Below are positions 1 through 64,000 of a DNA stretch of 64,000 bases, in pieces. Position 1 is the stretch's first letter; each line of letters starts with the position of its first letter. Location of the stretch: NCBI GenBank assembly GCA_045576315.1, contig JAZNGE010000003.1, positions 3,778-67,777 on the forward strand, read 5' to 3'. The translations under genes and the position numbers were made by a program. The notes under the pieces are model-generated. The model was not told where the DNA came from and ran no database searches. It worked only from the letters and a program-made list of their open reading frames with translations. Source of the DNA: Eubacteriales bacterium (GTDB lineage: Bacteria; Bacillota; Clostridia; Oscillospirales; CAG-272).

Positions 1-91
1 TAACGAAATCCTTGCAAAAACCATAAACAGAGATTATAAAAATGGCAGTCTGTATATCTTTGTAACAAGAGATCAATTCCTCGATTGGAAC

Positions 92-538
92 TTGGAAAAC
101 AAAGGCGACTATATATTCTATTTGGCTTCTCGCAGTGCCTATGAAGGTACTGTTCCCGAAGCTCCTACCGACGAGATTGAAGATTCTGTAACAGGTTTTG
201 CATACGAAAAATTCAAGTTCTCTAACAATGAAGGAAATGTTGCAAAGAGTGATGCCGAAGTGGTTTCTTTGATGAATGCTTTGATAGATCAATGGAAATA
301 CACCTATGATTCTATTGAAATTACTCTCTATACTCATATTCCGGAAGAAGAACTTAAAGCATTAAACTACTCGGGAATAATGCAGTTGAAATACCCCGAT
401 AGAACCATTATCCAAGTCAAGTATGTAAACATCAATATGGAAGCTCTGAAAGAACTTTCAAAGCGTTCCGATATATCTTATATTCATATTTCAGAGCCAT
501 CAACCGCCATTGAGGATGAGCCTGCCGTTGATGGGTAA
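92..538 (+). CDS. hypothetical protein (probably the 3' part of a gene starting upstream of the window)
   Basis: AT-rich ORF, co-oriented with the next gene. Confidence 0.6.
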   Translation: MENKGDYIFYLASRSAYEGTVPEAPTDEIEDSVTGFAYEKFKFSNNEGNVAKSDAEVVSLMNALIDQWKYTYDSIEITLYTHIPEEELKALNYSGIMQLKYPDRTIIQVKYVNINMEALKELSKRSDISYIHISEPSTAIEDEPAVDG

Positions 539-552
539 AAGGAGGTTTTACG

Positions 553-1005
553 ATGAAAAAAACATTATCGTTAGTTTTAGCCCTTATAACTCTTTTGTTC
601 TGTTTGACAGCCTGCGAAACAGACAAGTACAAAGATTATTACGCAACAAATATGGAAGCAAAGACATTTACGACATATTATGATGATTTGATTTTTGAAA
701 CAGATACAGTCGAATTGATTACGGATTATGAAACCTACTCGGCTTACCAATTCAATCTTGATTATACTGAGGGCTTCTTTGAGAACAACAATTTGCTTGT
801 GTTTATTGTTCAGAGTTGTTCTTCTGACCAAATGGAATATGTCGAGCTAAGAGAAAAAGACGGTGTGCTTTATCCCTTGTTTGAACGTGCGGAAATAGGA
901 GAAAATGATCCTATCACAGAAGATATTATTATATCGTCTTATTGCGTTGAAATATCGAAAGAACTTGAATACAAAGCGGGCGAGATCATCTACAATTACA
1001 AATAG
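553..1005 (+). CDS. lipoprotein, cargo
   Basis: GGAGG RBS; signal peptide with lipobox LTAC. Confidence 0.8.
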   Translation: MKKTLSLVLALITLLFCLTACETDKYKDYYATNMEAKTFTTYYDDLIFETDTVELITDYETYSAYQFNLDYTEGFFENNNLLVFIVQSCSSDQMEYVELREKDGVLYPLFERAEIGENDPITEDIIISSYCVEISKELEYKAGEIIYNYK

Positions 1006-1281
1006 AATAAATGTGACAAACAAGCAAGGTATTGTGTTTTAATTACTAAACAACAAATTAAAAGCCTGCGACGCACTAAGTACGCACAGACTTGAACGTA
1101 ACAGATCAGCGGCGGGCTACAAATCGTAGTCTGTCGTTTTTCTTTCCTTTATCATAATACACGCAAAGCAAAAATCCCCACTCTATTCTATGAGTGAGGA
1201 TAAAAGGATATAACTACACGGTCATCTTCCGCTACCCCTTGGACGAGCCGTGTCTATCTATCAAATCAAGGAGGTAAATTT

Positions 1282-1356
1282 ATGCGTTGGGTGAACAACG
1301 TTTCGCTGCTCGTTATGAGTAGCGACTATGATTTACGAACTGACAGCTCTACATAA
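1282..1356 (+). CDS. possible 24-aa leader peptide
   Basis: AAGGAGGT RBS then ATG; MRWVNNVSLLVMSSDYDLRTDSST. Confidence 0.3.
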   Translation: MRWVNNVSLLVMSSDYDLRTDSST

Positions 1357-1378
1357 AAAACTGAATAGAATACGCCAC

Positions 1379-1432
1379 AAGGCACTTATTAGACGATGCA
1401 ACGGACAAGCATCTGACAATAAGTGCCTTTTG
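1379..1432 (+). terminator. hairpin/attenuator upstream of the sigma-like gene
   Basis: 12-bp IR aaggcacttatt/aataagtgcctt followed by T's. Confidence 0.5.
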
Positions 1433-1532
1433 CTTTGCCCGCGCGAAAAATGTAATAATTTGCCTATTCGTGCGCCACCTGAAAGAATTTTGAAATTTAA
1501 TGTCAAATTTTGAAATCAATCAGGAGGCTAAA

Positions 1533-1973
1533 ATGAAGAAATTAAGCACGAATATAACAAACGAAAACGGCGAAACGAAAAAAATTACGGTCTTTGTAGA
1601 GGACGAAACTGCGGCGGCGCTCGCTCATTGTGACGAAGAAATCCGCCACCTTTATATACTTGAAGAACACGAGGCGCAAAACCTTACGCGCAAGGAAACC
1701 AGACGGCATATTTCATACGAAAGTATCACCGAAAAGGGCTTGGATTTTGTTTCCCCGGAAGAAAGTCCGTCGGACAGGCTCATACGCTCGGAGGAAGAAA
1801 AACGGTTACATAACGCTATGGCGAGCTTAACGGACAAGCAGTATAAAATTCTTTGGCTCGTAGCTGTGGACGGGCTTTCCTTTCACGAGGTAGGACGTAT
1901 TTTAGGCTTGAATTGGGATACCGTCAGAGAGCATTATCGGGCAGCTGTGAAAAAAGTCCAAAAAAAATTTTGA
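1533..1973 (+). CDS. sigma-70 region 4 (ECF-like) regulator of ICE/IME type
   Basis: AGGAGG RBS; C-terminal LTDKQ..DGLSFHEVGRILGL..TVREH HTH. Confidence 0.85.
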   Translation: MKKLSTNITNENGETKKITVFVEDETAAALAHCDEEIRHLYILEEHEAQNLTRKETRRHISYESITEKGLDFVSPEESPSDRLIRSEEEKRLHNAMASLTDKQYKILWLVAVDGLSFHEVGRILGLNWDTVREHYRAAVKKVQKKF

Positions 1974-2053
1974 AAAATACCCCCTCAAAACGCCATTCCC
2001 GTGGCTTATAGGTGAAGGCGCACCCGTCTTACACTTTTTCAGGAGGTACGAAG

Positions 2054-2368
2054 ATGTTACCACTCAACAAAATTCGAGAAGATTTGAAGGAGATCCGCTA
2101 TTACTACGCACGCAAGGAGATTTTCGATGCGGCTATCGGCGGTATCGGGCTTAACAAGGTTTTTGATACGGTGAAGAAGTATAACACCGCCGTTCAGAAC
2201 GCACCGCCGAGGCTCTATGACCTCTATATCTGCCTGTACGTGAAGAACTACACGCAGGAGGGCTTGTCAATCGAGCTTGGATATACCCCCGAATATATCC
2301 AGATGCAACACAAAAAGCTCCTGCTTTTCCTTCAATCTTACTTTAAGAGCGAGGAGGAAAGAAAATGA
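2054..2368 (+). CDS. ArpU/RinA-like or sigma-r4-like HTH regulator
   Basis: AGGAGG RBS; LYVKNYTQEGLSIELGYTPEYIQMQHKKLL HTH-like C-terminus. Confidence 0.6.
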   Translation: MLPLNKIREDLKEIRYYYARKEIFDAAIGGIGLNKVFDTVKKYNTAVQNAPPRLYDLYICLYVKNYTQEGLSIELGYTPEYIQMQHKKLLLFLQSYFKSEEERK

Positions 2369-2610
2369 AGCAGACGCCGGATTTTATGCAGAACGCTACG
2401 AACGTTTACCGTACTCCCCACTTTATCGTCAGGCAAAGGCTTTCTATCCTTTGCAGCGAGGAAGAAAACAATGCAGTTATAAGCCGAGATACATTCTACA
2501 AAAGAACACCGGCACGTAACGCAGAGTACGAGGAAATTTTCAAAAAGCGTGAGCAGATAGACGGAAAAAGGCTTCCCTCGTCGGGCTACATTCGAGAGTA
2601 CCGAGAGTAA
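2365..2610 (+). CDS. hypothetical protein
   Basis: ATGA overlap with the previous gene; RBS present. Confidence 0.7.
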   Translation: MKQTPDFMQNATNVYRTPHFIVRQRLSILCSEEENNAVISRDTFYKRTPARNAEYEEIFKKREQIDGKRLPSSGYIREYRE

Positions 2611-2923
2611 AAAAGACGGGTGCGGCTTCAAAAACACTTTGGTTTCATTTGGGGTAAAGTTTGGGTAAACAGACAAGAATCTGCGTTTTAGTTTGGATTT
2701 TCTTGGGGTTCTGTTTCTGGTTTTTGCCCGACAAATACCCTACAATGAAAGCGTAACCGACAGCTACCGATTTACGATTAAGGCGCTTGGAGCTTGCAAG
2801 CTAAGGTGGCCACCTTCCATAGCACAATCGCCGGGAACAGAGTTTCAAGGAGCGTTACGGTTACGAAAACAACTGAATAGCCTACGGGCAAACAAAATCT
2901 ACAAATCACAGGAGGATTTTTTA

Positions 2924-3208
2924 ATGGCTAAAAAGGCAGCCACCGCCGAGGGCGGAAACAAGTACAATCAGCGCAGATGGGCTATCCCCTCTAAGCGTGC
3001 AAAGAACTACGCATCCGAGCGTAAAGCAAAGGTGCATCAGCGCGGACCGAAGGAAGGTAAAGAGCTGACCGATTACGAGGCAGGTATCCGTTCCGGCTAC
3101 TTGCAGGCACAGACCGACCACGCCGGGCTGTATAAGTACAAAAAGGCACTTTCCGAGGGTAAATCCAAGGCAGAGGCACGCGAAATTTCGCAGAAGAAAT
3201 CTAAGTAA
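2924..3208 (+). CDS. small Lys/Arg-rich protein (possible DNA-binding)
   Basis: AGGAGG RBS before ATG 2924; strongly basic 94-aa product. Confidence 0.75.
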   Translation: MAKKAATAEGGNKYNQRRWAIPSKRAKNYASERKAKVHQRGPKEGKELTDYEAGIRSGYLQAQTDHAGLYKYKKALSEGKSKAEAREISQKKSK

Positions 3209-3231
3209 TTTAACAGGAGGTATCAGAATTT

Positions 3232-3597
3232 ATGGCTAAAACGAACGAAACTAACGCAGGTAAGGCAATCTTTGTAGAGCGCGAAACCTTTGAAATGGAA
3301 GGCAAAACCTACTATTCCTACTTCATTAAAGGACAGATCCGCGGCAGAGATGTAAAGGTCGCAATTACGCCCCCGGACAACGGCGGCTTCGTCGTTCTGG
3401 ATATCGTGTTCGGCAACGCTATGGCGGCAGAGCTTGTAGTGAAGCCCTACGAGATCAAGGACGAAAAGACCAAGAAGGTCGTATCCGGCAATACCTTCGC
3501 TGTCGTTTCCTATGACGAAAACGGCGAGATGTACGAGTGTGCCGTGAAGCCCTACCGTCAGTCCGATAAGGCTCTCTTGAATATGCTCCTTAAATAA
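3232..3597 (+). CDS. beta-rich protein, candidate ssDNA-binding protein
   Basis: AGGAGG RBS; alternating beta-strand pattern with aromatic residues; function inferred from context. Confidence 0.55.
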   Translation: MAKTNETNAGKAIFVERETFEMEGKTYYSYFIKGQIRGRDVKVAITPPDNGGFVVLDIVFGNAMAAELVVKPYEIKDEKTKKVVSGNTFAVVSYDENGEMYECAVKPYRQSDKALLNMLLK

Positions 3598-3698
3598 GGC
3601 GCATAAGGCAAAAAAACAATAACGTTTCTGCGGCTTATGTACGGCAAATAAGTCGTGCGTAGGTCGCAGTTTTCATTACAACAAAAGGAGGTTTCTTT

Positions 3699-3998
3699 AT
3701 GGAAGCAACAGCAAAAAAGTCAGGCTTCAAGGAGTCTGTAAAGCAGACCGGTCAGAAAGCTAAGGCATACGCCGGAAAGAAAGTCGATCAGGTGAAAACC
3801 TACGGCAAGAACTACAAATCCGACATTGTAAAGGCTTATGATATCGGCTACGCAAGAGGCTGGGACGACGCTTACAACGTCCCTAAACGCTTTGGTGCAA
3901 AAATCGCAGCGTCCTACGGCTACAAGAAAGGTATCCGTGACCGTCGCCGCGCAGATAAGTACACAAAGCAGTACAGCAAAATCGGTAAGCAAAACTAA
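3699..3998 (+). CDS. small basic helical protein
   Basis: AGGAGG RBS; Lys-rich; AYDIGYARG/SYGYKKG motifs. Confidence 0.75.
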   Translation: MEATAKKSGFKESVKQTGQKAKAYAGKKVDQVKTYGKNYKSDIVKAYDIGYARGWDDAYNVPKRFGAKIAASYGYKKGIRDRRRADKYTKQYSKIGKQN

Positions 3999-4019
3999 AA
4001 ATTCAGGAGGATTTGTTAT

Positions 4020-5036
4020 ATGACAAAAACAAGAAACAAGATTATTTCCTTCGTTCTTGCTCTCGCTACGGTGTTCACTCTTTGCTTTACACTCGTAGCC
4101 TGCACGGACGATAACACCCCCGACACTTCGGGCGAAACCGCACAGACCGAGCAGGTACACACTCTTTCTGCAAGTGATTTCAAGACGGAGTTTGTCAATA
4201 CCGCAAGCGTTAAGCTGATGGCTGCTTCTCCTGCGGTTATGACAGCAGCTACCGGGGTTATCACTCAGAAGATCACCGCAACCGTTCTCCCGGCAACCGC
4301 AACAAATAAGCAGGTAGATTGGACTGTGGCTTGGGCGGATTCGAGCAATACCACAAACGTGGCTAACTACGTTACCGTAGCTCCCGATTCTGACGGTAGT
4401 ACCTCGGCAACCGTAACCTGCAAGGCAGCCTTCTCCGGCAACATTGTCATTACGGCTACCACTCGTCAGAACGGCTACAAGGCTGACTGCATTGTTAGCT
4501 TCGTCGGCGTTCCCGCAAACATCGAGATCATCACCAACCTTACCCCCGCAAGCGACGGTTATCACGTAGCTGTCGGCAACACTTACACCTTCGGTACGGA
4601 GCTTTCCAACCCCTTTGGCGAGGTCGGCAACGCATACAAGACTCTTGAGGTTTCCGTTCAGGGTGTAGGTCAGATTAAGGTAGCTTCTAAGGAGGTTTAC
4701 GTTTCAAGCGGCAATACAAAGTGGTATGACGACCTTGCTACTGTTATCGACCTTAATACGATTGCAAGCAAGTTTATTGACGCTTCTATCGCAACCGACG
4801 GCACGATTACCGTAAACGTCAAGAAGTCTATCGAAAGCTATTACGCAAGTCTGGAGCGTATCGACGGCGGCAGAACACAGTATTATACGGACTGTTTCAG
4901 AGATTACGTAACCAACTGCTACTTTAAGATTGTGCTTACAGAGCCCAAGAGTGGTATCAGCACTTCCTTCAACCTCGTGCTTGATGAAAATGCAGTTACG
5001 GGCGTATCTCTTGCATCAACTGAAATGTTCTTTTAA
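4020..5036 (+). CDS. lipoprotein with Big_2-like Ig domain and C-terminal free strand (pilin-like)
   Basis: lipobox LVAC; ITATVLPATATNKQVDW Big_2 motif; ends VTGVSLASTEMFF. Confidence 0.75.
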   Translation: MTKTRNKIISFVLALATVFTLCFTLVACTDDNTPDTSGETAQTEQVHTLSASDFKTEFVNTASVKLMAASPAVMTAATGVITQKITATVLPATATNKQVDWTVAWADSSNTTNVANYVTVAPDSDGSTSATVTCKAAFSGNIVITATTRQNGYKADCIVSFVGVPANIEIITNLTPASDGYHVAVGNTYTFGTELSNPFGEVGNAYKTLEVSVQGVGQIKVASKEVYVSSGNTKWYDDLATVIDLNTIASKFIDASIATDGTITVNVKKSIESYYASLERIDGGRTQYYTDCFRDYVTNCYFKIVLTEPKSGISTSFNLVLDENAVTGVSLASTEMFF

Positions 5037-5048
5037 GGAGGTGCTTAT

Positions 5049-5624
5049 ATGACAGGTGCAAAGGTAGGTAAAATTATTGCCTATATTCTTGTCGTTCTGG
5101 CTTTGGTATCGGCTATCGGCTTTATTGCCTACTTTACCGGCGGCTTTACAAGCGGATTTAAGACCTTCTACGTCGAGGTTGACGGCAAGCAGATTATGAC
5201 GAGCGCAAACGACTATAAAATTCCTGCCGGCGAATCTATGACTGTTGACGTCAAATATACGATGTCGGATGAAGCAAACGGCTATTCTGTTAAGGTCGTT
5301 CCCAACAAGCTCGCAGGCAAGGATTTCGATTTCTCGCTTGACGGTGAGGTATATTCCTATCAGGCTGAAAAGGATCTTACCGCAGGCTTTGAAATTGAGT
5401 ACGGCGACACTTCATTTACTATCAAGCCCAAAGGCACGATTACGGATATTCTGAGGGCTGTCTATCCCGGCAGCGTAGTAGAAGATTGCCGCGATTTTGC
5501 CTACGACAATATGTTTACTCTTATTGTCACGTCCCACGATGGCGAAAGTAACGTAAAGGTCAATTTCACCGTTTCCGAGGACACCGAGGGTATCACCATT
5601 ACCCCCGATCACATCTATTTCTAA
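5049..5624 (+). CDS. N-terminally anchored beta protein with C-terminal free strand
   Basis: N-terminal TM helix; ends TEGITITPDHIYF. Confidence 0.75.
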   Translation: MTGAKVGKIIAYILVVLALVSAIGFIAYFTGGFTSGFKTFYVEVDGKQIMTSANDYKIPAGESMTVDVKYTMSDEANGYSVKVVPNKLAGKDFDFSLDGEVYSYQAEKDLTAGFEIEYGDTSFTIKPKGTITDILRAVYPGSVVEDCRDFAYDNMFTLIVTSHDGESNVKVNFTVSEDTEGITITPDHIYF

Positions 5625-5645
5625 ATTTTAAGGAGGATTTCATTT

Positions 5646-6743
5646 ATGAATAACGAATTTAACCAGCACAAAAAGAGTGATTTTATCAAGTGGATAATCA
5701 CTTTCACCGCACTTATTCTGCTTTCGATTTCGGTTATCGCGCTTGCGGCTAACGTATTCGGCGGAGTCAATAATGACACCACAACTGAAACCGAGCAGAC
5801 AACCGAAAACGACCAGCCCACAACCGCCGAGGGTATGAACACCGTTAAGGTTGTAAACAGCGACCTTATGATGCTTTCTGCTATGGCATACTCCAGCGAG
5901 CCTACCGTAGCAGGAGCAAAGGCAACTACGGGCGTCAAGGTAACTGCTACCGTTCTTCCCGAAGGTACAAATCAAAAGCTGAATTGGGATATTTCCTACG
6001 TTGATCCCAACAACGAATGGGCAGAAGGCGTACAGGCTGATGCTTCTGATTTTGTTTACATTGAGTCCGAGAACGAGGATAACACCGTTATTTACGTGAA
6101 GGCTTATTCCGCTTTCGGCGCTCAGGTCAAAATCACCGCAACCTCTGCCGTAAATCCCGATGTATCCGCTTATATTCTGGTTGATTATGCTGCGCGCTTA
6201 GATGCCGAGCAGTATCTTGAAATAGGCGGCGAAGGATTTATTACTTCTCTTGACAGTTCTGATTGCATTAGCTACGCAGGCGGTATCAATCACGATGGCG
6301 GAGATATTACGGATTATATCTACGCTCCTATCGAGTTTTTGCCCTCGTTTAATTACGGCTCTATTACGCCTTCCTGCTACGCTGAATTTTACGTAACTCT
6401 TTCCCCGGAATTTCTTGCGGCTCTCCAAGCCGAAGGATTTACCAACGCAACCGGTGAAATGGTATGGGTTGGCGAGGACGTTATTACTCCCGCTATGCTC
6501 ATAAACGCTATGGTCGGTGAGAAGATCATTACCGACAGTACAGCTTGTGTAGAGGTAGCCGTTGCTACTGCGTTCAATAACGCGGCGGCTTCTGTGGGAG
6601 ATTCCTTAGCGTTCACTATCAATGCTATGGCTTCAACGGATTACGAGGCTGCACAGTTCGATTTTGATTTCCACTTCGATCCCGATGCTATCGTAAACTA
6701 CGTAGAGTCGATAGAGTTTGACGTTCAGAACATCGTTCTTTAA
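5646..6743 (+). CDS. N-anchored Big_2-like protein, paralog of 4020-5036
   Basis: VTATVLPEGTNQKLNW and AFGAQVKITAT match the paralog; ends VESIEFDVQNIVL. Confidence 0.75.
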   Translation: MNNEFNQHKKSDFIKWIITFTALILLSISVIALAANVFGGVNNDTTTETEQTTENDQPTTAEGMNTVKVVNSDLMMLSAMAYSSEPTVAGAKATTGVKVTATVLPEGTNQKLNWDISYVDPNNEWAEGVQADASDFVYIESENEDNTVIYVKAYSAFGAQVKITATSAVNPDVSAYILVDYAARLDAEQYLEIGGEGFITSLDSSDCISYAGGINHDGGDITDYIYAPIEFLPSFNYGSITPSCYAEFYVTLSPEFLAALQAEGFTNATGEMVWVGEDVITPAMLINAMVGEKIITDSTACVEVAVATAFNNAAASVGDSLAFTINAMASTDYEAAQFDFDFHFDPDAIVNYVESIEFDVQNIVL

Positions 6744-6761
6744 TAACAAGGAGGTGATTAT

Positions 6762-8807
6762 TTGACTTATGCAAGAAGAAATAGGCTTCTTCTCTGCATA
6801 GTCGCTATGGTGATGGTGCTGTCTATGGTGTTTTTCCCCATATTCAGCACTGTCGCTTATGCGGCAGAAAAAGAAGTCAATTACGACAGTACAAACGTAC
6901 TTGATGACCTCAATTCCGGGGCGGTGAACGGACAGCCCTTTGACATTACGGATTTCCCGTTCAACGAAAGCAAGGATATACAGGTAATAAACTTCGTTGA
7001 ATACTGCTATTCCTATAAGGCGAATTTGCGGGATAACTACGGGCTTTACGTGTATATCTATAACCCCAAGGGCTTAAACCTCTCGACGAGTAATAAGCAG
7101 AACAAAATCCAGATGGCAGTCAGCTACGACGCCGAGGGCAACCCAAGCGATTATGAAAAGTTTTCGCTTGAATTTTGTTCCAAAACCGAAAGCGGAGATT
7201 ATAAAAATCTGTTTTACAAGTTCAAGGTTATTGACCGTGAGGTAAACGGCACGACCTTCTCTGACCGTGTAAACAGTAACGCTCGCCGCTATGACGTTTC
7301 GGGCGTAGAGCTGACAACCTATGGCGCATCCTCGGCAACCGAGTACGGTGTGTGCGGAACGTACATATTTACGGGATTTGCCGAAGGATACGGCCCGGAC
7401 GAAAATGCGAAAAGCACGCTTACCTGTGACGTGGAATATCTCGAAACGATAGAGCTTTCCGTAAAGCATACCTTCTACCGTTCCAAGACTTCCCCCCTCG
7501 GTGCAGGACACCAAAATCAGCTTGACACCGTGTATTTCTCCGTTCCGAAACGCTTTTTAGATACCTACGGAAGATTGCAACGTATCAAAGCGGAGTGGTA
7601 CGAGTACAAGACGAAAGAAATTCTTGTCACGAGCCATACCGACTTTTACAATGCGGCTAAGGACTATATCGGCGTAGAGCTTGGCGACGAGCCTAACGAT
7701 TTCGGTCAGTACGAATACGTTGAGGATATCGGGTACAGCTTAGGCATCGGTGCAGGCAAAGCGGGAGATATGTACGTAGCTCAATGGGGCTGGAATCTCG
7801 GCACAGGCTATTTCCATATTCCGACAAATGCGCTCTACTATATGTTCCTCGTTGACAATATCGAGGAATACGATCCCTATGCTGAAACCGTCACCATCGG
7901 AGGCGTGCAAAGCAACGATCTGTACGAGTGGATAAAGAATTACAACAAAAGCTATACTTCTGGCAGGCTTCCCATCAAGGACGGCAAGATCAGCGCCGAC
8001 CTCTTTGAAAGTGATATCGACGCCAGCCGAAAAATGAATAACGAAAACGGCGTTATCAAGAACGGATACAGCTATTACGACTTTGACGCCGACGTGGATT
8101 TACAAACGCTGAAAAGCTGGTCTGACAGCGATCCGAGCTTTTGGGATAATTGGATAAACTTCGGTCTTGGTGCAGCCTTCACGGGCGGGCCCGACGAGCA
8201 AACCAAAACGGCAGCTCCGATACAGATACTTAAAGCGTCCGACCTCACCGGCACGAACACCGAAATAGCGGAAAGACTGCTCGTGAACGTGGCAGACGTT
8301 GACAGTATCAAAGCCGAGTACAACAACGCCGTTACCGTCAACGGTATAGACGATGAAGAAAAGGTTGTCGTGCTGTTCCGTTTCGCAACGAGTGATTACT
8401 ATTCCGAGGCTGTTGACATCATCGAGATTGACGGCGGATTTCTTTGGACGGACAAGCACACCGAAGGACAGGCGTATATAGCACAGGAAAGCGTATTTTT
8501 TGACTTTGATATCATTCAGCTTACCTTCAACAAGGACGGTGATTACACCGTTATTCCCGTTGTTTCAAGCCCGATTGATATAGTCAATGACATTACCCCT
8601 CCCGTCAATATGCCGGGCGGTCTTGAATGGTGGCAAATCGTACTTGCCATTATTATGGTCGTTCTTCTCGTCGTGCTGCTTTGGCCGGTGCTACCATACA
8701 TCGGTCAGGGTATCTGGTGGGTTATCTGCCTGCCCGTCAAAGCGTTCAAGGCTATTAAAAACGCTATCAAGCGAAAGAAAGACGAAAACTATTACAAGGA
8801 GGAATAA
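6762..8807 (+). CDS. large secreted protein with C-terminal TM anchor (pIII-like topology)
   Basis: signal peptide ending AYA; C-terminal hydrophobic helix and basic tail; lies upstream of the Zot-like gene. Confidence 0.75.
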   Translation: MTYARRNRLLLCIVAMVMVLSMVFFPIFSTVAYAAEKEVNYDSTNVLDDLNSGAVNGQPFDITDFPFNESKDIQVINFVEYCYSYKANLRDNYGLYVYIYNPKGLNLSTSNKQNKIQMAVSYDAEGNPSDYEKFSLEFCSKTESGDYKNLFYKFKVIDREVNGTTFSDRVNSNARRYDVSGVELTTYGASSATEYGVCGTYIFTGFAEGYGPDENAKSTLTCDVEYLETIELSVKHTFYRSKTSPLGAGHQNQLDTVYFSVPKRFLDTYGRLQRIKAEWYEYKTKEILVTSHTDFYNAAKDYIGVELGDEPNDFGQYEYVEDIGYSLGIGAGKAGDMYVAQWGWNLGTGYFHIPTNALYYMFLVDNIEEYDPYAETVTIGGVQSNDLYEWIKNYNKSYTSGRLPIKDGKISADLFESDIDASRKMNNENGVIKNGYSYYDFDADVDLQTLKSWSDSDPSFWDNWINFGLGAAFTGGPDEQTKTAAPIQILKASDLTGTNTEIAERLLVNVADVDSIKAEYNNAVTVNGIDDEEKVVVLFRFATSDYYSEAVDIIEIDGGFLWTDKHTEGQAYIAQESVFFDFDIIQLTFNKDGDYTVIPVVSSPIDIVNDITPPVNMPGGLEWWQIVLAIIMVVLLVVLLWPVLPYIGQGIWWVICLPVKAFKAIKNAIKRKKDENYYKEE

Positions 8808-8810
8808 TTT

Positions 8811-8948
8811 TTGAAAACGGTAAAAAGGATTATTGCTGTACTCCTTCTTATCGTTACTGTGGCTCTGGTTGGCTATCTTGTATTCACGGGTAGCCAACTA
8901 TCCCTAAACGATACGGGAGGTGTATATGAAGAAATTACGAGTATTTAA
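8811..8948 (+). CDS. 45-aa single-TM protein (not in ORF track)
   Basis: AGGAGG 8797-8802, TTG start; MKTVKRIIAVLLLIVTVALVGYLVFTGSQLSLNDTGGVYEEITSI. Confidence 0.7.
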   Translation: MKTVKRIIAVLLLIVTVALVGYLVFTGSQLSLNDTGGVYEEITSI

Positions 8949-11034
8949 TATCTCGCTTACGGTCATATTATCGCTCTTGTTTATATTTTTAGGTGTGTTC
9001 CATTTTAACACCTCGTATGTTCGCTTTGCCGAGGCTTTGGGCGATTTATGGAACTCCGTCAAATTCTACTTTTTAGAGATTTTCGGGGTTGTTCATATCA
9101 CGCCGCCTACGGTGGAGAAATATTCCGAGGTTATGAAATGGGATATTTTTTTACCCGAAAACTTTGAGAGCTTCAAGACAGAAGCGGCAGCATACTTTGA
9201 TTTGCTGTTCAGTAAAAGCAACCTTTCGGCATACGGGGATTTGGTTTTCGGCAAGCTGGAGATTGTTGCAAAGGCTTCGGCTATGGTGCTACCGTGTATC
9301 CTCTTACTCGTGCTTGCGATAAAGAAAATCTACGGCGCGGGCAACAACGATCACGGCAAGGATACTATACCCCTGCGAGCGTTCAAGTGGCTGTCAAGCA
9401 AAACCTATCAGCCCATAAAAAGATGGGTGCTATCGTATATCGCCTTTATGAAAGAATACGGCTACATACCGATTTTATGGGCGATTCTGTGGGCGTTCCA
9501 TCTTAACCTTGCATCAATTATTATTGCTTTTTTCGCGTACTATTTCTATTTTGCGGTGTCCTTCCGCTTCGGCACGATGTACGTGCAGGTCTGCAAGCTC
9601 TTTATAGATTTGCAGGTCGTACTAAGGGTGTTCCCGTGGTGGTGGCTCGTTACATTCGGCTGGCTTCTGTTCAACCGTTTCAGACAAAGAATAGCACAGG
9701 CACACCTAAGACATCTTGAAGCCCGGAACTGCGGATTTATCAACGAGCTGCCTATCGTGTCAATGACTGTCGGCTCGATGGGAAAGAAGAAAACAACCAT
9801 TATTACGGATATGGCTCTCTCCCAAGAGGTTATGTTCCGTCAGAAAGCCTTTGAGCTTATCCGCAAAAACGATATGAAATTTCCGTATTTCCCGTGGATC
9901 AGCTTTGAAATGGAGCTTAGGCGGTGTATGGAATACGGTACGGTGTTCAATCTCGCAACCGTTAAGGAATGGGTGAAAAAGAAGCGGCTACGATACGAAA
10001 AGAACGAAAACGCCGATTTACAGCTATACGGATATGACTGCGAGCGCTACGGCTTTACCTATGATGACGGGCTTCGTATATGGGGGCTGTTTGACGTTCT
10101 CGAAAGCTATGCGCAGCTCTATTTTATCTACGTCATAGAAAGCAGCCTTATCGTTGCGAACTACTCCATACGAGAGGACAACCGCTGTATTGACGCGGGC
10201 AACTTTCCTATGTGGGCGACAGACTTTTTCCCGGAAATCACAGTCGAAGGCGGCAGGCACGCTCACATTCTCGATTTTGACGTCCTCAGACTCGGTAAGA
10301 AGGTCTTGGAGAACAATCCGAACGCCGGGAGCTTTGAATTTGGCGTAGTCGTTATATCAGAGGTCGGCAAGGAGCGCGGCAACGTACTCGACCATAAGGA
10401 GATCAAAAAGCACACCGAGGAAACCAACCAGAAAAACGACCTTTTCAACTCGTGGCTGAAAATGTGCAGGCACTCTGCAACGGTAGATAATTTCCCGTTT
10501 ATCAAGGTATTTACGGACGAGCAACGCCCGGAGAGCTGGGGAGCTGACGCGCGGGATCTGTGCGACATCGTACATATCGTATCTTCGGGCAAGATGCGGC
10601 TTGCTATGCCGTTCTATACCATAGAAGAAATGCTTACGGAATGGGCTTTTGACGGCTTTATCTCTATGTATTACGATTTTCGTCACAGACGCGGCGACAA
10701 TACGCTGCTCGTGCATATTCTGAAAACCGTTACGTCGTGGCTCTACAAGCGAAACGCCAAGATATATAACCGCTTCGGATATTCGGTATCGGCTATCGAA
10801 AAGGAGCGCGGCACGATGAACGGCAAGCCTGAAAAGAAGAAATACTACGTTATGAATAAGAAAATATACGCAAGGCGTTTTTCTACCGACTGTTTCAGCG
10901 ATTACTTTAACGAAATGGCAAGAAATTCAAAGGTAGGCTTGAATGACTATATGGAATATGCCACCGAAAAGGCAACCGTGGAAGAACTGAAATTACAGAA
11001 CAGCTATTTTATTAACGCGCTTTACGGAAAATAA
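8926..11034 (+). CDS. polytopic membrane Zot/pI-like (FtsK-HerA superfamily) ATPase
   Basis: several N-terminal TMs; Walker A variant GSMGKKKTT, Walker B VVVISE, MCRH, VFTDEQ..ARDLCD. Confidence 0.75.
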   Translation: MKKLRVFNISLTVILSLLFIFLGVFHFNTSYVRFAEALGDLWNSVKFYFLEIFGVVHITPPTVEKYSEVMKWDIFLPENFESFKTEAAAYFDLLFSKSNLSAYGDLVFGKLEIVAKASAMVLPCILLLVLAIKKIYGAGNNDHGKDTIPLRAFKWLSSKTYQPIKRWVLSYIAFMKEYGYIPILWAILWAFHLNLASIIIAFFAYYFYFAVSFRFGTMYVQVCKLFIDLQVVLRVFPWWWLVTFGWLLFNRFRQRIAQAHLRHLEARNCGFINELPIVSMTVGSMGKKKTTIITDMALSQEVMFRQKAFELIRKNDMKFPYFPWISFEMELRRCMEYGTVFNLATVKEWVKKKRLRYEKNENADLQLYGYDCERYGFTYDDGLRIWGLFDVLESYAQLYFIYVIESSLIVANYSIREDNRCIDAGNFPMWATDFFPEITVEGGRHAHILDFDVLRLGKKVLENNPNAGSFEFGVVVISEVGKERGNVLDHKEIKKHTEETNQKNDLFNSWLKMCRHSATVDNFPFIKVFTDEQRPESWGADARDLCDIVHIVSSGKMRLAMPFYTIEEMLTEWAFDGFISMYYDFRHRRGDNTLLVHILKTVTSWLYKRNAKIYNRFGYSVSAIEKERGTMNGKPEKKKYYVMNKKIYARRFSTDCFSDYFNEMARNSKVGLNDYMEYATEKATVEELKLQNSYFINALYGK

Positions 11035-11061
11035 ATCTTTCAGAAGGAGGTATTACAACTT

Positions 11062-12126
11062 ATGCCGTATGGAGAAACAAAGGTTTACTTCGACGGCAGC
11101 CATTATATTGCAATCCCTCATACTACGCGCCCGTCACGAAAGCGACCTGTGCGTATCGAGGAAGAAATCACGGTCTATGAAGATAGCCCGGCAAGCGAAG
11201 AAACTACGGATACGGCAACGGACGAAGAAAAAGCCGAGGTCGTACCCGTAGAGCTTGCAGAAGAAGCTGTCGTCAATAACATAGATACGCCCGAAAACCA
11301 AGAAGCTCCGGTAGAAGAAAAAGCGGTTGAGGAAAAGAAAAGCGGCGGGCGTAAAACTACCAGAAAGGAACTGTTTGAAAAGCTATATAAGGAAACGATG
11401 AATAAGCGCAGAGCCGAGCGAAAAAAGCTCATTATAAAGGCTATGCGACCATACTTTCAGACCGAAGAAAAAACCGAGCTTTACGTAAAAGCCAATTTAG
11501 AGAGAAAGCAACGAAACTTAATATGTCGGCGTATCCGTATGTGCCGTAAGGCGAACTTACAGAACTTCAATTATTTTTGCACGTTCACCTACGACGATAA
11601 GAAGCACACCGAAGAATCCTTCCGTAAGAAACTCAAAGGTCGGCTGTCCTCGTTTGCCAAGCGCCGAGGGTGGAAATACATCGGTGTATGGGAACGCTCC
11701 CCGAAAACGAGCCGCCTGCATTTTCACGGCATTTTTCATATACCCGAAGGCACGCTTCCAGGGATACTTCTCACGCATAGGGATTACAGCACGACGGCAC
11801 ACAAAATGCAAACGAGAAATCAATCCACGTATTTTAATGACGAGTTTGGAAGGTCGGATTTTGAGCCTATCAATGATAACAGGCGCATGGGCGAGGCTAT
11901 GGCGTATCTTATGAAATACCTTGAAAAGACGGGCGAAAAGATAATATACTCCAAGGGCTTGCCTCAATATTTTATCTCGGATATCCTCGATGATGATATT
12001 GTCTGCACCGTAGGGCAAGAAGAAAAGAAGTTCTTATTGTTCGATGACTTTAACTGCTTTGACGAGGGCTGCTATGTGGGCGAAGTAAGCCCCGCCGTTA
12101 TTGCAGAATTACGCAAATCCAACTGA
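11062..12126 (+). CDS. HUH rolling-circle replication initiator
   Basis: motif I FCTFTY, motif II LHFHGIF, motif III YLMKYLEK. Confidence 0.9.
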   Translation: MPYGETKVYFDGSHYIAIPHTTRPSRKRPVRIEEEITVYEDSPASEETTDTATDEEKAEVVPVELAEEAVVNNIDTPENQEAPVEEKAVEEKKSGGRKTTRKELFEKLYKETMNKRRAERKKLIIKAMRPYFQTEEKTELYVKANLERKQRNLICRRIRMCRKANLQNFNYFCTFTYDDKKHTEESFRKKLKGRLSSFAKRRGWKYIGVWERSPKTSRLHFHGIFHIPEGTLPGILLTHRDYSTTAHKMQTRNQSTYFNDEFGRSDFEPINDNRRMGEAMAYLMKYLEKTGEKIIYSKGLPQYFISDILDDDIVCTVGQEEKKFLLFDDFNCFDEGCYVGEVSPAVIAELRKSN

Positions 12127-12171
12127 CGCTTATACGGCGTACAAACAAGGCTTAAAAAACGAAAAATATTC

Positions 12172-12244
12172 GCCCGACGGGAATAATGCGAAGGATCGCC
12201 AAGCGGCTCAGCGGCGACCTCGCATCCGTCGGGCTTTCGTTTTT
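12172..12244. repeat. large hairpin downstream of Rep (terminator or packaging/sso signal)
   Basis: gcccgacgg...ccgtcgggc IR with inner stems, followed by T's. Confidence 0.5.
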
Positions 12245-12270
12245 CCGAGTTTAGTCGGTTTTGTCAGGTT

Positions 12271-12337
12271 GCAGGGCGTGTGCTTGTCTGGCGGAGCGCA
12301 GCGACGCCACTTGTATCAAGACAAGCACACGCCCTGC
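12271..12337. other. putative double-strand origin (Rep nick-site cruciform)
   Basis: perfect 19-bp IR gcagggcgtgtgcttgtct/agacaagcacacgccctgc enclosing ggcg..cgcc and cttgtatcaag. Confidence 0.7.
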
Positions 12338-12386
12338 TGACACGACCTAAACAAAACCCAAACTTTTCCCAAACTGTTACCGGCAT

Positions 12387-12418
12387 AAAAAAAAGGGAGA
12401 GTTTTTGAGGCTCTCCCA
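12387..12418 (-). terminator. intrinsic terminator of the minus-strand operon
   Basis: gggagag/ctctccc stem with A-run on the + strand. Confidence 0.65.
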
Positions 12419-12424
12419 TAACTG

Positions 12425-12673
12425 TCAATCCGTATATTTCAGCATATCCGCTTTTCGATTATAATAGTCCAAAAGCGCGTCCGTATATCCCGTAAAGTAA
12501 TGTCCCCAAGCCCAAGAGTATGTACCGTCTTTGTCCTTTGAGGTATTCCGAGCCGTGATATACATTCCGTCACTTTCTCGCTGAAAAAGCCCGACGTTTC
12601 GATTGCCTATACTGTGAAACGATATGCAGGTGATAACCATACCGGCGTTTTCAAATCTATATCCGCTATCCAT
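12425..12673 (-). CDS. hypothetical protein
   Basis: ORF with RBS in operon; SWAWGHYF motif. Confidence 0.7.
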   Translation of the reverse strand: MDSGYRFENAGMVITCISFHSIGNRNVGLFQRESDGMYITARNTSKDKDGTYSWAWGHYFTGYTDALLDYYNRKADMLKYTD

Positions 12674-12996
12674 TATACCACCTCCGACCTATCCGGGATA
12701 TACAGTTTTTCACCGACTCGCAACGCCTTATATGTAACACCGTTCAGCGTATGCGTAATCGTTTGAGGCTTGCCCTTCGCCGTAGCTCGTAAGATCATCT
12801 GCTTCGGCTCGTCGTAAACCTTTTCAATATTAACGTCAAGGAATTTTTCTTCGCTCGACGCTTCAATGATCGACATACCGTTTTTGATAAGCTCTGCGGA
12901 TAACTCCCACAGCTTTTCATATAAGCCGTTGGTATCCATAATAAAGCTGAAATCGTGTTCCTTGCAGTATGCTGTAACTCTGAAATACTTTGTCAT
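12673..12996 (-). CDS. hypothetical protein
   Basis: AGGAGG RBS before ATG at 12996. Confidence 0.75.
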   Translation of the reverse strand: MTKYFRVTAYCKEHDFSFIMDTNGLYEKLWELSAELIKNGMSIIEASSEEKFLDVNIEKVYDEPKQMILRATAKGKPQTITHTLNGVTYKALRVGEKLYIPDRSEVV

Positions 12997-13010
12997 AATG
13001 TAAAACCTCC

Positions 13011-14324
13011 TTATGCGGCAATAGCCTGTAATTTTCTGTTTGCGTGGGGCAACCACTTTTTATGTATGTACTCGTGAATTTCGGGTGTCGGCTTCTTATG
13101 ATTTGAGCCGTAGCTTTGGAGTATCTTGTGGGCGCTTAGCGAATATTCAATAGTAATCAGCGGTACGTCGGGCTGCTTTACGCTTCGTATGAAGAATATG
13201 AGCGTTTCCTCACGTACAAATTTCTGGTCGTAGCCCATTCTGCCAACACAATGACCGAGCGTTTCACCCTCACGTATCAGCTCGGCAGGACTCTTAGCGA
13301 TAAGGGCTATATACACATCGTCCTGCGCTCTCTGTAAGGGTAAATACTTTTCGGCAACGACAGCGAATTTAGCGTAAAGCTCCGCACGTTCCTTTTCATC
13401 GGCAATAGCCTTTGCCGTTTTGTACTCGTCTGTGCGAATATCGTGCCAACGCTGAAACTCGATAGGCTTGTAATTTTTCGGGAGCGACATATCCAAGCCG
13501 AGATAATTGCAAGCGTCAAGGTAGTCAAGGTATATCGCAAGACCGGCTTTGTGTTTCGCAACGTAGCGGTAGAAAAATTCAGCATCACCGTCGAACAGCT
13601 CCAAGATTTCCTTTCTTCTTCTATGCTTAGGCAGATTCTTTTTCGTTTCGGTGTATATTTGAAGCTCCGCAAGATCGCAGCCCTTCTTGTATGCCTGAAG
13701 CACAACCGCAACGTAATAATATCTCGCCGCAAGCTCCTTACGGTTTTGCGCGAGCCACTTGCAGAATTTCTTGTCTTTACCCATCATTTCAAGAATCTGC
13801 GTACTCTTAATAAAGTCGCAAAGTCCGAGCTTCATCAAATATTCAAGCTGCGGATACTGTTCATAAGTACGCAAATACTGTATAATCTCCGCGCCCTTGT
13901 AAAGCTCCCAAGCGGCGTATTTGTACTGTGGAAATTTCGCAAGAAATTCCAAGTTTACGATAGGCGCATGGGGATTAAAGTATTTATCATCGTTCCAACC
14001 CCATTCGCCGTCCTCGTACCACTTCGGCGCTTTCGTCAGACCTTCGCTGTACCAGCCTACGATATTGCCGGCTATGTAATTAAAAATCATATCTTTAACG
14101 TAGGCTCTATCCGAGTGAACACCGTGGACGGATACCTGTTTACAATACCAATTCTTATAACGGCATTTTACGGCAACGGTAACTTTTATCAGGTCGCCGT
14201 CGTTCTTGGCAAGGTAGGAATAAAAGCGAGTAAGTCCGTCTTGTGCAGGGTGCAGCTCACGGTCTTTCTTCTTAATACGCTCTACGATATATTTCGGTAT
14301 AGGTCTTAATTTCTCTATTTTCAT
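13011..14324 (-). CDS. PcfJ-domain protein
   Basis: YLDYL..C..LG, WHD, ELIREGETLGHCVG, IFFIR..P..TIE motifs. Confidence 0.85.
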   Translation of the reverse strand: MKIEKLRPIPKYIVERIKKKDRELHPAQDGLTRFYSYLAKNDGDLIKVTVAVKCRYKNWYCKQVSVHGVHSDRAYVKDMIFNYIAGNIVGWYSEGLTKAPKWYEDGEWGWNDDKYFNPHAPIVNLEFLAKFPQYKYAAWELYKGAEIIQYLRTYEQYPQLEYLMKLGLCDFIKSTQILEMMGKDKKFCKWLAQNRKELAARYYYVAVVLQAYKKGCDLAELQIYTETKKNLPKHRRRKEILELFDGDAEFFYRYVAKHKAGLAIYLDYLDACNYLGLDMSLPKNYKPIEFQRWHDIRTDEYKTAKAIADEKERAELYAKFAVVAEKYLPLQRAQDDVYIALIAKSPAELIREGETLGHCVGRMGYDQKFVREETLIFFIRSVKQPDVPLITIEYSLSAHKILQSYGSNHKKPTPEIHEYIHKKWLPHANRKLQAIAA

Positions 14325-14329
14325 TTTTC

Positions 14330-15295
14330 TTACCTCACTACAAATTTATTATCAAGAATTTCCGCAAGTAAGCAAAGAGCGTCTTTATCAAAAGCCTTTG
14401 CAAGCTCTATTTCAGCGGCAAGCTCGTCCGGCTCGTTGACAGGCTCTAAAACCTCGCCCGTTTCGGTGTCAACCTTAAAGGGCAACGGCTTTCTTTGCGG
14501 ATAGAAATTCATATTATCAGTATCAATAATTGCGACATTTGCAAAAGCGCGGATTTTCTCGCGGTAAACTTCTTCTACGTGGAAAGGAAATCCGACCATT
14601 TTTACACGTTCCGGGAGTCCGAAATCTCTGCTTGTAAGCGTCATTTCAAGCTCGTGTGCAACCGTAACGGCAGCATCACCGAAAACCTCGAAAAAGTCAC
14701 CGACTCGCATAGCAACGATGGTGTTCGGAAATTCCTCTTGATGATGCAAATATCTTTGATATAAGGGCGATATAGCGGGCTTCTCGACGGGTTTTACCTC
14801 GGTGATAGGTTCTTCCTCGGCATCGTCCTCGTCGTCCGCTGGGGGCGTTTCTGACGGCTCTGTATCGGTCAAATCGTCGGAGAAATCGAATAGCGAAAGC
14901 TGCGGCGATTCTTCCTTCGGCTTTGCCTTTGTTGTAGGCGCAATCGGCTTGACCGTTTCCGTCTTGGGTGCAGGCGCAGCCTTGTATTCTGTGCCGTCCT
15001 CGTTATAAAGCGTACCTTCGATGCTATCTTCTTCAAAGTAGTGGATACACCAGCCGAAAACAACGTCACTATGTATGCAAGCGCTTCGCGCTCCTTTTTC
15101 GGCTTGTTTTTTAGCTTCTTCGGTGGCGTAGCGCATAAAGCCGTCAAGCGTCTTACGGCTTATCAAGGTAACACCGTCTTTGACGATACGCACGCCGTTA
15201 TTGATTTTTTCTGCAAGTACCTCGCTTGCGTTTTCTTCAAGATATTTTTTAAGTATTTCTTGTTCTGTTCCTTTTGCAGTTAAATTCAACGTCAT
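14330..15295 (-). CDS. PcfK-like (AcrIIA9-related) N-domain fused to MutS domain I
   Basis: KTLDGF.RY..EEAKK..VVFGWCIHYFEEDSI; QLSLF; MRVGDFFEVFGDAA..ELEMTLTSR..MVGFPFH. Confidence 0.75.
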   Translation of the reverse strand: MTLNLTAKGTEQEILKKYLEENASEVLAEKINNGVRIVKDGVTLISRKTLDGFMRYATEEAKKQAEKGARSACIHSDVVFGWCIHYFEEDSIEGTLYNEDGTEYKAAPAPKTETVKPIAPTTKAKPKEESPQLSLFDFSDDLTDTEPSETPPADDEDDAEEEPITEVKPVEKPAISPLYQRYLHHQEEFPNTIVAMRVGDFFEVFGDAAVTVAHELEMTLTSRDFGLPERVKMVGFPFHVEEVYREKIRAFANVAIIDTDNMNFYPQRKPLPFKVDTETGEVLEPVNEPDELAAEIELAKAFDKDALCLLAEILDNKFVVR

Positions 15296-15351
15296 AGTTC
15301 AATCCTCCTTGTATTTATTTTTCCGTATAAAGTAAAAAAGCCCCGTCCGTA

Positions 15352-15597
15352 TCAAAAAGGATCTTGACGCCAGATGCCGTCTTTTACCTCTGAATATCGG
15401 ATAGGGATTATCACCCATTTGGGTTTGTTTAATATGTGGTTATCTTCACGGGCGCGCGGTGGAAAGCGTATATATCCTGCCTTTGCGTTTACCGCCTGCC
15501 TGTATGTATAAGTCATAAAGTGCCGCACGTATTCTTTCGCGCCTTCTTCTCGGTAACACACCTTATAACCGTAGGGATTATTCTTGTTTTTAGCCAT
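15352..15597 (-). CDS. small basic hypothetical protein
   Basis: tightly packed operon ORF with RBS. Confidence 0.7.
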   Translation of the reverse strand: MAKNKNNPYGYKVCYREEGAKEYVRHFMTYTYRQAVNAKAGYIRFPPRAREDNHILNKPKWVIIPIRYSEVKDGIWRQDPF

Positions 15598-15600
15598 AGG

Positions 15601-15879
15601 TCATTCCTCCGTATCTTCGCAGTAGTCAACGAGATCGGCGGCAACCGAAAGCGGCGTAGGTGTATCAAGCGTTCCCATACAGTAGTCATAATCGTAATAA
15701 TCTGCCGGGAATTTGTGTATAGCTTCAAGGATATGTATTGCAACGAAAAGCCGTTCTTCGTTGATACTTTTAATGGCAAAGTCCTTTAAGCTCTCGTATG
15801 TTGTTATTTGGTCGTTTTCCTCTGACAGCTTTTCGCAAGCGTCATTGAAATTCATTGAATAAAGCTCTTTTATTTTCAT
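15601..15879 (-). CDS. small acidic hypothetical protein
   Basis: AGGAGG RBS; D/E-rich. Confidence 0.7.
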   Translation of the reverse strand: MKIKELYSMNFNDACEKLSEENDQITTYESLKDFAIKSINEERLFVAIHILEAIHKFPADYYDYDYCMGTLDTPTPLSVAADLVDYCEDTEE

Positions 15880-15889
15880 ATAAGCCTCC

Positions 15890-16147
15890 TTATAAGTCAA
15901 AATTGTTTATCTCTGTTGCAAGGTGAAAACCGAGCTTCACGCCGCGCTCGAATGTAAATTCAATGCGTGCTGAAAACCTGTCGGCTATCTGCTTGTACCA
16001 AGTATCCAAAAGCTCTATTTGCTCTTTGTTAAGCGAGCTGCAAAGCAGGTCATAGGTTTCAAGCTCTTTACCCGTCTGATTAACCGTTGGATTTTTCTCG
16101 GCTTCGTTTATCTGACCGTAATATAAGCGATTAAGTAAGGTATCCAT
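15890..16147 (-). CDS. small helical protein (DUF6809-like)
   Basis: LNRLYYGQI...FERGVKLG pattern. Confidence 0.55.
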   Translation of the reverse strand: MDTLLNRLYYGQINEAEKNPTVNQTGKELETYDLLCSSLNKEQIELLDTWYKQIADRFSARIEFTFERGVKLGFHLATEINNFDL

Positions 16148-16157
16148 ATCTACCTCC

Positions 16158-16598
16158 TTAGTAATTTTCGCTGTCTTTCAGATATTGCGAAAGTGCTTTT
16201 TCCAAGCCACGAAGAAGCCTTTTATCCGCGTTGATTTCATCGACCGTAAGGCAAAGGGCGTCAAGCGTATCTTCAAGGTCGTATGTAATGCAATATTCGT
16301 GATTAGCAAGCTCATATAAAAACATATCTTTTATAAAGCCTTCGCCGGTGGTATCAGCGGCAATAGCATCTTGCTTTTCTTTTTCGAGCCTTTCCACTAA
16401 AGCGTGGAACGCTTCGCGATCCGTTTTGCGAATATAGCAACCGGCTCCGACGTGCAATATTTTATCGGTGTCGGTAGGCTCTAAGCCCCATTTAGCCATC
16501 ATTTCAGTAAATTGCGTTTGGCTGAAAGCTGCTCCCAAGGGGAAAGCGTTAAACTCTTTATGCTGTCTGTCTTTTAAGATTTGATATTGATTTTTCAT
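16158..16598 (-). CDS. hypothetical mobile-element protein
   Basis: RBS; AFSQTQF and MFLYELANHEY motifs. Confidence 0.7.
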   Translation of the reverse strand: MKNQYQILKDRQHKEFNAFPLGAAFSQTQFTEMMAKWGLEPTDTDKILHVGAGCYIRKTDREAFHALVERLEKEKQDAIAADTTGEGFIKDMFLYELANHEYCITYDLEDTLDALCLTVDEINADKRLLRGLEKALSQYLKDSENY

Positions 16599-16616
16599 TG
16601 TTTTATCTCCTTTGTT

Positions 16617-17183
16617 TTAATAAATTTCAATTAAGCCGCCGCTATATTTTTCAATAGTGCCGTCATACGAGAACGATTCTCCGTATTCGGCAAAATCGAA
16701 ATAGTTTTCCAAATCGCCCGGAAATTCATATCCGCAGTTATTGAATTGCTCGCGTCCGTAATCTTCCCAGCTATATCCTTTATAAAGGTGGATATCATCG
16801 TCCCAACTCTCGCCGTTTTCTTCGACAAGAGCTTCAAAATCCTTATAGCTGCGTACCTCTATGAAGGCTTCCATAACCTCGAATTTATCAGAGTCATACA
16901 AAACGCCTGAATCCCTCAAGGTTTCAAAGAGCTTGCGCGGGCTTAAATAGTCGGTATTCTCGCCCTCAAGGTCAAGATTTTCTATGTCTTGTACGAACAA
17001 TTCTTCGTCGATGCCGTTAAGCTGAAAGCCTTGCTTTTTCAGTTCTTCTTCAATTTCTTCCCAATCATCATAGTTGGAAAGTGTAATGAGCTTAGAGCCC
17101 ATAGCGCGTGAGTTTCCCGCGTTGTATGAGCCCCAAGAGCCGATAACGATTTTTACCTCATTGTAATTTACTGTTGTCATCAT
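16617..17183 (-). CDS. ardA: ArdA-like antirestriction (DNA-mimic) protein
   Basis: very acidic; WGSYNAG, EELFVQDIE, DYGRE..LENYFDFAEYGE. Confidence 0.7.
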   Translation of the reverse strand: MMTTVNYNEVKIVIGSWGSYNAGNSRAMGSKLITLSNYDDWEEIEEELKKQGFQLNGIDEELFVQDIENLDLEGENTDYLSPRKLFETLRDSGVLYDSDKFEVMEAFIEVRSYKDFEALVEENGESWDDDIHLYKGYSWEDYGREQFNNCGYEFPGDLENYFDFAEYGESFSYDGTIEKYSGGLIEIY

Positions 17184-17274
17184 TTTTGATTTCTCCTTCA
17201 AGTATAAGTTTTTCTTCAATTCTGTCTTTTGCTTCTTCGAGTAGTTCCGAGTAATCCCATATAGGCGTATTCAT
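17158..17274 (-). CDS. 38-aa acidic peptide (not in ORF track)
   Basis: GGAGGT RBS; MNTPIWDYSELLEEAKDRIEEKLILEGEIKNDDNSKLQ. Confidence 0.55.
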   Translation of the reverse strand: MNTPIWDYSELLEEAKDRIEEKLILEGEIKNDDNSKLQ

Positions 17275-17507
17275 TACGTTACCTCCTCAAAGTCGTTTAC
17301 GGATAGCTTCTTGTATTCGCAACCGTATTCAAAGTAGTATCCCTTTTCATCGGAAAGCAGCGGATATGTAACAACGCTTATTTTTCCTTGTCTTGTGATA
17401 GCTACTTGGATTTCACCTTTAAGCTCGTTAAGGTCAACGATGTTAAAGGTTACATAACATTCACCGTCGTGATACTGAAATTCATTCATATAAAACTTGT
17501 TTCTCAT
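17274..17507 (-). CDS. small beta-rich hypothetical protein
   Basis: AAGGAG RBS; operon context. Confidence 0.7.
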   Translation of the reverse strand: MRNKFYMNEFQYHDGECYVTFNIVDLNELKGEIQVAITRQGKISVVTYPLLSDEKGYYFEYGCEYKKLSVNDFEEVT

Positions 17508-17525
17508 TTTTATTTCTCCTTTTCT

Positions 17526-17825
17526 TTAATCTACGAATTTGTACCAAATCTTGTAATCTATCTGTACTTCGATAGTTTCTTTAGCGCCGTTTTTGGTTTC
17601 AACCTCAACTTCGCGTATTTCGTAATAACCGCCTGAGTGTTCACCGGGCTTATAGGGTATCGGGTGACAGTCTTTGATACAATCTTCAAATACCCTTATA
17701 TACGGCTTGTTTTCTTTGCTTTGGCAAGCAATAATCAAATCCGTATCGGTGATGTAACCTAAACCGGTTACTCTGGTTTGTCCGGTTTTACCGTACCTTG
17801 TAACTGCATAAACAACTTTTTTCAT
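17526..17825 (-). CDS. hypothetical protein, first gene of the minus-strand operon
   Basis: AGGAGGT RBS before ATG at 17825. Confidence 0.75.
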   Translation of the reverse strand: MKKVVYAVTRYGKTGQTRVTGLGYITDTDLIIACQSKENKPYIRVFEDCIKDCHPIPYKPGEHSGGYYEIREVEVETKNGAKETIEVQIDYKIWYKFVD

Positions 17826-17837
17826 TTTGGAATACCT

Positions 17838-18120
17838 CCTGATTTTTTTATTTTGCCTTTCGGCAGGGGCCAAGTAGCACAGTTCGGGTATTCGTCTTGT
17901 GCCTTTCGGCTCTTGTGTGAAAAAGTCAACGAGCAGTAGGCAGATTTCTTTTTAAGCTCGGTTAGAGCAAAAAATATTACGTTCGGATAAAATAAAAAAA
18001 GCCAAGTATCGCTACTTGACTTGTAAGGTGATTTATATAGGTTTTCAGTCATATTTTTTCGCGTTGACTTTTTCGAGAACTGTGCTACGATCAGCCACCA
18101 CGAAAGGCAAAAAAATCAGG
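17838..18120. promoter_or_regulatory. Frpo-like single-stranded-DNA hairpin promoter
   Basis: three nested IR pairs; TTGACT (18064-69) and TGcTACGAT (18083-91) lie in paired arms. Confidence 0.7.
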
Positions 18121-18274
18121 CTTCGTATAAAGCCATATAAAAGAAAAAAGCCCGTAACTCCTTGTATAGAAGCTACGGGCTATTCGCTTGTCAGCGGGGG
18201 ATTTGAATACCGAAGTAATCCCTTGTAAAGAAAAATACGAACCTCGATTGCTCAGGGTTCGTATTATTCCTGTT

Positions 18275-18358
18275 TGGTGCGGGAGACGGGACTTGAACCC
18301 GTACGTCGAAGACACACGCCCCTCAAACGTGCGCGTCTGCCGATTCCGCCACTCCCGC
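18275..18358 (-). tRNA. tRNA-Leu(GAG), likely integration site
   Basis: cloverleaf with long variable arm; anticodon loop TTGAGGG; encoded CCA. Confidence 0.95.
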
Positions 18359-18514
18359 AACGGCTTTTCTATTATACAACATACAAATTCATTTGTCAAT
18401 AGCTTTTTTCAATTTTTTTGAATATTTTTATCGTTTTTTCAAGCTTTGTAAGATGTGATTATATAAACACGGAAAAGTTTGATAAAAATATGCAATTTGC
18501 GAACAGAATACGGA

Positions 18515-18754
18515 TTATATAAGGTCGTTCACGTTAACGCCAAATATTTCCGCAAATGCTTTAAGCTCAATATCCGTTACAAATCTTTTTCCGCATTCGA
18601 TTCTCTGAATGGCATTTTTATCAACGTCGATGCCGATAAGCTGCATCTTGTCCGCCAAGGCTCTTTGCGAGAGCTTAGTTGGGTAGCTTGTGCGCAACTT
18701 GTTGATCTTTTCGCCGCACAGATTGTTGCGTCCTTCATTTTTATTTTTGAACAT
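18515..18754 (-). CDS. XRE-family HTH regulator
   Basis: LSQRALADKM..AIQRIECGKRFVTDIEL. Confidence 0.9.
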   Translation of the reverse strand: MFKNKNEGRNNLCGEKINKLRTSYPTKLSQRALADKMQLIGIDVDKNAIQRIECGKRFVTDIELKAFAEIFGVNVNDLI

Positions 18755-18876
18755 AATTACACCTCTTTTTGACATTCAGTGATTGACAAATCTATTATAG
18801 AATGTTATAATAAATTATTTGACATTCGCAAGATGTCAAATCGGACTTAAGAAAATAAATATTGCGAGGCAAATAT

Positions 18877-19047
18877 ATGAATTTTAATGTAGGAGTCACA
18901 CGAGAAATAGACAATGTCGGCAGATTGGTTATACCAAAGGAGATCAGAGAATGTTTGCGGCTGGAGGGAATAGTTGAGCTGATAGTCACGCAAGAGGGAT
19001 TGTTGATTAGAAACAGAGAATATAAAATGGTAAAAATGAAGGAGTGA
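18877..19047 (+). CDS. AbrB/MazE/SpoVT-family DNA-binding protein
   Basis: GVTREIDNVGRLVIPKEIR. Confidence 0.85.
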   Translation: MNFNVGVTREIDNVGRLVIPKEIRECLRLEGIVELIVTQEGLLIRNREYKMVKMKE

Positions 19048-19083
19048 AGCGCCGCTTCACTCCTTTATTTTTTCTTATTTTAA

Positions 19084-19737
19084 TTACTTTCTTACCTTCT
19101 TTTTAAGACCGGTGAGAAGCAGAATTAAGCCTACTACGAGAAATACCGCCATAGGAGCAAATTCCGAGGGATCTCCCTCGCCGCCTGCCATAGTTGATAT
19201 ACGTATAAGTGAACCAAATACGCCAAGGCCGGTAAGTATAGATCCTACGATGATCTTGGGCTTGCTTCTGCGAGGCTTAGCGCGTTCTTCCTGGCGCTTA
19301 CGCTCCTTTTCGGCTTCCTTTTCGTGCTGTTCTGCAAAGTATTCCTTCCAACCTTGAATGATTTCGTCCTTGAATTCGGTTACCTGATACTCGGGTGTAG
19401 ATATGATCTTGTCGCCCTTTGTAACTATTTCGATCATAAGAACTTCATCGCCTTCTGCTCTTGCCTGAAAGTTCCATTCATCTCCAATTGCGTTCATTGC
19501 TTGAACGCGGTTGACGGTGTCAAAAAAACCACCGCTACCGGTAAGATTGTTAATCGTTCCTTGGATTCTTCCGGATGTGCGCTTTGCATCAGAGTTGGAG
19601 TGGATAGTATAAGCGTGAAGACCGTCCTCGATTTCGTATACCATATCATCCTGCATCAAAATAGATCTACCGCCATCCATTGATAAATAGCCGCCAAAAT
19701 CAGGATTTCCACTAATCGATAAGTAAAGATAAGCCAT
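19084..19737 (-). CDS. membrane protein (two C-terminal TMs)
   Basis: AAGGAG RBS; hydrophobic C-terminus. Confidence 0.75.
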   Translation of the reverse strand: MAYLYLSISGNPDFGGYLSMDGGRSILMQDDMVYEIEDGLHAYTIHSNSDAKRTSGRIQGTINNLTGSGGFFDTVNRVQAMNAIGDEWNFQARAEGDEVLMIEIVTKGDKIISTPEYQVTEFKDEIIQGWKEYFAEQHEKEAEKERKRQEERAKPRRSKPKIIVGSILTGLGVFGSLIRISTMAGGEGDPSEFAPMAVFLVVGLILLLTGLKKKVRK

Positions 19738-19878
19738 GTTGTTCTCCTTCAAAAAGTTTTGTGAGTAAAAGTTCAAAAAAAGAACTGAACTTATCAGTAT
19801 TATAATTCTGTTTTGGAATTTTGTCAAGGCTTTTTTGGGATATAATTCTAAAAAAGAAATAAAAAAAGGACAGGATTT

Positions 19879-20133
19879 ATGAAAATTCGCAAGAAACAGT
19901 ATGGAGATTCTAATTTAGTAGGCAAAAATATTGAGCGTATTCGTAAGAAGCAGGGGATAAAGCAAAAAGACTTTATCGCAAAAATGCAGACGATGGGTTG
20001 CGATATAAACCCCACTAGTTATTCAAAGCTCGAGGGGCAAATTAGAAACGCAACCGATAAGGAAATATTCGTTATTTCGCGAATTCTTGACGTTCGGATG
20101 GAGGAATTGTTTGAAGAGAACGACATAGAGTAA
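19879..20133 (+). CDS. XRE-family HTH regulator
   Basis: GIKQKDFIAKMQ..SYSKLEGQIR; similar to 18515-18754. Confidence 0.9.
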   Translation: MKIRKKQYGDSNLVGKNIERIRKKQGIKQKDFIAKMQTMGCDINPTSYSKLEGQIRNATDKEIFVISRILDVRMEELFEENDIE

Positions 20134-20151
20134 TATACAAAAAAGACAGAA

Positions 20152-20748
20152 TCATACCGATTCTGTCTTTTTGCCTTCCTTTTCACACTTTTCATGTTTC
20201 CTTTCAAGCCGTTTCAACACGCTTTTAAGCATTGGCGTGTTGTAACGCAGCGCAAGGGTAGGGAGTATGTTCAAAAACACGTTTACCACCGCTACGGGCA
20301 GCGCGATAGTCAGAGCGCACACGTTCGGCAACGTCAGCATCGCGAGAAAGCCTATCGGGTAGGACAGCCTGTGCGTCAATACACCCTTGTTGCACTCTAT
20401 AATAAATCTCTCTATGTATTCGGGACTGTTCGGCTCTTTAACCGTCTTTTTGCTGAAGCCGCCAAGACCGCCAAGCTCCCATACCTTGTCCTTCCAGCGT
20501 CTTACTCTTAAAGCCTTGTAAAGCCTCTTTTCCCATTCCGATACGGCGTACATTCGGTTTTCGACACCAAACCAACCGTTCGGCATCTTGTTGATGAGTA
20601 TAGCCAGAGTGCCGTCAAGGGCAAATTGCAGCGCGGTGCACCAAACAGTCGCAATTATTACGTAATACCACGGCATAGCCCCGAAAAGAATATTAAAAAA
20701 ACTTATGATCGCCATCGATATTCCGATGACGGTAAGATATAATTTCAT
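20152..20748 (-). CDS. CrtO-like membrane protein (acyltransferase family)
   Basis: LRVRRWKDKVWE and N..P...LRYN motifs; TMs. Confidence 0.55.
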   Translation of the reverse strand: MKLYLTVIGISMAIISFFNILFGAMPWYYVIIATVWCTALQFALDGTLAILINKMPNGWFGVENRMYAVSEWEKRLYKALRVRRWKDKVWELGGLGGFSKKTVKEPNSPEYIERFIIECNKGVLTHRLSYPIGFLAMLTLPNVCALTIALPVAVVNVFLNILPTLALRYNTPMLKSVLKRLERKHEKCEKEGKKTESV

Positions 20749-20898
20749 AATTCACCTGTTCGTGCTTTGATAAAGCCCCTACAGTATACCACATGCGCAC
20801 CCCGTTGTCAACAAACCGCGTTTTATTTTCAAAACCACTTGAATGTTATGGGGGCTTTATGTATAATAGAGAGGAAGTAATATTTTTGGAGTTGAAAT

Positions 20899-21846
20899 AT
20901 GCAAATCATTGTCTGGCTTGGAGTTATACTGCTCGTTTTGCTTTATACGATGCAGTCCCTTTTTACAAAGCTTTATACCGACCGCTATCCCGGCAAGGCA
21001 GATATGGCATCGTCAATTCTCACCGTCGTTTCGGGCATCACGGTTGCGGTAGTCACGTTTTTCTGCTTCGAGTTTTGTCAGTTTACGTTTAACGGCTGGT
21101 GCATTCTTATAGGCGTGCTTAACGCCGTAGCGCTTTACGGATATAATTACTTTATCGTAAAAGCATCGCAGTCCGGCCCGTATTCGATACTTATGATGTT
21201 CTCGCTCGCGGGCGGTATAATAATTCCCATTGTCGCCTCTCTTATCATGGGCTGGGACGAGGCGTGGAATACCACGTTCCGCGTGATAGTGAACGTCGTG
21301 TGCATCGCCGCTATCATATCCGCGGTGTATCTCGTCAGCAACCGCCCCGATGACAGAGGTGCAAAGCAGGGAATAACCCTCGGGTTTATCCTTTCTTGCT
21401 TCGGTCTTGCGATCTGCAACGGCGTATACGGTATATTCCTCACCCTCCAGCAACAGACCGCCGCAGCAGGCGGAGAGGGAAATAGGGGAGAGATGGTAAT
21501 AACCACCTTTATTGCAGCAGCTGTGATCTCCTTTGTCATAGGTCTTGTAAAAGAGAAGGGTAAGCCGTTCTTCAAATGCTTCAAGCAGACTAAAGGCTCG
21601 GCGCTTTTCCTTGCGTTGACCAGCATTGTTTTTGCCCTTGCTATAAACCTCATCGTTATAATAATTCCTTACTTCGATACCACTATACTTTATACCATAG
21701 ACAACTCCTCCGTCCTCATTATGAGTGTGCTTATCTCATGGATATTCTTTAAGGAAAAGCTCACTCGTATGAACGTCCTTGGCATCGTGATAATGTGTGC
21801 CGCCCTCGTGTCTATGAACCTTTTACCTGCAATAATAAACCTCTGA
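20899..21846 (+). CDS. EamA/DMT family transporter
   Basis: about 10 TMs; FFKEKLT C-terminal motif. Confidence 0.8.
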   Translation: MQIIVWLGVILLVLLYTMQSLFTKLYTDRYPGKADMASSILTVVSGITVAVVTFFCFEFCQFTFNGWCILIGVLNAVALYGYNYFIVKASQSGPYSILMMFSLAGGIIIPIVASLIMGWDEAWNTTFRVIVNVVCIAAIISAVYLVSNRPDDRGAKQGITLGFILSCFGLAICNGVYGIFLTLQQQTAAAGGEGNRGEMVITTFIAAAVISFVIGLVKEKGKPFFKCFKQTKGSALFLALTSIVFALAINLIVIIIPYFDTTILYTIDNSSVLIMSVLISWIFFKEKLTRMNVLGIVIMCAALVSMNLLPAIINL

Positions 21847-21862
21847 TAAAGGAGAAAAATGT

Positions 21863-24331
21863 ATGATCAGCGCACAAAATACTGTCCTTAAAATAATCGC
21901 TGGCAAGACCGACGAGCCTATGTTTGCCGAGATAATCTCAAAAAACGAGATTGCCTCTGCCCAGTGGCAGATCAACGACCGCAACGGCGCGAAAATTGCC
22001 GACGGAAATTGTGAAATAAATTCACACGGGGCAAGCCTTTTTGCGCTTTTCAACGCAAACCCCTGGTCTGCTGAAAGCCCCTACCTTTATACGCTTTTTG
22101 TAAACATAAGTTATAAAAATGGCGAAAATGAAGAGATCGTTGACCGCTTTGGATATAGATATTTCAGCACAGACGAGAAAAACATATACTTAAACGGCTA
22201 CCCCTTCTATATGCGTGCTTATATCCGCGGTGCTGCCGCCCACGAGCATCAGAACAACTGCAACCTCACCGAGTACGAGTTCTATAAAAAGAACTTCCAA
22301 ATGGCAAGAAAGTACGGCTACAACACCGTCCGCTTCCACTCGGTAATTCCTACCGATGAGTGCTTCCGCGCCGCTGACGACTGCGGTATGCTCGTGCATA
22401 TGGAGATGCGCAAGGAAAACGACGACTACAACAACCTCTCCGAGATGCTCTACGGCAAAAACGATTTCATAAGCGACGAGGTTTTGATCGGCATAATCAA
22501 CCGACTCTACAACCACCCCTCGTTTATGGTCTACTGCGTAGGAAACGAGATCCGCCAGCCCGGTCAGAAGCCGAGGATCAGAGAGATCCGCGACCTCATC
22601 AAACGCTACGACCCCACAAGACTTTTTGTTGACACCTGCGCGCACGGCGAGTTTGACCGTGACACCGTTGACTTTGACGTTCAGCATATGGGATACTATT
22701 TCCCCTACGGCAGAAATGCCAATATGTTCTCCGACACAGATAATCTTCTCGGCTTCGGCACAGTACGTAACAGAGAAATGGTAGTAAACGAAGCCGACGG
22801 CGGCAAGATCCGCCGCGGCATCAAATTCTCTCGCCCCCTCATCGCCCACGAGGTATGTCATTACACCTCTTGGCGCGATTTCTACGCATTGAAGGAAAAG
22901 TTCGAGCGCTACGGCAGACCGGCTCCCTGGTGGGTAGACGAGGAGATCAAGCTCCTTGAAGCCAAGGGCTATAAGGATAGCTTTGCCGAAACGCTTCAGA
23001 TAACCAAGGATTTCCAGTTCCGCGCTTGGAAAAACGCGCTCGAGGGCATTCGCGCAAGCCATCTTCTCTCCGGCTTCCATATGCTTCAGTTTGCCGATAC
23101 CGATAAGTACGAGAACTCGAACGGCGTTGTTGACTGCTTCGACGATCCCCACGGCATAAGCTCCGAGGAGTTCCGCAAGTTCAACGCAGACACCGTAGTG
23201 CTTGCTCGCCTCCCCAAGCAGATCTACTCCTTCGGCGAGACCGTAAAAGTCCCCGTCCTTCTCTCGCAGTATATGATTGCTCCCCCCGCAAGCGCTGACT
23301 TCTCCTACAAGCTCACCGCATCGGGCAAGACCGTCCGCTGTGGCAAGCTTACCGACGTCGATACCTTCAACTCCGGACTTTACGAGATATGCAGCCTCGA
23401 GTTCAAGCTTCCCACCTTTGACAAGGCAGAGAAGCTCGTGCTTGAATGCTCGCTCGATTTCGTTGACGGCACTACCGTTACAAACTCTTGGGAGCTTTGG
23501 GCTTTCCCGCCCGTTAATGCCCCCATTGAGCTTGACGTAGCCTCCGATATGCAGGCTGACTACCTCGACAATGCTGTCAAGTTTAACCCCGACTCCAAGC
23601 TTACCATAACTGACAAGCTTGACGACTTCCTTTTCGAAAGGCTCGAAAAAGGCGAGGACGTTATCTTAATTTACCGTACCGCGTGGACACGCCACCTGCT
23701 TGATAAGTCTATGCCCGCACCCAAATACTCCTTCGTTCACACCTGGGAAAGATACAAGGGCGTAATCTGGGATAGAGGTACTATCAACGGCGGCCGCGAT
23801 CAGCGCGATATCCTCAACTCCCTCGGATTTGTCACCGACGGTCAGATCAACTTCCAGTACTATCCCTTGATCGAGGACTCCGACAAGATCAACCTTGACG
23901 ATTTTCCCGTAAAGGCGCTCTCTATCGTTTCCGGTCTTGACAAGTGCAACCGCGACCGCTTCGATGCCACCAAGTTCAAGTTCTCCGAGCTTCGCCCCGA
24001 GCGCACTATGCGTAACTTCAGCTACGCTTTTGAGATCAAGGTAGGTAAGGGCCGTCTGCTCGTCACCGGCTTCAACTTCACCGGTGTCGCAAACGGTGAG
24101 CCCGCCACCGTCGCAATGCTCAAGGCGCTCGTTTCCTATTGCCACTCTGCCGACTTCGGCAGGGGAGAGTATATCTCCACAGCCGACCTCAAGGCATATC
24201 TTTCTGCCACCGCAAAGAAAGGTCCGCAGAAGGAGGGTATGATGACTCAGTACTGGCAGCTTGATTGCGAGCCCGTTGAGTCTATGGAGTATTGGACCGA
24301 GTCCGAGCGCTACTTAAGAGAAGATATGTAA
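21863..24331 (+). CDS. glycoside hydrolase family 2-like
   Basis: WSAESPYLY, FGYR, LNG.PFY, YNTVRFHS, NHPS..VGNE. Confidence 0.85.
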   Translation: MISAQNTVLKIIAGKTDEPMFAEIISKNEIASAQWQINDRNGAKIADGNCEINSHGASLFALFNANPWSAESPYLYTLFVNISYKNGENEEIVDRFGYRYFSTDEKNIYLNGYPFYMRAYIRGAAAHEHQNNCNLTEYEFYKKNFQMARKYGYNTVRFHSVIPTDECFRAADDCGMLVHMEMRKENDDYNNLSEMLYGKNDFISDEVLIGIINRLYNHPSFMVYCVGNEIRQPGQKPRIREIRDLIKRYDPTRLFVDTCAHGEFDRDTVDFDVQHMGYYFPYGRNANMFSDTDNLLGFGTVRNREMVVNEADGGKIRRGIKFSRPLIAHEVCHYTSWRDFYALKEKFERYGRPAPWWVDEEIKLLEAKGYKDSFAETLQITKDFQFRAWKNALEGIRASHLLSGFHMLQFADTDKYENSNGVVDCFDDPHGISSEEFRKFNADTVVLARLPKQIYSFGETVKVPVLLSQYMIAPPASADFSYKLTASGKTVRCGKLTDVDTFNSGLYEICSLEFKLPTFDKAEKLVLECSLDFVDGTTVTNSWELWAFPPVNAPIELDVASDMQADYLDNAVKFNPDSKLTITDKLDDFLFERLEKGEDVILIYRTAWTRHLLDKSMPAPKYSFVHTWERYKGVIWDRGTINGGRDQRDILNSLGFVTDGQINFQYYPLIEDSDKINLDDFPVKALSIVSGLDKCNRDRFDATKFKFSELRPERTMRNFSYAFEIKVGKGRLLVTGFNFTGVANGEPATVAMLKALVSYCHSADFGRGEYISTADLKAYLSATAKKGPQKEGMMTQYWQLDCEPVESMEYWTESERYLREDM

Positions 24332-24401
24332 AAGCAAATTCCCACGGCGCTATTGACACGCCGTGGGATTTATGTTAGAATAAAGAAAAAAGGAGTTTTT
24401 T

Positions 24402-24752
24402 ATGAAAAAGCTTAATTTATTTTTATTGATATATAAGATCATAATTCTTTTGCTCGTTCTTGCCGTTCTCGCGTGGGGTCTGTATTGCATGTTCGATTAT
24501 GCAAACGCCGTCAAGACCGACACCGACGACCTTGGCACTGCTCTCGGCGTGGCGATCGTGTTGATATTCAGTATGATATTCGATGCTGCACTTATCGTGC
24601 TTGCACTACCCGGTCTTATCATTTCGTTCGCTCGCAAGACTAACCCAAATCGCAAGCGCGAAATCATACATTTCTCGCTCATAACGGCATCACCAATCGT
24701 CAGCTTCGGCATATTTTATTTAGTCACCCTGATGGTTACAAGTCTTGCATAA
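24402..24752 (+). CDS. small membrane protein
   Basis: 3 TMs; RBS. Confidence 0.75.
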   Translation: MKKLNLFLLIYKIIILLLVLAVLAWGLYCMFDYANAVKTDTDDLGTALGVAIVLIFSMIFDAALIVLALPGLIISFARKTNPNRKREIIHFSLITASPIVSFGIFYLVTLMVTSLA

Positions 24753-24794
24753 CATATGAAAAAGCGGCGGCTCTTAACGAGTCGCCGCTTGCTT

Positions 24795-25940
24795 TTATAT
24801 CATATTTCCGTTAACGAATATCGCCTCAACATTGACGTCATCGTCGAACACAACGAGGTCTGCATCGTACCCCGTGTCAATTTTTCCTTTGTTTATTTCC
24901 AAAAGCTGTGCAGGAACTGCCGTCATCATCTTGACCGCCTCGCACACGTCAAATCCGCAATCCTTGGTGATAAAGCGCACCAGTCTGTCTGCCGTTGCTA
25001 TACTTCCGGCAAATGCGCTCCTGTCGCGCAGCTTGCATACGCCGTCCTCAACGATGAACTCAACGCCTGCCATCACGCCCTCTTTGATATCCGTGCCGGC
25101 AATTTCGAGTGAGTCGGTCACAAGCACGACCTTGTCCGTGCCCTTGATCTTGATTATCATCTGCACAAGCTCGCGCGGCAGGTGCTTGCCGTCCGCGATT
25201 ATCTCGGCGTACAGATCGTCACGCAAAAAGGTACTCTCAATAACTCCGAGCGAACGGAAACCGAATTTTCTCGTTACCGTCGAGGTAGCGGAATACAGGT
25301 GAGTTACAAGCTTGCAGCCGTTGTCAAGCGCTATCGCCATATCCTCGTATTTTGCATCGGTATGACCGGCGGAGGGAAGTATTCCGTGCTCGGTAAGATA
25401 TGCCGCAAATTTGCCCTCAGGGTCGTTTTCGGGCGCATACGTCCAGCGCGAGATCGCGTCACCGTACTTTTCAACCAGAGCCCTGTAGTCCTCTTCAATC
25501 GGTGGCGTTATAAGCTCGGTGTTCTGCGCACCGCACTGATTTTTCGAAAGGTAAGGACCTTCAAGATGCGCACCGAGTATGTTCGCACGGGTCAAGCCCT
25601 CGTCGCGCGCAGTCTTGATTGCCTTGACTGCCTTTTCTATCACCTCAATAGGTGCGGTCAGAGTGGTCGGCAGTATCGTCGTCGTGCCGTGCATAAGGTG
25701 ATGCTCACACGCCGCAGCAACCGTTTTTGCATCATCGGTGAGAAAGGGAAAGCCACCCGCACCGTGAGAGTGCATTTCTATAAATCCGGGGGATAAGTAC
25801 CTACCCGTGTAATCTAATTCGAGATCTGCACCCCTCTTTTTTGCGGAGATTTCGGCAATTTTGCCGCCATCTGTGTAAACGTATCCGTCAAAAAGTCCAC
25901 ACGGGGTGATGATCTTGTCACACTTAATTCTCGTGATCAT
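24795..25940 (-). CDS. nagA: N-acetylglucosamine-6-phosphate deacetylase
   Basis: PGFIEMHSHG, HLEGPY, GHT, THLY, IADGKH, AGS. Confidence 0.92.
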   Translation of the reverse strand: MITRIKCDKIITPCGLFDGYVYTDGGKIAEISAKKRGADLELDYTGRYLSPGFIEMHSHGAGGFPFLTDDAKTVAAACEHHLMHGTTTILPTTLTAPIEVIEKAVKAIKTARDEGLTRANILGAHLEGPYLSKNQCGAQNTELITPPIEEDYRALVEKYGDAISRWTYAPENDPEGKFAAYLTEHGILPSAGHTDAKYEDMAIALDNGCKLVTHLYSATSTVTRKFGFRSLGVIESTFLRDDLYAEIIADGKHLPRELVQMIIKIKGTDKVVLVTDSLEIAGTDIKEGVMAGVEFIVEDGVCKLRDRSAFAGSIATADRLVRFITKDCGFDVCEAVKMMTAVPAQLLEINKGKIDTGYDADLVVFDDDVNVEAIFVNGNMI

Positions 25941-26695
25941 ATAAGTGCCGATGATTCGTTGTCAAGATAGAGCATAGCGCCGCGTCTTGTGCGGAGAATG
26001 CTTGCAGGGCAATGCTCGTCGATATTGCCGGTAAGGGTCTCCTTTACCGCGTTTGCCTTGGTCTTCGCAGGCACGATGCAGAAAAGGTTAGGCGCTTTCA
26101 CAAGAGTAGGCACGGTAAGGGTAAGTGCGTGGGTGGGCACGTCGTCGATCTTTGCAAAGCAGCCGTCGTTTACCTGCTGCTGACGGCACATCTGGTCAAG
26201 CTCAACTACCTTGACTACCGCCTCGTCATTAAAGTCTGCAACGCCGGGATCGTTGAATGCGATATGTCCGTTCTCACCGATACCAAGCACAACGATGTCG
26301 GTGGGGTTCTCGATAAGCATGTTGCCGTATCTCTTGCACTCGCAGTTAGGGCAGGGAGCTTCGGTGTCAATGCAGTTCACGCTCTTAAAGGGAACAAGGT
26401 CGAAAATAGCGCGGCGCAGGAAGTTGCCAAAGCCCTGGGGTGCATCCTTCGCCAGCCCTACGTACTCGTCCATGTGGTATGCGTTGATTCTGTTCCACTC
26501 GATCGACTTGTCGTTAACAAGCGCAAGCAGAACGTCATTCTGCGACGGTGCCGCCGCAAATATCATGTTTATGGTTTCCTTGTTCGCAAGCAGCTCCTTG
26601 ATCTTCGCGCTGATATCGCGCGCAGCCGCCTCGCCCATAAGCGTGCGATTTTCAAAGGCTCTTACGGTAAGCTCGTCTTTTATGAATTCTCTCAT
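25937..26695 (-). CDS. nagB: glucosamine-6-phosphate deaminase
   Basis: HMDEYVG, LGIGENGHIAFNDP, CPAS. Confidence 0.85.
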   Translation of the reverse strand: MREFIKDELTVRAFENRTLMGEAAARDISAKIKELLANKETINMIFAAAPSQNDVLLALVNDKSIEWNRINAYHMDEYVGLAKDAPQGFGNFLRRAIFDLVPFKSVNCIDTEAPCPNCECKRYGNMLIENPTDIVVLGIGENGHIAFNDPGVADFNDEAVVKVVELDQMCRQQQVNDGCFAKIDDVPTHALTLTVPTLVKAPNLFCIVPAKTKANAVKETLTGNIDEHCPASILRTRRGAMLYLDNESSALI

Positions 26696-26861
26696 TTGAA
26701 AAACACCTCATAAATAAAGTTTTATACCTCTATAATAAAACATTTTATGCAATTTGTAAATAGTAAAAAGTGAAAAAGTTATTGCAAAAATTGTAGTTGT
26801 TGCTTGACAAGGAAAAGAGCGGATGATATAATGAATAAAAATAAGAAGGGAGGCCTTTTTT

Positions 26862-27656
26862 ATGAACGGATTCGTTAAATGGATGATGCGTCATCCGATC
26901 CTTGCAAAATTCCTTTTTGTATCTCCCGCCGTTTTGTTGGTTGCGGCGATTTCGGCTACAAGCTCGCAGCCTAAAGTAATAACCTTCGTCTTTAGCTTTT
27001 TCTTTCTTTTGTGCATTATATGGTTGATCGATGCTTGCTACGTCCCGGCCGCCACCAAGGCAACCAAGCTGCTTAACGACACCTGCGATTACGAGCCTCT
27101 TTTGGCGGTGACGGAGGATATCGTGCGATATGCAAAGCCGTCGCCCAATAAGCAGGCGATGCAGATAAATTACGCGTTGTGCTATATTCTCAAGGGCGAT
27201 GCCGCTACCGCAAAGCAGATAATGTCTAACATTAACATAGATAAATTCGCCGGTGCGTTATATTCTCATAAGCTGATATATTACAACAACCTTGCGGAAA
27301 TAGAGGATCTTCTCGGAAACCGCGAAGCTGCAGACCTGTATTTCGATAAGCTGTATAAAATGTACCGTGACTTAAAGCCCGGAAAGCAGAAGGATGCCTT
27401 CGCAGGCACTGTAAATTCCGCTGTTGCAGCGCACCTGTATCGTAAAGGCGATTATGCGGCGGCGCTTGAAATCATGGACGCCATGAAGCCAAACTGTCTT
27501 TGCTCGGCTGTTCAAAACGCTTGCGTGCACGCCCGTATACTGATCGCACTCGGATTAAACGATCGCGCAAAGGAAGCGCTTAACTTTGCTATCGCAAACG
27601 GAAACAAGCTTTACCACGTTACCGAAGCCAAGGAATTGCTTGCTCAAATTTCATAA
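26862..27656 (+). CDS. membrane-anchored TPR-like protein
   Basis: two N-terminal TMs, helical repeats. Confidence 0.7.
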   Translation: MNGFVKWMMRHPILAKFLFVSPAVLLVAAISATSSQPKVITFVFSFFFLLCIIWLIDACYVPAATKATKLLNDTCDYEPLLAVTEDIVRYAKPSPNKQAMQINYALCYILKGDAATAKQIMSNINIDKFAGALYSHKLIYYNNLAEIEDLLGNREAADLYFDKLYKMYRDLKPGKQKDAFAGTVNSAVAAHLYRKGDYAAALEIMDAMKPNCLCSAVQNACVHARILIALGLNDRAKEALNFAIANGNKLYHVTEAKELLAQIS

Positions 27657-27692
27657 AAAAACTCACACGGGTCACCCCGTGTGAGTTTTTTT
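27656..27692. terminator. bidirectional terminator
   Basis: aaaaaactcacacggg/cccgtgtgagtttttt. Confidence 0.85.
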
Positions 27693-27696
27693 GCTT

Positions 27697-29088
27697 TTAT
27701 TCCTCGGTCTTTGCGGCAGCCTTTCCGCCAACGAAACCGGAGATAAGACTGGTTACGTCGATGCCGGTAGACTCCTTTACACCTGCCATTATCTGATCTG
27801 CGCTGGTCATAACGTCGCGCACAAGCTTGGTGGAGTTTCCGTCGCCGTACATAACGATCTTGTCGGTCTGCGCAAGAGGTGCGGCAGCATTCTTAACGAC
27901 CTCGGGAAGAGCGGTGAGGTACATCTCAAGCACGGATGCTTCACCCATCTTCTTCTGTGCCTCAGCCTTCTTTTCGATCGCCTCAGCCTCGGCAACACCC
28001 TTGGCTCTGATACCCTCTGCCTCCTGCTCCATAGCATAGCGGAGTGCATCTGCTTCGGCCTTCTTTGCCTCGGCTGCCTTGAGTGCCTCGTACTGACGTG
28101 CATCAGCCTCGCGCTGACGCTTGATAAGGTCAGCCTCAGCTTCCTTCTCGGTCTTGTACTTGATAGCATCAGCCTGCTTCTTGACCTGTGCGTCAAGCTC
28201 GCGCTCCTTGATCGCTATCTCCTTTTCCTTAAGCTCTGCTTCCTTCTCGCGACGTGCGATGTCCGCGTTGGTCTTTGCGATCTCGATGGTCTTACGCTGA
28301 TTTTCCTGCTGGATGGAGTATGCGGCGTCTGCCTCTGCGGCCTTGGTGTCCGCCTTTACCTTCATCTCTGCCTGCTGAACTGCAAGCTCCGCGTTCTGCT
28401 CGGCTATCTTCTTTTCTGCCTCAACCTTAACGGCGTTAGCCTCCTGCTGTGCGTTAGAGGTTGCGATAGCAATATCGCGCTGTGCGTTTGCCTTTGCGAT
28501 CTGTGCGTTCTTTCTGATCTGCTCAACGTTGTCGATACCCATATTTTCAATGGTTCCCGCGCCGTCCTTGAAGTTCTGAATGTTGAAGTTTACGACCTCA
28601 ATACCAAGCTTCTCCATATCGGGCACAACGTTTTCGGTGATCTTCTTTGCAACGCCCTGACGGTCCTGTACCATCTCTTTAAGACCTACCGAGCCGACGA
28701 TCTCACGCATATTACCCTCAAGCACCTGGGTTACAAGGGTAACCATCTCAAGTCTTGTCTTACCAAGCAGCGCCTCTGCCGCGCGCTCAAGAAGCACGGG
28801 ATCGGACGATATCTTGATGTTTGCAACACCGTCAACGGTAACGTTAATAAATTCATTGGTAGGAACTGCCTCGCTGGTCTTTACGTCAACCTGCATAACT
28901 CCCAAAGAGAGCTTGTCAAGTCGGGTAAAGAATGGCATTCTCCAGCCCGCCTTACCTATACGGATCTTTCTTTTTCCAAGACCCGAAATGATGTAAGCGG
29001 TGTCCGGGGGTGCTTTGAAGTAACCTATCACGAAGAACAGTACTACAAGCGCCGCTAAAATTACCAATGCAACGATCAAACCTGTCAT
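27697..29088 (-). CDS. flotillin/SPFH domain protein
   Basis: N-terminal TM; SPFH motif LEGNMREIVG; AEA-rich coiled coil. Confidence 0.92.
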   Translation of the reverse strand: MTGLIVALVILAALVVLFFVIGYFKAPPDTAYIISGLGKRKIRIGKAGWRMPFFTRLDKLSLGVMQVDVKTSEAVPTNEFINVTVDGVANIKISSDPVLLERAAEALLGKTRLEMVTLVTQVLEGNMREIVGSVGLKEMVQDRQGVAKKITENVVPDMEKLGIEVVNFNIQNFKDGAGTIENMGIDNVEQIRKNAQIAKANAQRDIAIATSNAQQEANAVKVEAEKKIAEQNAELAVQQAEMKVKADTKAAEADAAYSIQQENQRKTIEIAKTNADIARREKEAELKEKEIAIKERELDAQVKKQADAIKYKTEKEAEADLIKRQREADARQYEALKAAEAKKAEADALRYAMEQEAEGIRAKGVAEAEAIEKKAEAQKKMGEASVLEMYLTALPEVVKNAAAPLAQTDKIVMYGDGNSTKLVRDVMTSADQIMAGVKESTGIDVTSLISGFVGGKAAAKTEE

Positions 29089-29172
29089 TTATAAAATCCT
29101 CCTTAGATTATTATATGTTTGTTTTTGTAAAAGGCCATAAATTCAAAAAAGACCTTCAGCGTACCGATACAC

Positions 29173-29279
29173 TAAAAGTCTTGTTCTCATCATATAGACC
29201 GGTACGCGCCGAGCCCTCGAGAAGCTGTCCTGACGATGCGTACGCATTGTGACAAAGCACAATGAACTACTCCCTTTTA
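29173..29279 (-). ncRNA. yybP-ykoY (Mn2+) riboswitch
   Basis: minus strand AAAAGGGAGTAG...CGTCAGGAC...ACCGGTC...CAAGACTTTTA; overlapping terminator 29145-29181; TTGACA-17-TAGAAT promoter at 29287-29315. Confidence 0.8.
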
Positions 29280-29446
29280 CATTTCGATTCTATCATAAAA
29301 AAATACCGTTGTCAAGTAGATATATCGCGATTTGTATACCTGCACAAATAGCAAAAATGAAATTGTGCAGGGTGAATAAATTTTATCATTTGCTTGAAAA
29401 GTCGGGCTGTTATATGCTATAATTATCCCAAAGGATAGGTGATTTT

Positions 29447-30385
29447 ATGAGAAGATTAAGAAAAATACTTATAATATCAGCCATTGTAATTCTCTCGTTC
29501 GTGCTGGTGATACACCCCATCGCCTCAGTCATAGTGTACGAGTCGATTTTCTCGACAAGGTTTGAGCTCTCACCAAATTTTGCCTGCAAGATCGAGGATT
29601 TTGACAGCCTTTCGGTTGAGCGCACTCAGATAGATGGGGAAGGGGAGAGGCTCACGGGCTTCAAATACTCTAATCCCGCCGTCACATCGCCCGAGGGACT
29701 CGTAGTTTTCGCGCACGGACTTGGCAGCGGCGGACACAATCCGTATATGCCGCTTATAGATGCCTTGACCGATGAGGGTTACCTCGTGTTTACCTACGAT
29801 GCCACCGGCAACGGTGAAAGCGGCGGCAAGGACGTTGGCGGCCTACCCCAAGGTCCGATCGACCTCGGTCGCGCAATTACTGCAGCTCTCTCGGACCCCG
29901 ACTACGACGGGCTCTCACTTTACCTCGTCGGGCACAGCTGGGGCGCGTATTCCGTAGGCGCGGTGCTTGGTACTTACCCCGAGGTCGAGGGCGCGGTTAT
30001 GCTCTCGGGTTTCAACTCCTCCGCTGATATGATAAGGGAGAGTGCCGCTAGGTTCGTAGGCTCGTTTGTCGCAACTGTCGGCTCTCCTGCCGCTACTTGC
30101 TACGAGCGTATGAAATTCGGTGACGCGTCCACCCTTACGGTGCTTGACGGCATCGCATCGAGCGATGCTCGCGTTATGATAGTTCACTCCGAGAGTGATA
30201 CCACCGTGCCGCTCTCGGCAGGGTACAATATGTACTACGAAGCATACAACACCGACCCCCGTGTAACGTTTTTGCTTTATAATAACCGCGCACACAACAG
30301 TATTTGCTACAACGAAAATATGGAGCCGGACTTCGAGCTTATCTCAAAAATGACCGATATGTTTAAAGGGGCATCGGGCGATTAA
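29447..30385 (+). CDS. alpha/beta hydrolase
   Basis: HGLG, GHSWG nucleophile elbow, D..V..H. Confidence 0.9.
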   Translation: MRRLRKILIISAIVILSFVLVIHPIASVIVYESIFSTRFELSPNFACKIEDFDSLSVERTQIDGEGERLTGFKYSNPAVTSPEGLVVFAHGLGSGGHNPYMPLIDALTDEGYLVFTYDATGNGESGGKDVGGLPQGPIDLGRAITAALSDPDYDGLSLYLVGHSWGAYSVGAVLGTYPEVEGAVMLSGFNSSADMIRESAARFVGSFVATVGSPAATCYERMKFGDASTLTVLDGIASSDARVMIVHSESDTTVPLSAGYNMYYEAYNTDPRVTFLLYNNRAHNSICYNENMEPDFELISKMTDMFKGASGD

Positions 30386-30403
30386 GCCCGATACCCCCTC
30401 TTT

Positions 30404-31279
30404 TTATATTGCGGGATCGTCCTTCTTCCATCTGAAATTACCCTTGACACCCATCAGCTCGCCGTAGTAGGCAAAGGTGCCGGGGTGATTTTTGATGATA
30501 TCGATGAATTCCGGGATCTGTCGGATATTGATTACCGATATTATCATAGTGCTCTCGTCGTCGCTGTACATTCCACGCGCGCTGACGATGGTTGCACTAT
30601 GCTTGAGCTTGTATATGATCTCGTTTCTTATTGCGTCCGGCTCTTTTGTAACGATCTTTACCTCTATCGCGTTTCGGCTGTCCTTAAGCATACCGCCGGC
30701 AAACTTATCAAATATAAACATCTGCACGAATGAGAGCAGAATACTTGTCACGTTGTGGTATACAAAGTAGGACAAAAGCGTTATAACGTAGCAAATAAGG
30801 GTTATAGTGCGCTCAATATTCAGATACGGGCGCTTCTTCTGGATCATCGCGGCGATGATGTCGATGCCGCCGGCGGATGCGCCTATTTTTATCATCAGTC
30901 CGGTACGCACGCCGAGGATAACACCGGAGAATATAGCGGGTATTATCAGCTCTCCCGTGCCCTGAAATGCGTAAAAGCCGACCGTTTCAAGTATCACGAG
31001 CATTATCGATGACAATACCGTGTATAAAAGTGTGTAAATAACGAAGCGTTTTTTGATTATAAACCAAGCCACAACAAGCAGGGGGATATTGAACATAAGC
31101 GAATAGTATCCGGCGTTCAATCCGGTCACCTCCTGCAGCATCGTTGCAATACCGTCTATACCAAGCGGTGCAAACCCGGCAGGGTAAACGAAGATATGTA
31201 ATCCGAAAGCCGATAAGGCAGCGCCTACAATAGTCCACAGGACCATACTCGCTTCATTTAAAAAGGCTTTTTTATTCAT
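30404..31279 (-). CDS. YitT family membrane protein
   Basis: GIDGIA, NIPLL, SAGGIDI motifs. Confidence 0.85.
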   Translation of the reverse strand: MNKKAFLNEASMVLWTIVGAALSAFGLHIFVYPAGFAPLGIDGIATMLQEVTGLNAGYYSLMFNIPLLVVAWFIIKKRFVIYTLLYTVLSSIMLVILETVGFYAFQGTGELIIPAIFSGVILGVRTGLMIKIGASAGGIDIIAAMIQKKRPYLNIERTITLICYVITLLSYFVYHNVTSILLSFVQMFIFDKFAGGMLKDSRNAIEVKIVTKEPDAIRNEIIYKLKHSATIVSARGMYSDDESTMIISVINIRQIPEFIDIIKNHPGTFAYYGELMGVKGNFRWKKDDPAI

Positions 31280-31509
31280 AAATCTGTCTCCGATACAAGA
31301 ATTTTTATCACTAAAAGTATAATACTTTACGCACATAAGGTCAATGTAAATTTGAACAAAATTTTGTATTTTGGAGTTAAAATAGAGCATCGCTTGAAGC
31401 ATCAAATTGAATTGCGGTTTTGTGAAAATATGTCAACAAGCTAAGCAAAGACTAAATAAAAAAGCTCCCTTGTGTAAAGGGAGCTCTAATGAAAGCGGTG
31501 AGGGATCGT

Positions 31510-31980
31510 TTACTTAATGTAAACTCTCTTCATTCTGATAGCGATCTTGGGTCTGTTGCTGTAATCGGTGGGGATAGACGCGATCTCATCTACCGCCTCC
31601 ATGCCGGAAACGACCTTGCCGAATGCCGCGTACTGACCGTCAAGGTGAGGCGCGTTTGCGTGCATGATAAAGAACTGGCTGGATGCAGAGTTAGGGTCGT
31701 ATGCACGCGCCATGGAGATAACTCCGCGCTCGTGCTTGATTGGGTTCTGAAAGCCGTTTGCTCTGAACTCGCCGACGATCTTCTTCTCCGCGCCGCCCAT
31801 ACCGTTGCCGAGGGGGTCGCCGCCCTGGATCATAAAGCCGGGAATAACTCTGTGAAAGGTAAGTCCGTCATAGAAGCCCGCCTTTACAAGACTCTCAAAG
31901 TTAGCGACAGTCTTGGGCGCTGCCTCGGGATAAAGCTCGATCTCGATCTCTTTGCCGTTATCCATCTCGATAATAACCAT
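31510..31980 (-). CDS. ppiB: cyclophilin-type peptidyl-prolyl isomerase
   Basis: FHRVIPGFMIQGGDP, SQFFI, HLDGQY. Confidence 0.9.
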   Translation of the reverse strand: MVIIEMDNGKEIEIELYPEAAPKTVANFESLVKAGFYDGLTFHRVIPGFMIQGGDPLGNGMGGAEKKIVGEFRANGFQNPIKHERGVISMARAYDPNSASSQFFIMHANAPHLDGQYAAFGKVVSGMEAVDEIASIPTDYSNRPKIAIRMKRVYIK

Positions 31981-32056
31981 TTTGATTTTCTCCTTGGTAT
32001 ATATAATTTTATTTTTGTCTATAATCTATTGATAATATTCGAATATCAGAGGTTAT

Positions 32057-33109
32057 ATGAACAAGGAAAAGCTTTCTGCCTACGCCCACCTTACGATCAC
32101 GGTAATAGGTGTGGCGATCGCCGCATTCGTCTTTCTGCGGTATCTCTTTGTGCCGCTTTTGCCATTCCTTATTGCTTGGGGTGTAGCATTTTTAGTCCGA
32201 CCGCTTGCCATCTTTCTGTCCAAAAAGCTCAAACTTTCAAAAAGGCTTTTAAGCGCCATGCTCGCGGCGGTAACTATACTCGTCGGACTCTCTGCCGTGG
32301 TCGGCCTTGGTATATGGGGCATCAGCGCCGTCTGGCGCTTTCTTTCCGACTTCGCGGCAGACGATCGCCTTTTTGAGCTTCTTGACCGTATTGCCGATCC
32401 CATCGGCTCGATCTTCGGTGATGGGGAAGGGGCTGCCAAGCTTGAGGAATACCTCGGTGACACGCTTGAAGGCGCGATAAATTCGCTTCTTTCCGCCCTC
32501 GTTAACATCCTTACCGCCGTGGTAACTCGTGTGCCGGGCGTTATGCTCTTTATACTCGTCACCCTTATCGCCGCAATATACTTTGCCATCGACCTCGAGC
32601 GCATCAATTCCGCCGTGCGCCGCATCCTGCCAAACAGGGTCGCAAACTCCCTAGTCAGACTTAAAAACTCGTTTTTACACGTTGGTGTGCGGTATATCCG
32701 CTCCTATTTAATACTGATGTCCATAACCTTTGCAATAATGCTTGTCGGTATGCTGATAATGAGGGTGAAAAACGCGATCATAGTCGCGTTTATAATATCC
32801 TTGCTTGATCTTTTGCCGCTTATCGGTGTCGGCACGGTGCTTGTGCCGTGGAGCGTATTTCAATTCGCCATCGGCTCACCGGCTCGCGCTGTCGGGCTCA
32901 TCGTTTTGCTGATAGTCCACGAGATCGTAAGACAGTTTGCCGAGCCGAAAATAATAGGCAAAAGCCTGGGCATAAACCCGATAGTCAGCCTTATACTCCT
33001 GTACGTCGGCTACTCGCTTTTTGGCTTCTTAGGGCTCTTCATTACCCCCATAGTCGGTATGCTTATAGGGCTACTGATCAATAAAGATGATACGTCCGAG
33101 ATCGACTAA
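32057..33109 (+). CDS. ytvI: YtvI / AI-2E family membrane protein
   Basis: LDLLPLIGVG..PW, RQFAEPKIIG. Confidence 0.8.
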   Translation: MNKEKLSAYAHLTITVIGVAIAAFVFLRYLFVPLLPFLIAWGVAFLVRPLAIFLSKKLKLSKRLLSAMLAAVTILVGLSAVVGLGIWGISAVWRFLSDFAADDRLFELLDRIADPIGSIFGDGEGAAKLEEYLGDTLEGAINSLLSALVNILTAVVTRVPGVMLFILVTLIAAIYFAIDLERINSAVRRILPNRVANSLVRLKNSFLHVGVRYIRSYLILMSITFAIMLVGMLIMRVKNAIIVAFIISLLDLLPLIGVGTVLVPWSVFQFAIGSPARAVGLIVLLIVHEIVRQFAEPKIIGKSLGINPIVSLILLYVGYSLFGFLGLFITPIVGMLIGLLINKDDTSEID

Positions 33110-33790
33110 AGGCTCTGAAGAAAGCGACACGGGTACCACCTTAGCTGCTTTGCAGGCCTCTTTTATGACCTCTTTTGAGCGGTGAGTGTCAATATCTCCG
33201 AGAAAATACGCAACACCGTCATACACCCCTGCCGCACCGCCTATAAAGCCGTATTCGTGCGGTGAGAGCGATATATCGCCGTTTTCTATCATAAATACGC
33301 GCTCTCCCGCATCGCGAAGCGCGCGTGCCATGCCGTTGTCTGCCGTTACCGATACGCCACCGCCGAGGGAAAGCACCGTACAGGCAGGGTATCCCTGCTT
33401 TACGTCAACCACCTTTAAGCCGTATCTATCTGCCAATGCCGTGACCGCCTTTGATACGCTTGCTCCGCGGCAGTACATTTTGTCGCCGGATACCAGCGCG
33501 TTGAAGATAGCATCCCGAGGATACTCCATCTCGAAGCACTCGTCCGTGAAGCTTATGCGCATATCGGGGCACAGCTCGCGTATGTCGCTGAAGACGTACG
33601 CCGCCTCGTCACAGTAGTCTGCGCTCGTTATTATTTCACACCCATACTTAAACATAAGCATATCGGGGTGTGACCTTACCGCCTCGCTAAGCCTTTTTGA
33701 CGGGGGTGTCTTTATTACTCTGAATCCGCGCAGCATCAGCGCGCGCTCACACATCTCGCTAATGCGGCAATCAACTATCGCAACAGCCAT
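33071..33790 (-). CDS. conserved Clostridia protein (DUF6873-like)
   Basis: HPDM, YP.D..FN, VKQGY..C, GFIGG motifs. Confidence 0.7.
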   Translation of the reverse strand: MAVAIVDCRISEMCERALMLRGFRVIKTPPSKRLSEAVRSHPDMLMFKYGCEIITSADYCDEAAYVFSDIRELCPDMRISFTDECFEMEYPRDAIFNALVSGDKMYCRGASVSKAVTALADRYGLKVVDVKQGYPACTVLSLGGGVSVTADNGMARALRDAGERVFMIENGDISLSPHEYGFIGGAAGVYDGVAYFLGDIDTHRSKEVIKEACKAAKVVPVSLSSEPLVDLGRIIFIDQ

Positions 33791-33843
33791 ATTTATCTCC
33801 CTATGAAAAAAACTCCGCTGTGTAAGCGGAGCTTTTTGGTGCA

Positions 33844-34029
33844 TTATGCACGCTCGATCTTTCCTGAACGAAGGCAACGAGAGCAAACGTATACAGACTG
33901 ATTGCTACCGTCAACTACGGCCTTTACCTTGCGGATGTTAGGCTTCCAGGTTCTGTTGGTCTTACGGTTAGAGTGAGAGACGTTGTGTCCGAAAGCGACG
34001 CCCTTACCGCAAATGCTGCATTTAGCCAT
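33844..34029 (-). CDS. rpmB: 50S ribosomal protein L28
   Basis: MAKCSICGK..GHNVSHSNRKTNRTWKPN. Confidence 0.97.
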   Translation of the reverse strand: MAKCSICGKGVAFGHNVSHSNRKTNRTWKPNIRKVKAVVDGSNQSVYVCSRCLRSGKIERA

Positions 34030-34159
34030 TTTGACACCTCCTAAAATCTCGTCTTTCGACGGAATTTTATATTAAAATAATTTCTTAACATAAATCAGCG
34101 AATGATATTATAACACAAACTTTCATAAAAAGCAAGTGTTTTTTTAAATTTTTAAAACT

Positions 34160-34948
34160 TTATTTTCCAAGCTCGCGAGTTTTCTTGTACGATGCCTTGA
34201 CCGCACTTGAAACACAGGCTCTGAAAGCACCGTCCTCAAGCGCCAATACCCCCGCAATAGTGCTTCCGCCGGGCGAGCAGACCTCGTCCTTTAGTTCCGC
34301 AGGGTGTCTGCCGGTCTCCTGTACCATTCTCGCCGCGCCGATCAGCACCGCCGCCGCGTATTCGAGCGCAGCCTCACGCGTAAGACCGCACGCCACGCCG
34401 CCGTCAGCCATCGCATCGATAAACATATATGCAAACGCAGGTCCGCAGCCGGATATAGCCGATCCGGCATCCATCTTCGACTCCTCGATCTCCGAGATCA
34501 CGCCAGCCGCGCTCATAGCCTCGACAAAGGCGTCCGTGCGCTCACGCGCCGCCCCGTTCGCGCACCATAAAACAGTGCCCGATCCGATCGCTACCGCAAG
34601 GTTGGGCATTATTCTGATTATCGGCACGCCCGCCTCGCCGAGCATTTCCTCAATGCTCTTAATTTTGACACCTGCCGCCATAGACACAAGGGTAGTGTGT
34701 ATGCCGATGTCGTTTTTGATCTCCGCGATAACGTAGGGAATAACGTTCGGCTTTACACCGAGAAAAACGTAGTCGCACTCGTGCGCTATCGTCTTCGCAT
34801 CGGCAAACGTAGCACCTGTGTGCGATGCAACGCTCTTTGCCTTCTTTTCGTCCTTGTCGTATACGAGAATGTCGTTGTCCTCGCCGCTCATCGCCGCCTG
34901 GAGCAGCGCAAAACCCATATTTCCCGCGCCTATAAATCCAATTTTCAT
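34160..34948 (-). CDS. proC: pyrroline-5-carboxylate reductase
   Basis: GFIGAGNMG, RIMPN, SGCGPA, VCSPGGST. Confidence 0.95.
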   Translation of the reverse strand: MKIGFIGAGNMGFALLQAAMSGEDNDILVYDKDEKKAKSVASHTGATFADAKTIAHECDYVFLGVKPNVIPYVIAEIKNDIGIHTTLVSMAAGVKIKSIEEMLGEAGVPIIRIMPNLAVAIGSGTVLWCANGAARERTDAFVEAMSAAGVISEIEESKMDAGSAISGCGPAFAYMFIDAMADGGVACGLTREAALEYAAAVLIGAARMVQETGRHPAELKDEVCSPGGSTIAGVLALEDGAFRACVSSAVKASYKKTRELGK

Positions 34949-34949
34949 A

Positions 34950-36200
34950 TCAGCGTACCTGTCCCTTTCCGTGTATTACGTATTTGTAGGTAGTAAGCTC
35001 CTCTATTCCGAGCGGGCCGCGCGCGTGCAGCTTCTGTGTAGATATTCCCATCTCGCACCCAAGCCCAAATTCGCCCCCGTCGGTAAATCTCGTTGATGCG
35101 TTCACGTATACCGCCGCGCTGTCAACGTTCTTTATAAACAAGTCGGCAGCCCTCTCGTCCTCGGTGATGATCGCCTCGCTGTGTCCTGTCGAGTGACTTG
35201 CGATGTGGAGTATCGCCTCACTTACGTCCTCAACTATGCCGATCGCCATCTTGTAGTCGAGAAACTCGGTGTCAAACGAGTCGTCCCCTGCCGCCGTGCC
35301 GTCTATTATCCTTGCCGCAGACGGATCAAGTATCAATTCAACCGGTTTTTCCTTGCGACCGTCAACCAGCCTCTCTTTTAATAAAGGTAAGAACTCGTTC
35401 GCAATATCCTGATGCACCAAGCACACCTCTGCCGCGTTGCATACCGAGGGGCGAGAGGTCTTGGCGTTCTCGATAATATCAAGCGCCATTTCGATATTCG
35501 CCGCCACATCAACGTAAATGTGGCATATTCCCGTGCCGGTCTCAAGGCAGGGAACTATCGCATTCTCAACGCAAGCGCGGATAAGACCCGCACCGCCGCG
35601 AGGGATAAGAAGGTCAACGTAGCCACGCGCTTTCATAAGCTCGGTTGCGCTTTCGCGTGTCGTGTCCTCAACAAGCTGCACCGCCGTCTTCGGCAGTCCC
35701 ACAACCTCAAGCCCCTCTTCAATAGCATCAACTATCGCACGTGAGGAATTGTAAGCCTCCTTGCCGCCGCGCAGTATACATACGCTGCCGCTTTTAAGCG
35801 CGAGCGCCGCCGCATCAGAGGTTACGTTCGGGCGACTCTCGTAGATTATCGCGATAACGCCCATCGGCACGGACACGCGGTCTATCACAAGTCCGTTCGG
35901 GCGCTCAACGCGCTTTAACACCTTTCCAAGCGGAGAGGGAAGTGCCGCTATCTCGCGTATTCCGTCAGCCATACCGCATATTCTCTCTTTGGTAAGGCGC
36001 AGTCTGTCCATCATCACCGGCGCGATCTTACCCTCGGCAAGAGCGAGGTCGACCCCGTTTGCCCGTAAGATCTTGTCCGTATTTCTTATAAGCGCATCAG
36101 CCATCGCGCCGAGCGCCGTGTTTATCTTATCGTCCGTTGCCGCGCTCATCAATATCTTTGCAAGCTTCGCCTCGGACAGTATTTCTTTGGTAGTGCGCAT
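34950..36200 (-). CDS. proA: glutamate-5-semialdehyde dehydrogenase
   Basis: [38 protein letters not shown]. Confidence 0.97.
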
Positions 36201-36205
36201 CGGCT

Positions 36206-36973
36206 TTACCTCTTTGCGTAGAATTTCGTGCCGGCAAGATTGCCGTCCATAACGTTGTATAAAAGCTCGGGATATGCACCGTTTGTAATTATCATATCGC
36301 ATCCGGAATTTGTCGCGATCTCGGCTGCGCGTATCTTCGTCACCATTCCGCCCGTACCGAGTGCGCTTCCCGCACCGCCGCCAAGGGCGCGTATCTCGTC
36401 TGTGATCTCATACACCTCGGGTATCAGTCTTGCCTCGGGGTCCTTGTGCGGATCAGCGGTATAAAGTCCGTCAATGTCCGAAAGCAATACCAAAAGATCT
36501 GCCCCGATGCTGCTCGCCACGAGCGCCGCCAACGTGTCGTTGTCGCCAAACTCGATCTCCTCGGTTGCCACCGTGTCGTTCTCGTTTATGATCGGAATGA
36601 CACCCATCTCGATAAGACGGTTCATAGTAGCCGTGAACTTCGCGTGCCTGTCCTCGCACTTAAGGTCGGGCGCAGTCAACAGTATCTGCGCTACGGTGTG
36701 ATTATACGAGGTAAATTCCTTGTCGTAAATATACATAAGCTCGCATTGACCGACTGCCGCCGCAGCCTGCTTGCCGGCAATGTCGCGCGGCCGCTCCTTA
36801 AGCTTCAGCTTGCCCGTGCCCATGCCGATAGCGCCCGATGAAACGAGTATAACCTCGCATCCGGCATTCGCCATATCGCTTATGATCTTGCACATCGACT
36901 CAATTCTGCGCAGATTAACGCTGCCATTCGTGTGCGTAAGAGTCGACGTACCTATCTTTATTACAACTCTCAT
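36206..36973 (-). CDS. proB: glutamate 5-kinase (no PUA domain)
   Basis: [27 protein letters not shown]. Confidence 0.95.
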
Positions 36974-37219
36974 ACATTCACCCCCTCGGAAATGGATCTA
37001 TTATAGCTTATTTTATCACAATTTAAGCAAGATTACAATAGTTTATTTTAAATAGAAAAGGGAAAACAAAAAACCGACCGCAAGAGTCGGTTTTTTGTTA
37101 TGTTAGTAATCTAAAATTTTGATACTATTTTAAAATGGGTGCAAAATTTATCGTTATGGGTGCATTTTCTTATAAGAGTTTGCACCCATCTTTAGTTCGA
37201 CAAATTGTAACTTGATTGC

Positions 37220-37870
37220 TTATTTCAATTTTCCAAGCTTCGCAGTATTTGCAATAACGATCAGCGTAGTTCCTGCATCAAGCACCTGCTCGGGATTGAT
37301 ATTCACGTTGACCTTCTCGCCCTTCTTAATAGCGACGATATTGAAGCCGTATTTTTTACGGAGATTCAATTCGATTAAGTTCTTTCCGCACCATTCATCC
37401 TTCACATCTATCTCTACCATAGATACGTCCTTTGACAGAGAAATCATATCAATAAAGCCGGAACTAAGCAGGTTCTTGGCAAGGCGGATGCCCGATTCAT
37501 TCTCGGGAAATACCACCTGATCCGCGCCTACACGAAGCAATATCTTTTGTTGCATCTCGTTGGCGCATTTTGCGATAACGGTTTTAACGCCTGCCTCCTT
37601 GCAAAGCGTGACAGCCATGACGCTCGCTTCAAGATTACTTGCCATACATACAATGACTGTATCAATGCTTCCAATTCCAAGGCGTGAGATGACCTCCGCA
37701 TCGGTCACGTCGGCGCACTTGCAGACGGGCAGATATACCGCCGCATCGTTTACGATTCTTTCCTCGGTATCGACGGCAATGACCTCCATACCGTTCTCTA
37801 CAAGCTCACGTGCCACAGCTGTGCCGTATCTTCCAAGTCCAAAGACTGCGTATGTTTTCTTCGTTTTCAT
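37220..37870 (-). CDS. ktrA: TrkA/KtrA potassium uptake regulatory subunit
   Basis: GLGRYG Rossmann motif; VVFPE; TrkA-C domain. Confidence 0.9.
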   Translation of the reverse strand: MKTKKTYAVFGLGRYGTAVARELVENGMEVIAVDTEERIVNDAAVYLPVCKCADVTDAEVISRLGIGSIDTVIVCMASNLEASVMAVTLCKEAGVKTVIAKCANEMQQKILLRVGADQVVFPENESGIRLAKNLLSSGFIDMISLSKDVSMVEIDVKDEWCGKNLIELNLRKKYGFNIVAIKKGEKVNVNINPEQVLDAGTTLIVIANTAKLGKLK

Positions 37871-37880
37871 AACTATCTCC

Positions 37881-39242
37881 TTATCCTATACTGATATCTT
37901 CCGTCGGCTCGGAAATCACGTTCTGACTCACGCTCTTACTGCCAAGTGCTACCGCAAGTGAGATGGGACCGACTCTGCCGAAATACATCGTTATTATAAT
38001 AATTAACTTTCCAAATGTGTTAAGCGTTGCCGTCAGGTTTCTTGAAAGTCCGACGGTTGCGGTTGCACTGACCGTTTCATAGACCGCATCAATGGCAGAA
38101 GCATTACTTGTTGCCATAAGGAGTATCGTAGCAGCCGTACCAATTGTGAGGAACATTACAACAACAGCAACCGCTTTCTTTATCGATTCTTCGGAAATGC
38201 GGCGACCGAAAAGGGTTGCCCCATTCTTGTTTCTTATCGTGGCGAACGCCGAACAAATGAGAACGGCAATCGTAACCGTTTTCATACCGCCTGCCGTTCC
38301 CACGGGGGAGCCGCCAACTAACATTAGGATGATGGATACGGCAGCAGAGGCGCTTGTTAAATTCTCCTGCGGAACTGTTGCAAAGCCTGCGGTTCTCGTG
38401 GTGACCGATTGGAAGAAGGACGCTTGAATTTTATCGAACAAGGACATTTCTCCAATAGTTAACGGGTTGGCATATTCAAAAACAAATATGAGAATTGCAC
38501 CGCCAATAATGAGCCCTGCCGTGACCGTAATGGCAATCTTTGAGTGCAAGGTCAGATGCCTAAATATTTTTCTGTTTTTCGGCGAGCGACTCTTAATGAC
38601 ACGAATCACGTCCCACCATACGATATATCCGAGGCCGCCGAGAATAATGAGCGCGGAGGTGACGATGTTTATTAAAGGGTTCGTAGCGTAATTGCAAAGA
38701 CTGTTTTCTGCAATAATATCAATGCCTGCGTTACAAAAAGCGGAAACTGAATTGAATACCGATATCCAAATACCCTTTGCGCCAAATTCGGGAATAAATA
38801 CAAACATATAAAGAATAGCACCGAATACTTCTATGATTAGCGTACCAATCAGTACGTTTTTAACAAATTTTGCGAGACCCGACATTGTGTTTAGATTGAA
38901 GGCATCCTGAATGAGCAAACGGTCACCAATGCCCATTTTCCGATTGAGAAGAAGCATCAGCCCCGACATAATGGTGATGATACCAAGTCCACCGATCTGT
39001 ATAAGCAGCAATATAACGACCTGCCCGAACACGCTCCAAGTGGATACCGTGGGAAGCGTAACGAGTCCTGTCACACAGGTGGATGTGGTTGCCGTGAAAA
39101 GCGCGTCAAGATACGGCACGGCTTGGCCACTTGCGGAGCTGATCGGTAATACCAAAAGCCCACTTCCCACAAGGATGGTCACAAGGAAGCTGAGCAATAT
39201 GATCTGCGTGGTCGAAAGCGTAATTTTCTTTTTCCTAACCAT
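37881..39242 (-). CDS. ktrB: TrkH/KtrB potassium uptake membrane subunit
   Basis: CVTGL, FCNAG, RTAGF, TVGLS filter loops. Confidence 0.92.
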   Translation of the reverse strand: MVRKKKITLSTTQIILLSFLVTILVGSGLLVLPISSASGQAVPYLDALFTATTSTCVTGLVTLPTVSTWSVFGQVVILLLIQIGGLGIITIMSGLMLLLNRKMGIGDRLLIQDAFNLNTMSGLAKFVKNVLIGTLIIEVFGAILYMFVFIPEFGAKGIWISVFNSVSAFCNAGIDIIAENSLCNYATNPLINIVTSALIILGGLGYIVWWDVIRVIKSRSPKNRKIFRHLTLHSKIAITVTAGLIIGGAILIFVFEYANPLTIGEMSLFDKIQASFFQSVTTRTAGFATVPQENLTSASAAVSIILMLVGGSPVGTAGGMKTVTIAVLICSAFATIRNKNGATLFGRRISEESIKKAVAVVVMFLTIGTAATILLMATSNASAIDAVYETVSATATVGLSRNLTATLNTFGKLIIIITMYFGRVGPISLAVALGSKSVSQNVISEPTEDISIG

Positions 39243-39728
39243 AAGATTTTCCTCTAAAAAGCATAAGGGAACCAACGTCCTCTGCAGTCAGCTGGTTCCT
39301 TTGATATCGTTTATTGTAATGCAATTATATCATAAAGCACACTGTTTGTCAATAATTTTTGAAATGATTGTTTGATGAATAGCGATTAAAAAAGAACACC
39401 TAATAATCCAAACCAAGATTTTTATTAAACGAATCAAAAATTGAACGATACCCCATAACCCCGACGAAAGGGGGATAAAGTGAACGATTTATGTTTTACG
39501 GTTGAAAACAAAAAAAGGCTTGCAAGGATGAAAAGACCGAGCAAGCCTCTATTTTTGCTATAAAACTCAACAAAAAGGGCAAAAACCCCCATTTTGGCAA
39601 TAAAAAAAGCCATAATACCGATATTTTTCGTATCAATATTATGGTTTCTTTATGCCTTAAACGTGATAAAAGGTGTCTGAACAAGGGTAAAAACGAACAA
39701 AAGGTGTCTAAACGCACTGGCAATGACC

Positions 39729-40289
39729 TCAGTTTTTGATGAGTTCCCATTCAGAATAAACCATATTTGCGTTTTTGTCTATATCCCAAGGGTGTGTCAT
39801 GGAAAGATTAAGCAAATATCTTGCGGGCGGTTTGGAAATGTATTTTTTATAGTGCTTAGCTACCTTCCAAAATTCCTCCATTGTATACTGTGCAGGAAGC
39901 TTTTCAAGTGCTGTTCTGAACTCATCTTCTTTTTCTTCCGGAAGATCAATCCAACAGTTTGTTATTGTCAGCGGTAGCTTTATTTCAGCAGTATCAAACT
40001 TACGCTTATAATCTGGATGCTCTTCAAAATATTTTTCTATTTCAACAAGGACATCGTCGAAAACAGGCTTCAACCAACGGGAATCCTCGCAGGAAAAATC
40101 AATGCGAGGCTTCATTTTTGCCGTGAAGCATTTCTTTAGAACTGCCCACTGACCTATAACTTGCCCCTTTTTCCAATGAACATCTTCCGAGTTATAGTCT
40201 TCAGTTGCAATATGTGGTTTAATATCAATCAGTTGCCAATATCCTGAACCATATCCAGTAACAAAATCTCCGATTTTTATTTGACTCAT
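39729..40289 (-). CDS. hypothetical protein
   Basis: 186-aa ORF with plausible RBS. Confidence 0.7.
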   Translation of the reverse strand: MSQIKIGDFVTGYGSGYWQLIDIKPHIATEDYNSEDVHWKKGQVIGQWAVLKKCFTAKMKPRIDFSCEDSRWLKPVFDDVLVEIEKYFEEHPDYKRKFDTAEIKLPLTITNCWIDLPEEKEDEFRTALEKLPAQYTMEEFWKVAKHYKKYISKPPARYLLNLSMTHPWDIDKNANMVYSEWELIKN

Positions 40290-40369
40290 AATCTTACCGC
40301 CCTTCGTTGATTTCTCTCATTATACCACACTTCTGCAAATAAATCAAGGCGTAGCCTTGTATATCATCA

Positions 40370-40576
40370 AATGATGCATCTCCTTCGGCGATATGAAGCA
40401 CTCGCTACGCTCGCATGAAGCGTTCCGCAAGCGGAACATGAAGCGAAGCGCGCCTTCGCATCCTCATGTGCCAAAGGCACACTTCATAGGGCGAAGCCCT
40501 GCTTCATTTTTCATGCGCCACAGGCGCGCTTCATTCAAAAAACGCACCTTTGTCGGTAGACAAAAGTGCTTTTTTC
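40370..40576. repeat. REP/MITE-like hairpin cluster
   Basis: three ATGAAGC followed by three CTTCAT copies separated by short GC hairpins. Confidence 0.55.
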
Positions 40577-40592
40577 TGGCAGGGGTAGCAAG
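40577..40592 (-). repeat. 16-nt duplicate of the tRNA-Gln 3' end (att-like)
   Basis: tggcaggggtagcaag identical to 40756-40771. Confidence 0.85.
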
Positions 40593-40755
40593 GTATTCGC
40601 TAAAGCGAAGATAAGCGCGCTTGACGCTTACGAGCTAGCTCGACGCGCTCTGCGCGGCGTATGTGAACTTGCAACGCTCGCAAAATGCTCGCGTCAATTC
40701 AAACCAGCACACCAAGCAACAAAAAGAGCCACTCACGAGGAGTGGCTCTTTTTGT

Positions 40756-40830
40756 TGGCAGGGGTAGCAAGATTTGAACTTGCGAATAGAGGAGTCAAAG
40801 TCCTGTGCCTTACCGCTTGGCGATACCCCT
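40756..40830 (-). tRNA. tRNA-Gln(TTG)
   Basis: cloverleaf; anticodon loop CTTTGAC; CCA. Confidence 0.95.
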
Positions 40831-40950
40831 TTGAATTATGCGACAATTAGTATAGCATATTTTTTTGCGCCTGTCAATACAAAAATAGGAAGATTCGTCG
40901 CTTCGGCATAAAACTATTTTCAAAAAACGCAATTTTTTTTAAAAAAGCTA

Positions 40951-40979
40951 TTGACAAACAAAAAAAGATTTGATATAAT
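40951..40979 (+). promoter_or_regulatory. sigma-A promoter of tRNA-Thr/Tyr
   Basis: TTGACA-17-TATAAT. Confidence 0.9.
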
Positions 40980-40994
40980 AAACAACGTTGACGC

Positions 40995-41069
40995 GCTGGT
41001 GTGGCTCAATGGCAGAGCAGCTGATTTGTAATCAGCAGGTTGATGGTTCGACTCCGTTCACCAGCTCCA
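40995..41069 (+). tRNA. tRNA-Thr(TGT)
   Basis: cloverleaf; loop TTTGTAA; CCA. Confidence 0.95.
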
Positions 41070-41077
41070 GTGTTTAT

Positions 41078-41162
41078 GGGGGAATTCCCGAGCGGCCAAA
41101 GGGGGCAGACTGTAAATCTGTTGTCACTGACTTCGCTGGTCCGAATCCAGCTTCCCCCACCA
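41078..41162 (+). tRNA. tRNA-Tyr(GTA)
   Basis: cloverleaf; loop CTGTAAA; long variable arm; CCA. Confidence 0.95.
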
Positions 41163-41386
41163 TAACAAAAGACCGACCCTTGTGGTCGGTCTTTTGTTAT
41201 GTCGGCGTAGCCGGGTGAGACACAGTGTGCCGAAGGCGCGCTGACCGCATACCGCCGAGGGCGGTATCTTGCGTAATGCGGAGCTTAAAGCTCCCATCAA
41301 ACCGAGGCGGAACGCTTGGCATAGAGCATTCTCCGCATAGCAACACCCGGCTTCCCTAAACCGACCCATGTGGTCGGTTTTTGTGT

Positions 41387-42403
41387 TTAAATCAAGAACA
41401 AAAATACCGTCATTGACGCAAGTATAATAAGATCGCTCTTCTTGTAGTGGAAGCCGCGGCGGTATATCGTGTATCCGACAAAGGTAAGCAGCTCGACAAT
41501 CATCCAGAATATCAAGCCAAGCTCGGCAAATGTCAGCATTCCGAGTATCGCGTAAGCGGGTATCAACGTGCGGAAGCCCTCGATAGAGTCGGATATCTCC
41601 TCGGTCTTTTCCATCGGTCTTTTGCCGAATTTTACGAAGAATTCGATAGCCGCGAGGCTTCCGCCAACGATCCAGGTGATGAGCCATACTATGTTTTGCC
41701 AACTATTCCAGAAGGTCGCGAAATCAAGGTTGTCTTTTTCGACTATATATTGATATGTCGTAGTCATCATATCTATCGTGCCCCAGGGAATAGCACAGTA
41801 GTCCGTTTCGAACATATAAGATCTGTCGAAAACGTTTTCAATAGCCGCAACAGCGAGGATCACTATAAACGTGGACAGTATCATAAACCATATACCGTCG
41901 CCCGTGGTGTTCGCATCGTTGAACTCGTACACCATAATAGAGTAGAGCGCAAGACCGAGCAGAACGCACAGCAAATAGTGTACTATCATCGGCGGAAAAT
42001 TGAAATACTCCGTACCGCGTATTAGCAGAAGAATGAAATTCTGAAGATAAGCAAGAGTAAACGTGCCTATCACGGTTATCGCGCCCGTAAGATAGTGCGC
42101 GAGTGCAATTGCTCTTCTCGATATGGGTAGGGCATAGGCGCAGTCAAGATTTCTTCTCTTCTTGAAAAAAGAGAATTCCATGACCGGCACTATATAGCAA
42201 AGCAAGCACATAAACAGCACGGGTGCGTAAAGGGTAGAGTGATAGTCTCTGACTGTTCCTTCTATCACGTGATTCCACTCGTCGTACGGCTGACCGTTTA
42301 TTCCCATTATGAACGTCAGGATCAAAACGGTTATAAGAATGTACATAATTGGCTTCAAATTTGAGCGCACGTGTGCGGAAAAATAAGACTTAAAGCCCGT
42401 CAT
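41387..42403 (-). CDS. ABC transporter permease
   Basis: multi-TM; YALPISR motif; follows the ATPase gene. Confidence 0.8.
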   Translation of the reverse strand: MTGFKSYFSAHVRSNLKPIMYILITVLILTFIMGINGQPYDEWNHVIEGTVRDYHSTLYAPVLFMCLLCYIVPVMEFSFFKKRRNLDCAYALPISRRAIALAHYLTGAITVIGTFTLAYLQNFILLLIRGTEYFNFPPMIVHYLLCVLLGLALYSIMVYEFNDANTTGDGIWFMILSTFIVILAVAAIENVFDRSYMFETDYCAIPWGTIDMMTTTYQYIVEKDNLDFATFWNSWQNIVWLITWIVGGSLAAIEFFVKFGKRPMEKTEEISDSIEGFRTLIPAYAILGMLTFAELGLIFWMIVELLTFVGYTIYRRGFHYKKSDLIILASMTVFLFLI

Positions 42404-43281
42404 TTCAGCATTCCCTCCTTCCTGACGTCGTGTATGAAGGTCTCCTCAAAGTCAAGCGGCATCTCGTCCATAACCGCAGGCGAAAGAGCTTCAAGTCTCT
42501 CGCGCATCTGTGCCGCATCCCCCTCGAGAACTATCTGTACAAATCTGTTTTTAACGGTAAGCGACACGATCGGCAGACCGTGGAATGCGCTTTCCGTCAC
42601 CGCATCGGTAAAAGCAAGCTCAAACTTGCAAAGTCTGCCAACGTGCTCGGCTATATCTCCCTGACTCTTTATCCTGTTCGAGTCGATAAGAATAAACCTG
42701 TCGCAAAAATCCTCAAGCTCTCGCAGCGAGTGGCTCGCGATAAGCACGGTGGTCTGCCCCTCTTCCACAAGGTCGATGATAGCATCCTTAAATATCTTTC
42801 TCGACAGGGGATCAAGACCGTCAAACGCCTCGTCAAGCAGCAGGTATTTTGGCTTCACCGCAAGCGCAAGGGCAATAAACACCTGGCGGCGCATACCCTT
42901 CGAAAAATTGCGTACCTTAGCACCCGTGTCAATTTTATATGCCTGAAGCAGCTCTTCAAACACCGATTTATCTATCTTTGGATAGTGCGGCTTGTAGTAT
43001 TCGTACAGATCCATCGGCGTCATAAACGCCGTGTAATAAGGATCATCCGGCAAAAAGAAGATATCGCGCCTCGTTTCTGCCAGCGCAGGACTGTTTCCGT
43101 CGTAGAGTATTTGTCCTTCATTCGCCAGATACACTCCGGCAAGCAGGCGGAGCAGGGTAGATTTACCCGCGCCGTTTATTCCGACAATGCCAAGCACGGT
43201 GTTGTCCGGTATTTCAAGATCTATCTCGCGCAGCACAAGCTTGCCGCCCAGCGAATGCGAGAGATTTTTAATTTCAATCAT
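42400..43281 (-). CDS. ABC transporter ATP-binding protein (YtrB-like)
   Basis: GINGAGKST, FSKGM, LLLDEAFDGLD. Confidence 0.93.
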   Translation of the reverse strand: MIEIKNLSHSLGGKLVLREIDLEIPDNTVLGIVGINGAGKSTLLRLLAGVYLANEGQILYDGNSPALAETRRDIFFLPDDPYYTAFMTPMDLYEYYKPHYPKIDKSVFEELLQAYKIDTGAKVRNFSKGMRRQVFIALALAVKPKYLLLDEAFDGLDPLSRKIFKDAIIDLVEEGQTTVLIASHSLRELEDFCDRFILIDSNRIKSQGDIAEHVGRLCKFELAFTDAVTESAFHGLPIVSLTVKNRFVQIVLEGDAAQMRERLEALSPAVMDEMPLDFEETFIHDVRKEGMLK

Positions 43282-43630
43282 TGCCGTAAACCTCCTCTAT
43301 AATTGATAAAAGCTCGTCTTTTCCGACGCCCGCGTCCTTAAGGCGCACTAAAGCGCTCGTCGCCTCGCTCGTAAGAGCATCGCACCCCTCGCCCTCGCGC
43401 CCGTAGATGACGAACGCGCCCTTCTTGGGCATCGAGCGTATAAAACCGCGCTCCTCAAGCAGCGAATACGCGCGCTGTACCGTGTTGGGATTTACTCCAA
43501 GCTCGCCCGCCGCCACTCTGACGGACGGCAGCTTTTCTCCTGACTTGATAACCCCCAGCGCAATGTATTTTTCATATCGCTCGGCTATCTCAAGATAGAC
43601 CTCGCGCTTTGCTGAAAAAGCCCTCGCCAT
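43274..43630 (-). CDS. GntR (YtrA-subfamily) regulator
   Basis: KLPSVR...GVNPNTVQRAY..LE. Confidence 0.92.
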   Translation of the reverse strand: MARAFSAKREVYLEIAERYEKYIALGVIKSGEKLPSVRVAAGELGVNPNTVQRAYSLLEERGFIRSMPKKGAFVIYGREGEGCDALTSEATSALVRLKDAGVGKDELLSIIEEVYGND

Positions 43631-43646
43631 CTGAAAACACCCCTTT

Positions 43647-43682
43647 CTGTATTATCTGTATTAACTGTACTAACTGTATTGT
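43647..43682. promoter_or_regulatory. likely YtrA-type operator, 4 x 9-bp tandem repeat
   Basis: ctgtattat ctgtattaa ctgtactaa ctgtattgt upstream of GntR. Confidence 0.65.
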
Positions 43683-43795
43683 ATCACTGCTCCCCCCGCT
43701 TGTCAACCACTTTTTGCAAAAAAAATCAAATATAAACATTTTTTCAAAAACACCTTGACAAACATTCGCTGATTTGATATAATACTTTTGTTTGA

Positions 43796-43871
43796 AGGGG
43801 TGTAGCTCAGTTGGTAGAGTACTGGTCTCCAAAACCATGGGTCGTGGGTTCGAGTCCTTCCGCCCCTGCCA
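43796..43871 (+). tRNA. tRNA-Trp(CCA), likely prophage att site
   Basis: cloverleaf; loop CTCCAAA; TTGACA-17-TATAAT promoter at 43755-43783. Confidence 0.95.
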
Positions 43872-44168
43872 AAACAAAAAGCCTTGATTTTCCTAGGGTT
43901 TCTAGGGATTTCAAGGCTTTTTTCTATTTTTGGTCATTCCGTTTCACACCGTTTGACACCGTTTGGGGTAGGTTTTTACGGGGTAAATGTGGGGTAGTAG
44001 AATTTGTAGGGGCAGAATATGGCTTGTATATCTCGGCGAAATAGGGAGCGCGGAGGGGCTGACAGAGGTAACAAAGGCTTTTTGCTCGCAAAATGACTTT
44101 ACAATAAAAAAGTGTAAAGATTTCCAAAAAAGTATAAACAATTCCAATAAATCCGTGCTATAATGGTA

Positions 44169-44297
44169 TCGTCAAAGAGTATAAGCAAATGACGAAATAG
44201 ACCAACTTCTTGCTCGGTTGTCTCTGATGTCTGCTCCGATGACCTCCTTTATCTACACATAGAAAATGCACTACGGTTATGCCGCGGTGCATTTTTT
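44169..44297 (+). ncRNA. putative small RNA
   Basis: TGcTATAAT 44156-64, 5' hairpin, anti-SD GACCTCCTTT, terminator 44263-44297; no ORF with RBS. Confidence 0.4.
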
Positions 44298-44301
44298 ATT
44301 C

Positions 44302-44377
44302 GCAGATGTAGCACAAACGGAAGTGCGCTTGACTTGTAATCAAGTGGTTGTGCGTTCGACTCGCACCATCTGCTCCA
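44302..44377 (+). tRNA. phage tRNA-Thr(TGT)
   Basis: gcagatg/catctgc acceptor stem; loop CTTGTAA; TTCGA T-loop; CCA. Confidence 0.85.
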
Positions 44378-44417
44378 AGGCTTATTGACTTCAAAGAACG
44401 GATGTGATATAATAGAT

Positions 44418-44990
44418 ATGAGTAAAAACCATTGGGAAACTCAACCGAGAGACGAGTACGGTAAGTTCGCCAATAGTGGAACGCCGCGCACATATAGACA
44501 AAACGCTTCGTATAGCGAAATTGCAAGCAGCTCACAAGATGCGGAATTAGCAGAATTTGACGAATATGTAGCAAAATTAATTTGCAAGGCTTATGGAATC
44601 GATCCCGGTGAAGATGCAAAACAAAGTTTTTATGAGTACTTTGAAAACAAAATGCAAGAATATGAGCCTGCTATCGAAGTTCCTGAACATAAATTTAAAC
44701 TCAACCCCAAGTATATTTCCAAATCGGATAAAACAACCCCGATTGCAGCTCCCGATGTTGAGTTCCCCAGAGATCATTTGTCAATACTGAAAACAATGTG
44801 GTCGGATTATGAAGAAGGAAAATGCAAGCCACCTGAAAGAAAAGGTATTAAATTCTTCAACATAGACAACACGATTTATATAACTATCGGAGAATATCCC
44901 AATTTTTATGTCACCAACGCAAAGACATATGATAGCACATTTAATTTGGAAAGCGCATTAAAGAGGATTATGTATGGAAAACACAAATGA
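44418..44990 (+). CDS. moron protein with N-terminal QPRDEYGKF motif
   Basis: own TTGACT-17-TATAAT promoter 44385-44413; AT-rich; no RBS. Confidence 0.7.
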   Translation: MSKNHWETQPRDEYGKFANSGTPRTYRQNASYSEIASSSQDAELAEFDEYVAKLICKAYGIDPGEDAKQSFYEYFENKMQEYEPAIEVPEHKFKLNPKYISKSDKTTPIAAPDVEFPRDHLSILKTMWSDYEEGKCKPPERKGIKFFNIDNTIYITIGEYPNFYVTNAKTYDSTFNLESALKRIMYGKHK

Positions 44991-45216
44991 AAAGTATATA
45001 AATGATCTTTTTGAAGAAATGCTGGATCTTTGCGAAGAGCGAGGCTTGACAGGCGAGGAAATGTTTGTCATCGGTGCTATGGTTGATGACAAAGAGTCGG
45101 CAGCTCGTTACGGTAAAGAGGAATCGATACGCATAGCAATGTCAGCGATCAAGATTTGCAGAAACCCCGACGAAGTGTTTGAGGCTATCGAAGCGCTTTT
45201 TCTTTTCGATGATTAG
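44974..45216 (+). CDS. small acidic protein
   Basis: overlaps the previous gene; RBS. Confidence 0.7.
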   Translation: MENTNEKYINDLFEEMLDLCEERGLTGEEMFVIGAMVDDKESAARYGKEESIRIAMSAIKICRNPDEVFEAIEALFLFDD

Positions 45217-45292
45217 TTAATTTAATATGCAAGGCATCAAGAGGCACACCGCCCCTTGGTGCTTTTTTATTTGCCAAGAAAGGAGCAACGAT

Positions 45293-45730
45293 ATGGCAGA
45301 AGAAAATATAGACCTTGATTATATCGAGCCTGCCGCTTGCTTCGATACAGTTAAGGCGGCAAACGGAAAATCAGGGCGTCCACGAAAGGTCTTGAACTCA
45401 ACCGGTTTAAGAGTTGTTGAGGCGCTCGCAAAGGTTATGTGTACCGAGGAAGAGATCGCGGCTTGCCTTGGCGTTAAAACCGATACTCTGCACGCTTCGC
45501 ATAATGAGAAGTTATTTTTGGGAGCGTTAGGAAAAGGCAGAGAAAACGGAAAAATGTCATTGCGGAGACATCAATTTGAATTATCAAAGGTCAACGCAAC
45601 AATGGCTATTTGGTTGGGCAAGCAATACCTTGGTCAAACCGATAACATAAAAACAAATGCCAACGATGAGGAATCGCCGCTTGATAGACTTTGCAACTCA
45701 CTTGAGAAGGTGATAGACCATGGCAAATGA
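45293..45730 (+). CDS. terS: terminase small subunit
   Basis: GRPRK, HTH, MAIWLGKQYLGQ; directly upstream of terL. Confidence 0.75.
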   Translation: MAEENIDLDYIEPAACFDTVKAANGKSGRPRKVLNSTGLRVVEALAKVMCTEEEIAACLGVKTDTLHASHNEKLFLGALGKGRENGKMSLRRHQFELSKVNATMAIWLGKQYLGQTDNIKTNANDEESPLDRLCNSLEKVIDHGK

Positions 45731-47045
45731 TATTTTCACCGAGAAACAGCTCAAGGTGCTGCGGAATGCAAATCACCGTTGGAATATTCTTTCGGGAGCG
45801 ACACGAAGCGGAAAAACACACGTTTCTTATTTTCTCATCCCTTTGCGAATAAAGGAGCATTGGAATCACAATATATTGCTCGCAGGAAAGACGGTTAACA
45901 CTCTCGAAAGAAACGTTCTCGGCGTTATGCGCGGAATATTCGGAGCAGACAATATCGGAACTATCTCGAAAACAAATCAAGAAGTTACAATATTCGGAAA
46001 AAAGTGCTTTGCAGTCGGTGCAAACGATGACCGCGCGATAACGAAAATACAGGGCGCAGGTCTCGGATATGCTTATTGCGACGAGCTTGCAACCTACCCG
46101 GAAAATTTTTTTGAAATGCTCAAATCACGTCTTGATCTTCCGAATAGTAAATGTGACGCAACCTGCAACCCGGAAAGCCCGTCGCACTTTGTGAAAAAAC
46201 ACATCGACAAAAAGAATCTCGATGTTTATAACGAAGCATTCACGATATACGATAATACATTCCTATCCCCCGATTTCATCTCTAACCTAGAGAATGAATA
46301 TCGAGGGACTATTTATTTTGACCGGTGGATACTTGGAAAATGGGTGAAGACCGAAGGGCTTGTATATCCTCTTTTCAAGCGCGAAAAACATTTTTTGACA
46401 CCTTCGGAATTTTCAAAGCAGTACGGTCGCCATTCAATGCGTTACGTGATATGGGGTGGCGACGGTGCGACCACGAACGATGCTACGGCGATAATCCCTC
46501 TTGCAATAATGGATAACGGACAGGGCGTTGTGCTTGAGAAATTCTATCACAACCCGAAGGTTAACGGTCAAATGTCAAACGAGCAGCTTGTGCCGTACAT
46601 ACGCGAATACTTTACGGAGATGACACGCAAATACCGAATGTACGAAAACGGCGTTCAACATTACACTCCGATAGATTGTGCCGCATCAGACCTTATTATA
46701 ACGTTGGCTTATTCTCTACCGAGTATGTACAACGTGTACAAATATACGCAGAAAGACATTTTGCGAACTACCGATGTTGTTAATAATGCTTTTGGTCGTA
46801 ATTCGATCTGCGTGCTTAACTTCGGAGGCAACTACAACTATATTAAACACCGTTTTGAAGAGGGCGACGATCAGCTAGTCACCGATCTTGAAAATATGGT
46901 GTGGGATGAGAGTGGCAGAGGTTACGACGCATCAGTTCCCAACGACTGTGCCGATGCTTTCAGATATGCAGTCAACGCGTACTATGCCAATCCTCTCAAC
47001 CTGTGGGAAACACCCGAAAATACATCACTTTACAAAGGAGGGTAA
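45720..47045 (+). CDS. terL: terminase large subunit (PBSX-like)
   Basis: GATRSGKT, YCDE, TCNP, RWILGKWV, ND..DAFRY. Confidence 0.93.
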   Translation: MANDIFTEKQLKVLRNANHRWNILSGATRSGKTHVSYFLIPLRIKEHWNHNILLAGKTVNTLERNVLGVMRGIFGADNIGTISKTNQEVTIFGKKCFAVGANDDRAITKIQGAGLGYAYCDELATYPENFFEMLKSRLDLPNSKCDATCNPESPSHFVKKHIDKKNLDVYNEAFTIYDNTFLSPDFISNLENEYRGTIYFDRWILGKWVKTEGLVYPLFKREKHFLTPSEFSKQYGRHSMRYVIWGGDGATTNDATAIIPLAIMDNGQGVVLEKFYHNPKVNGQMSNEQLVPYIREYFTEMTRKYRMYENGVQHYTPIDCAASDLIITLAYSLPSMYNVYKYTQKDILRTTDVVNNAFGRNSICVLNFGGNYNYIKHRFEEGDDQLVTDLENMVWDESGRGYDASVPNDCADAFRYAVNAYYANPLNLWETPENTSLYKGG

Positions 47046-47048
47046 ACG

Positions 47049-48731
47049 ATGCCCGAAAACTTTGAAAATGTACCGTGCGGCGATAATACTGCACCGTGGA
47101 TGAATAACGCCGCATACAACAATCATTACACGTACTCGTACATTTCGCGCTCGTCGTTCTATGCTATGATCAGCCCGACATACTACTCATTTATGAACAG
47201 ATTTGTACGAAATTGGCTGTGGTGGAATGACGGCTATGTGCCTTATTTCCACAATTCCGAGCGCGGTATCCCGTCAACGCATATAGGCGGCTCGCTTGTC
47301 GATAAAATATCAAGAAAAGTCGTAGGCGGTCGAATTATGTATAAGAACGCCGGCGATGACGAAAGCGTGAACGGTGCTAATAAAGCCTTGTTATACATAG
47401 GCACGAAGTGGGCTGTTGACACCGATTTCGAAAACGTAGTCAAAAAGGCTACCAAATACGCCGCCGCTGCAGGAACGGCTCTTGTAAAGCTCAACAAAGA
47501 CGACAAGGGACTATGGGCAGACGCGCTCAGGTTTGATCAGTTTATTTGTTCTGTTGGCTCTCGCGGAACCGTCGAAGAAGTCAAGTGTTTTTTGCAGTTG
47601 TTTACTAACTTGGGTGTGCAAAATTACAAAGAGGGCGAATCATTCACCGGTTACTACGTGGTGGAGTACCGCCACTTTGCAGACTTCACCAGAGCAACAG
47701 GACAGGTCATAAACAACGCACCTGTGGTTGAATATGCAATACACCGACAAAGCGGAAGCATCACAAACGGTCAATATGTGAGCCAAAGTATGACAGAGCG
47801 CGTTCCGTTCAGGGATCTTCCAAAGAAAATCAAGCGATCTATTGGTAAGGCATATTTTGGAATCGCATTTGACACCCCGACATTGCTGCCGTTTTCCAAT
47901 CATCTCGGTGCGGAACTTGTGAAATGGACGGGCGGCGTTACCGGTCTTCCCGAGTTGCCGTTTGGAGAAAGTTTCCTGTCTCCTATAATTTCTTACTTGC
48001 AATCTTGGGATTATTACTACGCGGCATCTAACACGGATATGTACCTCGGAAGAGGCAGAGTGTTAGTTCCGAAGCAGTTTATAGCAAAAGGTGCGGATGC
48101 TTCCCAATACAACGCAGGTCTTGATAGTTTTCAATACACACAATGGGCAACCACCGAGCCGGACAAGCAGAAACCCACTCCCATACAGTTTGACTTGCGT
48201 TCGACTTCTTGGAGTGAGATCCGCGACCGACTAATACAGGACATATCGATCAACACCGGTGTAAACGTTGCAACCATTGCCTCATTCTTGAACGATAATT
48301 CCGCAAAGACGGCAAGAGAGATAAGCACCGAGGAAAACGAAACGGCAGAGTATGTCAACGATCAACGCGCAATTATAGAGAAACCTCTCAACCGGTTGTT
48401 GTCTATTGTTACAAAGTATTATGGCTTCACCGATACTGTTGTAATCAGGTGGTCGAGCGCCGGTCTTACGAATAGATACACCAACGCAGAAATTATCTCA
48501 ATGGGACTGCGCGAAGGCTTTATATCACGCCGCAAAGCTATTCAGATGTTTAATTTTGACGATGACGAAGCACAGGTACAGCAGGAATATAAAGCTATAA
48601 TGGAAGATCAGAAGGCGGCACAGTCGCAGTTCCCCGATATGCCCTTTGGCGATAGCGAAAGCAATCCCTTTGACTTTGACGTAAAGGGCGGTGATACAAA
48701 TGGTGAAGGCGATACCGGACAGGCTGAATAA
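47049..48731 (+). CDS. portal protein
   Basis: position after terL; size; KTAREI motif as in A118/SPP1-type portals. Confidence 0.8.
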   Translation: MPENFENVPCGDNTAPWMNNAAYNNHYTYSYISRSSFYAMISPTYYSFMNRFVRNWLWWNDGYVPYFHNSERGIPSTHIGGSLVDKISRKVVGGRIMYKNAGDDESVNGANKALLYIGTKWAVDTDFENVVKKATKYAAAAGTALVKLNKDDKGLWADALRFDQFICSVGSRGTVEEVKCFLQLFTNLGVQNYKEGESFTGYYVVEYRHFADFTRATGQVINNAPVVEYAIHRQSGSITNGQYVSQSMTERVPFRDLPKKIKRSIGKAYFGIAFDTPTLLPFSNHLGAELVKWTGGVTGLPELPFGESFLSPIISYLQSWDYYYAASNTDMYLGRGRVLVPKQFIAKGADASQYNAGLDSFQYTQWATTEPDKQKPTPIQFDLRSTSWSEIRDRLIQDISINTGVNVATIASFLNDNSAKTAREISTEENETAEYVNDQRAIIEKPLNRLLSIVTKYYGFTDTVVIRWSSAGLTNRYTNAEIISMGLREGFISRRKAIQMFNFDDDEAQVQQEYKAIMEDQKAAQSQFPDMPFGDSESNPFDFDVKGGDTNGEGDTGQAE

Positions 48732-49782
48732 ACAGGCTCTTGCAGTTGAAGAAGCGCAGGGGCTGATACGCAAGGCTGTAAAGGATGCGCTTATGTACCG
48801 TCAGAGCAAGCGAGAGCTTGACAAGAAGGTATTTCGCATTATACAGCTTTGTATGGCTTCAATCACGATACCGTCGCTTCAAAATGCGGCGTATCGATCT
48901 CTCGTAGCATTCTATAACAGGCAAAGGCAGCTCGCGGCACGAATACCGGCGAAGCGGCTTTTTCTTTTTCTCTGCCTCTTGAAGCTGACGGAATGGAACA
49001 AACGCCCGGAGGAAAGGTCACCGTATACGGCTGATATTTCGCTCGTAGAGGCGCGAAAGACCGTGGCGGCAGAATGGGGCGGCGATATGCCCGAACGAAG
49101 CGACGAGATAATGAATCTCGGCTCACCTTTGCAGAAATATCACCGAGACTATTACCGCGAAAATATCCTTCCTACTTTCAACAAAATGGCGAGTGAGGAA
49201 GCACTTGACCCCGACTCCGAAAAGTATTGGGACAAGCGATCCACACTCCGTAACCGTGCAGAACGTGAGGTACGGTATCAAGGACACCTTGACAACCGTA
49301 CAGAGTTTGAAGCAAGGGGCGTAAAGCTCGTGATTGTTTCAGCTCACGCCGATTGCTCCGACCGTTGCCGCGAATGGCAAGGGCGCGTTTATTCCCTCGA
49401 CGGCACGTCCGGTACAACGTCAGACGGCAGAAAATACGTACCGCTTGAGGTGGCAACGGATATATATACCGAGAACGGCAAGTGGAAAAACGGTCTTTTC
49501 GGCTTCAACTGCCGTCATTATATGGTCGAGTACAAGGATGGATACCGTTTCCCCAAGGTCACGCTCAAAACCGAGGAGGAACAGTATAAGATCACCACAA
49601 AGCAACGGTATATGGAGCGGCAGGTGCGTGAATGGCGTACACGTGCGGCTATGTCAAAGGGCGTAGATGCCAAGGAATATAACCGCGCGATCGAGAAAGC
49701 ACGCTTCTATAACGAGCGATACATCAAGTATTCGCACAAGCACAACCGTCCGTATTACGATACGAGGACAAAGATAATTTGA
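48700..49782 (+). CDS. phage minor capsid protein
   Basis: VSAH..CS.RC..WQGRVYS, GLFGFNCRH, QRYMERQVR. Confidence 0.88.
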   Translation: MVKAIPDRLNKQALAVEEAQGLIRKAVKDALMYRQSKRELDKKVFRIIQLCMASITIPSLQNAAYRSLVAFYNRQRQLAARIPAKRLFLFLCLLKLTEWNKRPEERSPYTADISLVEARKTVAAEWGGDMPERSDEIMNLGSPLQKYHRDYYRENILPTFNKMASEEALDPDSEKYWDKRSTLRNRAEREVRYQGHLDNRTEFEARGVKLVIVSAHADCSDRCREWQGRVYSLDGTSGTTSDGRKYVPLEVATDIYTENGKWKNGLFGFNCRHYMVEYKDGYRFPKVTLKTEEEQYKITTKQRYMERQVREWRTRAAMSKGVDAKEYNRAIEKARFYNERYIKYSHKHNRPYYDTRTKII

Positions 49783-49977
49783 AGGAGGGCGAGAAGCCTA
49801 AACCTCTTATTATAAAAAGCCGGCGGAGCTTATCCGCAAGGGATGATGCGCATCGTCCGTCAGTGGTTGAATGCACACCGTGTGGAACGGGTGAAGTTGA
49901 CGTGGACACGGGGCGAATGTGTAGATTTCCGAAATTCTTGCAAGGAAAAAACGACAAAAAGAAAGGAAAACAAAAAA

Positions 49978-50517
49978 ATGGCACTTTTCAAGAAAAAGCG
50001 CACACTTGACGAAATCCTCGAGGACGTAAAAGACCTTACTCCCGATGAGGCAAAAGAGCTTCACGAGAAGATGAGCGACCTTTACAAAGCCGAGGACGAG
50101 CGCGAGATCGACAAGATCGAGGAAGAGAAAGCCGACACCGACGAGGTGAAGGACGAAAAATCCGAAGAGGTAACCGAGGAAAGCGAAGAAATCGGAAAGG
50201 ACGTTGACGAGGTAAAGGACGACGTCAAAGACGATGAGGACGAAAAGAGCGAAGAGGAAAAGCACGAAGAGGAAGAGTCCTCCGAGCAGCAGGAAAAGGA
50301 AGATGAAACCTTTAAGGCACTCACCGCTCGTATTACCGCTATGGAAGAGAGCTACGGAAAGCTCTCCGAAAAGCTTGAGGCTATGGCTGAAAAGCTCGAC
50401 GGCGGCAACTTCGGCAATCACCGCGGTGCTACCCCCGAGGGTGAAGAGGATGCAAACGGCGAGGACACTCGTATAATGCGTTCTTATTACAGCAAACAGC
50501 GTGATGCACGCAGATAA
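49978..50517 (+). CDS. head scaffolding protein
   Basis: highly acidic coiled coil upstream of the capsid gene. Confidence 0.65.
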   Translation: MALFKKKRTLDEILEDVKDLTPDEAKELHEKMSDLYKAEDEREIDKIEEEKADTDEVKDEKSEEVTEESEEIGKDVDEVKDDVKDDEDEKSEEEKHEEEESSEQQEKEDETFKALTARITAMEESYGKLSEKLEAMAEKLDGGNFGNHRGATPEGEEDANGEDTRIMRSYYSKQRDARR

Positions 50518-50565
50518 ACCACACCTAAATCAAAATCAAACCAATTAAAGAAAGGATAAAACAAA

Positions 50566-51630
50566 ATGGCACTTTTTGCTGACATCAAAACCCCTTATGT
50601 AAACGAAGCTACTCTTAAGAGAGTAATGTCCTCCCGTGTAAAGGACAACATTTTTCAGGGTATTTTCACCCGTCCCGGCGAGGCTGTAACCGAGAAGTTC
50701 TCCGAGGACACCTCCGCAGCGCAGATTCAGGTAATCCGCGTTAAGCCCAACACCGCCGAAGCTCGTGAGATCGGCTCTGCAAAGAACGGCGGTTGGTTTA
50801 ACTCCGCAGATGCTGCAACCCCCAAGACCGCAGCTTACGGCATCGACATCATCACCACCATTGACGACTGCATCGATATCCCCACCAATCAGGAGGATAT
50901 GATGAACGTTGACATCGCAGAGGCAGAGCTTACCAACCTCTCCGGCAGAGTCAACAAGAACGTAAACGCAGTTACTTTTGCAGCACAGCTCGCAAAGAAC
51001 TTTAACTCCATCGCAACCTCTGCGGTTACAAGCAACTGGGTAACCCTTCCTGCTTCCGATCCCGACTACAAGGCAGCTATCATCGCAGCAGGCGCAAAGC
51101 TCGACGACGGTAACGAGGCAGAGGGTGTAGACGCATATCCCGATAACTTCCGCGCTGTTTTTGTACGCTCTGAGGCAAAGGTTGAACTTCTCAACAAGGG
51201 TCAGATCATCATCGGCGGCTCTGATGCTGCACAGCGTATTCTCCGCAAGGGCGGTCTTGACGAGGACACTACTCCCGATGTAGCAGCTACCGGTTATCTT
51301 GGCGAGGTTGACAATATGCCCGTTTACTCCGCTTCCAAGGCTGTATGGACTCTCGCTGAGAAGTACCTCGGACTTACCGCAGGAGCGCTTAACGGCGTAA
51401 AGATGCTTGTCGTTTCCGGTATCGGCACTGGTCGTGCTCTTGCGTTCAACAACGCAATTAAGATCGTTGATTCTCCCGATGGTCAGGGTCGCAGACTTCA
51501 GCCGAAGTACAGATTCGGTGCTACCTGCTGGGATGCACTCTCGGTTGTTCCCGTTGTTGCTAACGGCTTCACCAACCCTGCAACCTCCGAAGCGCAGCTT
51601 ACTGTACTCGCACCCGGCTCTCGCGCTTAA
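50566..51630 (+). CDS. major capsid protein
   Basis: position, size, strong codon bias, downstream terminator; GYLGEVDNMPVY. Confidence 0.8.
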   Translation: MALFADIKTPYVNEATLKRVMSSRVKDNIFQGIFTRPGEAVTEKFSEDTSAAQIQVIRVKPNTAEAREIGSAKNGGWFNSADAATPKTAAYGIDIITTIDDCIDIPTNQEDMMNVDIAEAELTNLSGRVNKNVNAVTFAAQLAKNFNSIATSAVTSNWVTLPASDPDYKAAIIAAGAKLDDGNEAEGVDAYPDNFRAVFVRSEAKVELLNKGQIIIGGSDAAQRILRKGGLDEDTTPDVAATGYLGEVDNMPVYSASKAVWTLAEKYLGLTAGALNGVKMLVVSGIGTGRALAFNNAIKIVDSPDGQGRRLQPKYRFGATCWDALSVVPVVANGFTNPATSEAQLTVLAPGSRA

Positions 51631-51643
51631 TTTTATCTCTCAC

Positions 51644-51671
51644 AGAGGACATCCTTCGGGGTGTCCTCTTT
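51644..51671 (+). terminator. terminator after the capsid gene
   Basis: agaggacatcc ttcg gggtgtcctct tt. Confidence 0.8.
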
Positions 51672-51675
51672 ATAT

Positions 51676-51723
51676 GGCTTTTGCGGTCAGATACGCGCAG
51701 TTCGACTCTGCGCAAAGCCACCA
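51676..51723 (+). ncRNA. tRNA-like minihelix (acceptor + T-arm + CCA)
   Basis: ggcttt..cgcag TTCGACT ctgcg caaagcc a cca. Confidence 0.5.
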
Positions 51724-51741
51724 TACGAAAGGAGCAACAAT

Positions 51742-52170
51742 ATGAATAATGCACATATAAACGAGCCGTTTAATGATGATTTCCTCGTGTATGACGAGAC
51801 GAGCGGACGGTACGTAATAACCGAGCGAGGACTTGAGAAAAAAGGAATTTTTCTCCGTTCGCGTATCGAGCGATTTAACACCGAGTACGCGGCTGTTGTT
51901 ATAAGCGCGTACTGCGAAACGGTCGCAAACCACATCTACACGTACATATCGGATTTTGCGGTAAATCCCTATCAGCTTGCGGCTATGATAGCGCACGACC
52001 CGAATTACCGCCGCGTGATGTACAACGCACAGGCGGAGCAGGCAAAGTTCGTATACTTCAACGGAGATGCGACACTTTCGATCAAGCCCGAGGAGAGAAC
52101 GCACTACATCGCACCTCTTGCGGCTGCCGCGCTTGCAAATGCCGGACTGACTTACGCAGGAGGTTATTAA
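51742..52170 (+). CDS. head-tail connector-like protein
   Basis: position; ends LANAGLTYAG. Confidence 0.6.
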   Translation: MNNAHINEPFNDDFLVYDETSGRYVITERGLEKKGIFLRSRIERFNTEYAAVVISAYCETVANHIYTYISDFAVNPYQLAAMIAHDPNYRRVMYNAQAEQAKFVYFNGDATLSIKPEERTHYIAPLAAAALANAGLTYAGGY

Positions 52171-52172
52171 CG

Positions 52173-52601
52173 ATGATAGATCTGCTTGACATCCTCGCAG
52201 GGAGGGCGGCAGAGACCAACCCTGCAACGTATTACGAAAGCCGCCCGAACGGTCTTTTCACCCCGACAAGCACAGCGGATCTCTTTTCCCTTGAGAATAA
52301 CGGCGTTCCTATCGATTACGAAACGCTCGACCCTATGAGCTATCAGTTGCGCACCCTGTTTGGTGACGTGACCGACAGCAAGGGCAAAATGCTCGCTATC
52401 AAGACTAGAGATCAGCACGATTATAAGGTAGGCGGCTATATCGCAACACATGACGGCTCGCTCTACGTTATCGATGCGGTGACGGTCGATACCTCGGCGG
52501 CATCCAAGCAGGCGATGCGCTTTATTCCCGTGCCGCTTGAAACGGTATATATAATTCGACTCTTTGAAGTGGAGAACACTAACCGCGTAAGGAGGGGATA
52601 A
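52173..52601 (+). CDS. head closure/adaptor-like protein
   Basis: position; beta-rich. Confidence 0.55.
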   Translation: MIDLLDILAGRAAETNPATYYESRPNGLFTPTSTADLFSLENNGVPIDYETLDPMSYQLRTLFGDVTDSKGKMLAIKTRDQHDYKVGGYIATHDGSLYVIDAVTVDTSAASKQAMRFIPVPLETVYIIRLFEVENTNRVRRG

Positions 52602-52602
52602 T

Positions 52603-53028
52603 ATGGAGGGAGTCAACCTCTATGTAATTGCCGCCAAAGGATACGTGCTTATGAAGGGTGCGTCTCCGGTGGATACGGGAAATCTGCGAGATCATATTGA
52701 TCTGAAGCAGACGGGCACAAACGAGTACACCATATCCATAGGAGCACCAAACGCCCCATATGCCGTGTACACTAACGAGCCGTGGGTAGCTCCGTATTGG
52801 CGCGGCAAGAAAAACCCCAACGAGCATTGGATAGATAACGCCGTCGAGGACGTTGTTGATATGATCTGCGAGTTCACAGGCGGTAAGCTCACCAAGTTCT
52901 CCGGTGTAGAGGACCGATGGAGCAACAAGTCCTATTGGGAGAGTAAGGAAGGAAAAGAAAGGTTAAAGAGGTACGGTATAAATGATTACAAATCAGCAGT
53001 TAGCCGAGCTGTTACAGTCGAAACTTAA
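52603..53028 (+). CDS. HK97 gp10-like neck protein
   Basis: SPVDTGNLR...APYAVY motif. Confidence 0.75.
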   Translation: MEGVNLYVIAAKGYVLMKGASPVDTGNLRDHIDLKQTGTNEYTISIGAPNAPYAVYTNEPWVAPYWRGKKNPNEHWIDNAVEDVVDMICEFTGGKLTKFSGVEDRWSNKSYWESKEGKERLKRYGINDYKSAVSRAVTVET

Positions 53029-53998
53029 CGGCGATTATATAGACGGCGAATACGCAAACCTGCGCAAATACGGGCTTGATCAATTCACCCCCAACGTGCG
53101 CTACGAATTTAAAATATTTGCGAATGACGGTGAATATATCACGGCAGAAAACCGCGATGCGCTCGTTAGTGCAAACCCAACAAACACCGTCACGCAGTAC
53201 ATAAACGGCGTTTTCAAGACACCCGGCGGCAACACCGCAGAGGGTGCAAGCGCAGAAACGCTCAACACCGCGATAGAGGCACAGATAGAGCTACTTATCC
53301 CCAACTGTGACGATGAAGCGGAGTTTGCGGTAGACAATCAGACGTACCGCGTGCGCTTGCAGGATGCCATATCAACGCTCGTGCAGGACGTGTTGAGCTT
53401 GCCCTCAAACGATACGAAAGAGGACATCGACGGAATAATGTACTTTATCGGCGGCAGATACTCTCACGCATCGGTCGGAGAGAAGCAGCACAGAACGCAA
53501 GCAGGTCTCTCGGTCGTGCTCTCCCTGTTTATGACCTTTGCCGTCGTTGCGATGGGTATATCCTCACGCGAGATCAAGCTGAGCATTAAGAACGACAAGA
53601 ATAAATATGAACCTGTTTATTTTAACCGTATCAGCATATCGCGCACATCAACACAGGAGAATAACGTGCAGGCAACGCCCGGCTCTGACGGCGCGGAATA
53701 CGGCATCTCTCGCGCGAGAACAACCGCAACCCAGCTAGTGATAGGCTTCTCTGCTCCCGTACGCCCTACGTTGATAAATAAGGCTCTCACAAAGTACATT
53801 GTAAGCGGCACCGTTCCTATTCTTTCCGTAAAGCTCGAAATGCCAACAATATTGGAAGATACCGACGGAGACGGAAAACCGGAATTGCAGTACGAAAAAG
53901 GCTATTATACAATGACCTTTGCCGAGGGCGGTGTTGCCGGAGAGGAAAACCTCAACGCAGCTTATGATATCCGACTTGTAGAAGAAATGGAGGGTTGA
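52982..53998 (+). CDS. phage tail-related structural protein
   Basis: position; beta-rich 338 aa. Confidence 0.55.
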   Translation: MITNQQLAELLQSKLNGDYIDGEYANLRKYGLDQFTPNVRYEFKIFANDGEYITAENRDALVSANPTNTVTQYINGVFKTPGGNTAEGASAETLNTAIEAQIELLIPNCDDEAEFAVDNQTYRVRLQDAISTLVQDVLSLPSNDTKEDIDGIMYFIGGRYSHASVGEKQHRTQAGLSVVLSLFMTFAVVAMGISSREIKLSIKNDKNKYEPVYFNRISISRTSTQENNVQATPGSDGAEYGISRARTTATQLVIGFSAPVRPTLINKALTKYIVSGTVPILSVKLEMPTILEDTDGDGKPELQYEKGYYTMTFAEGGVAGEENLNAAYDIRLVEEMEG

Positions 53999-53999
53999 T

Positions 54000-54491
54000 A
54001 TGGCTGACGTAACGTATAGAATTATCCTGCAAGGCAAGGGCGGCGCAGGCACAAGCAAGCCAAAAAGCACCGCAACGACCCCGAAGGGCGAGGACATCTC
54101 CCCCATGGAGCAGGCATACGGCGCTTATAAACAGGTGCGTAACTGTGCCGCTGTTTCTCTCGCGCTCAAATACGCTCACACGCAGATAACGACAGGTATA
54201 AACCGTATAGATCTCCGCACAGGTCGCACGACCTATCAGCAGCAGTTGCAATGGCAGTATTCGACCGCGCTTAAGGGATTAAGCATCGTCGGAGCGATTG
54301 TTGGCGGTGCGGCTACTCAAAACTACCTCGCCGTTGTTGGCGGCGTTGTAAGTGCCATTGATATGGGTGTTGACTACGCCATCGAGCAGAAGAACATCAA
54401 TATCGAGCGCAGGGTTGAAAACATCGGTATCGGTATGGCGAATATCCGCGCCGGTGCAGGCGGTGACCGCCACAACCGCGCAACCTATTGA
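54000..54491 (+). CDS. helical protein with hydrophobic segment (mini tape-measure/pilot-like?)
   Basis: Gly/Ala hydrophobic stretch SIVGAIVGGAA..LAVVGGVVSA. Confidence 0.5.
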   Translation: MADVTYRIILQGKGGAGTSKPKSTATTPKGEDISPMEQAYGAYKQVRNCAAVSLALKYAHTQITTGINRIDLRTGRTTYQQQLQWQYSTALKGLSIVGAIVGGAATQNYLAVVGGVVSAIDMGVDYAIEQKNINIERRVENIGIGMANIRAGAGGDRHNRATY

Positions 54492-54533
54492 CAAATTCCC
54501 CCTGCCGTGCTAAAATAAGCACGGAGGTGTGTT

Positions 54534-54890
54534 ATGAAAAAGACTATTAAAATTATTGCTGTTGTGCTTTTGTTTGCATTGTCTATATGGTGCGGAATTG
54601 TAACAGTTACCTTAATTTTCGAAGCGGCGCAATACATAAGCGCCATAAGCAAGCACGAATCAACCGAAGTAGTAAAATCTATCACAAAAGGTTTTGTTAC
54701 CAAGATAATGCCTTATTGCGCGGTGTTTATAATGCTTGTTCTAAATGCCTTTTTCATTCTATTCGATTTTTACTTCCAAGAGTCAATTCTTATCATAAAA
54801 TCGAAAATAGAAAACAACAAAGAAAAGGCACAGCAAAGAAAAGTAAGCAAACTAAAGGCTAAAATTAAAAAGATAGAGGGCGACGAATAG
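54534..54890 (+). CDS. moron membrane protein (2 TM, basic tail)
   Basis: own TTGACA-17-TAAAAT promoter 54488-54516; terminator about 54875-54903; AT-rich. Confidence 0.75.
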   Translation: MKKTIKIIAVVLLFALSIWCGIVTVTLIFEAAQYISAISKHESTEVVKSITKGFVTKIMPYCAVFIMLVLNAFFILFDFYFQESILIIKSKIENNKEKAQQRKVSKLKAKIKKIEGDE

Positions 54891-54915
54891 TCGCTCTCTT
54901 TTATTTGGAGGAAAA

Positions 54916-57900
54916 GTGAATAAATTTACAGTATCACTTAAGCGAGACGGAGTGTGGCAACCCATAAATGCAACGCCCGTCTTTCCTTTTTCTTGGGGCG
55001 AGCTTTTAGACGAAAGGCTCGACGAGGCGTATATAACCGTCTACGACAGCACCGAGAAAACATACAGACGTCTGACCGACGTAAAGGTAACGATCACGAA
55101 CGGCTCACGAGTCAAGGAAGAATACTTTATAATTGCCTCGGATAACTCCTACGAGCTTCCCGTTGGTAGCGGAAAATACAAGCACGAGATATACCTCATA
55201 GAGCGCACAAAGCTTCTTGAAGGTATATACTGCTCGAGTATAACGTTTACAAACGCGATAGGCGCGGATTTTGTCAATACTAATGCAAAAGCAGTGCCAC
55301 AGACGCGAGATATCGGACTGGGAGGATGGGACGTCCCGGACGGATTTGTTGCCGACTTCAATCCGTATCAGCTTGCCGGAAGCGTTGTTCTTCCGACTCC
55401 ATCTCAGCTTGCGGATGAAATGTTGCCTTTCGTAAAAGAGGACGCCGGATCGGGATATGAGGTCTCGGAAGATTACATTATTGGATCAACAATTTTCAAC
55501 CGTACATCAGCCGAAGTAAATGGAGTCACATACGGTTTTAACGATCCGGTTACTCCCAATGTCGAGGGCTCTTTTATCGCTGATTATTTGCTATGTTATC
55601 ACGATGATAACTTAACCGGAGGAAGTTATATTCGCTATCCTTTGCGTTTTTATTGTGCCGCTGTCAAGAATCGCCTTCCTCTCAAACGTTGGAGCATAAC
55701 TGACTGTATCGCTCGCGCCTGCGAGCTTGCAGAGCCGCTGTTCCAAGGCGAAAAGCCGAAATACAGGCTTGAAGGCGTAGAGTATGACGAAAACGGAAAG
55801 GTTATAAAGCCGTATACAAAAGGCTCTCTTGCAGAGAAATACGACAAGGTATTTGCACCCGAATTTACGGCAACCGAGGACACCTTACGCGAGCAGTTAA
55901 AGCTGATCCTCTCTTACGTTCACGCTGAACCGTGGCTCGATGAAAACGACGTTATAAAGGTTACGGAGTACGGTGGCACGAAGAACAGCGCGGCGGCTTC
56001 GCTCCCCTACGTTTACAACGCGGTATCAAGCCATATAAACGAGTATTGTACGGAGATACGCTCACACGCTCAAAATCTCGTTTCCTCGCTTGGTTACGCC
56101 CGAGGGGTTATAACTGATCCCGGCAATGGTCTTTATCGCTCTGTGCGAAGCGATACGGCGTACGTGCGCATCAATGAGGGTAACGCGATGGCAATTACCA
56201 ACGCGCCTATATACTCTATCGAAAAGGTCTACTGCGGAATAGCTACGCAGGACGGCACCGGGTGGCAGCTTGCCCCGGTGGAGATCACGCCTTACGTATT
56301 CGAGGAAACCGAGTACAGCGCGAATTTGTCGAGCTATGCGGGCGGTTATCCGTATTCAAAGCAGTACGCGATATACTACACGCAAGGCTCGCCTAACCTT
56401 AAGGGGCTGTTCTTCAAGGCTCCGGATGCAATAGACTCGGCGAACTTTTCACAGTTTGCCATATCAAATATTCTCTCACTAAAAACGGGAAAGACGGCAA
56501 AAAATATCGATAAGCTACTCACCGATGCCGTCGGAGGTGCTGCATCTCTCGTTTTCTCCATCTCTTACAAGCCTATATCAAATCACTTTGTCAGCCACGG
56601 AAAGCAGCTGTACGTTGAGGGCGAAACGCCTTATATGCAGTTGTATAATCAGTCGGAAAACCTCGTAGAGAGCCAATATTACGGCGAGAATCTGCGCGGT
56701 GTGGCGGCAAGGCTCGGCAACATCGAGAAGGAGCGCACGTTCATTATCAAAAACATTAACGACGTTCCCCGAGTTGGAGAAATCCTCGACGGCTACGCAA
56801 TATCGGCGGTAAGCTGCGAGCTTTACCCGTTCGACATCAAATGCACGGTCGGTCTGACAAAGGATTTCAACCGCATATCCGAATACGTCGGTATAAACTC
56901 GCAGAAGCGAATGTACGAGATCTCGGAGCGTGCGGCGGTAGACCGTACCTTGCTTATCAAGGAAACGCTTGTAATAGGTGAGCGCCCCGACGATTACAAC
57001 GGAGATAACCAAATTTTTGGCGAGCTTTCCCCCTTTTACAATGCCTTCGACTCCGATGCCGCTAACGATAATTACAAGGTAAGCGTTGCTAGGTTTCAAG
57101 GGAAAACGTCTTCGGGAGATCCCGTCACTAACAACGAGGTATGCTTGCCCGTTATAGCGCGTGCGCTTGGAAACATCGTAACACTTAATTTCTCGATGAA
57201 GGACAACTACTCGGCAGGTACAAAAACACAGCTTATAACAAAAGCAGACAATGCAAGTGCCGATGTTCAAGGACGGTGGGAGCAAGACGTGCCGTACTCC
57301 GATTATTACGGTCGTGCGTGGTTTGCTGACGTTTGGTTTTACAGCGGCGATCTTTCAACCGGAAGAACACCCGAAGAACTCGCAAACTTTGCATATGAAA
57401 CGCCGTCAGAATCTGATATCTTACCGCCTCGAAAGGCTTACGTGCGTATTGACGATCACATCTTACGCAAGGACAACCGGGAGAGGATATCCTATAACGT
57501 TGAGCTTGATATAAAGACCTCGCGTGAGGACATTATAATCGGCTCGGCTCTTGCCGATCTCTGCGGCTGGGTGAACGACACGGCGGTTGCACCTGTTATG
57601 TACTATTTCGACACTTCAAAATACAGCGTTGGCAAGTTCGATAAAATATACACTCCTCACAATGACGATATATACGCAGGCTCGTTCGCGAGCGTTGCAC
57701 CCGATGCGAGTGCGTGGAAGGTTGCGAGGAACGGCGACGGCTCTCTCACGCTAACCGTTAATCCTCGCGGAACGGATTGCGGTTGGGTCATTTGCACGCC
57801 GATAACGACGCGCGACGAGCAGGTAGAGGACGAGAACGGCAACCCCGAGACCGTAACCTATACCGAGGGCGGCGAGATCCTTCTTGCGAGTAACACCGTC

Positions 57901-57945
57901 ATAAAGAGCGACCTTTCGCTTGATTTCTACGTTGTTAAAAATTAA
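54916..57945 (+). CDS. large tail/baseplate structural protein
   Basis: 1009 aa, beta-rich, in the late operon. Confidence 0.65.
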   Translation: MNKFTVSLKRDGVWQPINATPVFPFSWGELLDERLDEAYITVYDSTEKTYRRLTDVKVTITNGSRVKEEYFIIASDNSYELPVGSGKYKHEIYLIERTKLLEGIYCSSITFTNAIGADFVNTNAKAVPQTRDIGLGGWDVPDGFVADFNPYQLAGSVVLPTPSQLADEMLPFVKEDAGSGYEVSEDYIIGSTIFNRTSAEVNGVTYGFNDPVTPNVEGSFIADYLLCYHDDNLTGGSYIRYPLRFYCAAVKNRLPLKRWSITDCIARACELAEPLFQGEKPKYRLEGVEYDENGKVIKPYTKGSLAEKYDKVFAPEFTATEDTLREQLKLILSYVHAEPWLDENDVIKVTEYGGTKNSAAASLPYVYNAVSSHINEYCTEIRSHAQNLVSSLGYARGVITDPGNGLYRSVRSDTAYVRINEGNAMAITNAPIYSIEKVYCGIATQDGTGWQLAPVEITPYVFEETEYSANLSSYAGGYPYSKQYAIYYTQGSPNLKGLFFKAPDAIDSANFSQFAISNILSLKTGKTAKNIDKLLTDAVGGAASLVFSISYKPISNHFVSHGKQLYVEGETPYMQLYNQSENLVESQYYGENLRGVAARLGNIEKERTFIIKNINDVPRVGEILDGYAISAVSCELYPFDIKCTVGLTKDFNRISEYVGINSQKRMYEISERAAVDRTLLIKETLVIGERPDDYNGDNQIFGELSPFYNAFDSDAANDNYKVSVARFQGKTSSGDPVTNNEVCLPVIARALGNIVTLNFSMKDNYSAGTKTQLITKADNASADVQGRWEQDVPYSDYYGRAWFADVWFYSGDLSTGRTPEELANFAYETPSESDILPPRKAYVRIDDHILRKDNRERISYNVELDIKTSREDIIIGSALADLCGWVNDTAVAPVMYYFDTSKYSVGKFDKIYTPHNDDIYAGSFASVAPDASAWKVARNGDGSLTLTVNPRGTDCGWVICTPITTRDEQVEDENGNPETVTYTEGGEILLASNTVIKSDLSLDFYVVKN

Positions 57946-57962
57946 AAAAAGGAGAGCATAAA

Positions 57963-60900
57963 ATGATTTTTTTATCTGATGCGGCAGGCGTAATAACCGC
58001 CGCAATTCCCGAAGCGATAAACCAGGGCAGCATTGGCGTAAACCGTATTGTGCTTATCGCGCCTTTTCCGTCAAATGCGGTAGTGTCGGCAACGTTCACT
58101 CTGCCTAACGGTATCAAGATCTATCCGCGATACGTAGGCGAGACCCCGGAGGACAATTACCCCTATCTGATGGGCGTTGTCGAGGCATTCGGCGACGGGG
58201 GTCTCACCATTGACGGTGTGACCGTAAACGCGTGGCAGCTCACGCTTGACAAGGCGATAACGCAGATCGCAGGCAAGGTAACGGTGCAGTTTTTGGTGAC
58301 TACCGCCGTGGGCACAACTGTACAGGGCGAGGGTGATATTACTGTCACCGACATCGTACCCGGATCTGCCGCGACTCTCGCAACCACCTCGGCAACCCTG
58401 CCGATAAATCGCGGAAATGCGTACATTTCACCTAGCGTTGACCCCACGCAGTTTGAGCTTATACAGCAGTATCTCGCGGCGGCAAACAATGCGGCAAATG
58501 AGGCCGGGGACTTTGCAAGCGAGGCAGAGGGCTTTGCCGAGAACGCGGCGGCAGAGTTCGAGAAAGCAAAGGAAGAAGCCGACAGAGCAAAGGAGCAGGC
58601 GGACAGATACTCCCCGTGGGACGTTGTGGCAAACCAGGAGACAGCTCTTGCAGTGCTTAACGGTATTGCAAATAGCGGTCTTAAATCTTATCTTTTCCTC
58701 AACGTTGATTTTACTAAGCTTAATCTTAACAGCTTTGTTGTTGGCAACGCGCCGCAAATAAACATCTCAAACTCCATCGAAAAGCTCGAATTTAGGGGCT
58801 GCACCTTTGAGAGTGCGCAGGGCGTGCCTCTCGCGCTTAAATTCTTTTACCAAGGCTCGCAGTGTTCTATTGCAGGCGCGAAGGGCGACGAGCTTGTAAT
58901 TCAAGGCTTTACCGACGTTATCGACTGTCGCGCAGCCCTTATCAAAGACTGCGAATACGTGACCGCTTGCGATGCGTACACACTCCATGATTGCGAAAGC
59001 GTGACCGACACGGCCGCCGAAAACTTCGTCGATTGTATCTTTGTCGACCCCTTCACCGTCATAGGCTTTGTGCCGACCACGGACGTCGGCAAAGTAGCGA
59101 CCCTCAGCGATGACGGAAAGTACAAGCCCGAGAGACTCGCAAAGACGATCCGCGCGAATGTCGATCAGAATAACTATAAAATAAAAATCACTCTTGACGA
59201 CGTAAACGGCAACGAAATGAGCGAGGCAGAAATCGACCTCCCCCTTGAGTCCGTTGTCGTTGGCGCGACCGTCTCCGATGACGGCACAAAGCTGATCCTC
59301 ACGCTCCAAAACGGTACCACCGTTGACGTCCCGATCTCCGACATCTTCCGTGGTCTTGCTACGGAGGAGTGGGTGAAGGAAAACACAATAGAAAAGCTCG
59401 AAAGCGAATACGACGAACAGGTTTACTCGCAGGACGCTAACGGCGAGATATCGTTGAGGCGTGTATCTCCGGTAACGTATGCAAACTCGATTGTACGGCG
59501 CGCTTCGGATGCTTCCATAACCATAAGATCTAACCCCTCACGAGACGATGAAGCAATAAACAAGGGATACGTTGACAACGCTATTGCAAATATCCCTCCG
59601 TACGACGTGGCAACCCAGCGCGTGGACTTAAACTACAACGCTGCCTTTCTCAAGCTCACTATCAACAATCTTCTCGACGGCAACTACGAGTCCTTCCAGC
59701 CGTTCGACCTCGTGTGCGTAGGTTCTGACGGTTTGCCGATGTCATCAATATGCACGATGTTTGTCGAGCAGTACGACCAAGTCCGTATGCTTGTGTATGA
59801 CTCAAAGTATCGAACACCCCCTCTGTATCCGCAATATTATACAAGTGAGGAAGGCAACGTTTACCTTTATTTTGATACGTACGGTGAATACCTCCAAGTC
59901 TTTATCCGTGGTCTCGTGGAGAAATGCACAAGTGCGACACTTGAAATTATTGACGCTTTGCCCGACGGTGTGCTTGATATAGACATTGAACGGCACGCCA
60001 TAGTAGGCGAAAGCTCGGGCGGTGCTGACATAGACGTAACCGCAGAGGTCGGACAAACGATAATCGTCAAAGAGGTTGATGCAAACGGCAAGCCTACGAA
60101 GTGGGAGAGTGCGGATTATCAACCGAGAATCGCGTGGACTGGCGAAAAAGTAATGCTTCCCGAACGTACTTTTACCGCAGGTATAGAAAGTAACAACGAT
60201 ACTACCATAGAGGGCGGATATCCTCCTATGGGATTAACGATTGGAAAACGCTATATTGTTGTTTTCGACGGTGTGCCTTATACCCGTGTCGCCGAAGCAG
60301 GAGTTGTGTCGCTTGACGGTGTAAATATGCTTAATGTCATCTCGATAGGAAACCTCGGTATGTTTGGTGGCACGGACAATGGCTTGCCTTTTGTTCTTGG
60401 AGATGTTCTTGATAATGACCCTCCCGCTTGGGCTTGTCTGCCTTACGTGTATGGAGAGCACACACTGTCCGTTACGGGTGTAGAAAAAGTACATAAAATC
60501 CCAACCAAGTACGTACCGACTCTCGAGGAGATGCGGACTGACGAAACCGTGGTTTTGCCCGAAACAACTGCCGAGGTTGATGCTGATGTGGATGGTGCAA
60601 TCCTTCCAGAATTTACGCTCGTTGGCGGTTCCAAGTACGCAGTAAAGTACAATGGCACAGAATATGTGTGCGAATGCTTCGGAGGTGATGGAGACGGTGA
60701 TGCTGTGGAGGAGTTCATAATGGGAAATTTAGGTGCGTTAGACGAAAGTTTCCCCATTACAAGTGAGCCGTTTGCAATAGTAACAGTTCCTGCAGATGGT
60801 TTCTACGTTATTGTCCCTCTCGACGGCGCAACAACTATCACGATATCTATTGCACAGGTTGATGTCACCACTATACCTCAAAAGTATGTGACAAATGCGT

Positions 60901-61211
60901 TTCCGTATTATGTCGAAGTTAGTGGCGAAGGAACTGCCGAAGACCCCTATGTTTGTACTGAAACTGTGGCGAATGTTCAAGCAATTTATACATCAGGTAG
61001 ACAAATCGTTATGCGAAATGTATACGGCGGCGGCTCGTTTTTCTACTATCTTTCTGGTGCTTTTGTGATTCCAACAGGTATTGGATTCACATTTGATAAA
61101 CACGCCGGCGGCAAAAATGCCGCTTACCTACACTTAGTGTATTGTTTCCCAAAGAGTGATGGAACTTATCTTATTACCGAATATGCGAGTGATTTGGACG
61201 ATATTGCTTAA
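57963..61211 (+). CDS. tail fibre/receptor-binding protein
   Basis: BppU-like N-terminus, coiled coil, repeated C-terminal modules. Confidence 0.65.
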   Translation: MIFLSDAAGVITAAIPEAINQGSIGVNRIVLIAPFPSNAVVSATFTLPNGIKIYPRYVGETPEDNYPYLMGVVEAFGDGGLTIDGVTVNAWQLTLDKAITQIAGKVTVQFLVTTAVGTTVQGEGDITVTDIVPGSAATLATTSATLPINRGNAYISPSVDPTQFELIQQYLAAANNAANEAGDFASEAEGFAENAAAEFEKAKEEADRAKEQADRYSPWDVVANQETALAVLNGIANSGLKSYLFLNVDFTKLNLNSFVVGNAPQINISNSIEKLEFRGCTFESAQGVPLALKFFYQGSQCSIAGAKGDELVIQGFTDVIDCRAALIKDCEYVTACDAYTLHDCESVTDTAAENFVDCIFVDPFTVIGFVPTTDVGKVATLSDDGKYKPERLAKTIRANVDQNNYKIKITLDDVNGNEMSEAEIDLPLESVVVGATVSDDGTKLILTLQNGTTVDVPISDIFRGLATEEWVKENTIEKLESEYDEQVYSQDANGEISLRRVSPVTYANSIVRRASDASITIRSNPSRDDEAINKGYVDNAIANIPPYDVATQRVDLNYNAAFLKLTINNLLDGNYESFQPFDLVCVGSDGLPMSSICTMFVEQYDQVRMLVYDSKYRTPPLYPQYYTSEEGNVYLYFDTYGEYLQVFIRGLVEKCTSATLEIIDALPDGVLDIDIERHAIVGESSGGADIDVTAEVGQTIIVKEVDANGKPTKWESADYQPRIAWTGEKVMLPERTFTAGIESNNDTTIEGGYPPMGLTIGKRYIVVFDGVPYTRVAEAGVVSLDGVNMLNVISIGNLGMFGGTDNGLPFVLGDVLDNDPPAWACLPYVYGEHTLSVTGVEKVHKIPTKYVPTLEEMRTDETVVLPETTAEVDADVDGAILPEFTLVGGSKYAVKYNGTEYVCECFGGDGDGDAVEEFIMGNLGALDESFPITSEPFAIVTVPADGFYVIVPLDGATTITISIAQVDVTTIPQKYVTNAFPYYVEVSGEGTAEDPYVCTETVANVQAIYTSGRQIVMRNVYGGGSFFYYLSGAFVIPTGIGFTFDKHAGGKNAAYLHLVYCFPKSDGTYLITEYASDLDDIA

Positions 61212-61274
61212 AAATTAAATAACAACGCACATCCCACAACGGGGTGTTAAACAAAACAACACGAGGTACTAAAA

Positions 61275-61553
61275 ATGAACTTCGAAGAAGTAAAACAAAA
61301 AATAAAAATCGCACAGGAAAAACGAGCGAAAGAGGCTGAAATACAGTCTCGCATATTCAAGCTCGAATTCCGTATAGGCGGTTTAAAATCCAAGCTCCAA
61401 TCCACCGATTACCAAGCCATCAAATATGCCGAGGGCGAGCTGACCGCAGAGGAATATGCCGATACCCTCGCACAGCGCAGAGCTTGGAGAGCCGAGATAA
61501 ATGCGCTTGAGGAAGAGATAAAGGCTATAAAGGAGGGTGCGAATGAAAATTAA
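61275..61553 (+). CDS. tail fibre assembly/XkdW-like protein
   Basis: LQSTDYQAIKYAEG..QRRAWRAEINALE. Confidence 0.65.
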   Translation: MNFEEVKQKIKIAQEKRAKEAEIQSRIFKLEFRIGGLKSKLQSTDYQAIKYAEGELTAEEYADTLAQRRAWRAEINALEEEIKAIKEGANEN

Positions 61554-61929
61554 AGTAACACTCGGTGCGGCGAGCTTTGCCGCGCACAATGAAATTATAA
61601 CCGTACCGGAGGAGAAGGTGGAGATCGCCTTCTCCTCTCCCATTTACCCCCTCGACAGCCTTATCATCACCGCACGCAAGGGCGCGGAGGTGAAGCAGTA
61701 CAGGCTGACCGAGGGTGCGGTAGACATCACCGAGCTTTGCAAGAGCGCAGGGCTCGTCGAAATGACCGCTACGCTCGAGGCGAGAGGCAAGGCGGCAAAG
61801 GTATGGCAGATAGAGCCGCTTGTAGTCAAGGAGCTTGACGGCGGGTTTGCCGTTATCCCCGAGCTTGTGGCTATACGCAAAGAAGTCGAGACCATTAAAC
61901 AGGCACTCGTCGAAATAACAAAGGATTAA
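61543..61929 (+). CDS. hypothetical phage protein
   Basis: RBS; operon context. Confidence 0.7.
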   Translation: MKIKVTLGAASFAAHNEIITVPEEKVEIAFSSPIYPLDSLIITARKGAEVKQYRLTEGAVDITELCKSAGLVEMTATLEARGKAAKVWQIEPLVVKELDGGFAVIPELVAIRKEVETIKQALVEITKD

Positions 61930-61943
61930 GGAGAAACAGAACA

Positions 61944-62648
61944 ATGAAAAGAATTTTTATAACCGTTATCGCGCTTGCGCTTGCGCTCGTGCTTTTCACC
62001 GTGCCTGCGTTTGCAGAGGAAGCGGCAGACACCACCACGACCGAGACCACCGAAACGGTCACAGACACCCCCACAGAGCCCGAAATTTCCGCGCCTAGCG
62101 AGGAAGAGCGATTTTATGATCAGATAGTCGATTTTGTTTCAAACGGCGCGAATTGGGCGAAAATCGGCGGCGTGGTGCTTGCTATAATCGCCGCGATCGG
62201 TGCAGTCACGGCAAACCTCAATAAAGTTAAGGCTATGATAGACGGCGTAACTGCTCTCCTTAAGGGCAAGGCGACCAAGGAAGAGACCGAGAAGATCGTG
62301 ACCGACAACTACAAGGTGCTTAAAAAGAGCTATGACGAGCAGTACGCGGAGCTTAAAACGCAGTACGACGAGCAGGCAGAGAGGAATACCGAGCTCACCG
62401 CCGTTATGACCGTGCTTGCGCTCCAGCTTGTTAAATCCCCCTATGCTCGCACCGAGATAATGGGGCTTCTTTCGGGCACCAAGGCTGTTGCAGGTGACGT
62501 AAAGGATATCGTCGAGGCGGTAGAGGAAGAGATCGCAAAGGCAGAAGCAGAGGAGGAAAAAGAGCCGACCCCTGCACTTGATGCGATCAAGGCAAGCGTA
62601 ACCACCACGGAAAGCACTGACACCGGCGCGATCAATATGGGGTGGTGA
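61944..62648 (+). CDS. signal peptide + TM + coiled-coil protein
   Basis: AFA cleavage site; TM segment KIGGVVLAIIAAIGAV. Confidence 0.7.
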   Translation: MKRIFITVIALALALVLFTVPAFAEEAADTTTTETTETVTDTPTEPEISAPSEEERFYDQIVDFVSNGANWAKIGGVVLAIIAAIGAVTANLNKVKAMIDGVTALLKGKATKEETEKIVTDNYKVLKKSYDEQYAELKTQYDEQAERNTELTAVMTVLALQLVKSPYARTEIMGLLSGTKAVAGDVKDIVEAVEEEIAKAEAEEEKEPTPALDAIKASVTTTESTDTGAINMGW

Positions 62649-62653
62649 TTTGA

Positions 62654-63061
62654 GTGTCGAAGATCTCAAAAATTAAGCTTATTGCCTTTCTGCTTTATGC
62701 GGTCGGCTTTACGTTTCAGTACACGATACCCGTTATCGTATACGGCTCGATATTGCCGTATACCAAGGAGGATATCGGGCGCGGTCTGACAGCCGCAGGC
62801 GTTGTCGCTCTGCTTATCATTTGCGCGGCGATAACCAAGCGCCTTAAAAAGCGCGTACACGAATGGAAAAGGGGCGCACTCCGCGCCCTTGTTCTTGCCG
62901 CATTTAAGGCGGTGCCGGTAATTATATTTACAATATTTCTGCGTTGGATCGAGCCGCTTTTGTTCTCGATGATACATTATTGGTATCGCATTCTGATACT
63001 GTTCGTTATCGGTTGGGCGTTTGATATCCTCGCAGAGATAACGGAGGCGAGCGCAGAATGA
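62654..63061 (+). CDS. multi-TM membrane protein (holin-like?)
   Basis: about 4 hydrophobic helices. Confidence 0.6.
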   Translation: MSKISKIKLIAFLLYAVGFTFQYTIPVIVYGSILPYTKEDIGRGLTAAGVVALLIICAAITKRLKKRVHEWKRGALRALVLAAFKAVPVIIFTIFLRWIEPLLFSMIHYWYRILILFVIGWAFDILAEITEASAE

Positions 63062-63936
63062 AAGGCAACGTATTTGAAAGCTACGATTCAGCCGTAGCGA
63101 CCACGACGGAGAAGATAAAACGCGCGGTTATAGACCTTTTCCCGTATCTTCTTATACTCGTCAATATTCTGTTTTTGGTGCTGAATACGTTGTTCACGGT
63201 GGGAATGCAAAACCCGTTCAGCCGTGACACGATAATCAAAACGCTTATGAGCTGCACAACCTCAACGCTTTCGTATGCGTGCTTTGTGACCTACGGGGAC
63301 CGCACCACGAGGAAAAACACCGGTTCTTTTGTCGATAATCTCAAGGTATGGGGCGTGATCTCCGAGCGCATCAGAAAGGGTGCGCACTTTGAGGGATTTA
63401 TCGACTATTGCAAGGCGGCGGTGGAGCGCGAGCGCGAGGAAAAGCGCATAGCCATAATCACCAATCACACGCGCATCACCGTGTCCGACTATGACGAGAT
63501 ATACCGCAAAATGACCTCGCGAGAGATAAAAGCGGTAGTTGGCGAGGGCAAGATAACCGCGCGAGAGGCTCATTTCCTGCGCAGGGCAAACGGAAACATT
63601 CGTGTGCGACCGATTAATCCCCTCTTGCTCCTTTGCGGCTCTACGGTCGAAAATTTGAACGATGCAGGCAGAGCGCGTGATGCTTCGGCAGTCGGCAGCA
63701 TACTCGCGCGCCCGGTATCCGTGCTTTCATTCTCGATGGTGCTTGCCGCCGTGACCTGCACGTATGACGGATTTACGATGACAACGCTTTACTCGATGCT
63801 GACCTCTGCGTTTATGATCTTCTTCTCCTCTTTCCTTGGATACGAGAAGGGAGCGAGCAACGCACGAAAGACGGAGGAAGCCGTCAAGAATAGAATAATA
63901 TTTCTTGAACGGTACGAAAAGACCGTCACGGAATAA
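63058..63936 (+). CDS. membrane protein (2TM-soluble-2TM)
   Basis: hydrophobic helix pairs at both ends. Confidence 0.65.
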   Translation: MKGNVFESYDSAVATTTEKIKRAVIDLFPYLLILVNILFLVLNTLFTVGMQNPFSRDTIIKTLMSCTTSTLSYACFVTYGDRTTRKNTGSFVDNLKVWGVISERIRKGAHFEGFIDYCKAAVEREREEKRIAIITNHTRITVSDYDEIYRKMTSREIKAVVGEGKITAREAHFLRRANGNIRVRPINPLLLLCGSTVENLNDAGRARDASAVGSILARPVSVLSFSMVLAAVTCTYDGFTMTTLYSMLTSAFMIFFSSFLGYEKGASNARKTEEAVKNRIIFLERYEKTVTE

Positions 63937-63941
63937 AACCA

Positions 63942-63980
63942 AGAGCCCCAAGGCAACAACGCCACGGGGCTCTTTTTTTC
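63942..63980 (+). terminator. terminator ending the late operon
   Basis: agagccc..ggc..gcc..gggctct followed by a T-run. Confidence 0.8.
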
Positions 63981-64000
63981 TTTTTATTCATACCGCAACG

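What the first reader, a model, noticed from the sequence alone, without database searches (positions are those of the whole stretch)
4020..6743. Three consecutive anchored proteins all end in an orphan Ig 'A-strand': donor-strand polymerisation?
Seen: the C-termini VTGVSLASTEMFF, TEGITITPDHIYF and VESIEFDVQNIVL resemble the first strand of Big_2 domains (VTGVSLDKTSLTL-type). The Big_2-like domains of two of these proteins begin at the second strand (ITATVLP/VTATVLP), after a TM or lipid anchor and a flexible Thr-rich linker. Established: type V pili use lipoprotein pilins that polymerise by C-terminal strand exchange. Inference: these subunits chain head-to-tail into a filament or spike, an architecture I do not know from inoviruses.
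Basis: partly seen in the sequence, partly recalled or inferred. Interest (0 to 1): 0.8.

Follow-up and report, generated by a model that had tools for sequence, protein, structure and literature searches.

The report
Orphan Ig-strand tails on anchored proteins
Three neighbouring membrane-anchored, antibody-fold proteins of a small mobile element in a gut bacterium each end in a conserved short strand that looks like the start of a further domain that is not there; it probably clips them to partner proteins, but this is not yet shown.

Summary
ORFs A (4020-5036), B (5049-5624) and C (5646-6743) are N-terminally anchored all-beta proteins. Each ends in a 14-residue tail that matches positions 1-14 (first two strands) of the Pfam Big_2 domain, in register.

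The tail is a family hallmark. 111 of 125 A/B/C-type ORFs in 48 related loci end in Phe, against 24 of 450 background ORFs. So do 119 of 139 full-length representatives of a family of 2,862 clusters.

The tail is not confidently docked in cis in the monomer models. In B, tail position -4 tracks which gene follows: Val/Ala in 32 of 35 unique tails when D follows, polar in 9 of 9 when a C-type gene is inserted. This is suggestive but not significant on the tree.

Best reading (about 0.4): a trans-acting strand connector between co-encoded surface proteins. Head-to-tail polymerisation is untested; the one complex job gave no verdict. The genes lie in an ~11-kb Rep-encoding, inovirus-like integrated element with no described relatives.

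The parts
4020..5036 (+). ORF A, 338 aa: lipoprotein (lipobox LVAC), disordered Thr/Glu-rich linker, Big_2-type Ig domain (about 55-162), second all-beta region (163-321), 14-aa tail
4992..5033 (+). Tail of A (AVTGVSLASTEMFF), equal to Big_2 profile positions 1-14; terminal Phe invariant in alignment A1
5049..5624 (+). ORF B, 191 aa: N-terminal membrane helix, ectodomain starting directly after it, 14-aa tail; the most conserved and most widespread of the three
5580..5621 (+). Tail of B (DTEGITITPDHIYF); position -4 (His here) covaries with the presence of a gene between B and D
5646..6743 (+). ORF C, 365 aa: conserved cytoplasmic HKKSD..KW motif, membrane helix, linker, Ig domain homologous to that of A, mixed alpha/beta C-terminal half, 14-aa tail
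6699..6740 (+). Tail of C (YVESIEFDVQNIVL)
6762..8807 (+). ORF D, 681 aa: N-terminal signal-like segment and C-terminal membrane helix with basic end, no tail; always present, and its start overlaps B's stop in most loci. Candidate acceptor.
8811..8948 (+). 45-aa single-helix protein, conserved between D and E (short structural-protein candidate)
8920..11034 (+). ORF E, 704 aa: several N-terminal hydrophobic segments and a Walker-A motif (GSMGKKKT); possible 'atypical' morphogenesis ATPase; no family match
11062..12126 (+). Replication initiator, PF23343 REP_ORF2-G2P
   Evidence: E 1e-10, 42.2 bits against a cut-off of 27.8
1500..3998 (+). Conserved upstream genes of the element: sigma-70 region-4 protein (1500-1973), 2012-2368, basic protein (conserved part 2921-3208), 3232-3597, basic protein 3699-3998
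1056..12333 (.). Approximate extent of the integrated element (about 11.3 kb), taken from where contigs of other samples stop matching
   Evidence: loose ends cluster at 1056-1096 and 12275-12333; synteny

Best explanation
A, B and C are ectodomain proteins held on the outer face of the cytoplasmic membrane by an N-terminal lipid (A) or membrane helix (B, C). They are encoded by an ~11-kb Rep-carrying, inovirus-like integrated element of a gut Clostridia bacterium.

Each ends in a 14-residue stub that corresponds to the A and A' strands of a Big_2 Ig domain whose remaining strands are missing. The stub stops exactly at a nearly invariant Phe.

Shown:
- the stub, its register against Big_2, and its conservation;
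- the all-beta Ig-like build of A and C;
- the conserved gene order.

Inferred: the proteins' own Ig domains are complete and the stub is not placed in cis. The stub therefore most likely acts in trans. It would lie as an added or exchanged strand on the beta-sandwich of a co-encoded partner (a paralog, C or D), so that the partner's domain sits like the next domain of a tandem Ig rod. This would tie the anchored proteins into a hetero-oligomeric surface assembly, such as the tip, spike or coat of the element's particle. Which protein accepts the stub, and whether the result is a closed complex or an open polymer, is not known.
For: Register and conservation:
- The tails match Big_2 positions 1-14 in register in 23, 20 and 18 of 24 genuine domains.
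- 111 of 125 A/B/C-type ORFs in 48 loci end in Phe, against 24 of 450 background ORFs of at least 150 aa.
- 119 of 139 representatives of at least 300 aa end in Phe.
- In the tail matrix Val -13 has frequency 0.84, Val -10 0.78, Ile/Met/Leu -3 0.90 and Phe -1 0.93.

The tail is always terminal. Variants with an extra N-terminal domain (P0374) or a duplicated second domain (P0413) still end in it, and none of the four longer forms inspected continues into a full domain.

AF2 monomers: the domains are confident (171 of 338 residues of A at pLDDT 90 or more), while the tail is coil or low-confidence.

B's tail position -4 (unique 12-aa tails):
- Val or Ala in 32 of 35 when D follows directly;
- polar (His, Gln, Thr, Glu) in 9 of 9 when a C-type gene lies between B and D.
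Sister loci L021 and L032 differ in both traits, and L004, which lacks C, has D 93% identical to the window's D.

B's stop overlaps D's start (gap -3) in most loci.

Precedents: strand complementation builds surface fibres in Bacillota, with a Phe as the last donor residue filling a deep pocket (preprint 10.64898/2026.10.17.759780, abstract and sections 7-8). C-terminal donor strands build type V pili (PMC13655056, passages).
Against: - No acceptor was found: the modelled Ig domains of A and C already have their N-terminal strands.
- No interface has been modelled or measured.
- The covariation is not significant once relatedness is allowed for: 4 independent pairs on starred branches, about 3 the same way, 0 opposite, about 1 with no difference, sign test p 0.25. 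Three unique tails followed by D are polar at -4 (L025, L032, L026-type).
- C's own tail does not take on Val at -4, so a simple chain in gene order is not supported.
- A 3-residue linker after the last strand would also allow a cis hairpin. The AF2 alignments were shallow (36 and 24 rows), so the absence of cis docking is weak evidence.
- A divergent clade (L043-L046) has A-type proteins without the tail.
- All subunits keep membrane anchors and no protease is recognisable in the element. This argues against a fibre that grows away from the membrane.
Confidence: 0.4

Rival explanations
1. Homopolymer or ordered heteropolymer by donor-strand exchange. The tail of one subunit replaces or supplies the A strand of the first Ig domain of the next subunit, giving a filament or lattice, in the manner of type V pili.
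For: - Same facts as for the best explanation.
- A is a lipoprotein with a C-terminal strand, like type V pilins.
- The region before the B strand of Ig1 carries an insertion and has lower confidence than the rest of the domain: block pLDDT 75, 89, 74 against 86-95.
- The number of A/C-type paralogs per locus varies from 1 to 4, as expected for interchangeable chain members.
- The best fold matches include S-layer lattice proteins SbsC and Sap at Z 8.8-9.5. This is barely above the usual noise of 7-8.
Against: - Ig1 has its own N-terminal strands in the models.
- The tail matrix finds no match to the protein's own N-terminal strands: best non-tail score mean -2.1 against -0.6 (sd 3.4) for shuffled bodies.
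- No protease gene is recognisable.
- Every subunit stays anchored.
- Type V donor strands are self-docked in the monomer, and here they are not.
Confidence: 0.17
2. Cis element. The tail is an extra edge strand or a flexible cap of the protein's own last domain, conserved for folding or stability and with no partner.
For: - The 3-residue linker allows a hairpin with the last strand.
- C's tail is modelled as two short strands (357-359, 362-364).
- The only couplings in the covariance analysis that involve the tail are within the tail (weak data).
Against: - Low confidence and no pairing for A's tail.
- The same motif follows unrelated last domains: the all-beta end of A, the alpha/beta end of C, and B. 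hhalign relates A and C only over A 1-163 and C 1-183 and does not relate B to either.
- Exact termination at Phe and the in-register match to a different domain's first strands are not expected of a cis cap.
- B's tail covaries with gene content.
Confidence: 0.2
3. Recognition tag. The hydrophobic-x-Phe carboxy-terminus is read by a host or element factor that binds C-terminal peptides by strand addition, for example a PDZ-type protease or a chaperone, for quality control, processing or export.
For: - Phe is near-invariant at the very C-terminus (0.93).
- Extensions are almost absent.
- From established knowledge, recalled and not taken from a call: PDZ domains of envelope proteases bind such ends.
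Against: - A tag would need only 3-4 residues, yet 14 residues are conserved in Big_2 register.
- No such factor was identified.
- An outer-membrane beta-signal is unlikely: no Omp85 match in the window's genome, which is 82.55% complete, and the proteins are N-terminally anchored.
Confidence: 0.12
4. Ligand for the target cell. The exposed strand binds a receptor or a wall component of the next host.
For: Ig-like phage proteins often serve adhesion: the BFVD matches are phage BIG2, tail-fibre and minor capsid proteins.
Against: A receptor-binding element would be expected to vary. Here the tail is among the most conserved parts, across paralogs only 25-45% identical.
Confidence: 0.06

Closest known systems
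Type V pili of Bacteroidia (FimA, Mfa1)
   Same: Subunits are exported as lipoproteins (as A is) and are built of beta-sandwich domains. C-terminal donor strands are essential for joining subunits. Tip pilins lack donor strands; compare the tail-less A-type proteins of loci L043-L046. Source: passages of PMC13655056.
   Different: - Type V pilins have two transthyretin-like domains, self-dock the donor strands in the monomer, need Rgp protease cleavage to free a groove, and sit on an outer membrane.
- Here the fold is Big_2/Ig-like and the tail is not docked in the monomer model.
- No protease gene is recognisable, B and C have helix anchors, and the host genome shows no Omp85.
Chaperone-guided donor-strand exchange pili of Bacillota (WxL/Elr) and chaperone-usher pili
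   Same: Non-covalent fibres of Ig-like subunits in monoderm Firmicutes; a ~14-residue amphipathic donor strand whose final Phe fills a deep pocket; a membrane-anchored accessory protein. Source: preprint 10.64898/2026.10.17.759780, abstract and sections 7-8.
   Different: - The donor strand there is N-terminal and the acceptor is an incomplete WxL Ig fold.
- A DUF916/DUF3324 chaperone and a sortase anchor are required there.
- Here the strand is C-terminal, no Pfam family was found for A, B, C or D, and the genes belong to a mobile element.
Tandem Big_2 arrays of bacterial adhesins and phage Ig-like decoration domains (invasin, intimin, LigA/B, lambda gpV C-terminal domain, T5 pb6)
   Same: The first domain of A superposes on a Big_2 domain (7quz, Z 8.4, rmsd 1.8 A over 74 residues, 30% identity). 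The second region matches gpV-C, pb6 and intimin/invasin domains at Z 7-8.6. The tail equals the start of such a domain.
   Different: In those proteins every A strand is followed by the rest of its domain. A conserved terminal stub without a domain is not a feature I found described: searches (listings only for most papers).
Inoviruses (Tubulavirales), including 'atypical' inovirus-like elements
   Same: - Rep of the ORF2/G2P family.
- A short single-helix protein.
- A large membrane protein with a signal-like start and a C-terminal anchor, as g3p has (g3p's layout is recalled, not from a call).
- An NTPase-like protein with N-terminal membrane segments. Roux et al. 2019 report that arrangement for 30% of inovirus-like species (PMC6813254, passages).
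   Different: - E has no match to Zot/pI or to any Pfam or PDB family.
- No small major-coat gene lies upstream of D.
- One to four large anchored Ig-like proteins are not known from inoviruses.
- No relative was found in IMG/VR, and only one in 50,697 phage records.

Membership tests
Pfam Big_2 (PF02368) | Score above the curated cut-off of 22.8 bits | tested here: inconclusive
   The window's A scores 13.5 bits, E 0.071, on residues 70-136 against profile positions 8-70. Homologs P0048, P0063 and P0074 score 24.9-28.4 bits on profile positions 17-72. C and B have no hit.
Pfam Big_2 (PF02368) | Big_2-type beta-sandwich fold | tested here: met
   A residues 62-162 against 7quz Big_2-CBM56: Z 8.4, rmsd 1.8 A, 74 aligned residues, 30% identity. 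For C the Ig matches on 73-182 reach only Z 6-7, within the noise range.
Type V pilins | Lipoprotein precursor with an N-terminal anchor strand | tested here: inconclusive
   A has a lipobox, as do many paralogs. B and C have helix anchors instead. An anchor-strand role for A 55-59 cannot be tested.
Type V pilins | Two transthyretin-like beta-sandwich domains | tested here: inconclusive
   No type V pilin appears among the 50 rows shown. The rows are Ig, Big_2 and S-layer domains.
Type V pilins | C-terminal donor strands self-docked in the monomer and released after protease cleavage | tested here: not met
   The tail is not docked in the AF2 monomer of A. No protease family was found in the 12 element proteins scanned.
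Type V pilins | Outer-membrane surface of Bacteroidia | tested here: not met
   Relatives lie in Clostridia MAGs. No Omp85 was found in the window's genome, which is 82.55% complete, so absence is not proven.
Donor-strand-exchange pilins (chaperone-usher, WxL) | Incomplete Ig fold with an open hydrophobic groove | tested here: inconclusive
   The AF2 models of A and C show N-terminal strands in Ig1. Coordinates could not be inspected for a groove. B and D were not folded.
Donor-strand-exchange pilins (chaperone-usher, WxL) | N-terminal donor strand and a dedicated chaperone | tested here: not met
   The candidate strand is C-terminal. No chaperone family (DUF916, PapD-like) was hit in any element protein.
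Inovirus-like elements (Tubulavirales) | pI/Zot-type morphogenesis ATPase | tested here: inconclusive
   E has a Walker-A motif and N-terminal membrane segments, the 'atypical' layout of Roux 2019. It has no Pfam or PDB match, either alone or as a 19-sequence profile.
Inovirus-like elements (Tubulavirales) | Rolling-circle Rep of the ORF2/G2P family | tested here: met
   PF23343, E 1e-10, 42.2 bits against a cut-off of 27.8.

The most novel reading that the evidence does not exclude
A mobile-element-encoded strand-complementation system. The N-anchored Ig-like subunits are joined through a C-terminal Big_2 A/A' stub into an open chain or lattice on the membrane or particle surface of an inovirus-like element of monoderm gut bacteria. 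B (possibly a coat-forming subunit) and D would form the invariant core, and one to four interchangeable A/C-type subunits would be the variable outer members. This would be the first donor-strand-type assembly in a virus-like element, and a way to swap surface modules without changing the joint.
Probability: 0.2. Interest if true: 0.85.

Novelty: new variant of a known kind. Interest (0 to 1): 0.6.

Why it matters
Strand complementation is the joining principle of several bacterial and archaeal surface fibres. Until recently it was thought to be rare in monoderm bacteria.

A 14-residue universal 'plug' shared by thousands of otherwise divergent Ig-like proteins would show how a small element of gut Clostridia assembles and diversifies its surface. 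The family holds 2,862 clusters at 50% identity. The plug would also make a compact natural tag for non-covalent protein joining.

The element itself has no described relatives: Rep, an unclassifiable NTPase, and no match in IMG/VR. It may be a distinct group of chronic, non-lytic elements in animal and human gut bacteria.

Tried and rejected
- Complex prediction. A 51-338, C 62-365 and B 29-191 (B as partner), with alignments. No verdict: ipSAE 0.00, 0.31, 0.27 against a mark of 0.32, and the controls were not run. This is evidence neither way.
- Mean-field covariance analysis on 318 A-family sequences, Meff 228. The top pairs were dominated by gapped N-terminal columns. Only intra-tail pairs involved the tail. 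Inconclusive.
- The idea that the tail mimics the protein's own N-terminal A/A' strands. The tail matrix finds nothing in the body above shuffled controls. Rejected at sequence level.
- Outer-membrane beta-signal. Rejected: N-terminal anchors, and no Omp85 in the 82.55%-complete genome.
- Sortase or other C-terminal sorting signals. Rejected from the sequence: no LPXTG and no terminal membrane helix.
- hhalign of B against A and against C: probabilities 21.8 and 7.2. My by-eye alignment of the last strands plus tail of A and B is therefore not claimed as homology.
- Scans and searches that found nothing:
  - IMG/VR scan with the B profile.
  - B was found in 0 of 400 other genomes of the same order at E <= 1e-10, one genome per species, a sample.
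  - Pfam and PDB profile searches for D and E.
  - ESM Atlas for B and D: no named relatives and no models.
  - Pfam scan of the 30-aa ends of A, B and C and of a 40-aa end of P0074.
- Reads. Only contigs were available. No joint indicating a circle was seen. RNA-library contigs gave little or no cover over 4200-7000, which shows nothing.
- Repeats: no flanking direct repeats found.
- Supplementary files of the papers cited were not opened. Those of Roux et al. 2019 might list related Clostridia elements.
Full report
**What is at the coordinates.** The window holds three consecutive + strand ORFs:
- A: 4020-5036, 338 aa.
- B: 5049-5624, 191 aa.
- C: 5646-6743, 365 aa.

A starts with a signal sequence that ends in a lipobox (LVAC). 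B and C each have one N-terminal hydrophobic helix. C's helix is preceded by a conserved cytoplasmic motif, HKKSD..KW. A and C carry Thr/Glu-rich linkers that AlphaFold2 leaves disordered: pLDDT below 50 for A 25-50 and C 29-61. The last 14 residues are AVTGVSLASTEMFF, DTEGITITPDHIYF and YVESIEFDVQNIVL.

None of the three has a Pfam family at E up to 0.1 beyond chance-level rows. PHROGs gives only a weak match of A 51-147 to a major tail protein family, E 0.0015.

**Is the tail real and more than chance?** The three proteins have many relatives: 295 (A), 27 (C) and 623 (B) at E <= 0.001 in the word-indexed search. All are unnamed or 'hypothetical', from Clostridia MAGs and gut metagenomes.

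In the alignments the tail is among the best-conserved parts:
- A family: V326 and F338 invariant, T327 and V329 nearly so.
- B family: G181, I189 and F191 nearly invariant.
- C family: I363 nearly invariant.

In 48 related loci from species-representative genomes, 111 of 125 A/B/C-type ORFs end in Phe (A 57 of 64, B 46 of 48, C 8 of 13). Only 24 of 450 other ORFs of at least 150 aa in the same loci do. A loose strand pattern is met by 109 of 125 against 6 of 450.

An exhaustive profile search found 2,862 representative clusters at E <= 0.001 and 298 at <= 1e-30. Of the 139 listed representatives of at least 300 aa, 119 end in Phe.

The tail consensus is VVTGVSLSSSEITF. Frequencies are Val -13 0.84, Val -10 0.78, Ile/Met/Leu -3 0.90 and Phe -1 0.93.

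**Does the tail resemble the first Big_2 strand?** I tested this directly. PF02368 was searched in the window's genome and in 40 relatives. Twenty-four matches that start at profile positions 1-6 and lie in held loci were translated. A 25th contained a stop and was dropped.

| Tail matrix | Best of 14 offsets is exactly profile position 1 | Score above 99th percentile of in-domain background |
|---|---|---|
| A | 23 of 24 | 22 of 24 (my count from the printed values) |
| B | 20 of 24 | 16 of 24 |
| C | 18 of 24 | 15 of 24 |

For the A matrix the mean score was 0.4, against a background mean of -25 (sd 8, 99th percentile -6.5). So the tail is, in register, the A and A' strands of a Big_2 domain, cut off where the chain would turn into strand B.

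At the level of the Pfam match this holds: profile positions 17-72 in homologs that pass the cut-off, and positions 8-70 at E 0.071 in the window's A. The AF2 models say otherwise:
- A (mean pLDDT 81.5) has strands 55-59, 64-68 and 73-75 before the ITATVLP strand 80-89.
- C (mean pLDDT 77.2) has strands 64-70 and 75-83 before 95-103.

Structural alignments to solved Ig domains start at A 61/62 and C 73. hhalign aligns this N-terminal stretch between the A and C families (probability 99.7%, E 5.5e-26, A 1-163 with C 1-183). L66 of A is invariant. So there is no evident vacant A-strand slot.

**Folds.** A is a chain of Ig-like sandwiches:
- Residues 62-162 superpose on a Big_2 domain: 7quz, Z 8.4, rmsd 1.8 A, 74 residues, 30% identity.
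- Residues 163-323 match S-layer domains of SbsC and Sap (Z 8.8-9.5), T5 pb6 (Z 8.6) and lambda gpV-C (Z 8.0).

Foldseek gives generic tandem-Ig rows and phage BIG2 proteins. These Z values are near the stated noise level of 7-8, so they name a fold class and not a function. For C only the first domain is recognisable (Z up to 7.1); its second half has helices.

**Cis or trans?** In the A model the last 17 residues are coil, with block pLDDT 71 then 57. In C the tail forms two 3-residue strands at pLDDT 55-59.

The tail is always terminal. A form with an extra N-terminal domain (P0374) and one with a duplicated second domain (P0413) still end in it, and none of the four longer proteins inspected continues into a full domain.

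The same tail follows last domains that are not detectably related to one another. A and C are related only over their first ~170 residues, and B is related to neither. This fits a module with its own function better than an edge strand of one particular domain.

**A comparative hint of a partner.** The gene order is conserved across 48 genome loci and 65 metagenome loci: sigma-like gene, three or four small genes, one to four A/C-type genes, B, sometimes a C-type gene, D (about 680 aa, signal-like start, C-terminal helix, no tail), a 45-aa helix protein, E (about 705 aa), Rep. B's stop overlaps D's start in most loci.

Among unique 12-residue B tails:
- When D follows B directly, position -4 is Val or Ala in 32 of 35. 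The three exceptions are L025 (Glu), L032 (Lys) and L026-type (Ser).
- When a C-type gene sits between B and D, position -4 is polar in 9 of 9 (His, Gln, Thr, Glu).

All 6 His-type loci, the window included, have C downstream. L004 has D 93% identical to the window's D, lacks C, and has Val. L032, sister of L021, lacks C and has lost the Asp-His.

On a tree of 87 B bodies built without the tail, the gene-content state changes at least 6 times and the -4 state 7 times. Only 4 independent pairs lie on well-supported branches: about 3 go the same way, none the other way, about 1 shows no difference, and the sign test gives p 0.25.

This is suggestive, not significant. It says that the surroundings of B's tail depend on which co-encoded protein is present, which is what a trans interface predicts. 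It does not fit a simple chain in gene order, because C's own tail has Asn, Gly or Ser at -4, not Val.

**Context.** Contigs from other samples stop matching at 1056-1096 and at 12275-12333, so the element is about 11.3 kb.
- Its Rep belongs to PF23343, ORF2/G2P (E 1e-10).
- E has a Walker-A motif after several membrane segments. Roux et al. 2019 report this 'atypical' layout for 30% of inovirus-like species (passages). E matches no Pfam or PDB family even as a profile.
- D is likewise unmatched.
- The B profile finds nothing in IMG/VR.
- Of 50,697 phage records only one, an unannotated 57-kb 'Bacteriophage sp.' record, holds E (63% identity) and Rep (52%).
- B was found in 0 of 400 other sampled genomes of the order.

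So 'inovirus' is a reasonable label for the kind of element but is not shown. The host genome (2.1 Mb, 82.55% complete) has no Omp85 match, consistent with a single membrane.

**Comparison with known systems.**
- Type V pili share the lipoprotein subunit and the essential C-terminal donor strand. They differ in fold, in self-docked donor strands, in the protease step and in the cell envelope (passages of PMC13655056).
- The recently reported WxL/Elr pilus shows that strand exchange does build fibres in Bacillota, with a 14-residue donor strand ending in a pocket-filling Phe and a membrane-anchored chaperone. There the strand is N-terminal and the acceptor is an incomplete WxL fold (preprint 10.64898/2026.10.17.759780, abstract and sections 7-8).
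- TasA fibres and archaeal threads were seen only as search listings and abstract starts.
- I found no description of a terminal Big_2 A/A' stub, or of these elements, in the searches.

The mechanism I consider most likely (0.4) is a trans-acting strand connector that ties the anchored Ig-like proteins to co-encoded partners. An inference follows from the Big_2 register and the 3-residue linker: the partner's sandwich would sit like the next domain of a tandem rod. Open-ended polymerisation as in type V pili remains possible (about 0.17) but has no specific support, and its stated premise (missing A strands) is contradicted. Cis packing (0.2) and a C-terminal recognition tag (0.12) are the main rivals.

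Noticed in passing
window 5646-5760, and the N-termini of many A-type paralogs in L005-L041: A strongly conserved cytoplasmic motif (HKKSD..KW) precedes the membrane helix of C and of many A-type paralogs, while other paralogs carry a lipobox instead. The two anchor types alternate within one family. The motif suggests contact with something on the inner side, such as DNA, a nucleoprotein or E.
   Followed up: partly
window 5621-5646 against related loci (e.g. L005, L007-L013): In most loci B's stop overlaps D's start by 4 nt (gap -3), which suggests translational coupling. In the window and its close relatives a C gene is inserted between them.
   Followed up: yes
L043-L046, L048: A divergent clade has A-type proteins of 314-315 aa that end straight after the last strand with no tail. 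It also has 390-aa lipoproteins and a second B-like protein in which a tail-like motif is followed by a few extra residues. These may be end members of an assembly.
   Followed up: no
window 8920-11034: E (704 aa) has a multi-helix N-terminus followed by a Walker-A motif, with very high conservation (70% mean column identity over 19 loci). It has no Pfam or PDB relative even as a profile.
   Followed up: partly
window 12271-12337: A perfect 19-nt inverted repeat with a 29-nt loop lies just after Rep, at the place where contigs from other samples diverge. It is a candidate origin, terminator or element end.
   Followed up: no
own genome, contig C44:3300-9214 (L049, L051, L055): A second Rep (57% identical) lies next to an open frame of 1,786 aa with Big_2 domains. 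A third, more distant Rep (39%) is on C40. These are possibly related elements with a different surface-protein set.
   Followed up: no
window 1500-1973: The element carries its own sigma-70 region-4 protein (E 3.2e-7; also phrog_11138, E 1.6e-13), conserved in many of the related loci.
   Followed up: no
window 2921-3208 and 3699-3998: Two small, very basic proteins without hydrophobic segments are conserved upstream of A. They are possible DNA-binding or packaging proteins, which would be unusual for an inovirus.
   Followed up: no
L027 and L040 (one 524-kb contig); L018 and L019; L008, L023 and L028: Several genomes carry two or three copies or variants of the element.
   Followed up: no

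Follow-up and report, generated by a model that had tools for sequence, protein, structure and literature searches.

A conserved hairpin at the end of a mobile element of gut Clostridia and its possible role as a single-strand-specific promoter for an anti-restriction operon

How a leftward operon that begins at the base of a long DNA hairpin comes to be transcribed is the question raised by one locus in the window, the whole 64,000-nucleotide stretch analysed here from an Eubacteriales bacterium (contig JAZNGE010000003.1 of assembly GCA_045576315.1). According to the available portions of published accounts, ardA, psiB and ssb of F and ColIb-P9 are transcribed from hairpin promoters in single-stranded DNA, and priming of DNA synthesis is a further function of one of these, Frpo (PMC9849209; PMC11541004; PMC4595007). 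A first-pass annotation of the window proposed a promoter of this Frpo-like kind, built only on the single-stranded + strand. The features that bear on the proposal are collected in Table 1.

Table 1. Coordinates of the hairpin, the operon and the surrounding element in the window
Feature	Coordinates	Strand	Remarks
Whole integrated element, about 17.06 kb	1060..18120	.	bounded by comparison with the copy in genome G226
704-aa membrane protein, C-terminal P-loop ATPase, Zot-like fold	8920..11034	+	predicted structure
Rolling-circle Rep, ORF2/G2P type	11062..12126	+	PF23343, E 1e-10, 42.2 bits against a cut-off of 27.8; HUH-like HFH motif
Candidate rolling-circle origin/nick region	12175..12335	+	two conserved hairpins, unpaired ACTTGTATCA 3' of the inner hairpin
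Rest of leftward operon	12425..17507	-	synteny kept in relatives; order: 77-aa ORF, ArdA, DUF7659, DUF6809, two small ORFs, PcfK-like+MutS_I, PcfJ-like, 127-aa and 82-aa ORFs
PcfJ-like	13011-14324	-	domain match
PcfK-like+MutS_I	14330-15295	-	domain match
ArdA	16617-17219	-	PF07275, E 3.7e-12, 47.6 bits against a cut-off of 27, profile positions 3-154 of 155
ORF99, first gene after hairpin	17526..17825	-	homologs directly after hairpin in relatives
S1 left arm	17838..17862 (17838-17848 + 17854-17862)	+	proposed template downstream of start; overlaps complement of ribosome-binding site
S2 left arm	17874..17885	+	complements spacer end, TG and first three -10 bases
Left-arm bulge	17886..17917	+	small internal hairpin; puts mirrored -35 and -10 46 nt apart
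S3 left arm	17918..17931	+	complements -35 region; GTCAAC invariant
S4 left arm	17969..17977	+	complements A/T-rich tract upstream of -35
S5 terminal hairpin	17999..18022	-	terminator-like site 18022-17999
Non-template promoter arm (proposed)	18051..18091	+	A/T tract 18051-18059, -35, TG, -10
S1 right arm	18101..18120	+	last base 18120 is the element's right end

An inverted-repeat search recovered all three nested arm pairs where the first-pass annotation had placed them: the base helix S1 (17838-17862 with 18101-18120) and two pairs complementary at 100%, 17874-17885 with 18077-18088 (S2) and 17919-17931 with 18062-18074 (S3). Beyond these, inner helices are formed by 17969-17977 with 18051-18059 (S4) and by the terminal hairpin 17999-18008/18013-18022 (S5), and the complete hairpin of 283 nt contains about 65 base pairs in five helices. 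Folded as single-stranded DNA, the + strand of the region reaches -51.7 kcal/mol against -29.5 +/- 3.8 for 200 dinucleotide shuffles (z = -5.8), none of which equals it, and the - strand gives z = -6.8. The minimum free energy (MFE) fold loops out 17886-17917 of the left arm, where 17886-17918 had been claimed, and leaves the 3' part of the -10 (18089-18091) unpaired, as had been proposed. Because a T run follows S5 on the - strand, this terminal hairpin looks like an intrinsic terminator for leftward transcription.

The right arm reads, as previously described, TTGACT (18064-18069), a 16-nt spacer with TG at 18083-18084, and TACGAT (18086-18091). The same hexamers make up an intact duplex promoter facing the opposite way, outwards to the right, a feature absent from the first-pass annotation. 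On the - strand the mirrored boxes (17928-17923 and 17876-17871) lie 46 nt apart, the earlier estimate being about 45 nt, and the mirrored -10 is TACTTG in the window and TCCCCT in most relatives; given this distance and the spoiled -10, the left arm cannot be a leftward duplex promoter. Expression from a conventional duplex promoter would, in the terms of the first-pass annotation, have refuted the proposal; 17826-18120 holds no canonical leftward sigma-70-type site. The AGGAGG of the operon (17840-17835, - strand) shares 3 nt with the base of the hairpin, ahead of the ATG at 17825, much as the annotation had it, and the interval from the predicted start to the ORF99 start codon shows no terminator-like site. 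The promoter scan by itself is at chance level (four sites against 2.9 +/- 2.0 expected), and the significance of the hairpin rests instead on its fold z-score and on its conservation with covariation in relatives. A hairpin promoter on the - strand was also considered and was rejected, since its non-template arm would hold the bulge together with a -10 of TACTTG or TCCCCT.

The hairpin recurs in 78 distinct sequences from genomes and metagenomes of gut Clostridia. Among 400 other genomes of the family, 11 contain a long match, and about 25 further genomes with short matches only (24-68 nt, in the ribosome-site and T-run regions) were left out. A loose genome-wide pattern scan returned at least 120 stretches from many phyla, of which we retained only the loci confirmed by an nhmmer profile of alignment A3; these amount to at least 21 homologs. 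Four of the 21 loci were then dropped, three (L063, L169 and L154) as lying on the same contigs as G307:C35, G020:C103 and G392:C129, and one (L101) with a right arm that is replaced after the -35; genome G377, 99% identical to the window, was excluded from alignment A4. Metagenome loci encoding relatives of ORF99 carry a hairpin match in 46 of 59 cases, and 8 of the remaining 13 have less than 50 nt of upstream sequence.

Pairing is conserved across these homologs and compensatory changes, which the first-pass annotation had named as a check on its proposal, are present. In the alignment of 34 sequences 89.9% of cells are paired, against 29-46% when the partners are slid; 22 pairs are changed on both sides (3-9 in the slid controls) and 94 cells are double-changed (7-25 in the controls), and the overall score is matched by none of 500 shuffles. 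With S1 included, 18 sequences give 89.1% paired cells (controls 36-48%) and 18 double-changed pairs (controls 3-9). The S1 duplex alone has a median of -21.3 kcal/mol in relatives compared with -7.3 for shuffled arms, with z below -3 in 57 of 65. Individual changes include CG<->TA at 17880/18082 and TA<->GC at 17883/18079 in S2, three standard pair types at 17920/18073 and likewise at 17922/18071 in S3, and AT<->GC changes in S5.

The promoter pattern is preserved along with the pairing. The 65 scored sequences of the 78 keep the pattern of A/T-rich tract, TT[GT]AC, spacer, TGn and TAnnnT, with a spacer of 16 nt in 41, 17 nt in 23 and 18 nt in one; the final T of the -10 is missing in 16 of the 65 (TACACA in 12, TACAAC in 4), and there are a few other poor versions (AACAAT, CACCAC, CACCCT). 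The left arm has a net bulge of 27-34 nt in 65 of 65, and none of these homologs has its mirrored boxes at promoter spacing. In MFE folds of 68 sequences four to six of the six -35 bases always pair with the left half, and the last three nucleotides of the -10 show no pairing at all in 27 and form one pair in 18. Mismatches fall at the same promoter positions across clades, as with the G·A at the second -10 base in 25 of 34 sequences.

Wobble pairs distinguish the strands. Counted on the + strand, G·T cells outnumber A·C cells (which would be G·T on the - strand) by 17 to 2 in S2 and by 10 to 4 in S4, cells that are not independent since whole clades share them; these wobbles favour folding of the + strand. 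S3 has no G·T and six A·C cells, one invariant T·G being left out. The bias is reversed in S5, where 2 G·T stand against 36 A·C cells on the + strand, which indicates that S5 folds in the - sense. Such behaviour of S5 as a leftward RNA terminator could suggest that the whole structure works at the RNA level, serving the operon as leader or attenuator. We regard this as highly improbable: for a leftward RNA to contain both arms, polymerase would need to read through the S5 terminator before reaching the left arm, the wobble bias of the arms is for the + sense and hence opposite to that of the mRNA, and a search of Rfam over 900-18500 returned only a tRNA and no family on the hairpin.

The hairpin lies at the right end of an integrated element. 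A 95-98% identical copy in genome G226, at another insertion site, loses homology at 18120, and a DNA-library contig in X1 matches up to 18120 before diverging from the window. The circular joint from 18120 to 1060 was not found among the joints listed, nor was an empty insertion site when the left flank was compared with 213 genomes of the genus, which gave short matches only. The ORFs scanned include no integrase in the window's element and no relaxase or type IV secretion system family. Searches of PHROGs and NCBIfam gave no match for ten element proteins, permissive Pfam searches added nothing, sequence searches of the PDB with element proteins gave nothing useful, and ORF99 belongs to no known family in Pfam, PHROGs or NCBIfam. 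For the 704-aa membrane protein, without a Pfam match even at E 5, an AF2 model of the ATPase (pLDDT 90.6) best matches the N-terminal domain of Zot (2r2a_B; Z 11.9, rmsd 3.5, 164 of 191 residues aligned, the next row having Z 9.8); Foldseek gave a probability of 0.87 with an E of 0.22, and the Atlas lead scored 0.87. The domain order is different, the membrane part being N-terminal.

The Zot-like fold of this model suggests an inovirus-like prophage, and together with the G2P-type Rep it lends moderate support to the earlier supposition that the element is an inovirus. Relatives of ORF99 are absent from IMG/VR viral contigs in two scans, and a phage collection contains a single match, the unannotated 57-kb record MT835493.1. 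In gut metagenomes of animals and humans the element family is common, the neighbouring ATPase having 3546 relatives. The operon is directed at an origin-like double hairpin adjoining Rep; in the window, and in each of the eight related contigs that have both elements, this double hairpin stands beyond the far end of the operon and is oriented the same way. From the Rep family, the orientation of the genes and the geometry of a hairpin followed by ACTTGTATCA, we infer which strand is nicked and that the + strand is the single-stranded form.

A folded + strand at the end of an inovirus-like element could serve purposes other than transcription, such as a filamentous-phage packaging signal or a folded recombination site. 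Folded single-stranded DNA of both kinds exists, in the packaging hairpin of Ff phages and the folded attP of CTX phage; the hairpin sits exactly at the right end of an element in which no integrase was seen, and the covariation and wobble bias speak for folding of the + strand and for that alone. We nevertheless hold such a role to be quite improbable. It leaves unexplained why one arm keeps an A/T tract, a -35, TGn and a -10 at fixed spacing, why the -10 is unpaired in its 3' half and why the hairpin constantly abuts the start of a gene, and the hairpin is internal in a second class of elements and in a human-gut clade.

The intact rightward promoter calls for separate consideration, because a complete duplex promoter in the right arm could by itself account for conservation of the hexamers. 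The right arm might serve simply as an ordinary promoter for rightward genes, those for the sigma factor and structural proteins, reached through the circular junction, while the left arm is complementary for other reasons such as paired protein sites or concerted evolution of an inverted duplication. As a duplex promoter the right arm is good; in the second class of elements it is aimed at a sigma-70 gene 210 nt away, and in the window no sigma-70-like promoter was found between the left end and the sigma gene (none at 1000-1600). We give this explanation little credence, however, since it does not account for about 65 bp over five helices with compensatory changes, G·T bias and a constant bulge, or for mismatches that recur at the same promoter positions. 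In the human-gut clade, in addition, rightward transcription would enter an integrase gene in antisense, and in the window a terminator-like site (1108-1138, + strand) lies just past the junction.

It may also be asked whether the hairpin is a single-strand (minus-strand) origin only, making a short primer while the operon is expressed from the duplex by another promoter. An origin of this type is a requirement of all rolling-circle elements, and no second candidate was apparent; polymerase-dependent sso hairpins are described as standard in Gram-positive rolling-circle plasmids and as present in ICEBs1 in the available text of two studies (PMC5703833; PMC4595007). RNA-library contigs from bulk gut samples cover the operon, contigs that represent RNA and carried-over DNA, or single- and double-stranded templates, without distinction. 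One of them, ending in adapter-like letters, stops at 17850, some 14 nt beyond the start near 17864 that the hairpin predicts; both RNA- and DNA-library evidence consists of assembled contigs, which do not resolve transcript starts, strands or levels. An origin alone is unlikely in our view. In every aligned homolog the ribosome site of the first gene shares sequence with the base of the hairpin, two unrelated genes occupy the first position behind the same hairpin, and the path from the predicted start to the ATG is free of terminator-like sites while the duplex offers no canonical leftward promoter. Moreover, sso primers run towards the loop and stop at CS-6, as the available text of PMC8860593 describes, while the promoter here faces away from the loop. 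The roles of origin and promoter need not exclude each other, by analogy with Frpo.

Considered together with the observed structure, conservation, covariation, strand asymmetry, gene context and orientation to the origin-like site, it appears rather probable to us that a Frpo-like promoter for the leftward operon is present solely on the single-stranded + strand. Once displaced by rolling-circle replication, or on entering a new cell, the + strand would fold back, its right arm giving the non-template strand with A/T tract, -35, TGn and -10 and its left arm the template, with an insert of about 32 nt looped out and no pairing in the start region or in the 3' half of the -10. Host sigma-A RNA polymerase would bind this hairpin as if it were duplex and transcribe down the stem and out through its base with the + strand as template, into the ribosome site of ORF99 and then through the genes for ArdA and the PcfK-like and PcfJ-like proteins in the direction of the nick site; priming of complementary-strand synthesis by the resulting RNA-DNA hybrid is also probable. 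Use of the hairpin by polymerase, and the double service of its RNA as messenger and primer, are what we infer from this arrangement. Conversion to duplex would remove the hairpin and leave the same hexamers facing outwards to the right. The operon would then fall silent, since the left arm is unusable as a promoter and the loop terminator would block read-in from outside.

A more far-reaching possibility, which we offer tentatively and think less likely to hold in full, is that of a strandedness switch in widespread inovirus-like prophages of gut Clostridia. On the single-stranded virion strand the hairpin would turn on the leftward anti-restriction and establishment operon and prime the second strand, while in the duplex the same -35 and -10 would fire towards the sigma-factor and morphogenesis genes, the internal terminator and the constant 30-nt bulge keeping the anti-restriction operon off. 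Such a switch, if real, would be the first gene expression templated by single-stranded DNA to be described for a phage and for Gram-positive mobile elements.

Among known systems the closest parallel is with the Frpo/ssi sequences of the F and ColIb-P9 leading regions (Masai & Arai 1997; Bates 1999; Nasim 2004; all as cited in the available parts of PMC9849209, PMC11541004 and PMC6294495). These, like the hairpin proposed here, are described as long stem-loops in the transferred strand that rebuild a -35, a -10 and an UP element upstream of establishment genes including ardA, with the incoming strand as template, and that are off in the duplex and can prime; the computed + strand fold in the window likewise rebuilds a -35 and -10 at promoter spacing. 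A blastn search of 16600-18270 against PLSDB (72,556 plasmids) gave no match at E <= 1e-5, and as there is thus no sequence homology to Frpo, the term Frpo-like denotes an analogy. The Frpo-like proposal of the first-pass annotation accordingly stands as regards the fold, the covariation and the lack of a leftward duplex promoter, but does not extend to common sequence. The systems differ further in their hosts, here Gram-positive gut Clostridia, in the presence of a G2P-type Rep and a Zot-like ATPase in place of a relaxase and type IV secretion system, and in the constant template-arm bulge of about 30 nt, the loop terminator and the outward duplex promoter formed by the same hexamers.

Like the proposed hairpin promoter, the RNA polymerase-dependent sso (including ssoA, ssoU and sso1 of ICEBs1) are imperfect palindromes that act in one orientation, are carried by the displaced strand of a Firmicutes rolling-circle replicon and are recognised by host polymerase as a promoter, according to the available sections of three papers (PMC5703833; PMC8860593; PMC4595007). 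Their primer runs into the loop and ends at CS-6, with the RSB at the base of the stem (as given in the accessible text of PMC8860593), whereas the only conserved promoter of the present hairpin faces outwards through the base into an operon. A long imperfect palindrome in a rolling-circle replicon, on what would be the displaced strand, is present in the window. The loop sequence TAGCGA (- strand) may resemble the CS-6 motif.

The minus-strand origin of the Ff phages (M13/f1) also consists of hairpins on the virion + strand that mimic a promoter for host polymerase, in phages whose Rep is G2P and whose assembly ATPase belongs to the Zot family. Its output is a primer of about 20 nt rather than expression of any gene, and Ff phages are not known to carry an antisense anti-restriction operon.

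In the Gram-positive conjugative plasmids p576 and pLS20, too, anti-restriction and other establishment genes are described as being transiently expressed once the DNA has entered a Firmicutes cell, but this differs in depending on a repressor (Reg576) or on long conserved regulatory sequences acting on duplex DNA, as far as the available text of PMC6294495 and PMC8708921 relates. In the same portions of these papers the authors refer to single-stranded DNA promoters as described for Gram-negative plasmids and reject one for pLS20 (PMC6294495; PMC8708921), and a large survey of leading regions found Frpo by homology and, in its available text, reports none in its Streptococcus example (PMC11541004). 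Our literature search for a single-stranded DNA promoter of ardA in Gram-positive bacteria or inoviruses found none among the papers listed. If the model is correct, the element could switch on anti-restriction genes upon entering a cell, and single-stranded DNA phages would be able to deploy anti-restriction proteins before a replicative form exists. The covariation provides a ready structural model for finding more promoters of this kind, and the hairpin, if it acts as we propose, extends single-stranded DNA promoters from the leading regions of plasmids such as F and ColIb-P9 to the Firmicutes and to a filamentous-phage-like element.

The proposed promoter element (window 17838-18120) is an imperfect hairpin of 283 nt, made of three nested arm pairs and two more inner helices. 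The first-pass annotation had claimed that the folded + strand builds a promoter for the anti-defence operon to its left, and the three arm pairs were located in the sequence where it had placed them. Folded as ssDNA, the check proposed with that claim, the + strand reaches -51.7 kcal/mol compared with -29.5 ± 3.8 kcal/mol for 200 dinucleotide shuffles, none of which (0/200) folds as well (z -5.8). The fold loops out 17886-17917 of the left arm and leaves 18089-18091 of the right arm unpaired, agreeing with the predicted loop-out and unpaired 3' part of the -10 hexamer. Since an inverted repeat by nature folds on either strand, the - strand does so with equal quality (z -6.8).

Coordinates (window) of the hairpin helices, the promoter boxes and the operon
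Feature	Position	Strand	Remarks
Helix S1	17838-17848 with 18110-18120; 17854-17862 with 18101-18109		base helix
Helix S2	17874-17885 with 18077-18088		
Helix S3	17918-17931 with 18062-18075		
Helix S4	17969-17977 with 18051-18059		inner
Helix S5	17999-18008 with 18013-18022		terminal hairpin
-35/-10 arm	18064-18091	+	TTGACT, 16-nt spacer (TG one base ahead of hexamer), TACGAT
Leftward operon	12425-17825	-	headed by hairpin

The pairing is upheld by the compensatory changes in homologues that had been proposed as a further check. Over all helices in 18 sequences, standard pairs fill 89.1% of cells compared with 36-48% after a 1-3-column shift of the 3' partners, a control which preserves relatedness, and 18 pairs have changed on both sides compared with 3-9 in the slid alignments. 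For S2-S5 in 34 sequences the proportion is 89.9% versus 29-46%, with 22 two-sided changed pairs versus 3-9 (94 cells versus 7-25), and several pairs occur as three standard types, for example CG, UA and AU at 17920/18073. In each set 0/500 shuffles match the covariation score; as the sequences are related these counts are not probabilities, yet the slid controls still fall far under the observed values. S1, whose columns align poorly, was therefore tested sequence by sequence, giving a median duplex energy of -21.3 kcal/mol compared with -7.3 once the right arms are shuffled; 57 of 65 sequences have z < -3. A G·T pair holds on only one of the two strands. Read on the + strand, G·T outnumber A·C cells in S2 (17 versus 2) and S4 (10 versus 4); in S3 a single T·G is invariant and the other cells count 0 versus 6, and S5 has 2 versus 36; a T run lies behind S5 on the - strand, where S5 scores as a leftward terminator. 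These sequence patterns suggest that the arms fold as + strand DNA and that S5 may be a leftward RNA structure stopping read-in transcription, although wobble cells are common to clades, which limits this strand evidence to suggestive.

The right arm carries the promoter boxes claimed for it, extended TG included, and the mirrored boxes on the - strand, held to be about 45 nt apart and thus too distant for a leftward promoter in duplex DNA, lie 46 nt apart with TACTTG as the mirrored -10. The conventional leftward duplex promoter to be weighed against the hairpin was not found between the ATG and 18120 in a simple promoter scan, which performs at chance level (4 sites versus 2.9 ± 2.0 expected). 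The hairpin abuts the operon start as described, AGGAGG at 17840-17835 overlapping its base and the ATG of the 99-codon ORF (ORF99) lying at 17825. Promoter anatomy was scored in 65 hairpins (78 unique, less 6 cut by contig ends and 7 failing the pattern). All 65 present TT[GT]AC, followed by a spacer which, including TGn, measures 16 nt in 41, 17 in 23 and 18 in 1; the -10 hexamer is mostly TAnnnT (TACACT in 21, TACGAT in 13), with TACACA in 12 and TACAAC in 4. An extra 27-34 nt between S2 and S3 of the left arm is likewise constant (65/65), so that the mirrored boxes stand at promoter spacing in none (0/65). MFE folding of 68 sequences pairs 4-6 of the six -35 bases with the left half in every case, while the last three -10 bases are wholly unpaired in 27 and form one pair in 18; a mismatched G stands opposite the second -10 position in 25 of 34. 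The - strand hairpin was rejected as a promoter, as its bulge and spoiled -10 would fall on the non-template side, and therefore only the + strand hairpin resembles one.

Read as duplex, the right arm also has all the parts of a candidate promoter facing right. In the window this promoter faces out of the integrated element, and in a circle it would read over the junction and then run into a + strand terminator-like site at 1108-1138; the hairpin there (1108-1147, just inside the left end) contains three G·T pairs that hold in the + sense only. Upstream of the sigma gene at 1500, back to the left end, no sigma-70-like promoter was found. At a second-class locus the rightward promoter is aimed at a sigma-70 gene 210 nt away, and in a human-gut clade its path is taken up by genes for an excisionase-like protein and a tyrosine integrase, which read the same way as the ArdA operon. 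Three human-gut metagenome loci (L211, L216 and L219) have, between hairpin and sigma gene, genes for an HTH_17 protein and for a tyrosine integrase of 471 aa, at the point where the window's element is opened. A rightward duplex promoter cannot account for the left arm. Contigs from two RNA libraries span parts of the operon, and one (17092-17850) breaks off with adapter-like letters at 17850, a point within the left arm that precedes the ATG by 25 nt. This end fits, as a weak hint, a transcript starting within the left arm and not upstream of the hairpin; it lies ~14 nt from the predicted start and comes from one study whose contigs may be DNA.

A DNA search of 401 family genomes gave long matches in 11 besides the window's own (short matches in ~25 more were left unused), and a loose, profile-filtered pattern scan of one genome per species gave at least 21 homologues, without exception from gut assemblies of Clostridia, Eubacteriales, Christensenellaceae or Acutalibacteraceae. 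Among 59 metagenome loci recovered by a scan with aligned ORF99 relatives, the hairpin is matched in 46, extending to the gene start in 45 and lying ~1 kb off in the other (L221); the remaining 13 comprise 8 with <50 nt upstream, 2 matches of 20 residues and 3 true misses. Hairpin and gene order ORF99-ArdA-PcfK-PcfJ are retained down to an ORF99 identity of 36%. In a second class of loci the same hairpin precedes an unrelated gene of 195-212 aa (for example L041:11833-12420), and this protein and ORF99 (17526-17825), which belongs to no family yet is conserved to that identity, are candidates for very early anti-defence functions. Seven loci (L008, L011, L012, L078, L104, L121 and L103) carry an extra mini-hairpin of 17-25 nt (GAACAGC...GCTGTTC type) within the S1 left arm, downstream of the predicted start.

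The operon encodes ORF99, a 77-aa ORF, ArdA (PF07275, E 3.7e-12), DUF7659, DUF6809, two small ORFs, a PcfK-like/MutS domain I fusion, a PcfJ-like protein and two more ORFs; the fusion (14330-15295, 321 aa) joins a PcfK-like domain to the mismatch-binding domain of MutS. On the + strand lie genes for a sigma-70 region-4 protein, several family-less membrane or secreted proteins, a P-loop membrane protein of 704 aa and an ORF2/G2P-family rolling-circle Rep (PF23343, E 1e-10). A whole-element copy, 95-98% identical, occupies another site in a second genome (G226), its homology covering window 1060-18120, and hence the element's right end coincides exactly with that of the right arm; a contig from a DNA run likewise matches up to 18120 and diverges beyond. 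The right flank holds terminator-like sites, a tRNA-Leu gene with its own promoter and then ordinary chromosomal genes. This tRNA-Leu(GAG) (18275-18399, - strand) has a perfect TTGACA-17-TATAAT promoter and is separated from the element end by two terminator-like hairpins. No integrase was found in the window's sharp-ended 17-kb element. One contig of sequencing run X10 connects 3572 with 17268 through nine letters of other sequence, suggesting that this sample holds a relative that is rearranged or recombinant.

The stretch from Rep to the operon end includes a perfect 18-bp hairpin. Both element classes share a pair of conserved, covarying hairpins at 12175-12335, where an unpaired invariant ACTTGTATCA comes 3' of the inner one on the + strand; judging from sequence, this region is probably the rolling-circle nick site. 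In the window and in 8/8 related contigs holding both, this double hairpin is found past the distal end of the leftward genes and keeps one orientation to the promoter hairpin, so the operon reads back towards the likely nick site, an arrangement that plasmid leading regions have. The window's genome carries, on a different contig (G000:C44:7957-8015, L237), a second core copy of 97% identity next to a Rep that is 55% identical, and in run X10 the 60-nt core has ~14x the depth of its neighbours and loose ends at both sides. The 704-aa protein (8920-11034) combines an N-terminal multi-span membrane part with a C-terminal P-loop domain and belongs to a large unnamed family (3546 matches; 764 clusters at 50% identity) for which no Pfam model was found. 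Its Foldseek match is weak and the Atlas lead to Zot scores 0.87; the model of its C-terminal 455 residues is confident (pLDDT 90.6) and closest to the Zot N-terminal domain (2r2a_B, Z 11.9, rmsd 3.5, 164/191 residues; next row Z 9.8). The first-pass annotation had taken the + strand for an inovirus virion strand; given the G2P-type Rep and modelled Zot-like fold together, an inovirus-like prophage is plausible but unproven. Ff phages package the strand that has the same sense as gene II. By that analogy the virion strand here would be the + strand, which would then be the template of the ArdA operon.

In the available parts of the cited papers, F-plasmid Frpo and its ssi homologues are described as stem-loops which restore the -35 and -10, give early ssb, psiB and ardA expression with the transferred strand as template, and can prime second-strand synthesis, by which they are in turn inactivated (PMC9849209; PMC11541004). 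These parts place ssDNA promoters on Gram-negative plasmids, with p576 and pLS20 using other mechanisms (PMC6294495; PMC8708921), and polymerase-dependent single-strand origins on many Gram-positive rolling-circle plasmids and ICEBs1 (PMC5703833; PMC4595007), the primer stopping at a loop motif (PMC8860593). A single-strand origin that only primes is the main rival here, and priming may well coexist with a promoter role. The ssDNA promoter proposed at first pass remains the best-supported interpretation, one we favour with moderate confidence. Among the papers listed in the literature searches, none describes an ssDNA promoter of this kind for inoviruses or Gram-positive elements, and the constant bulge, loop terminator and two-way use of the hexamers have no described counterpart in the accessible portions of the work on known ssDNA promoters. 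Although it has no detectable sequence in common with plasmid Frpo and resides in another element type and another host, the present hairpin would, on paper, work alike.
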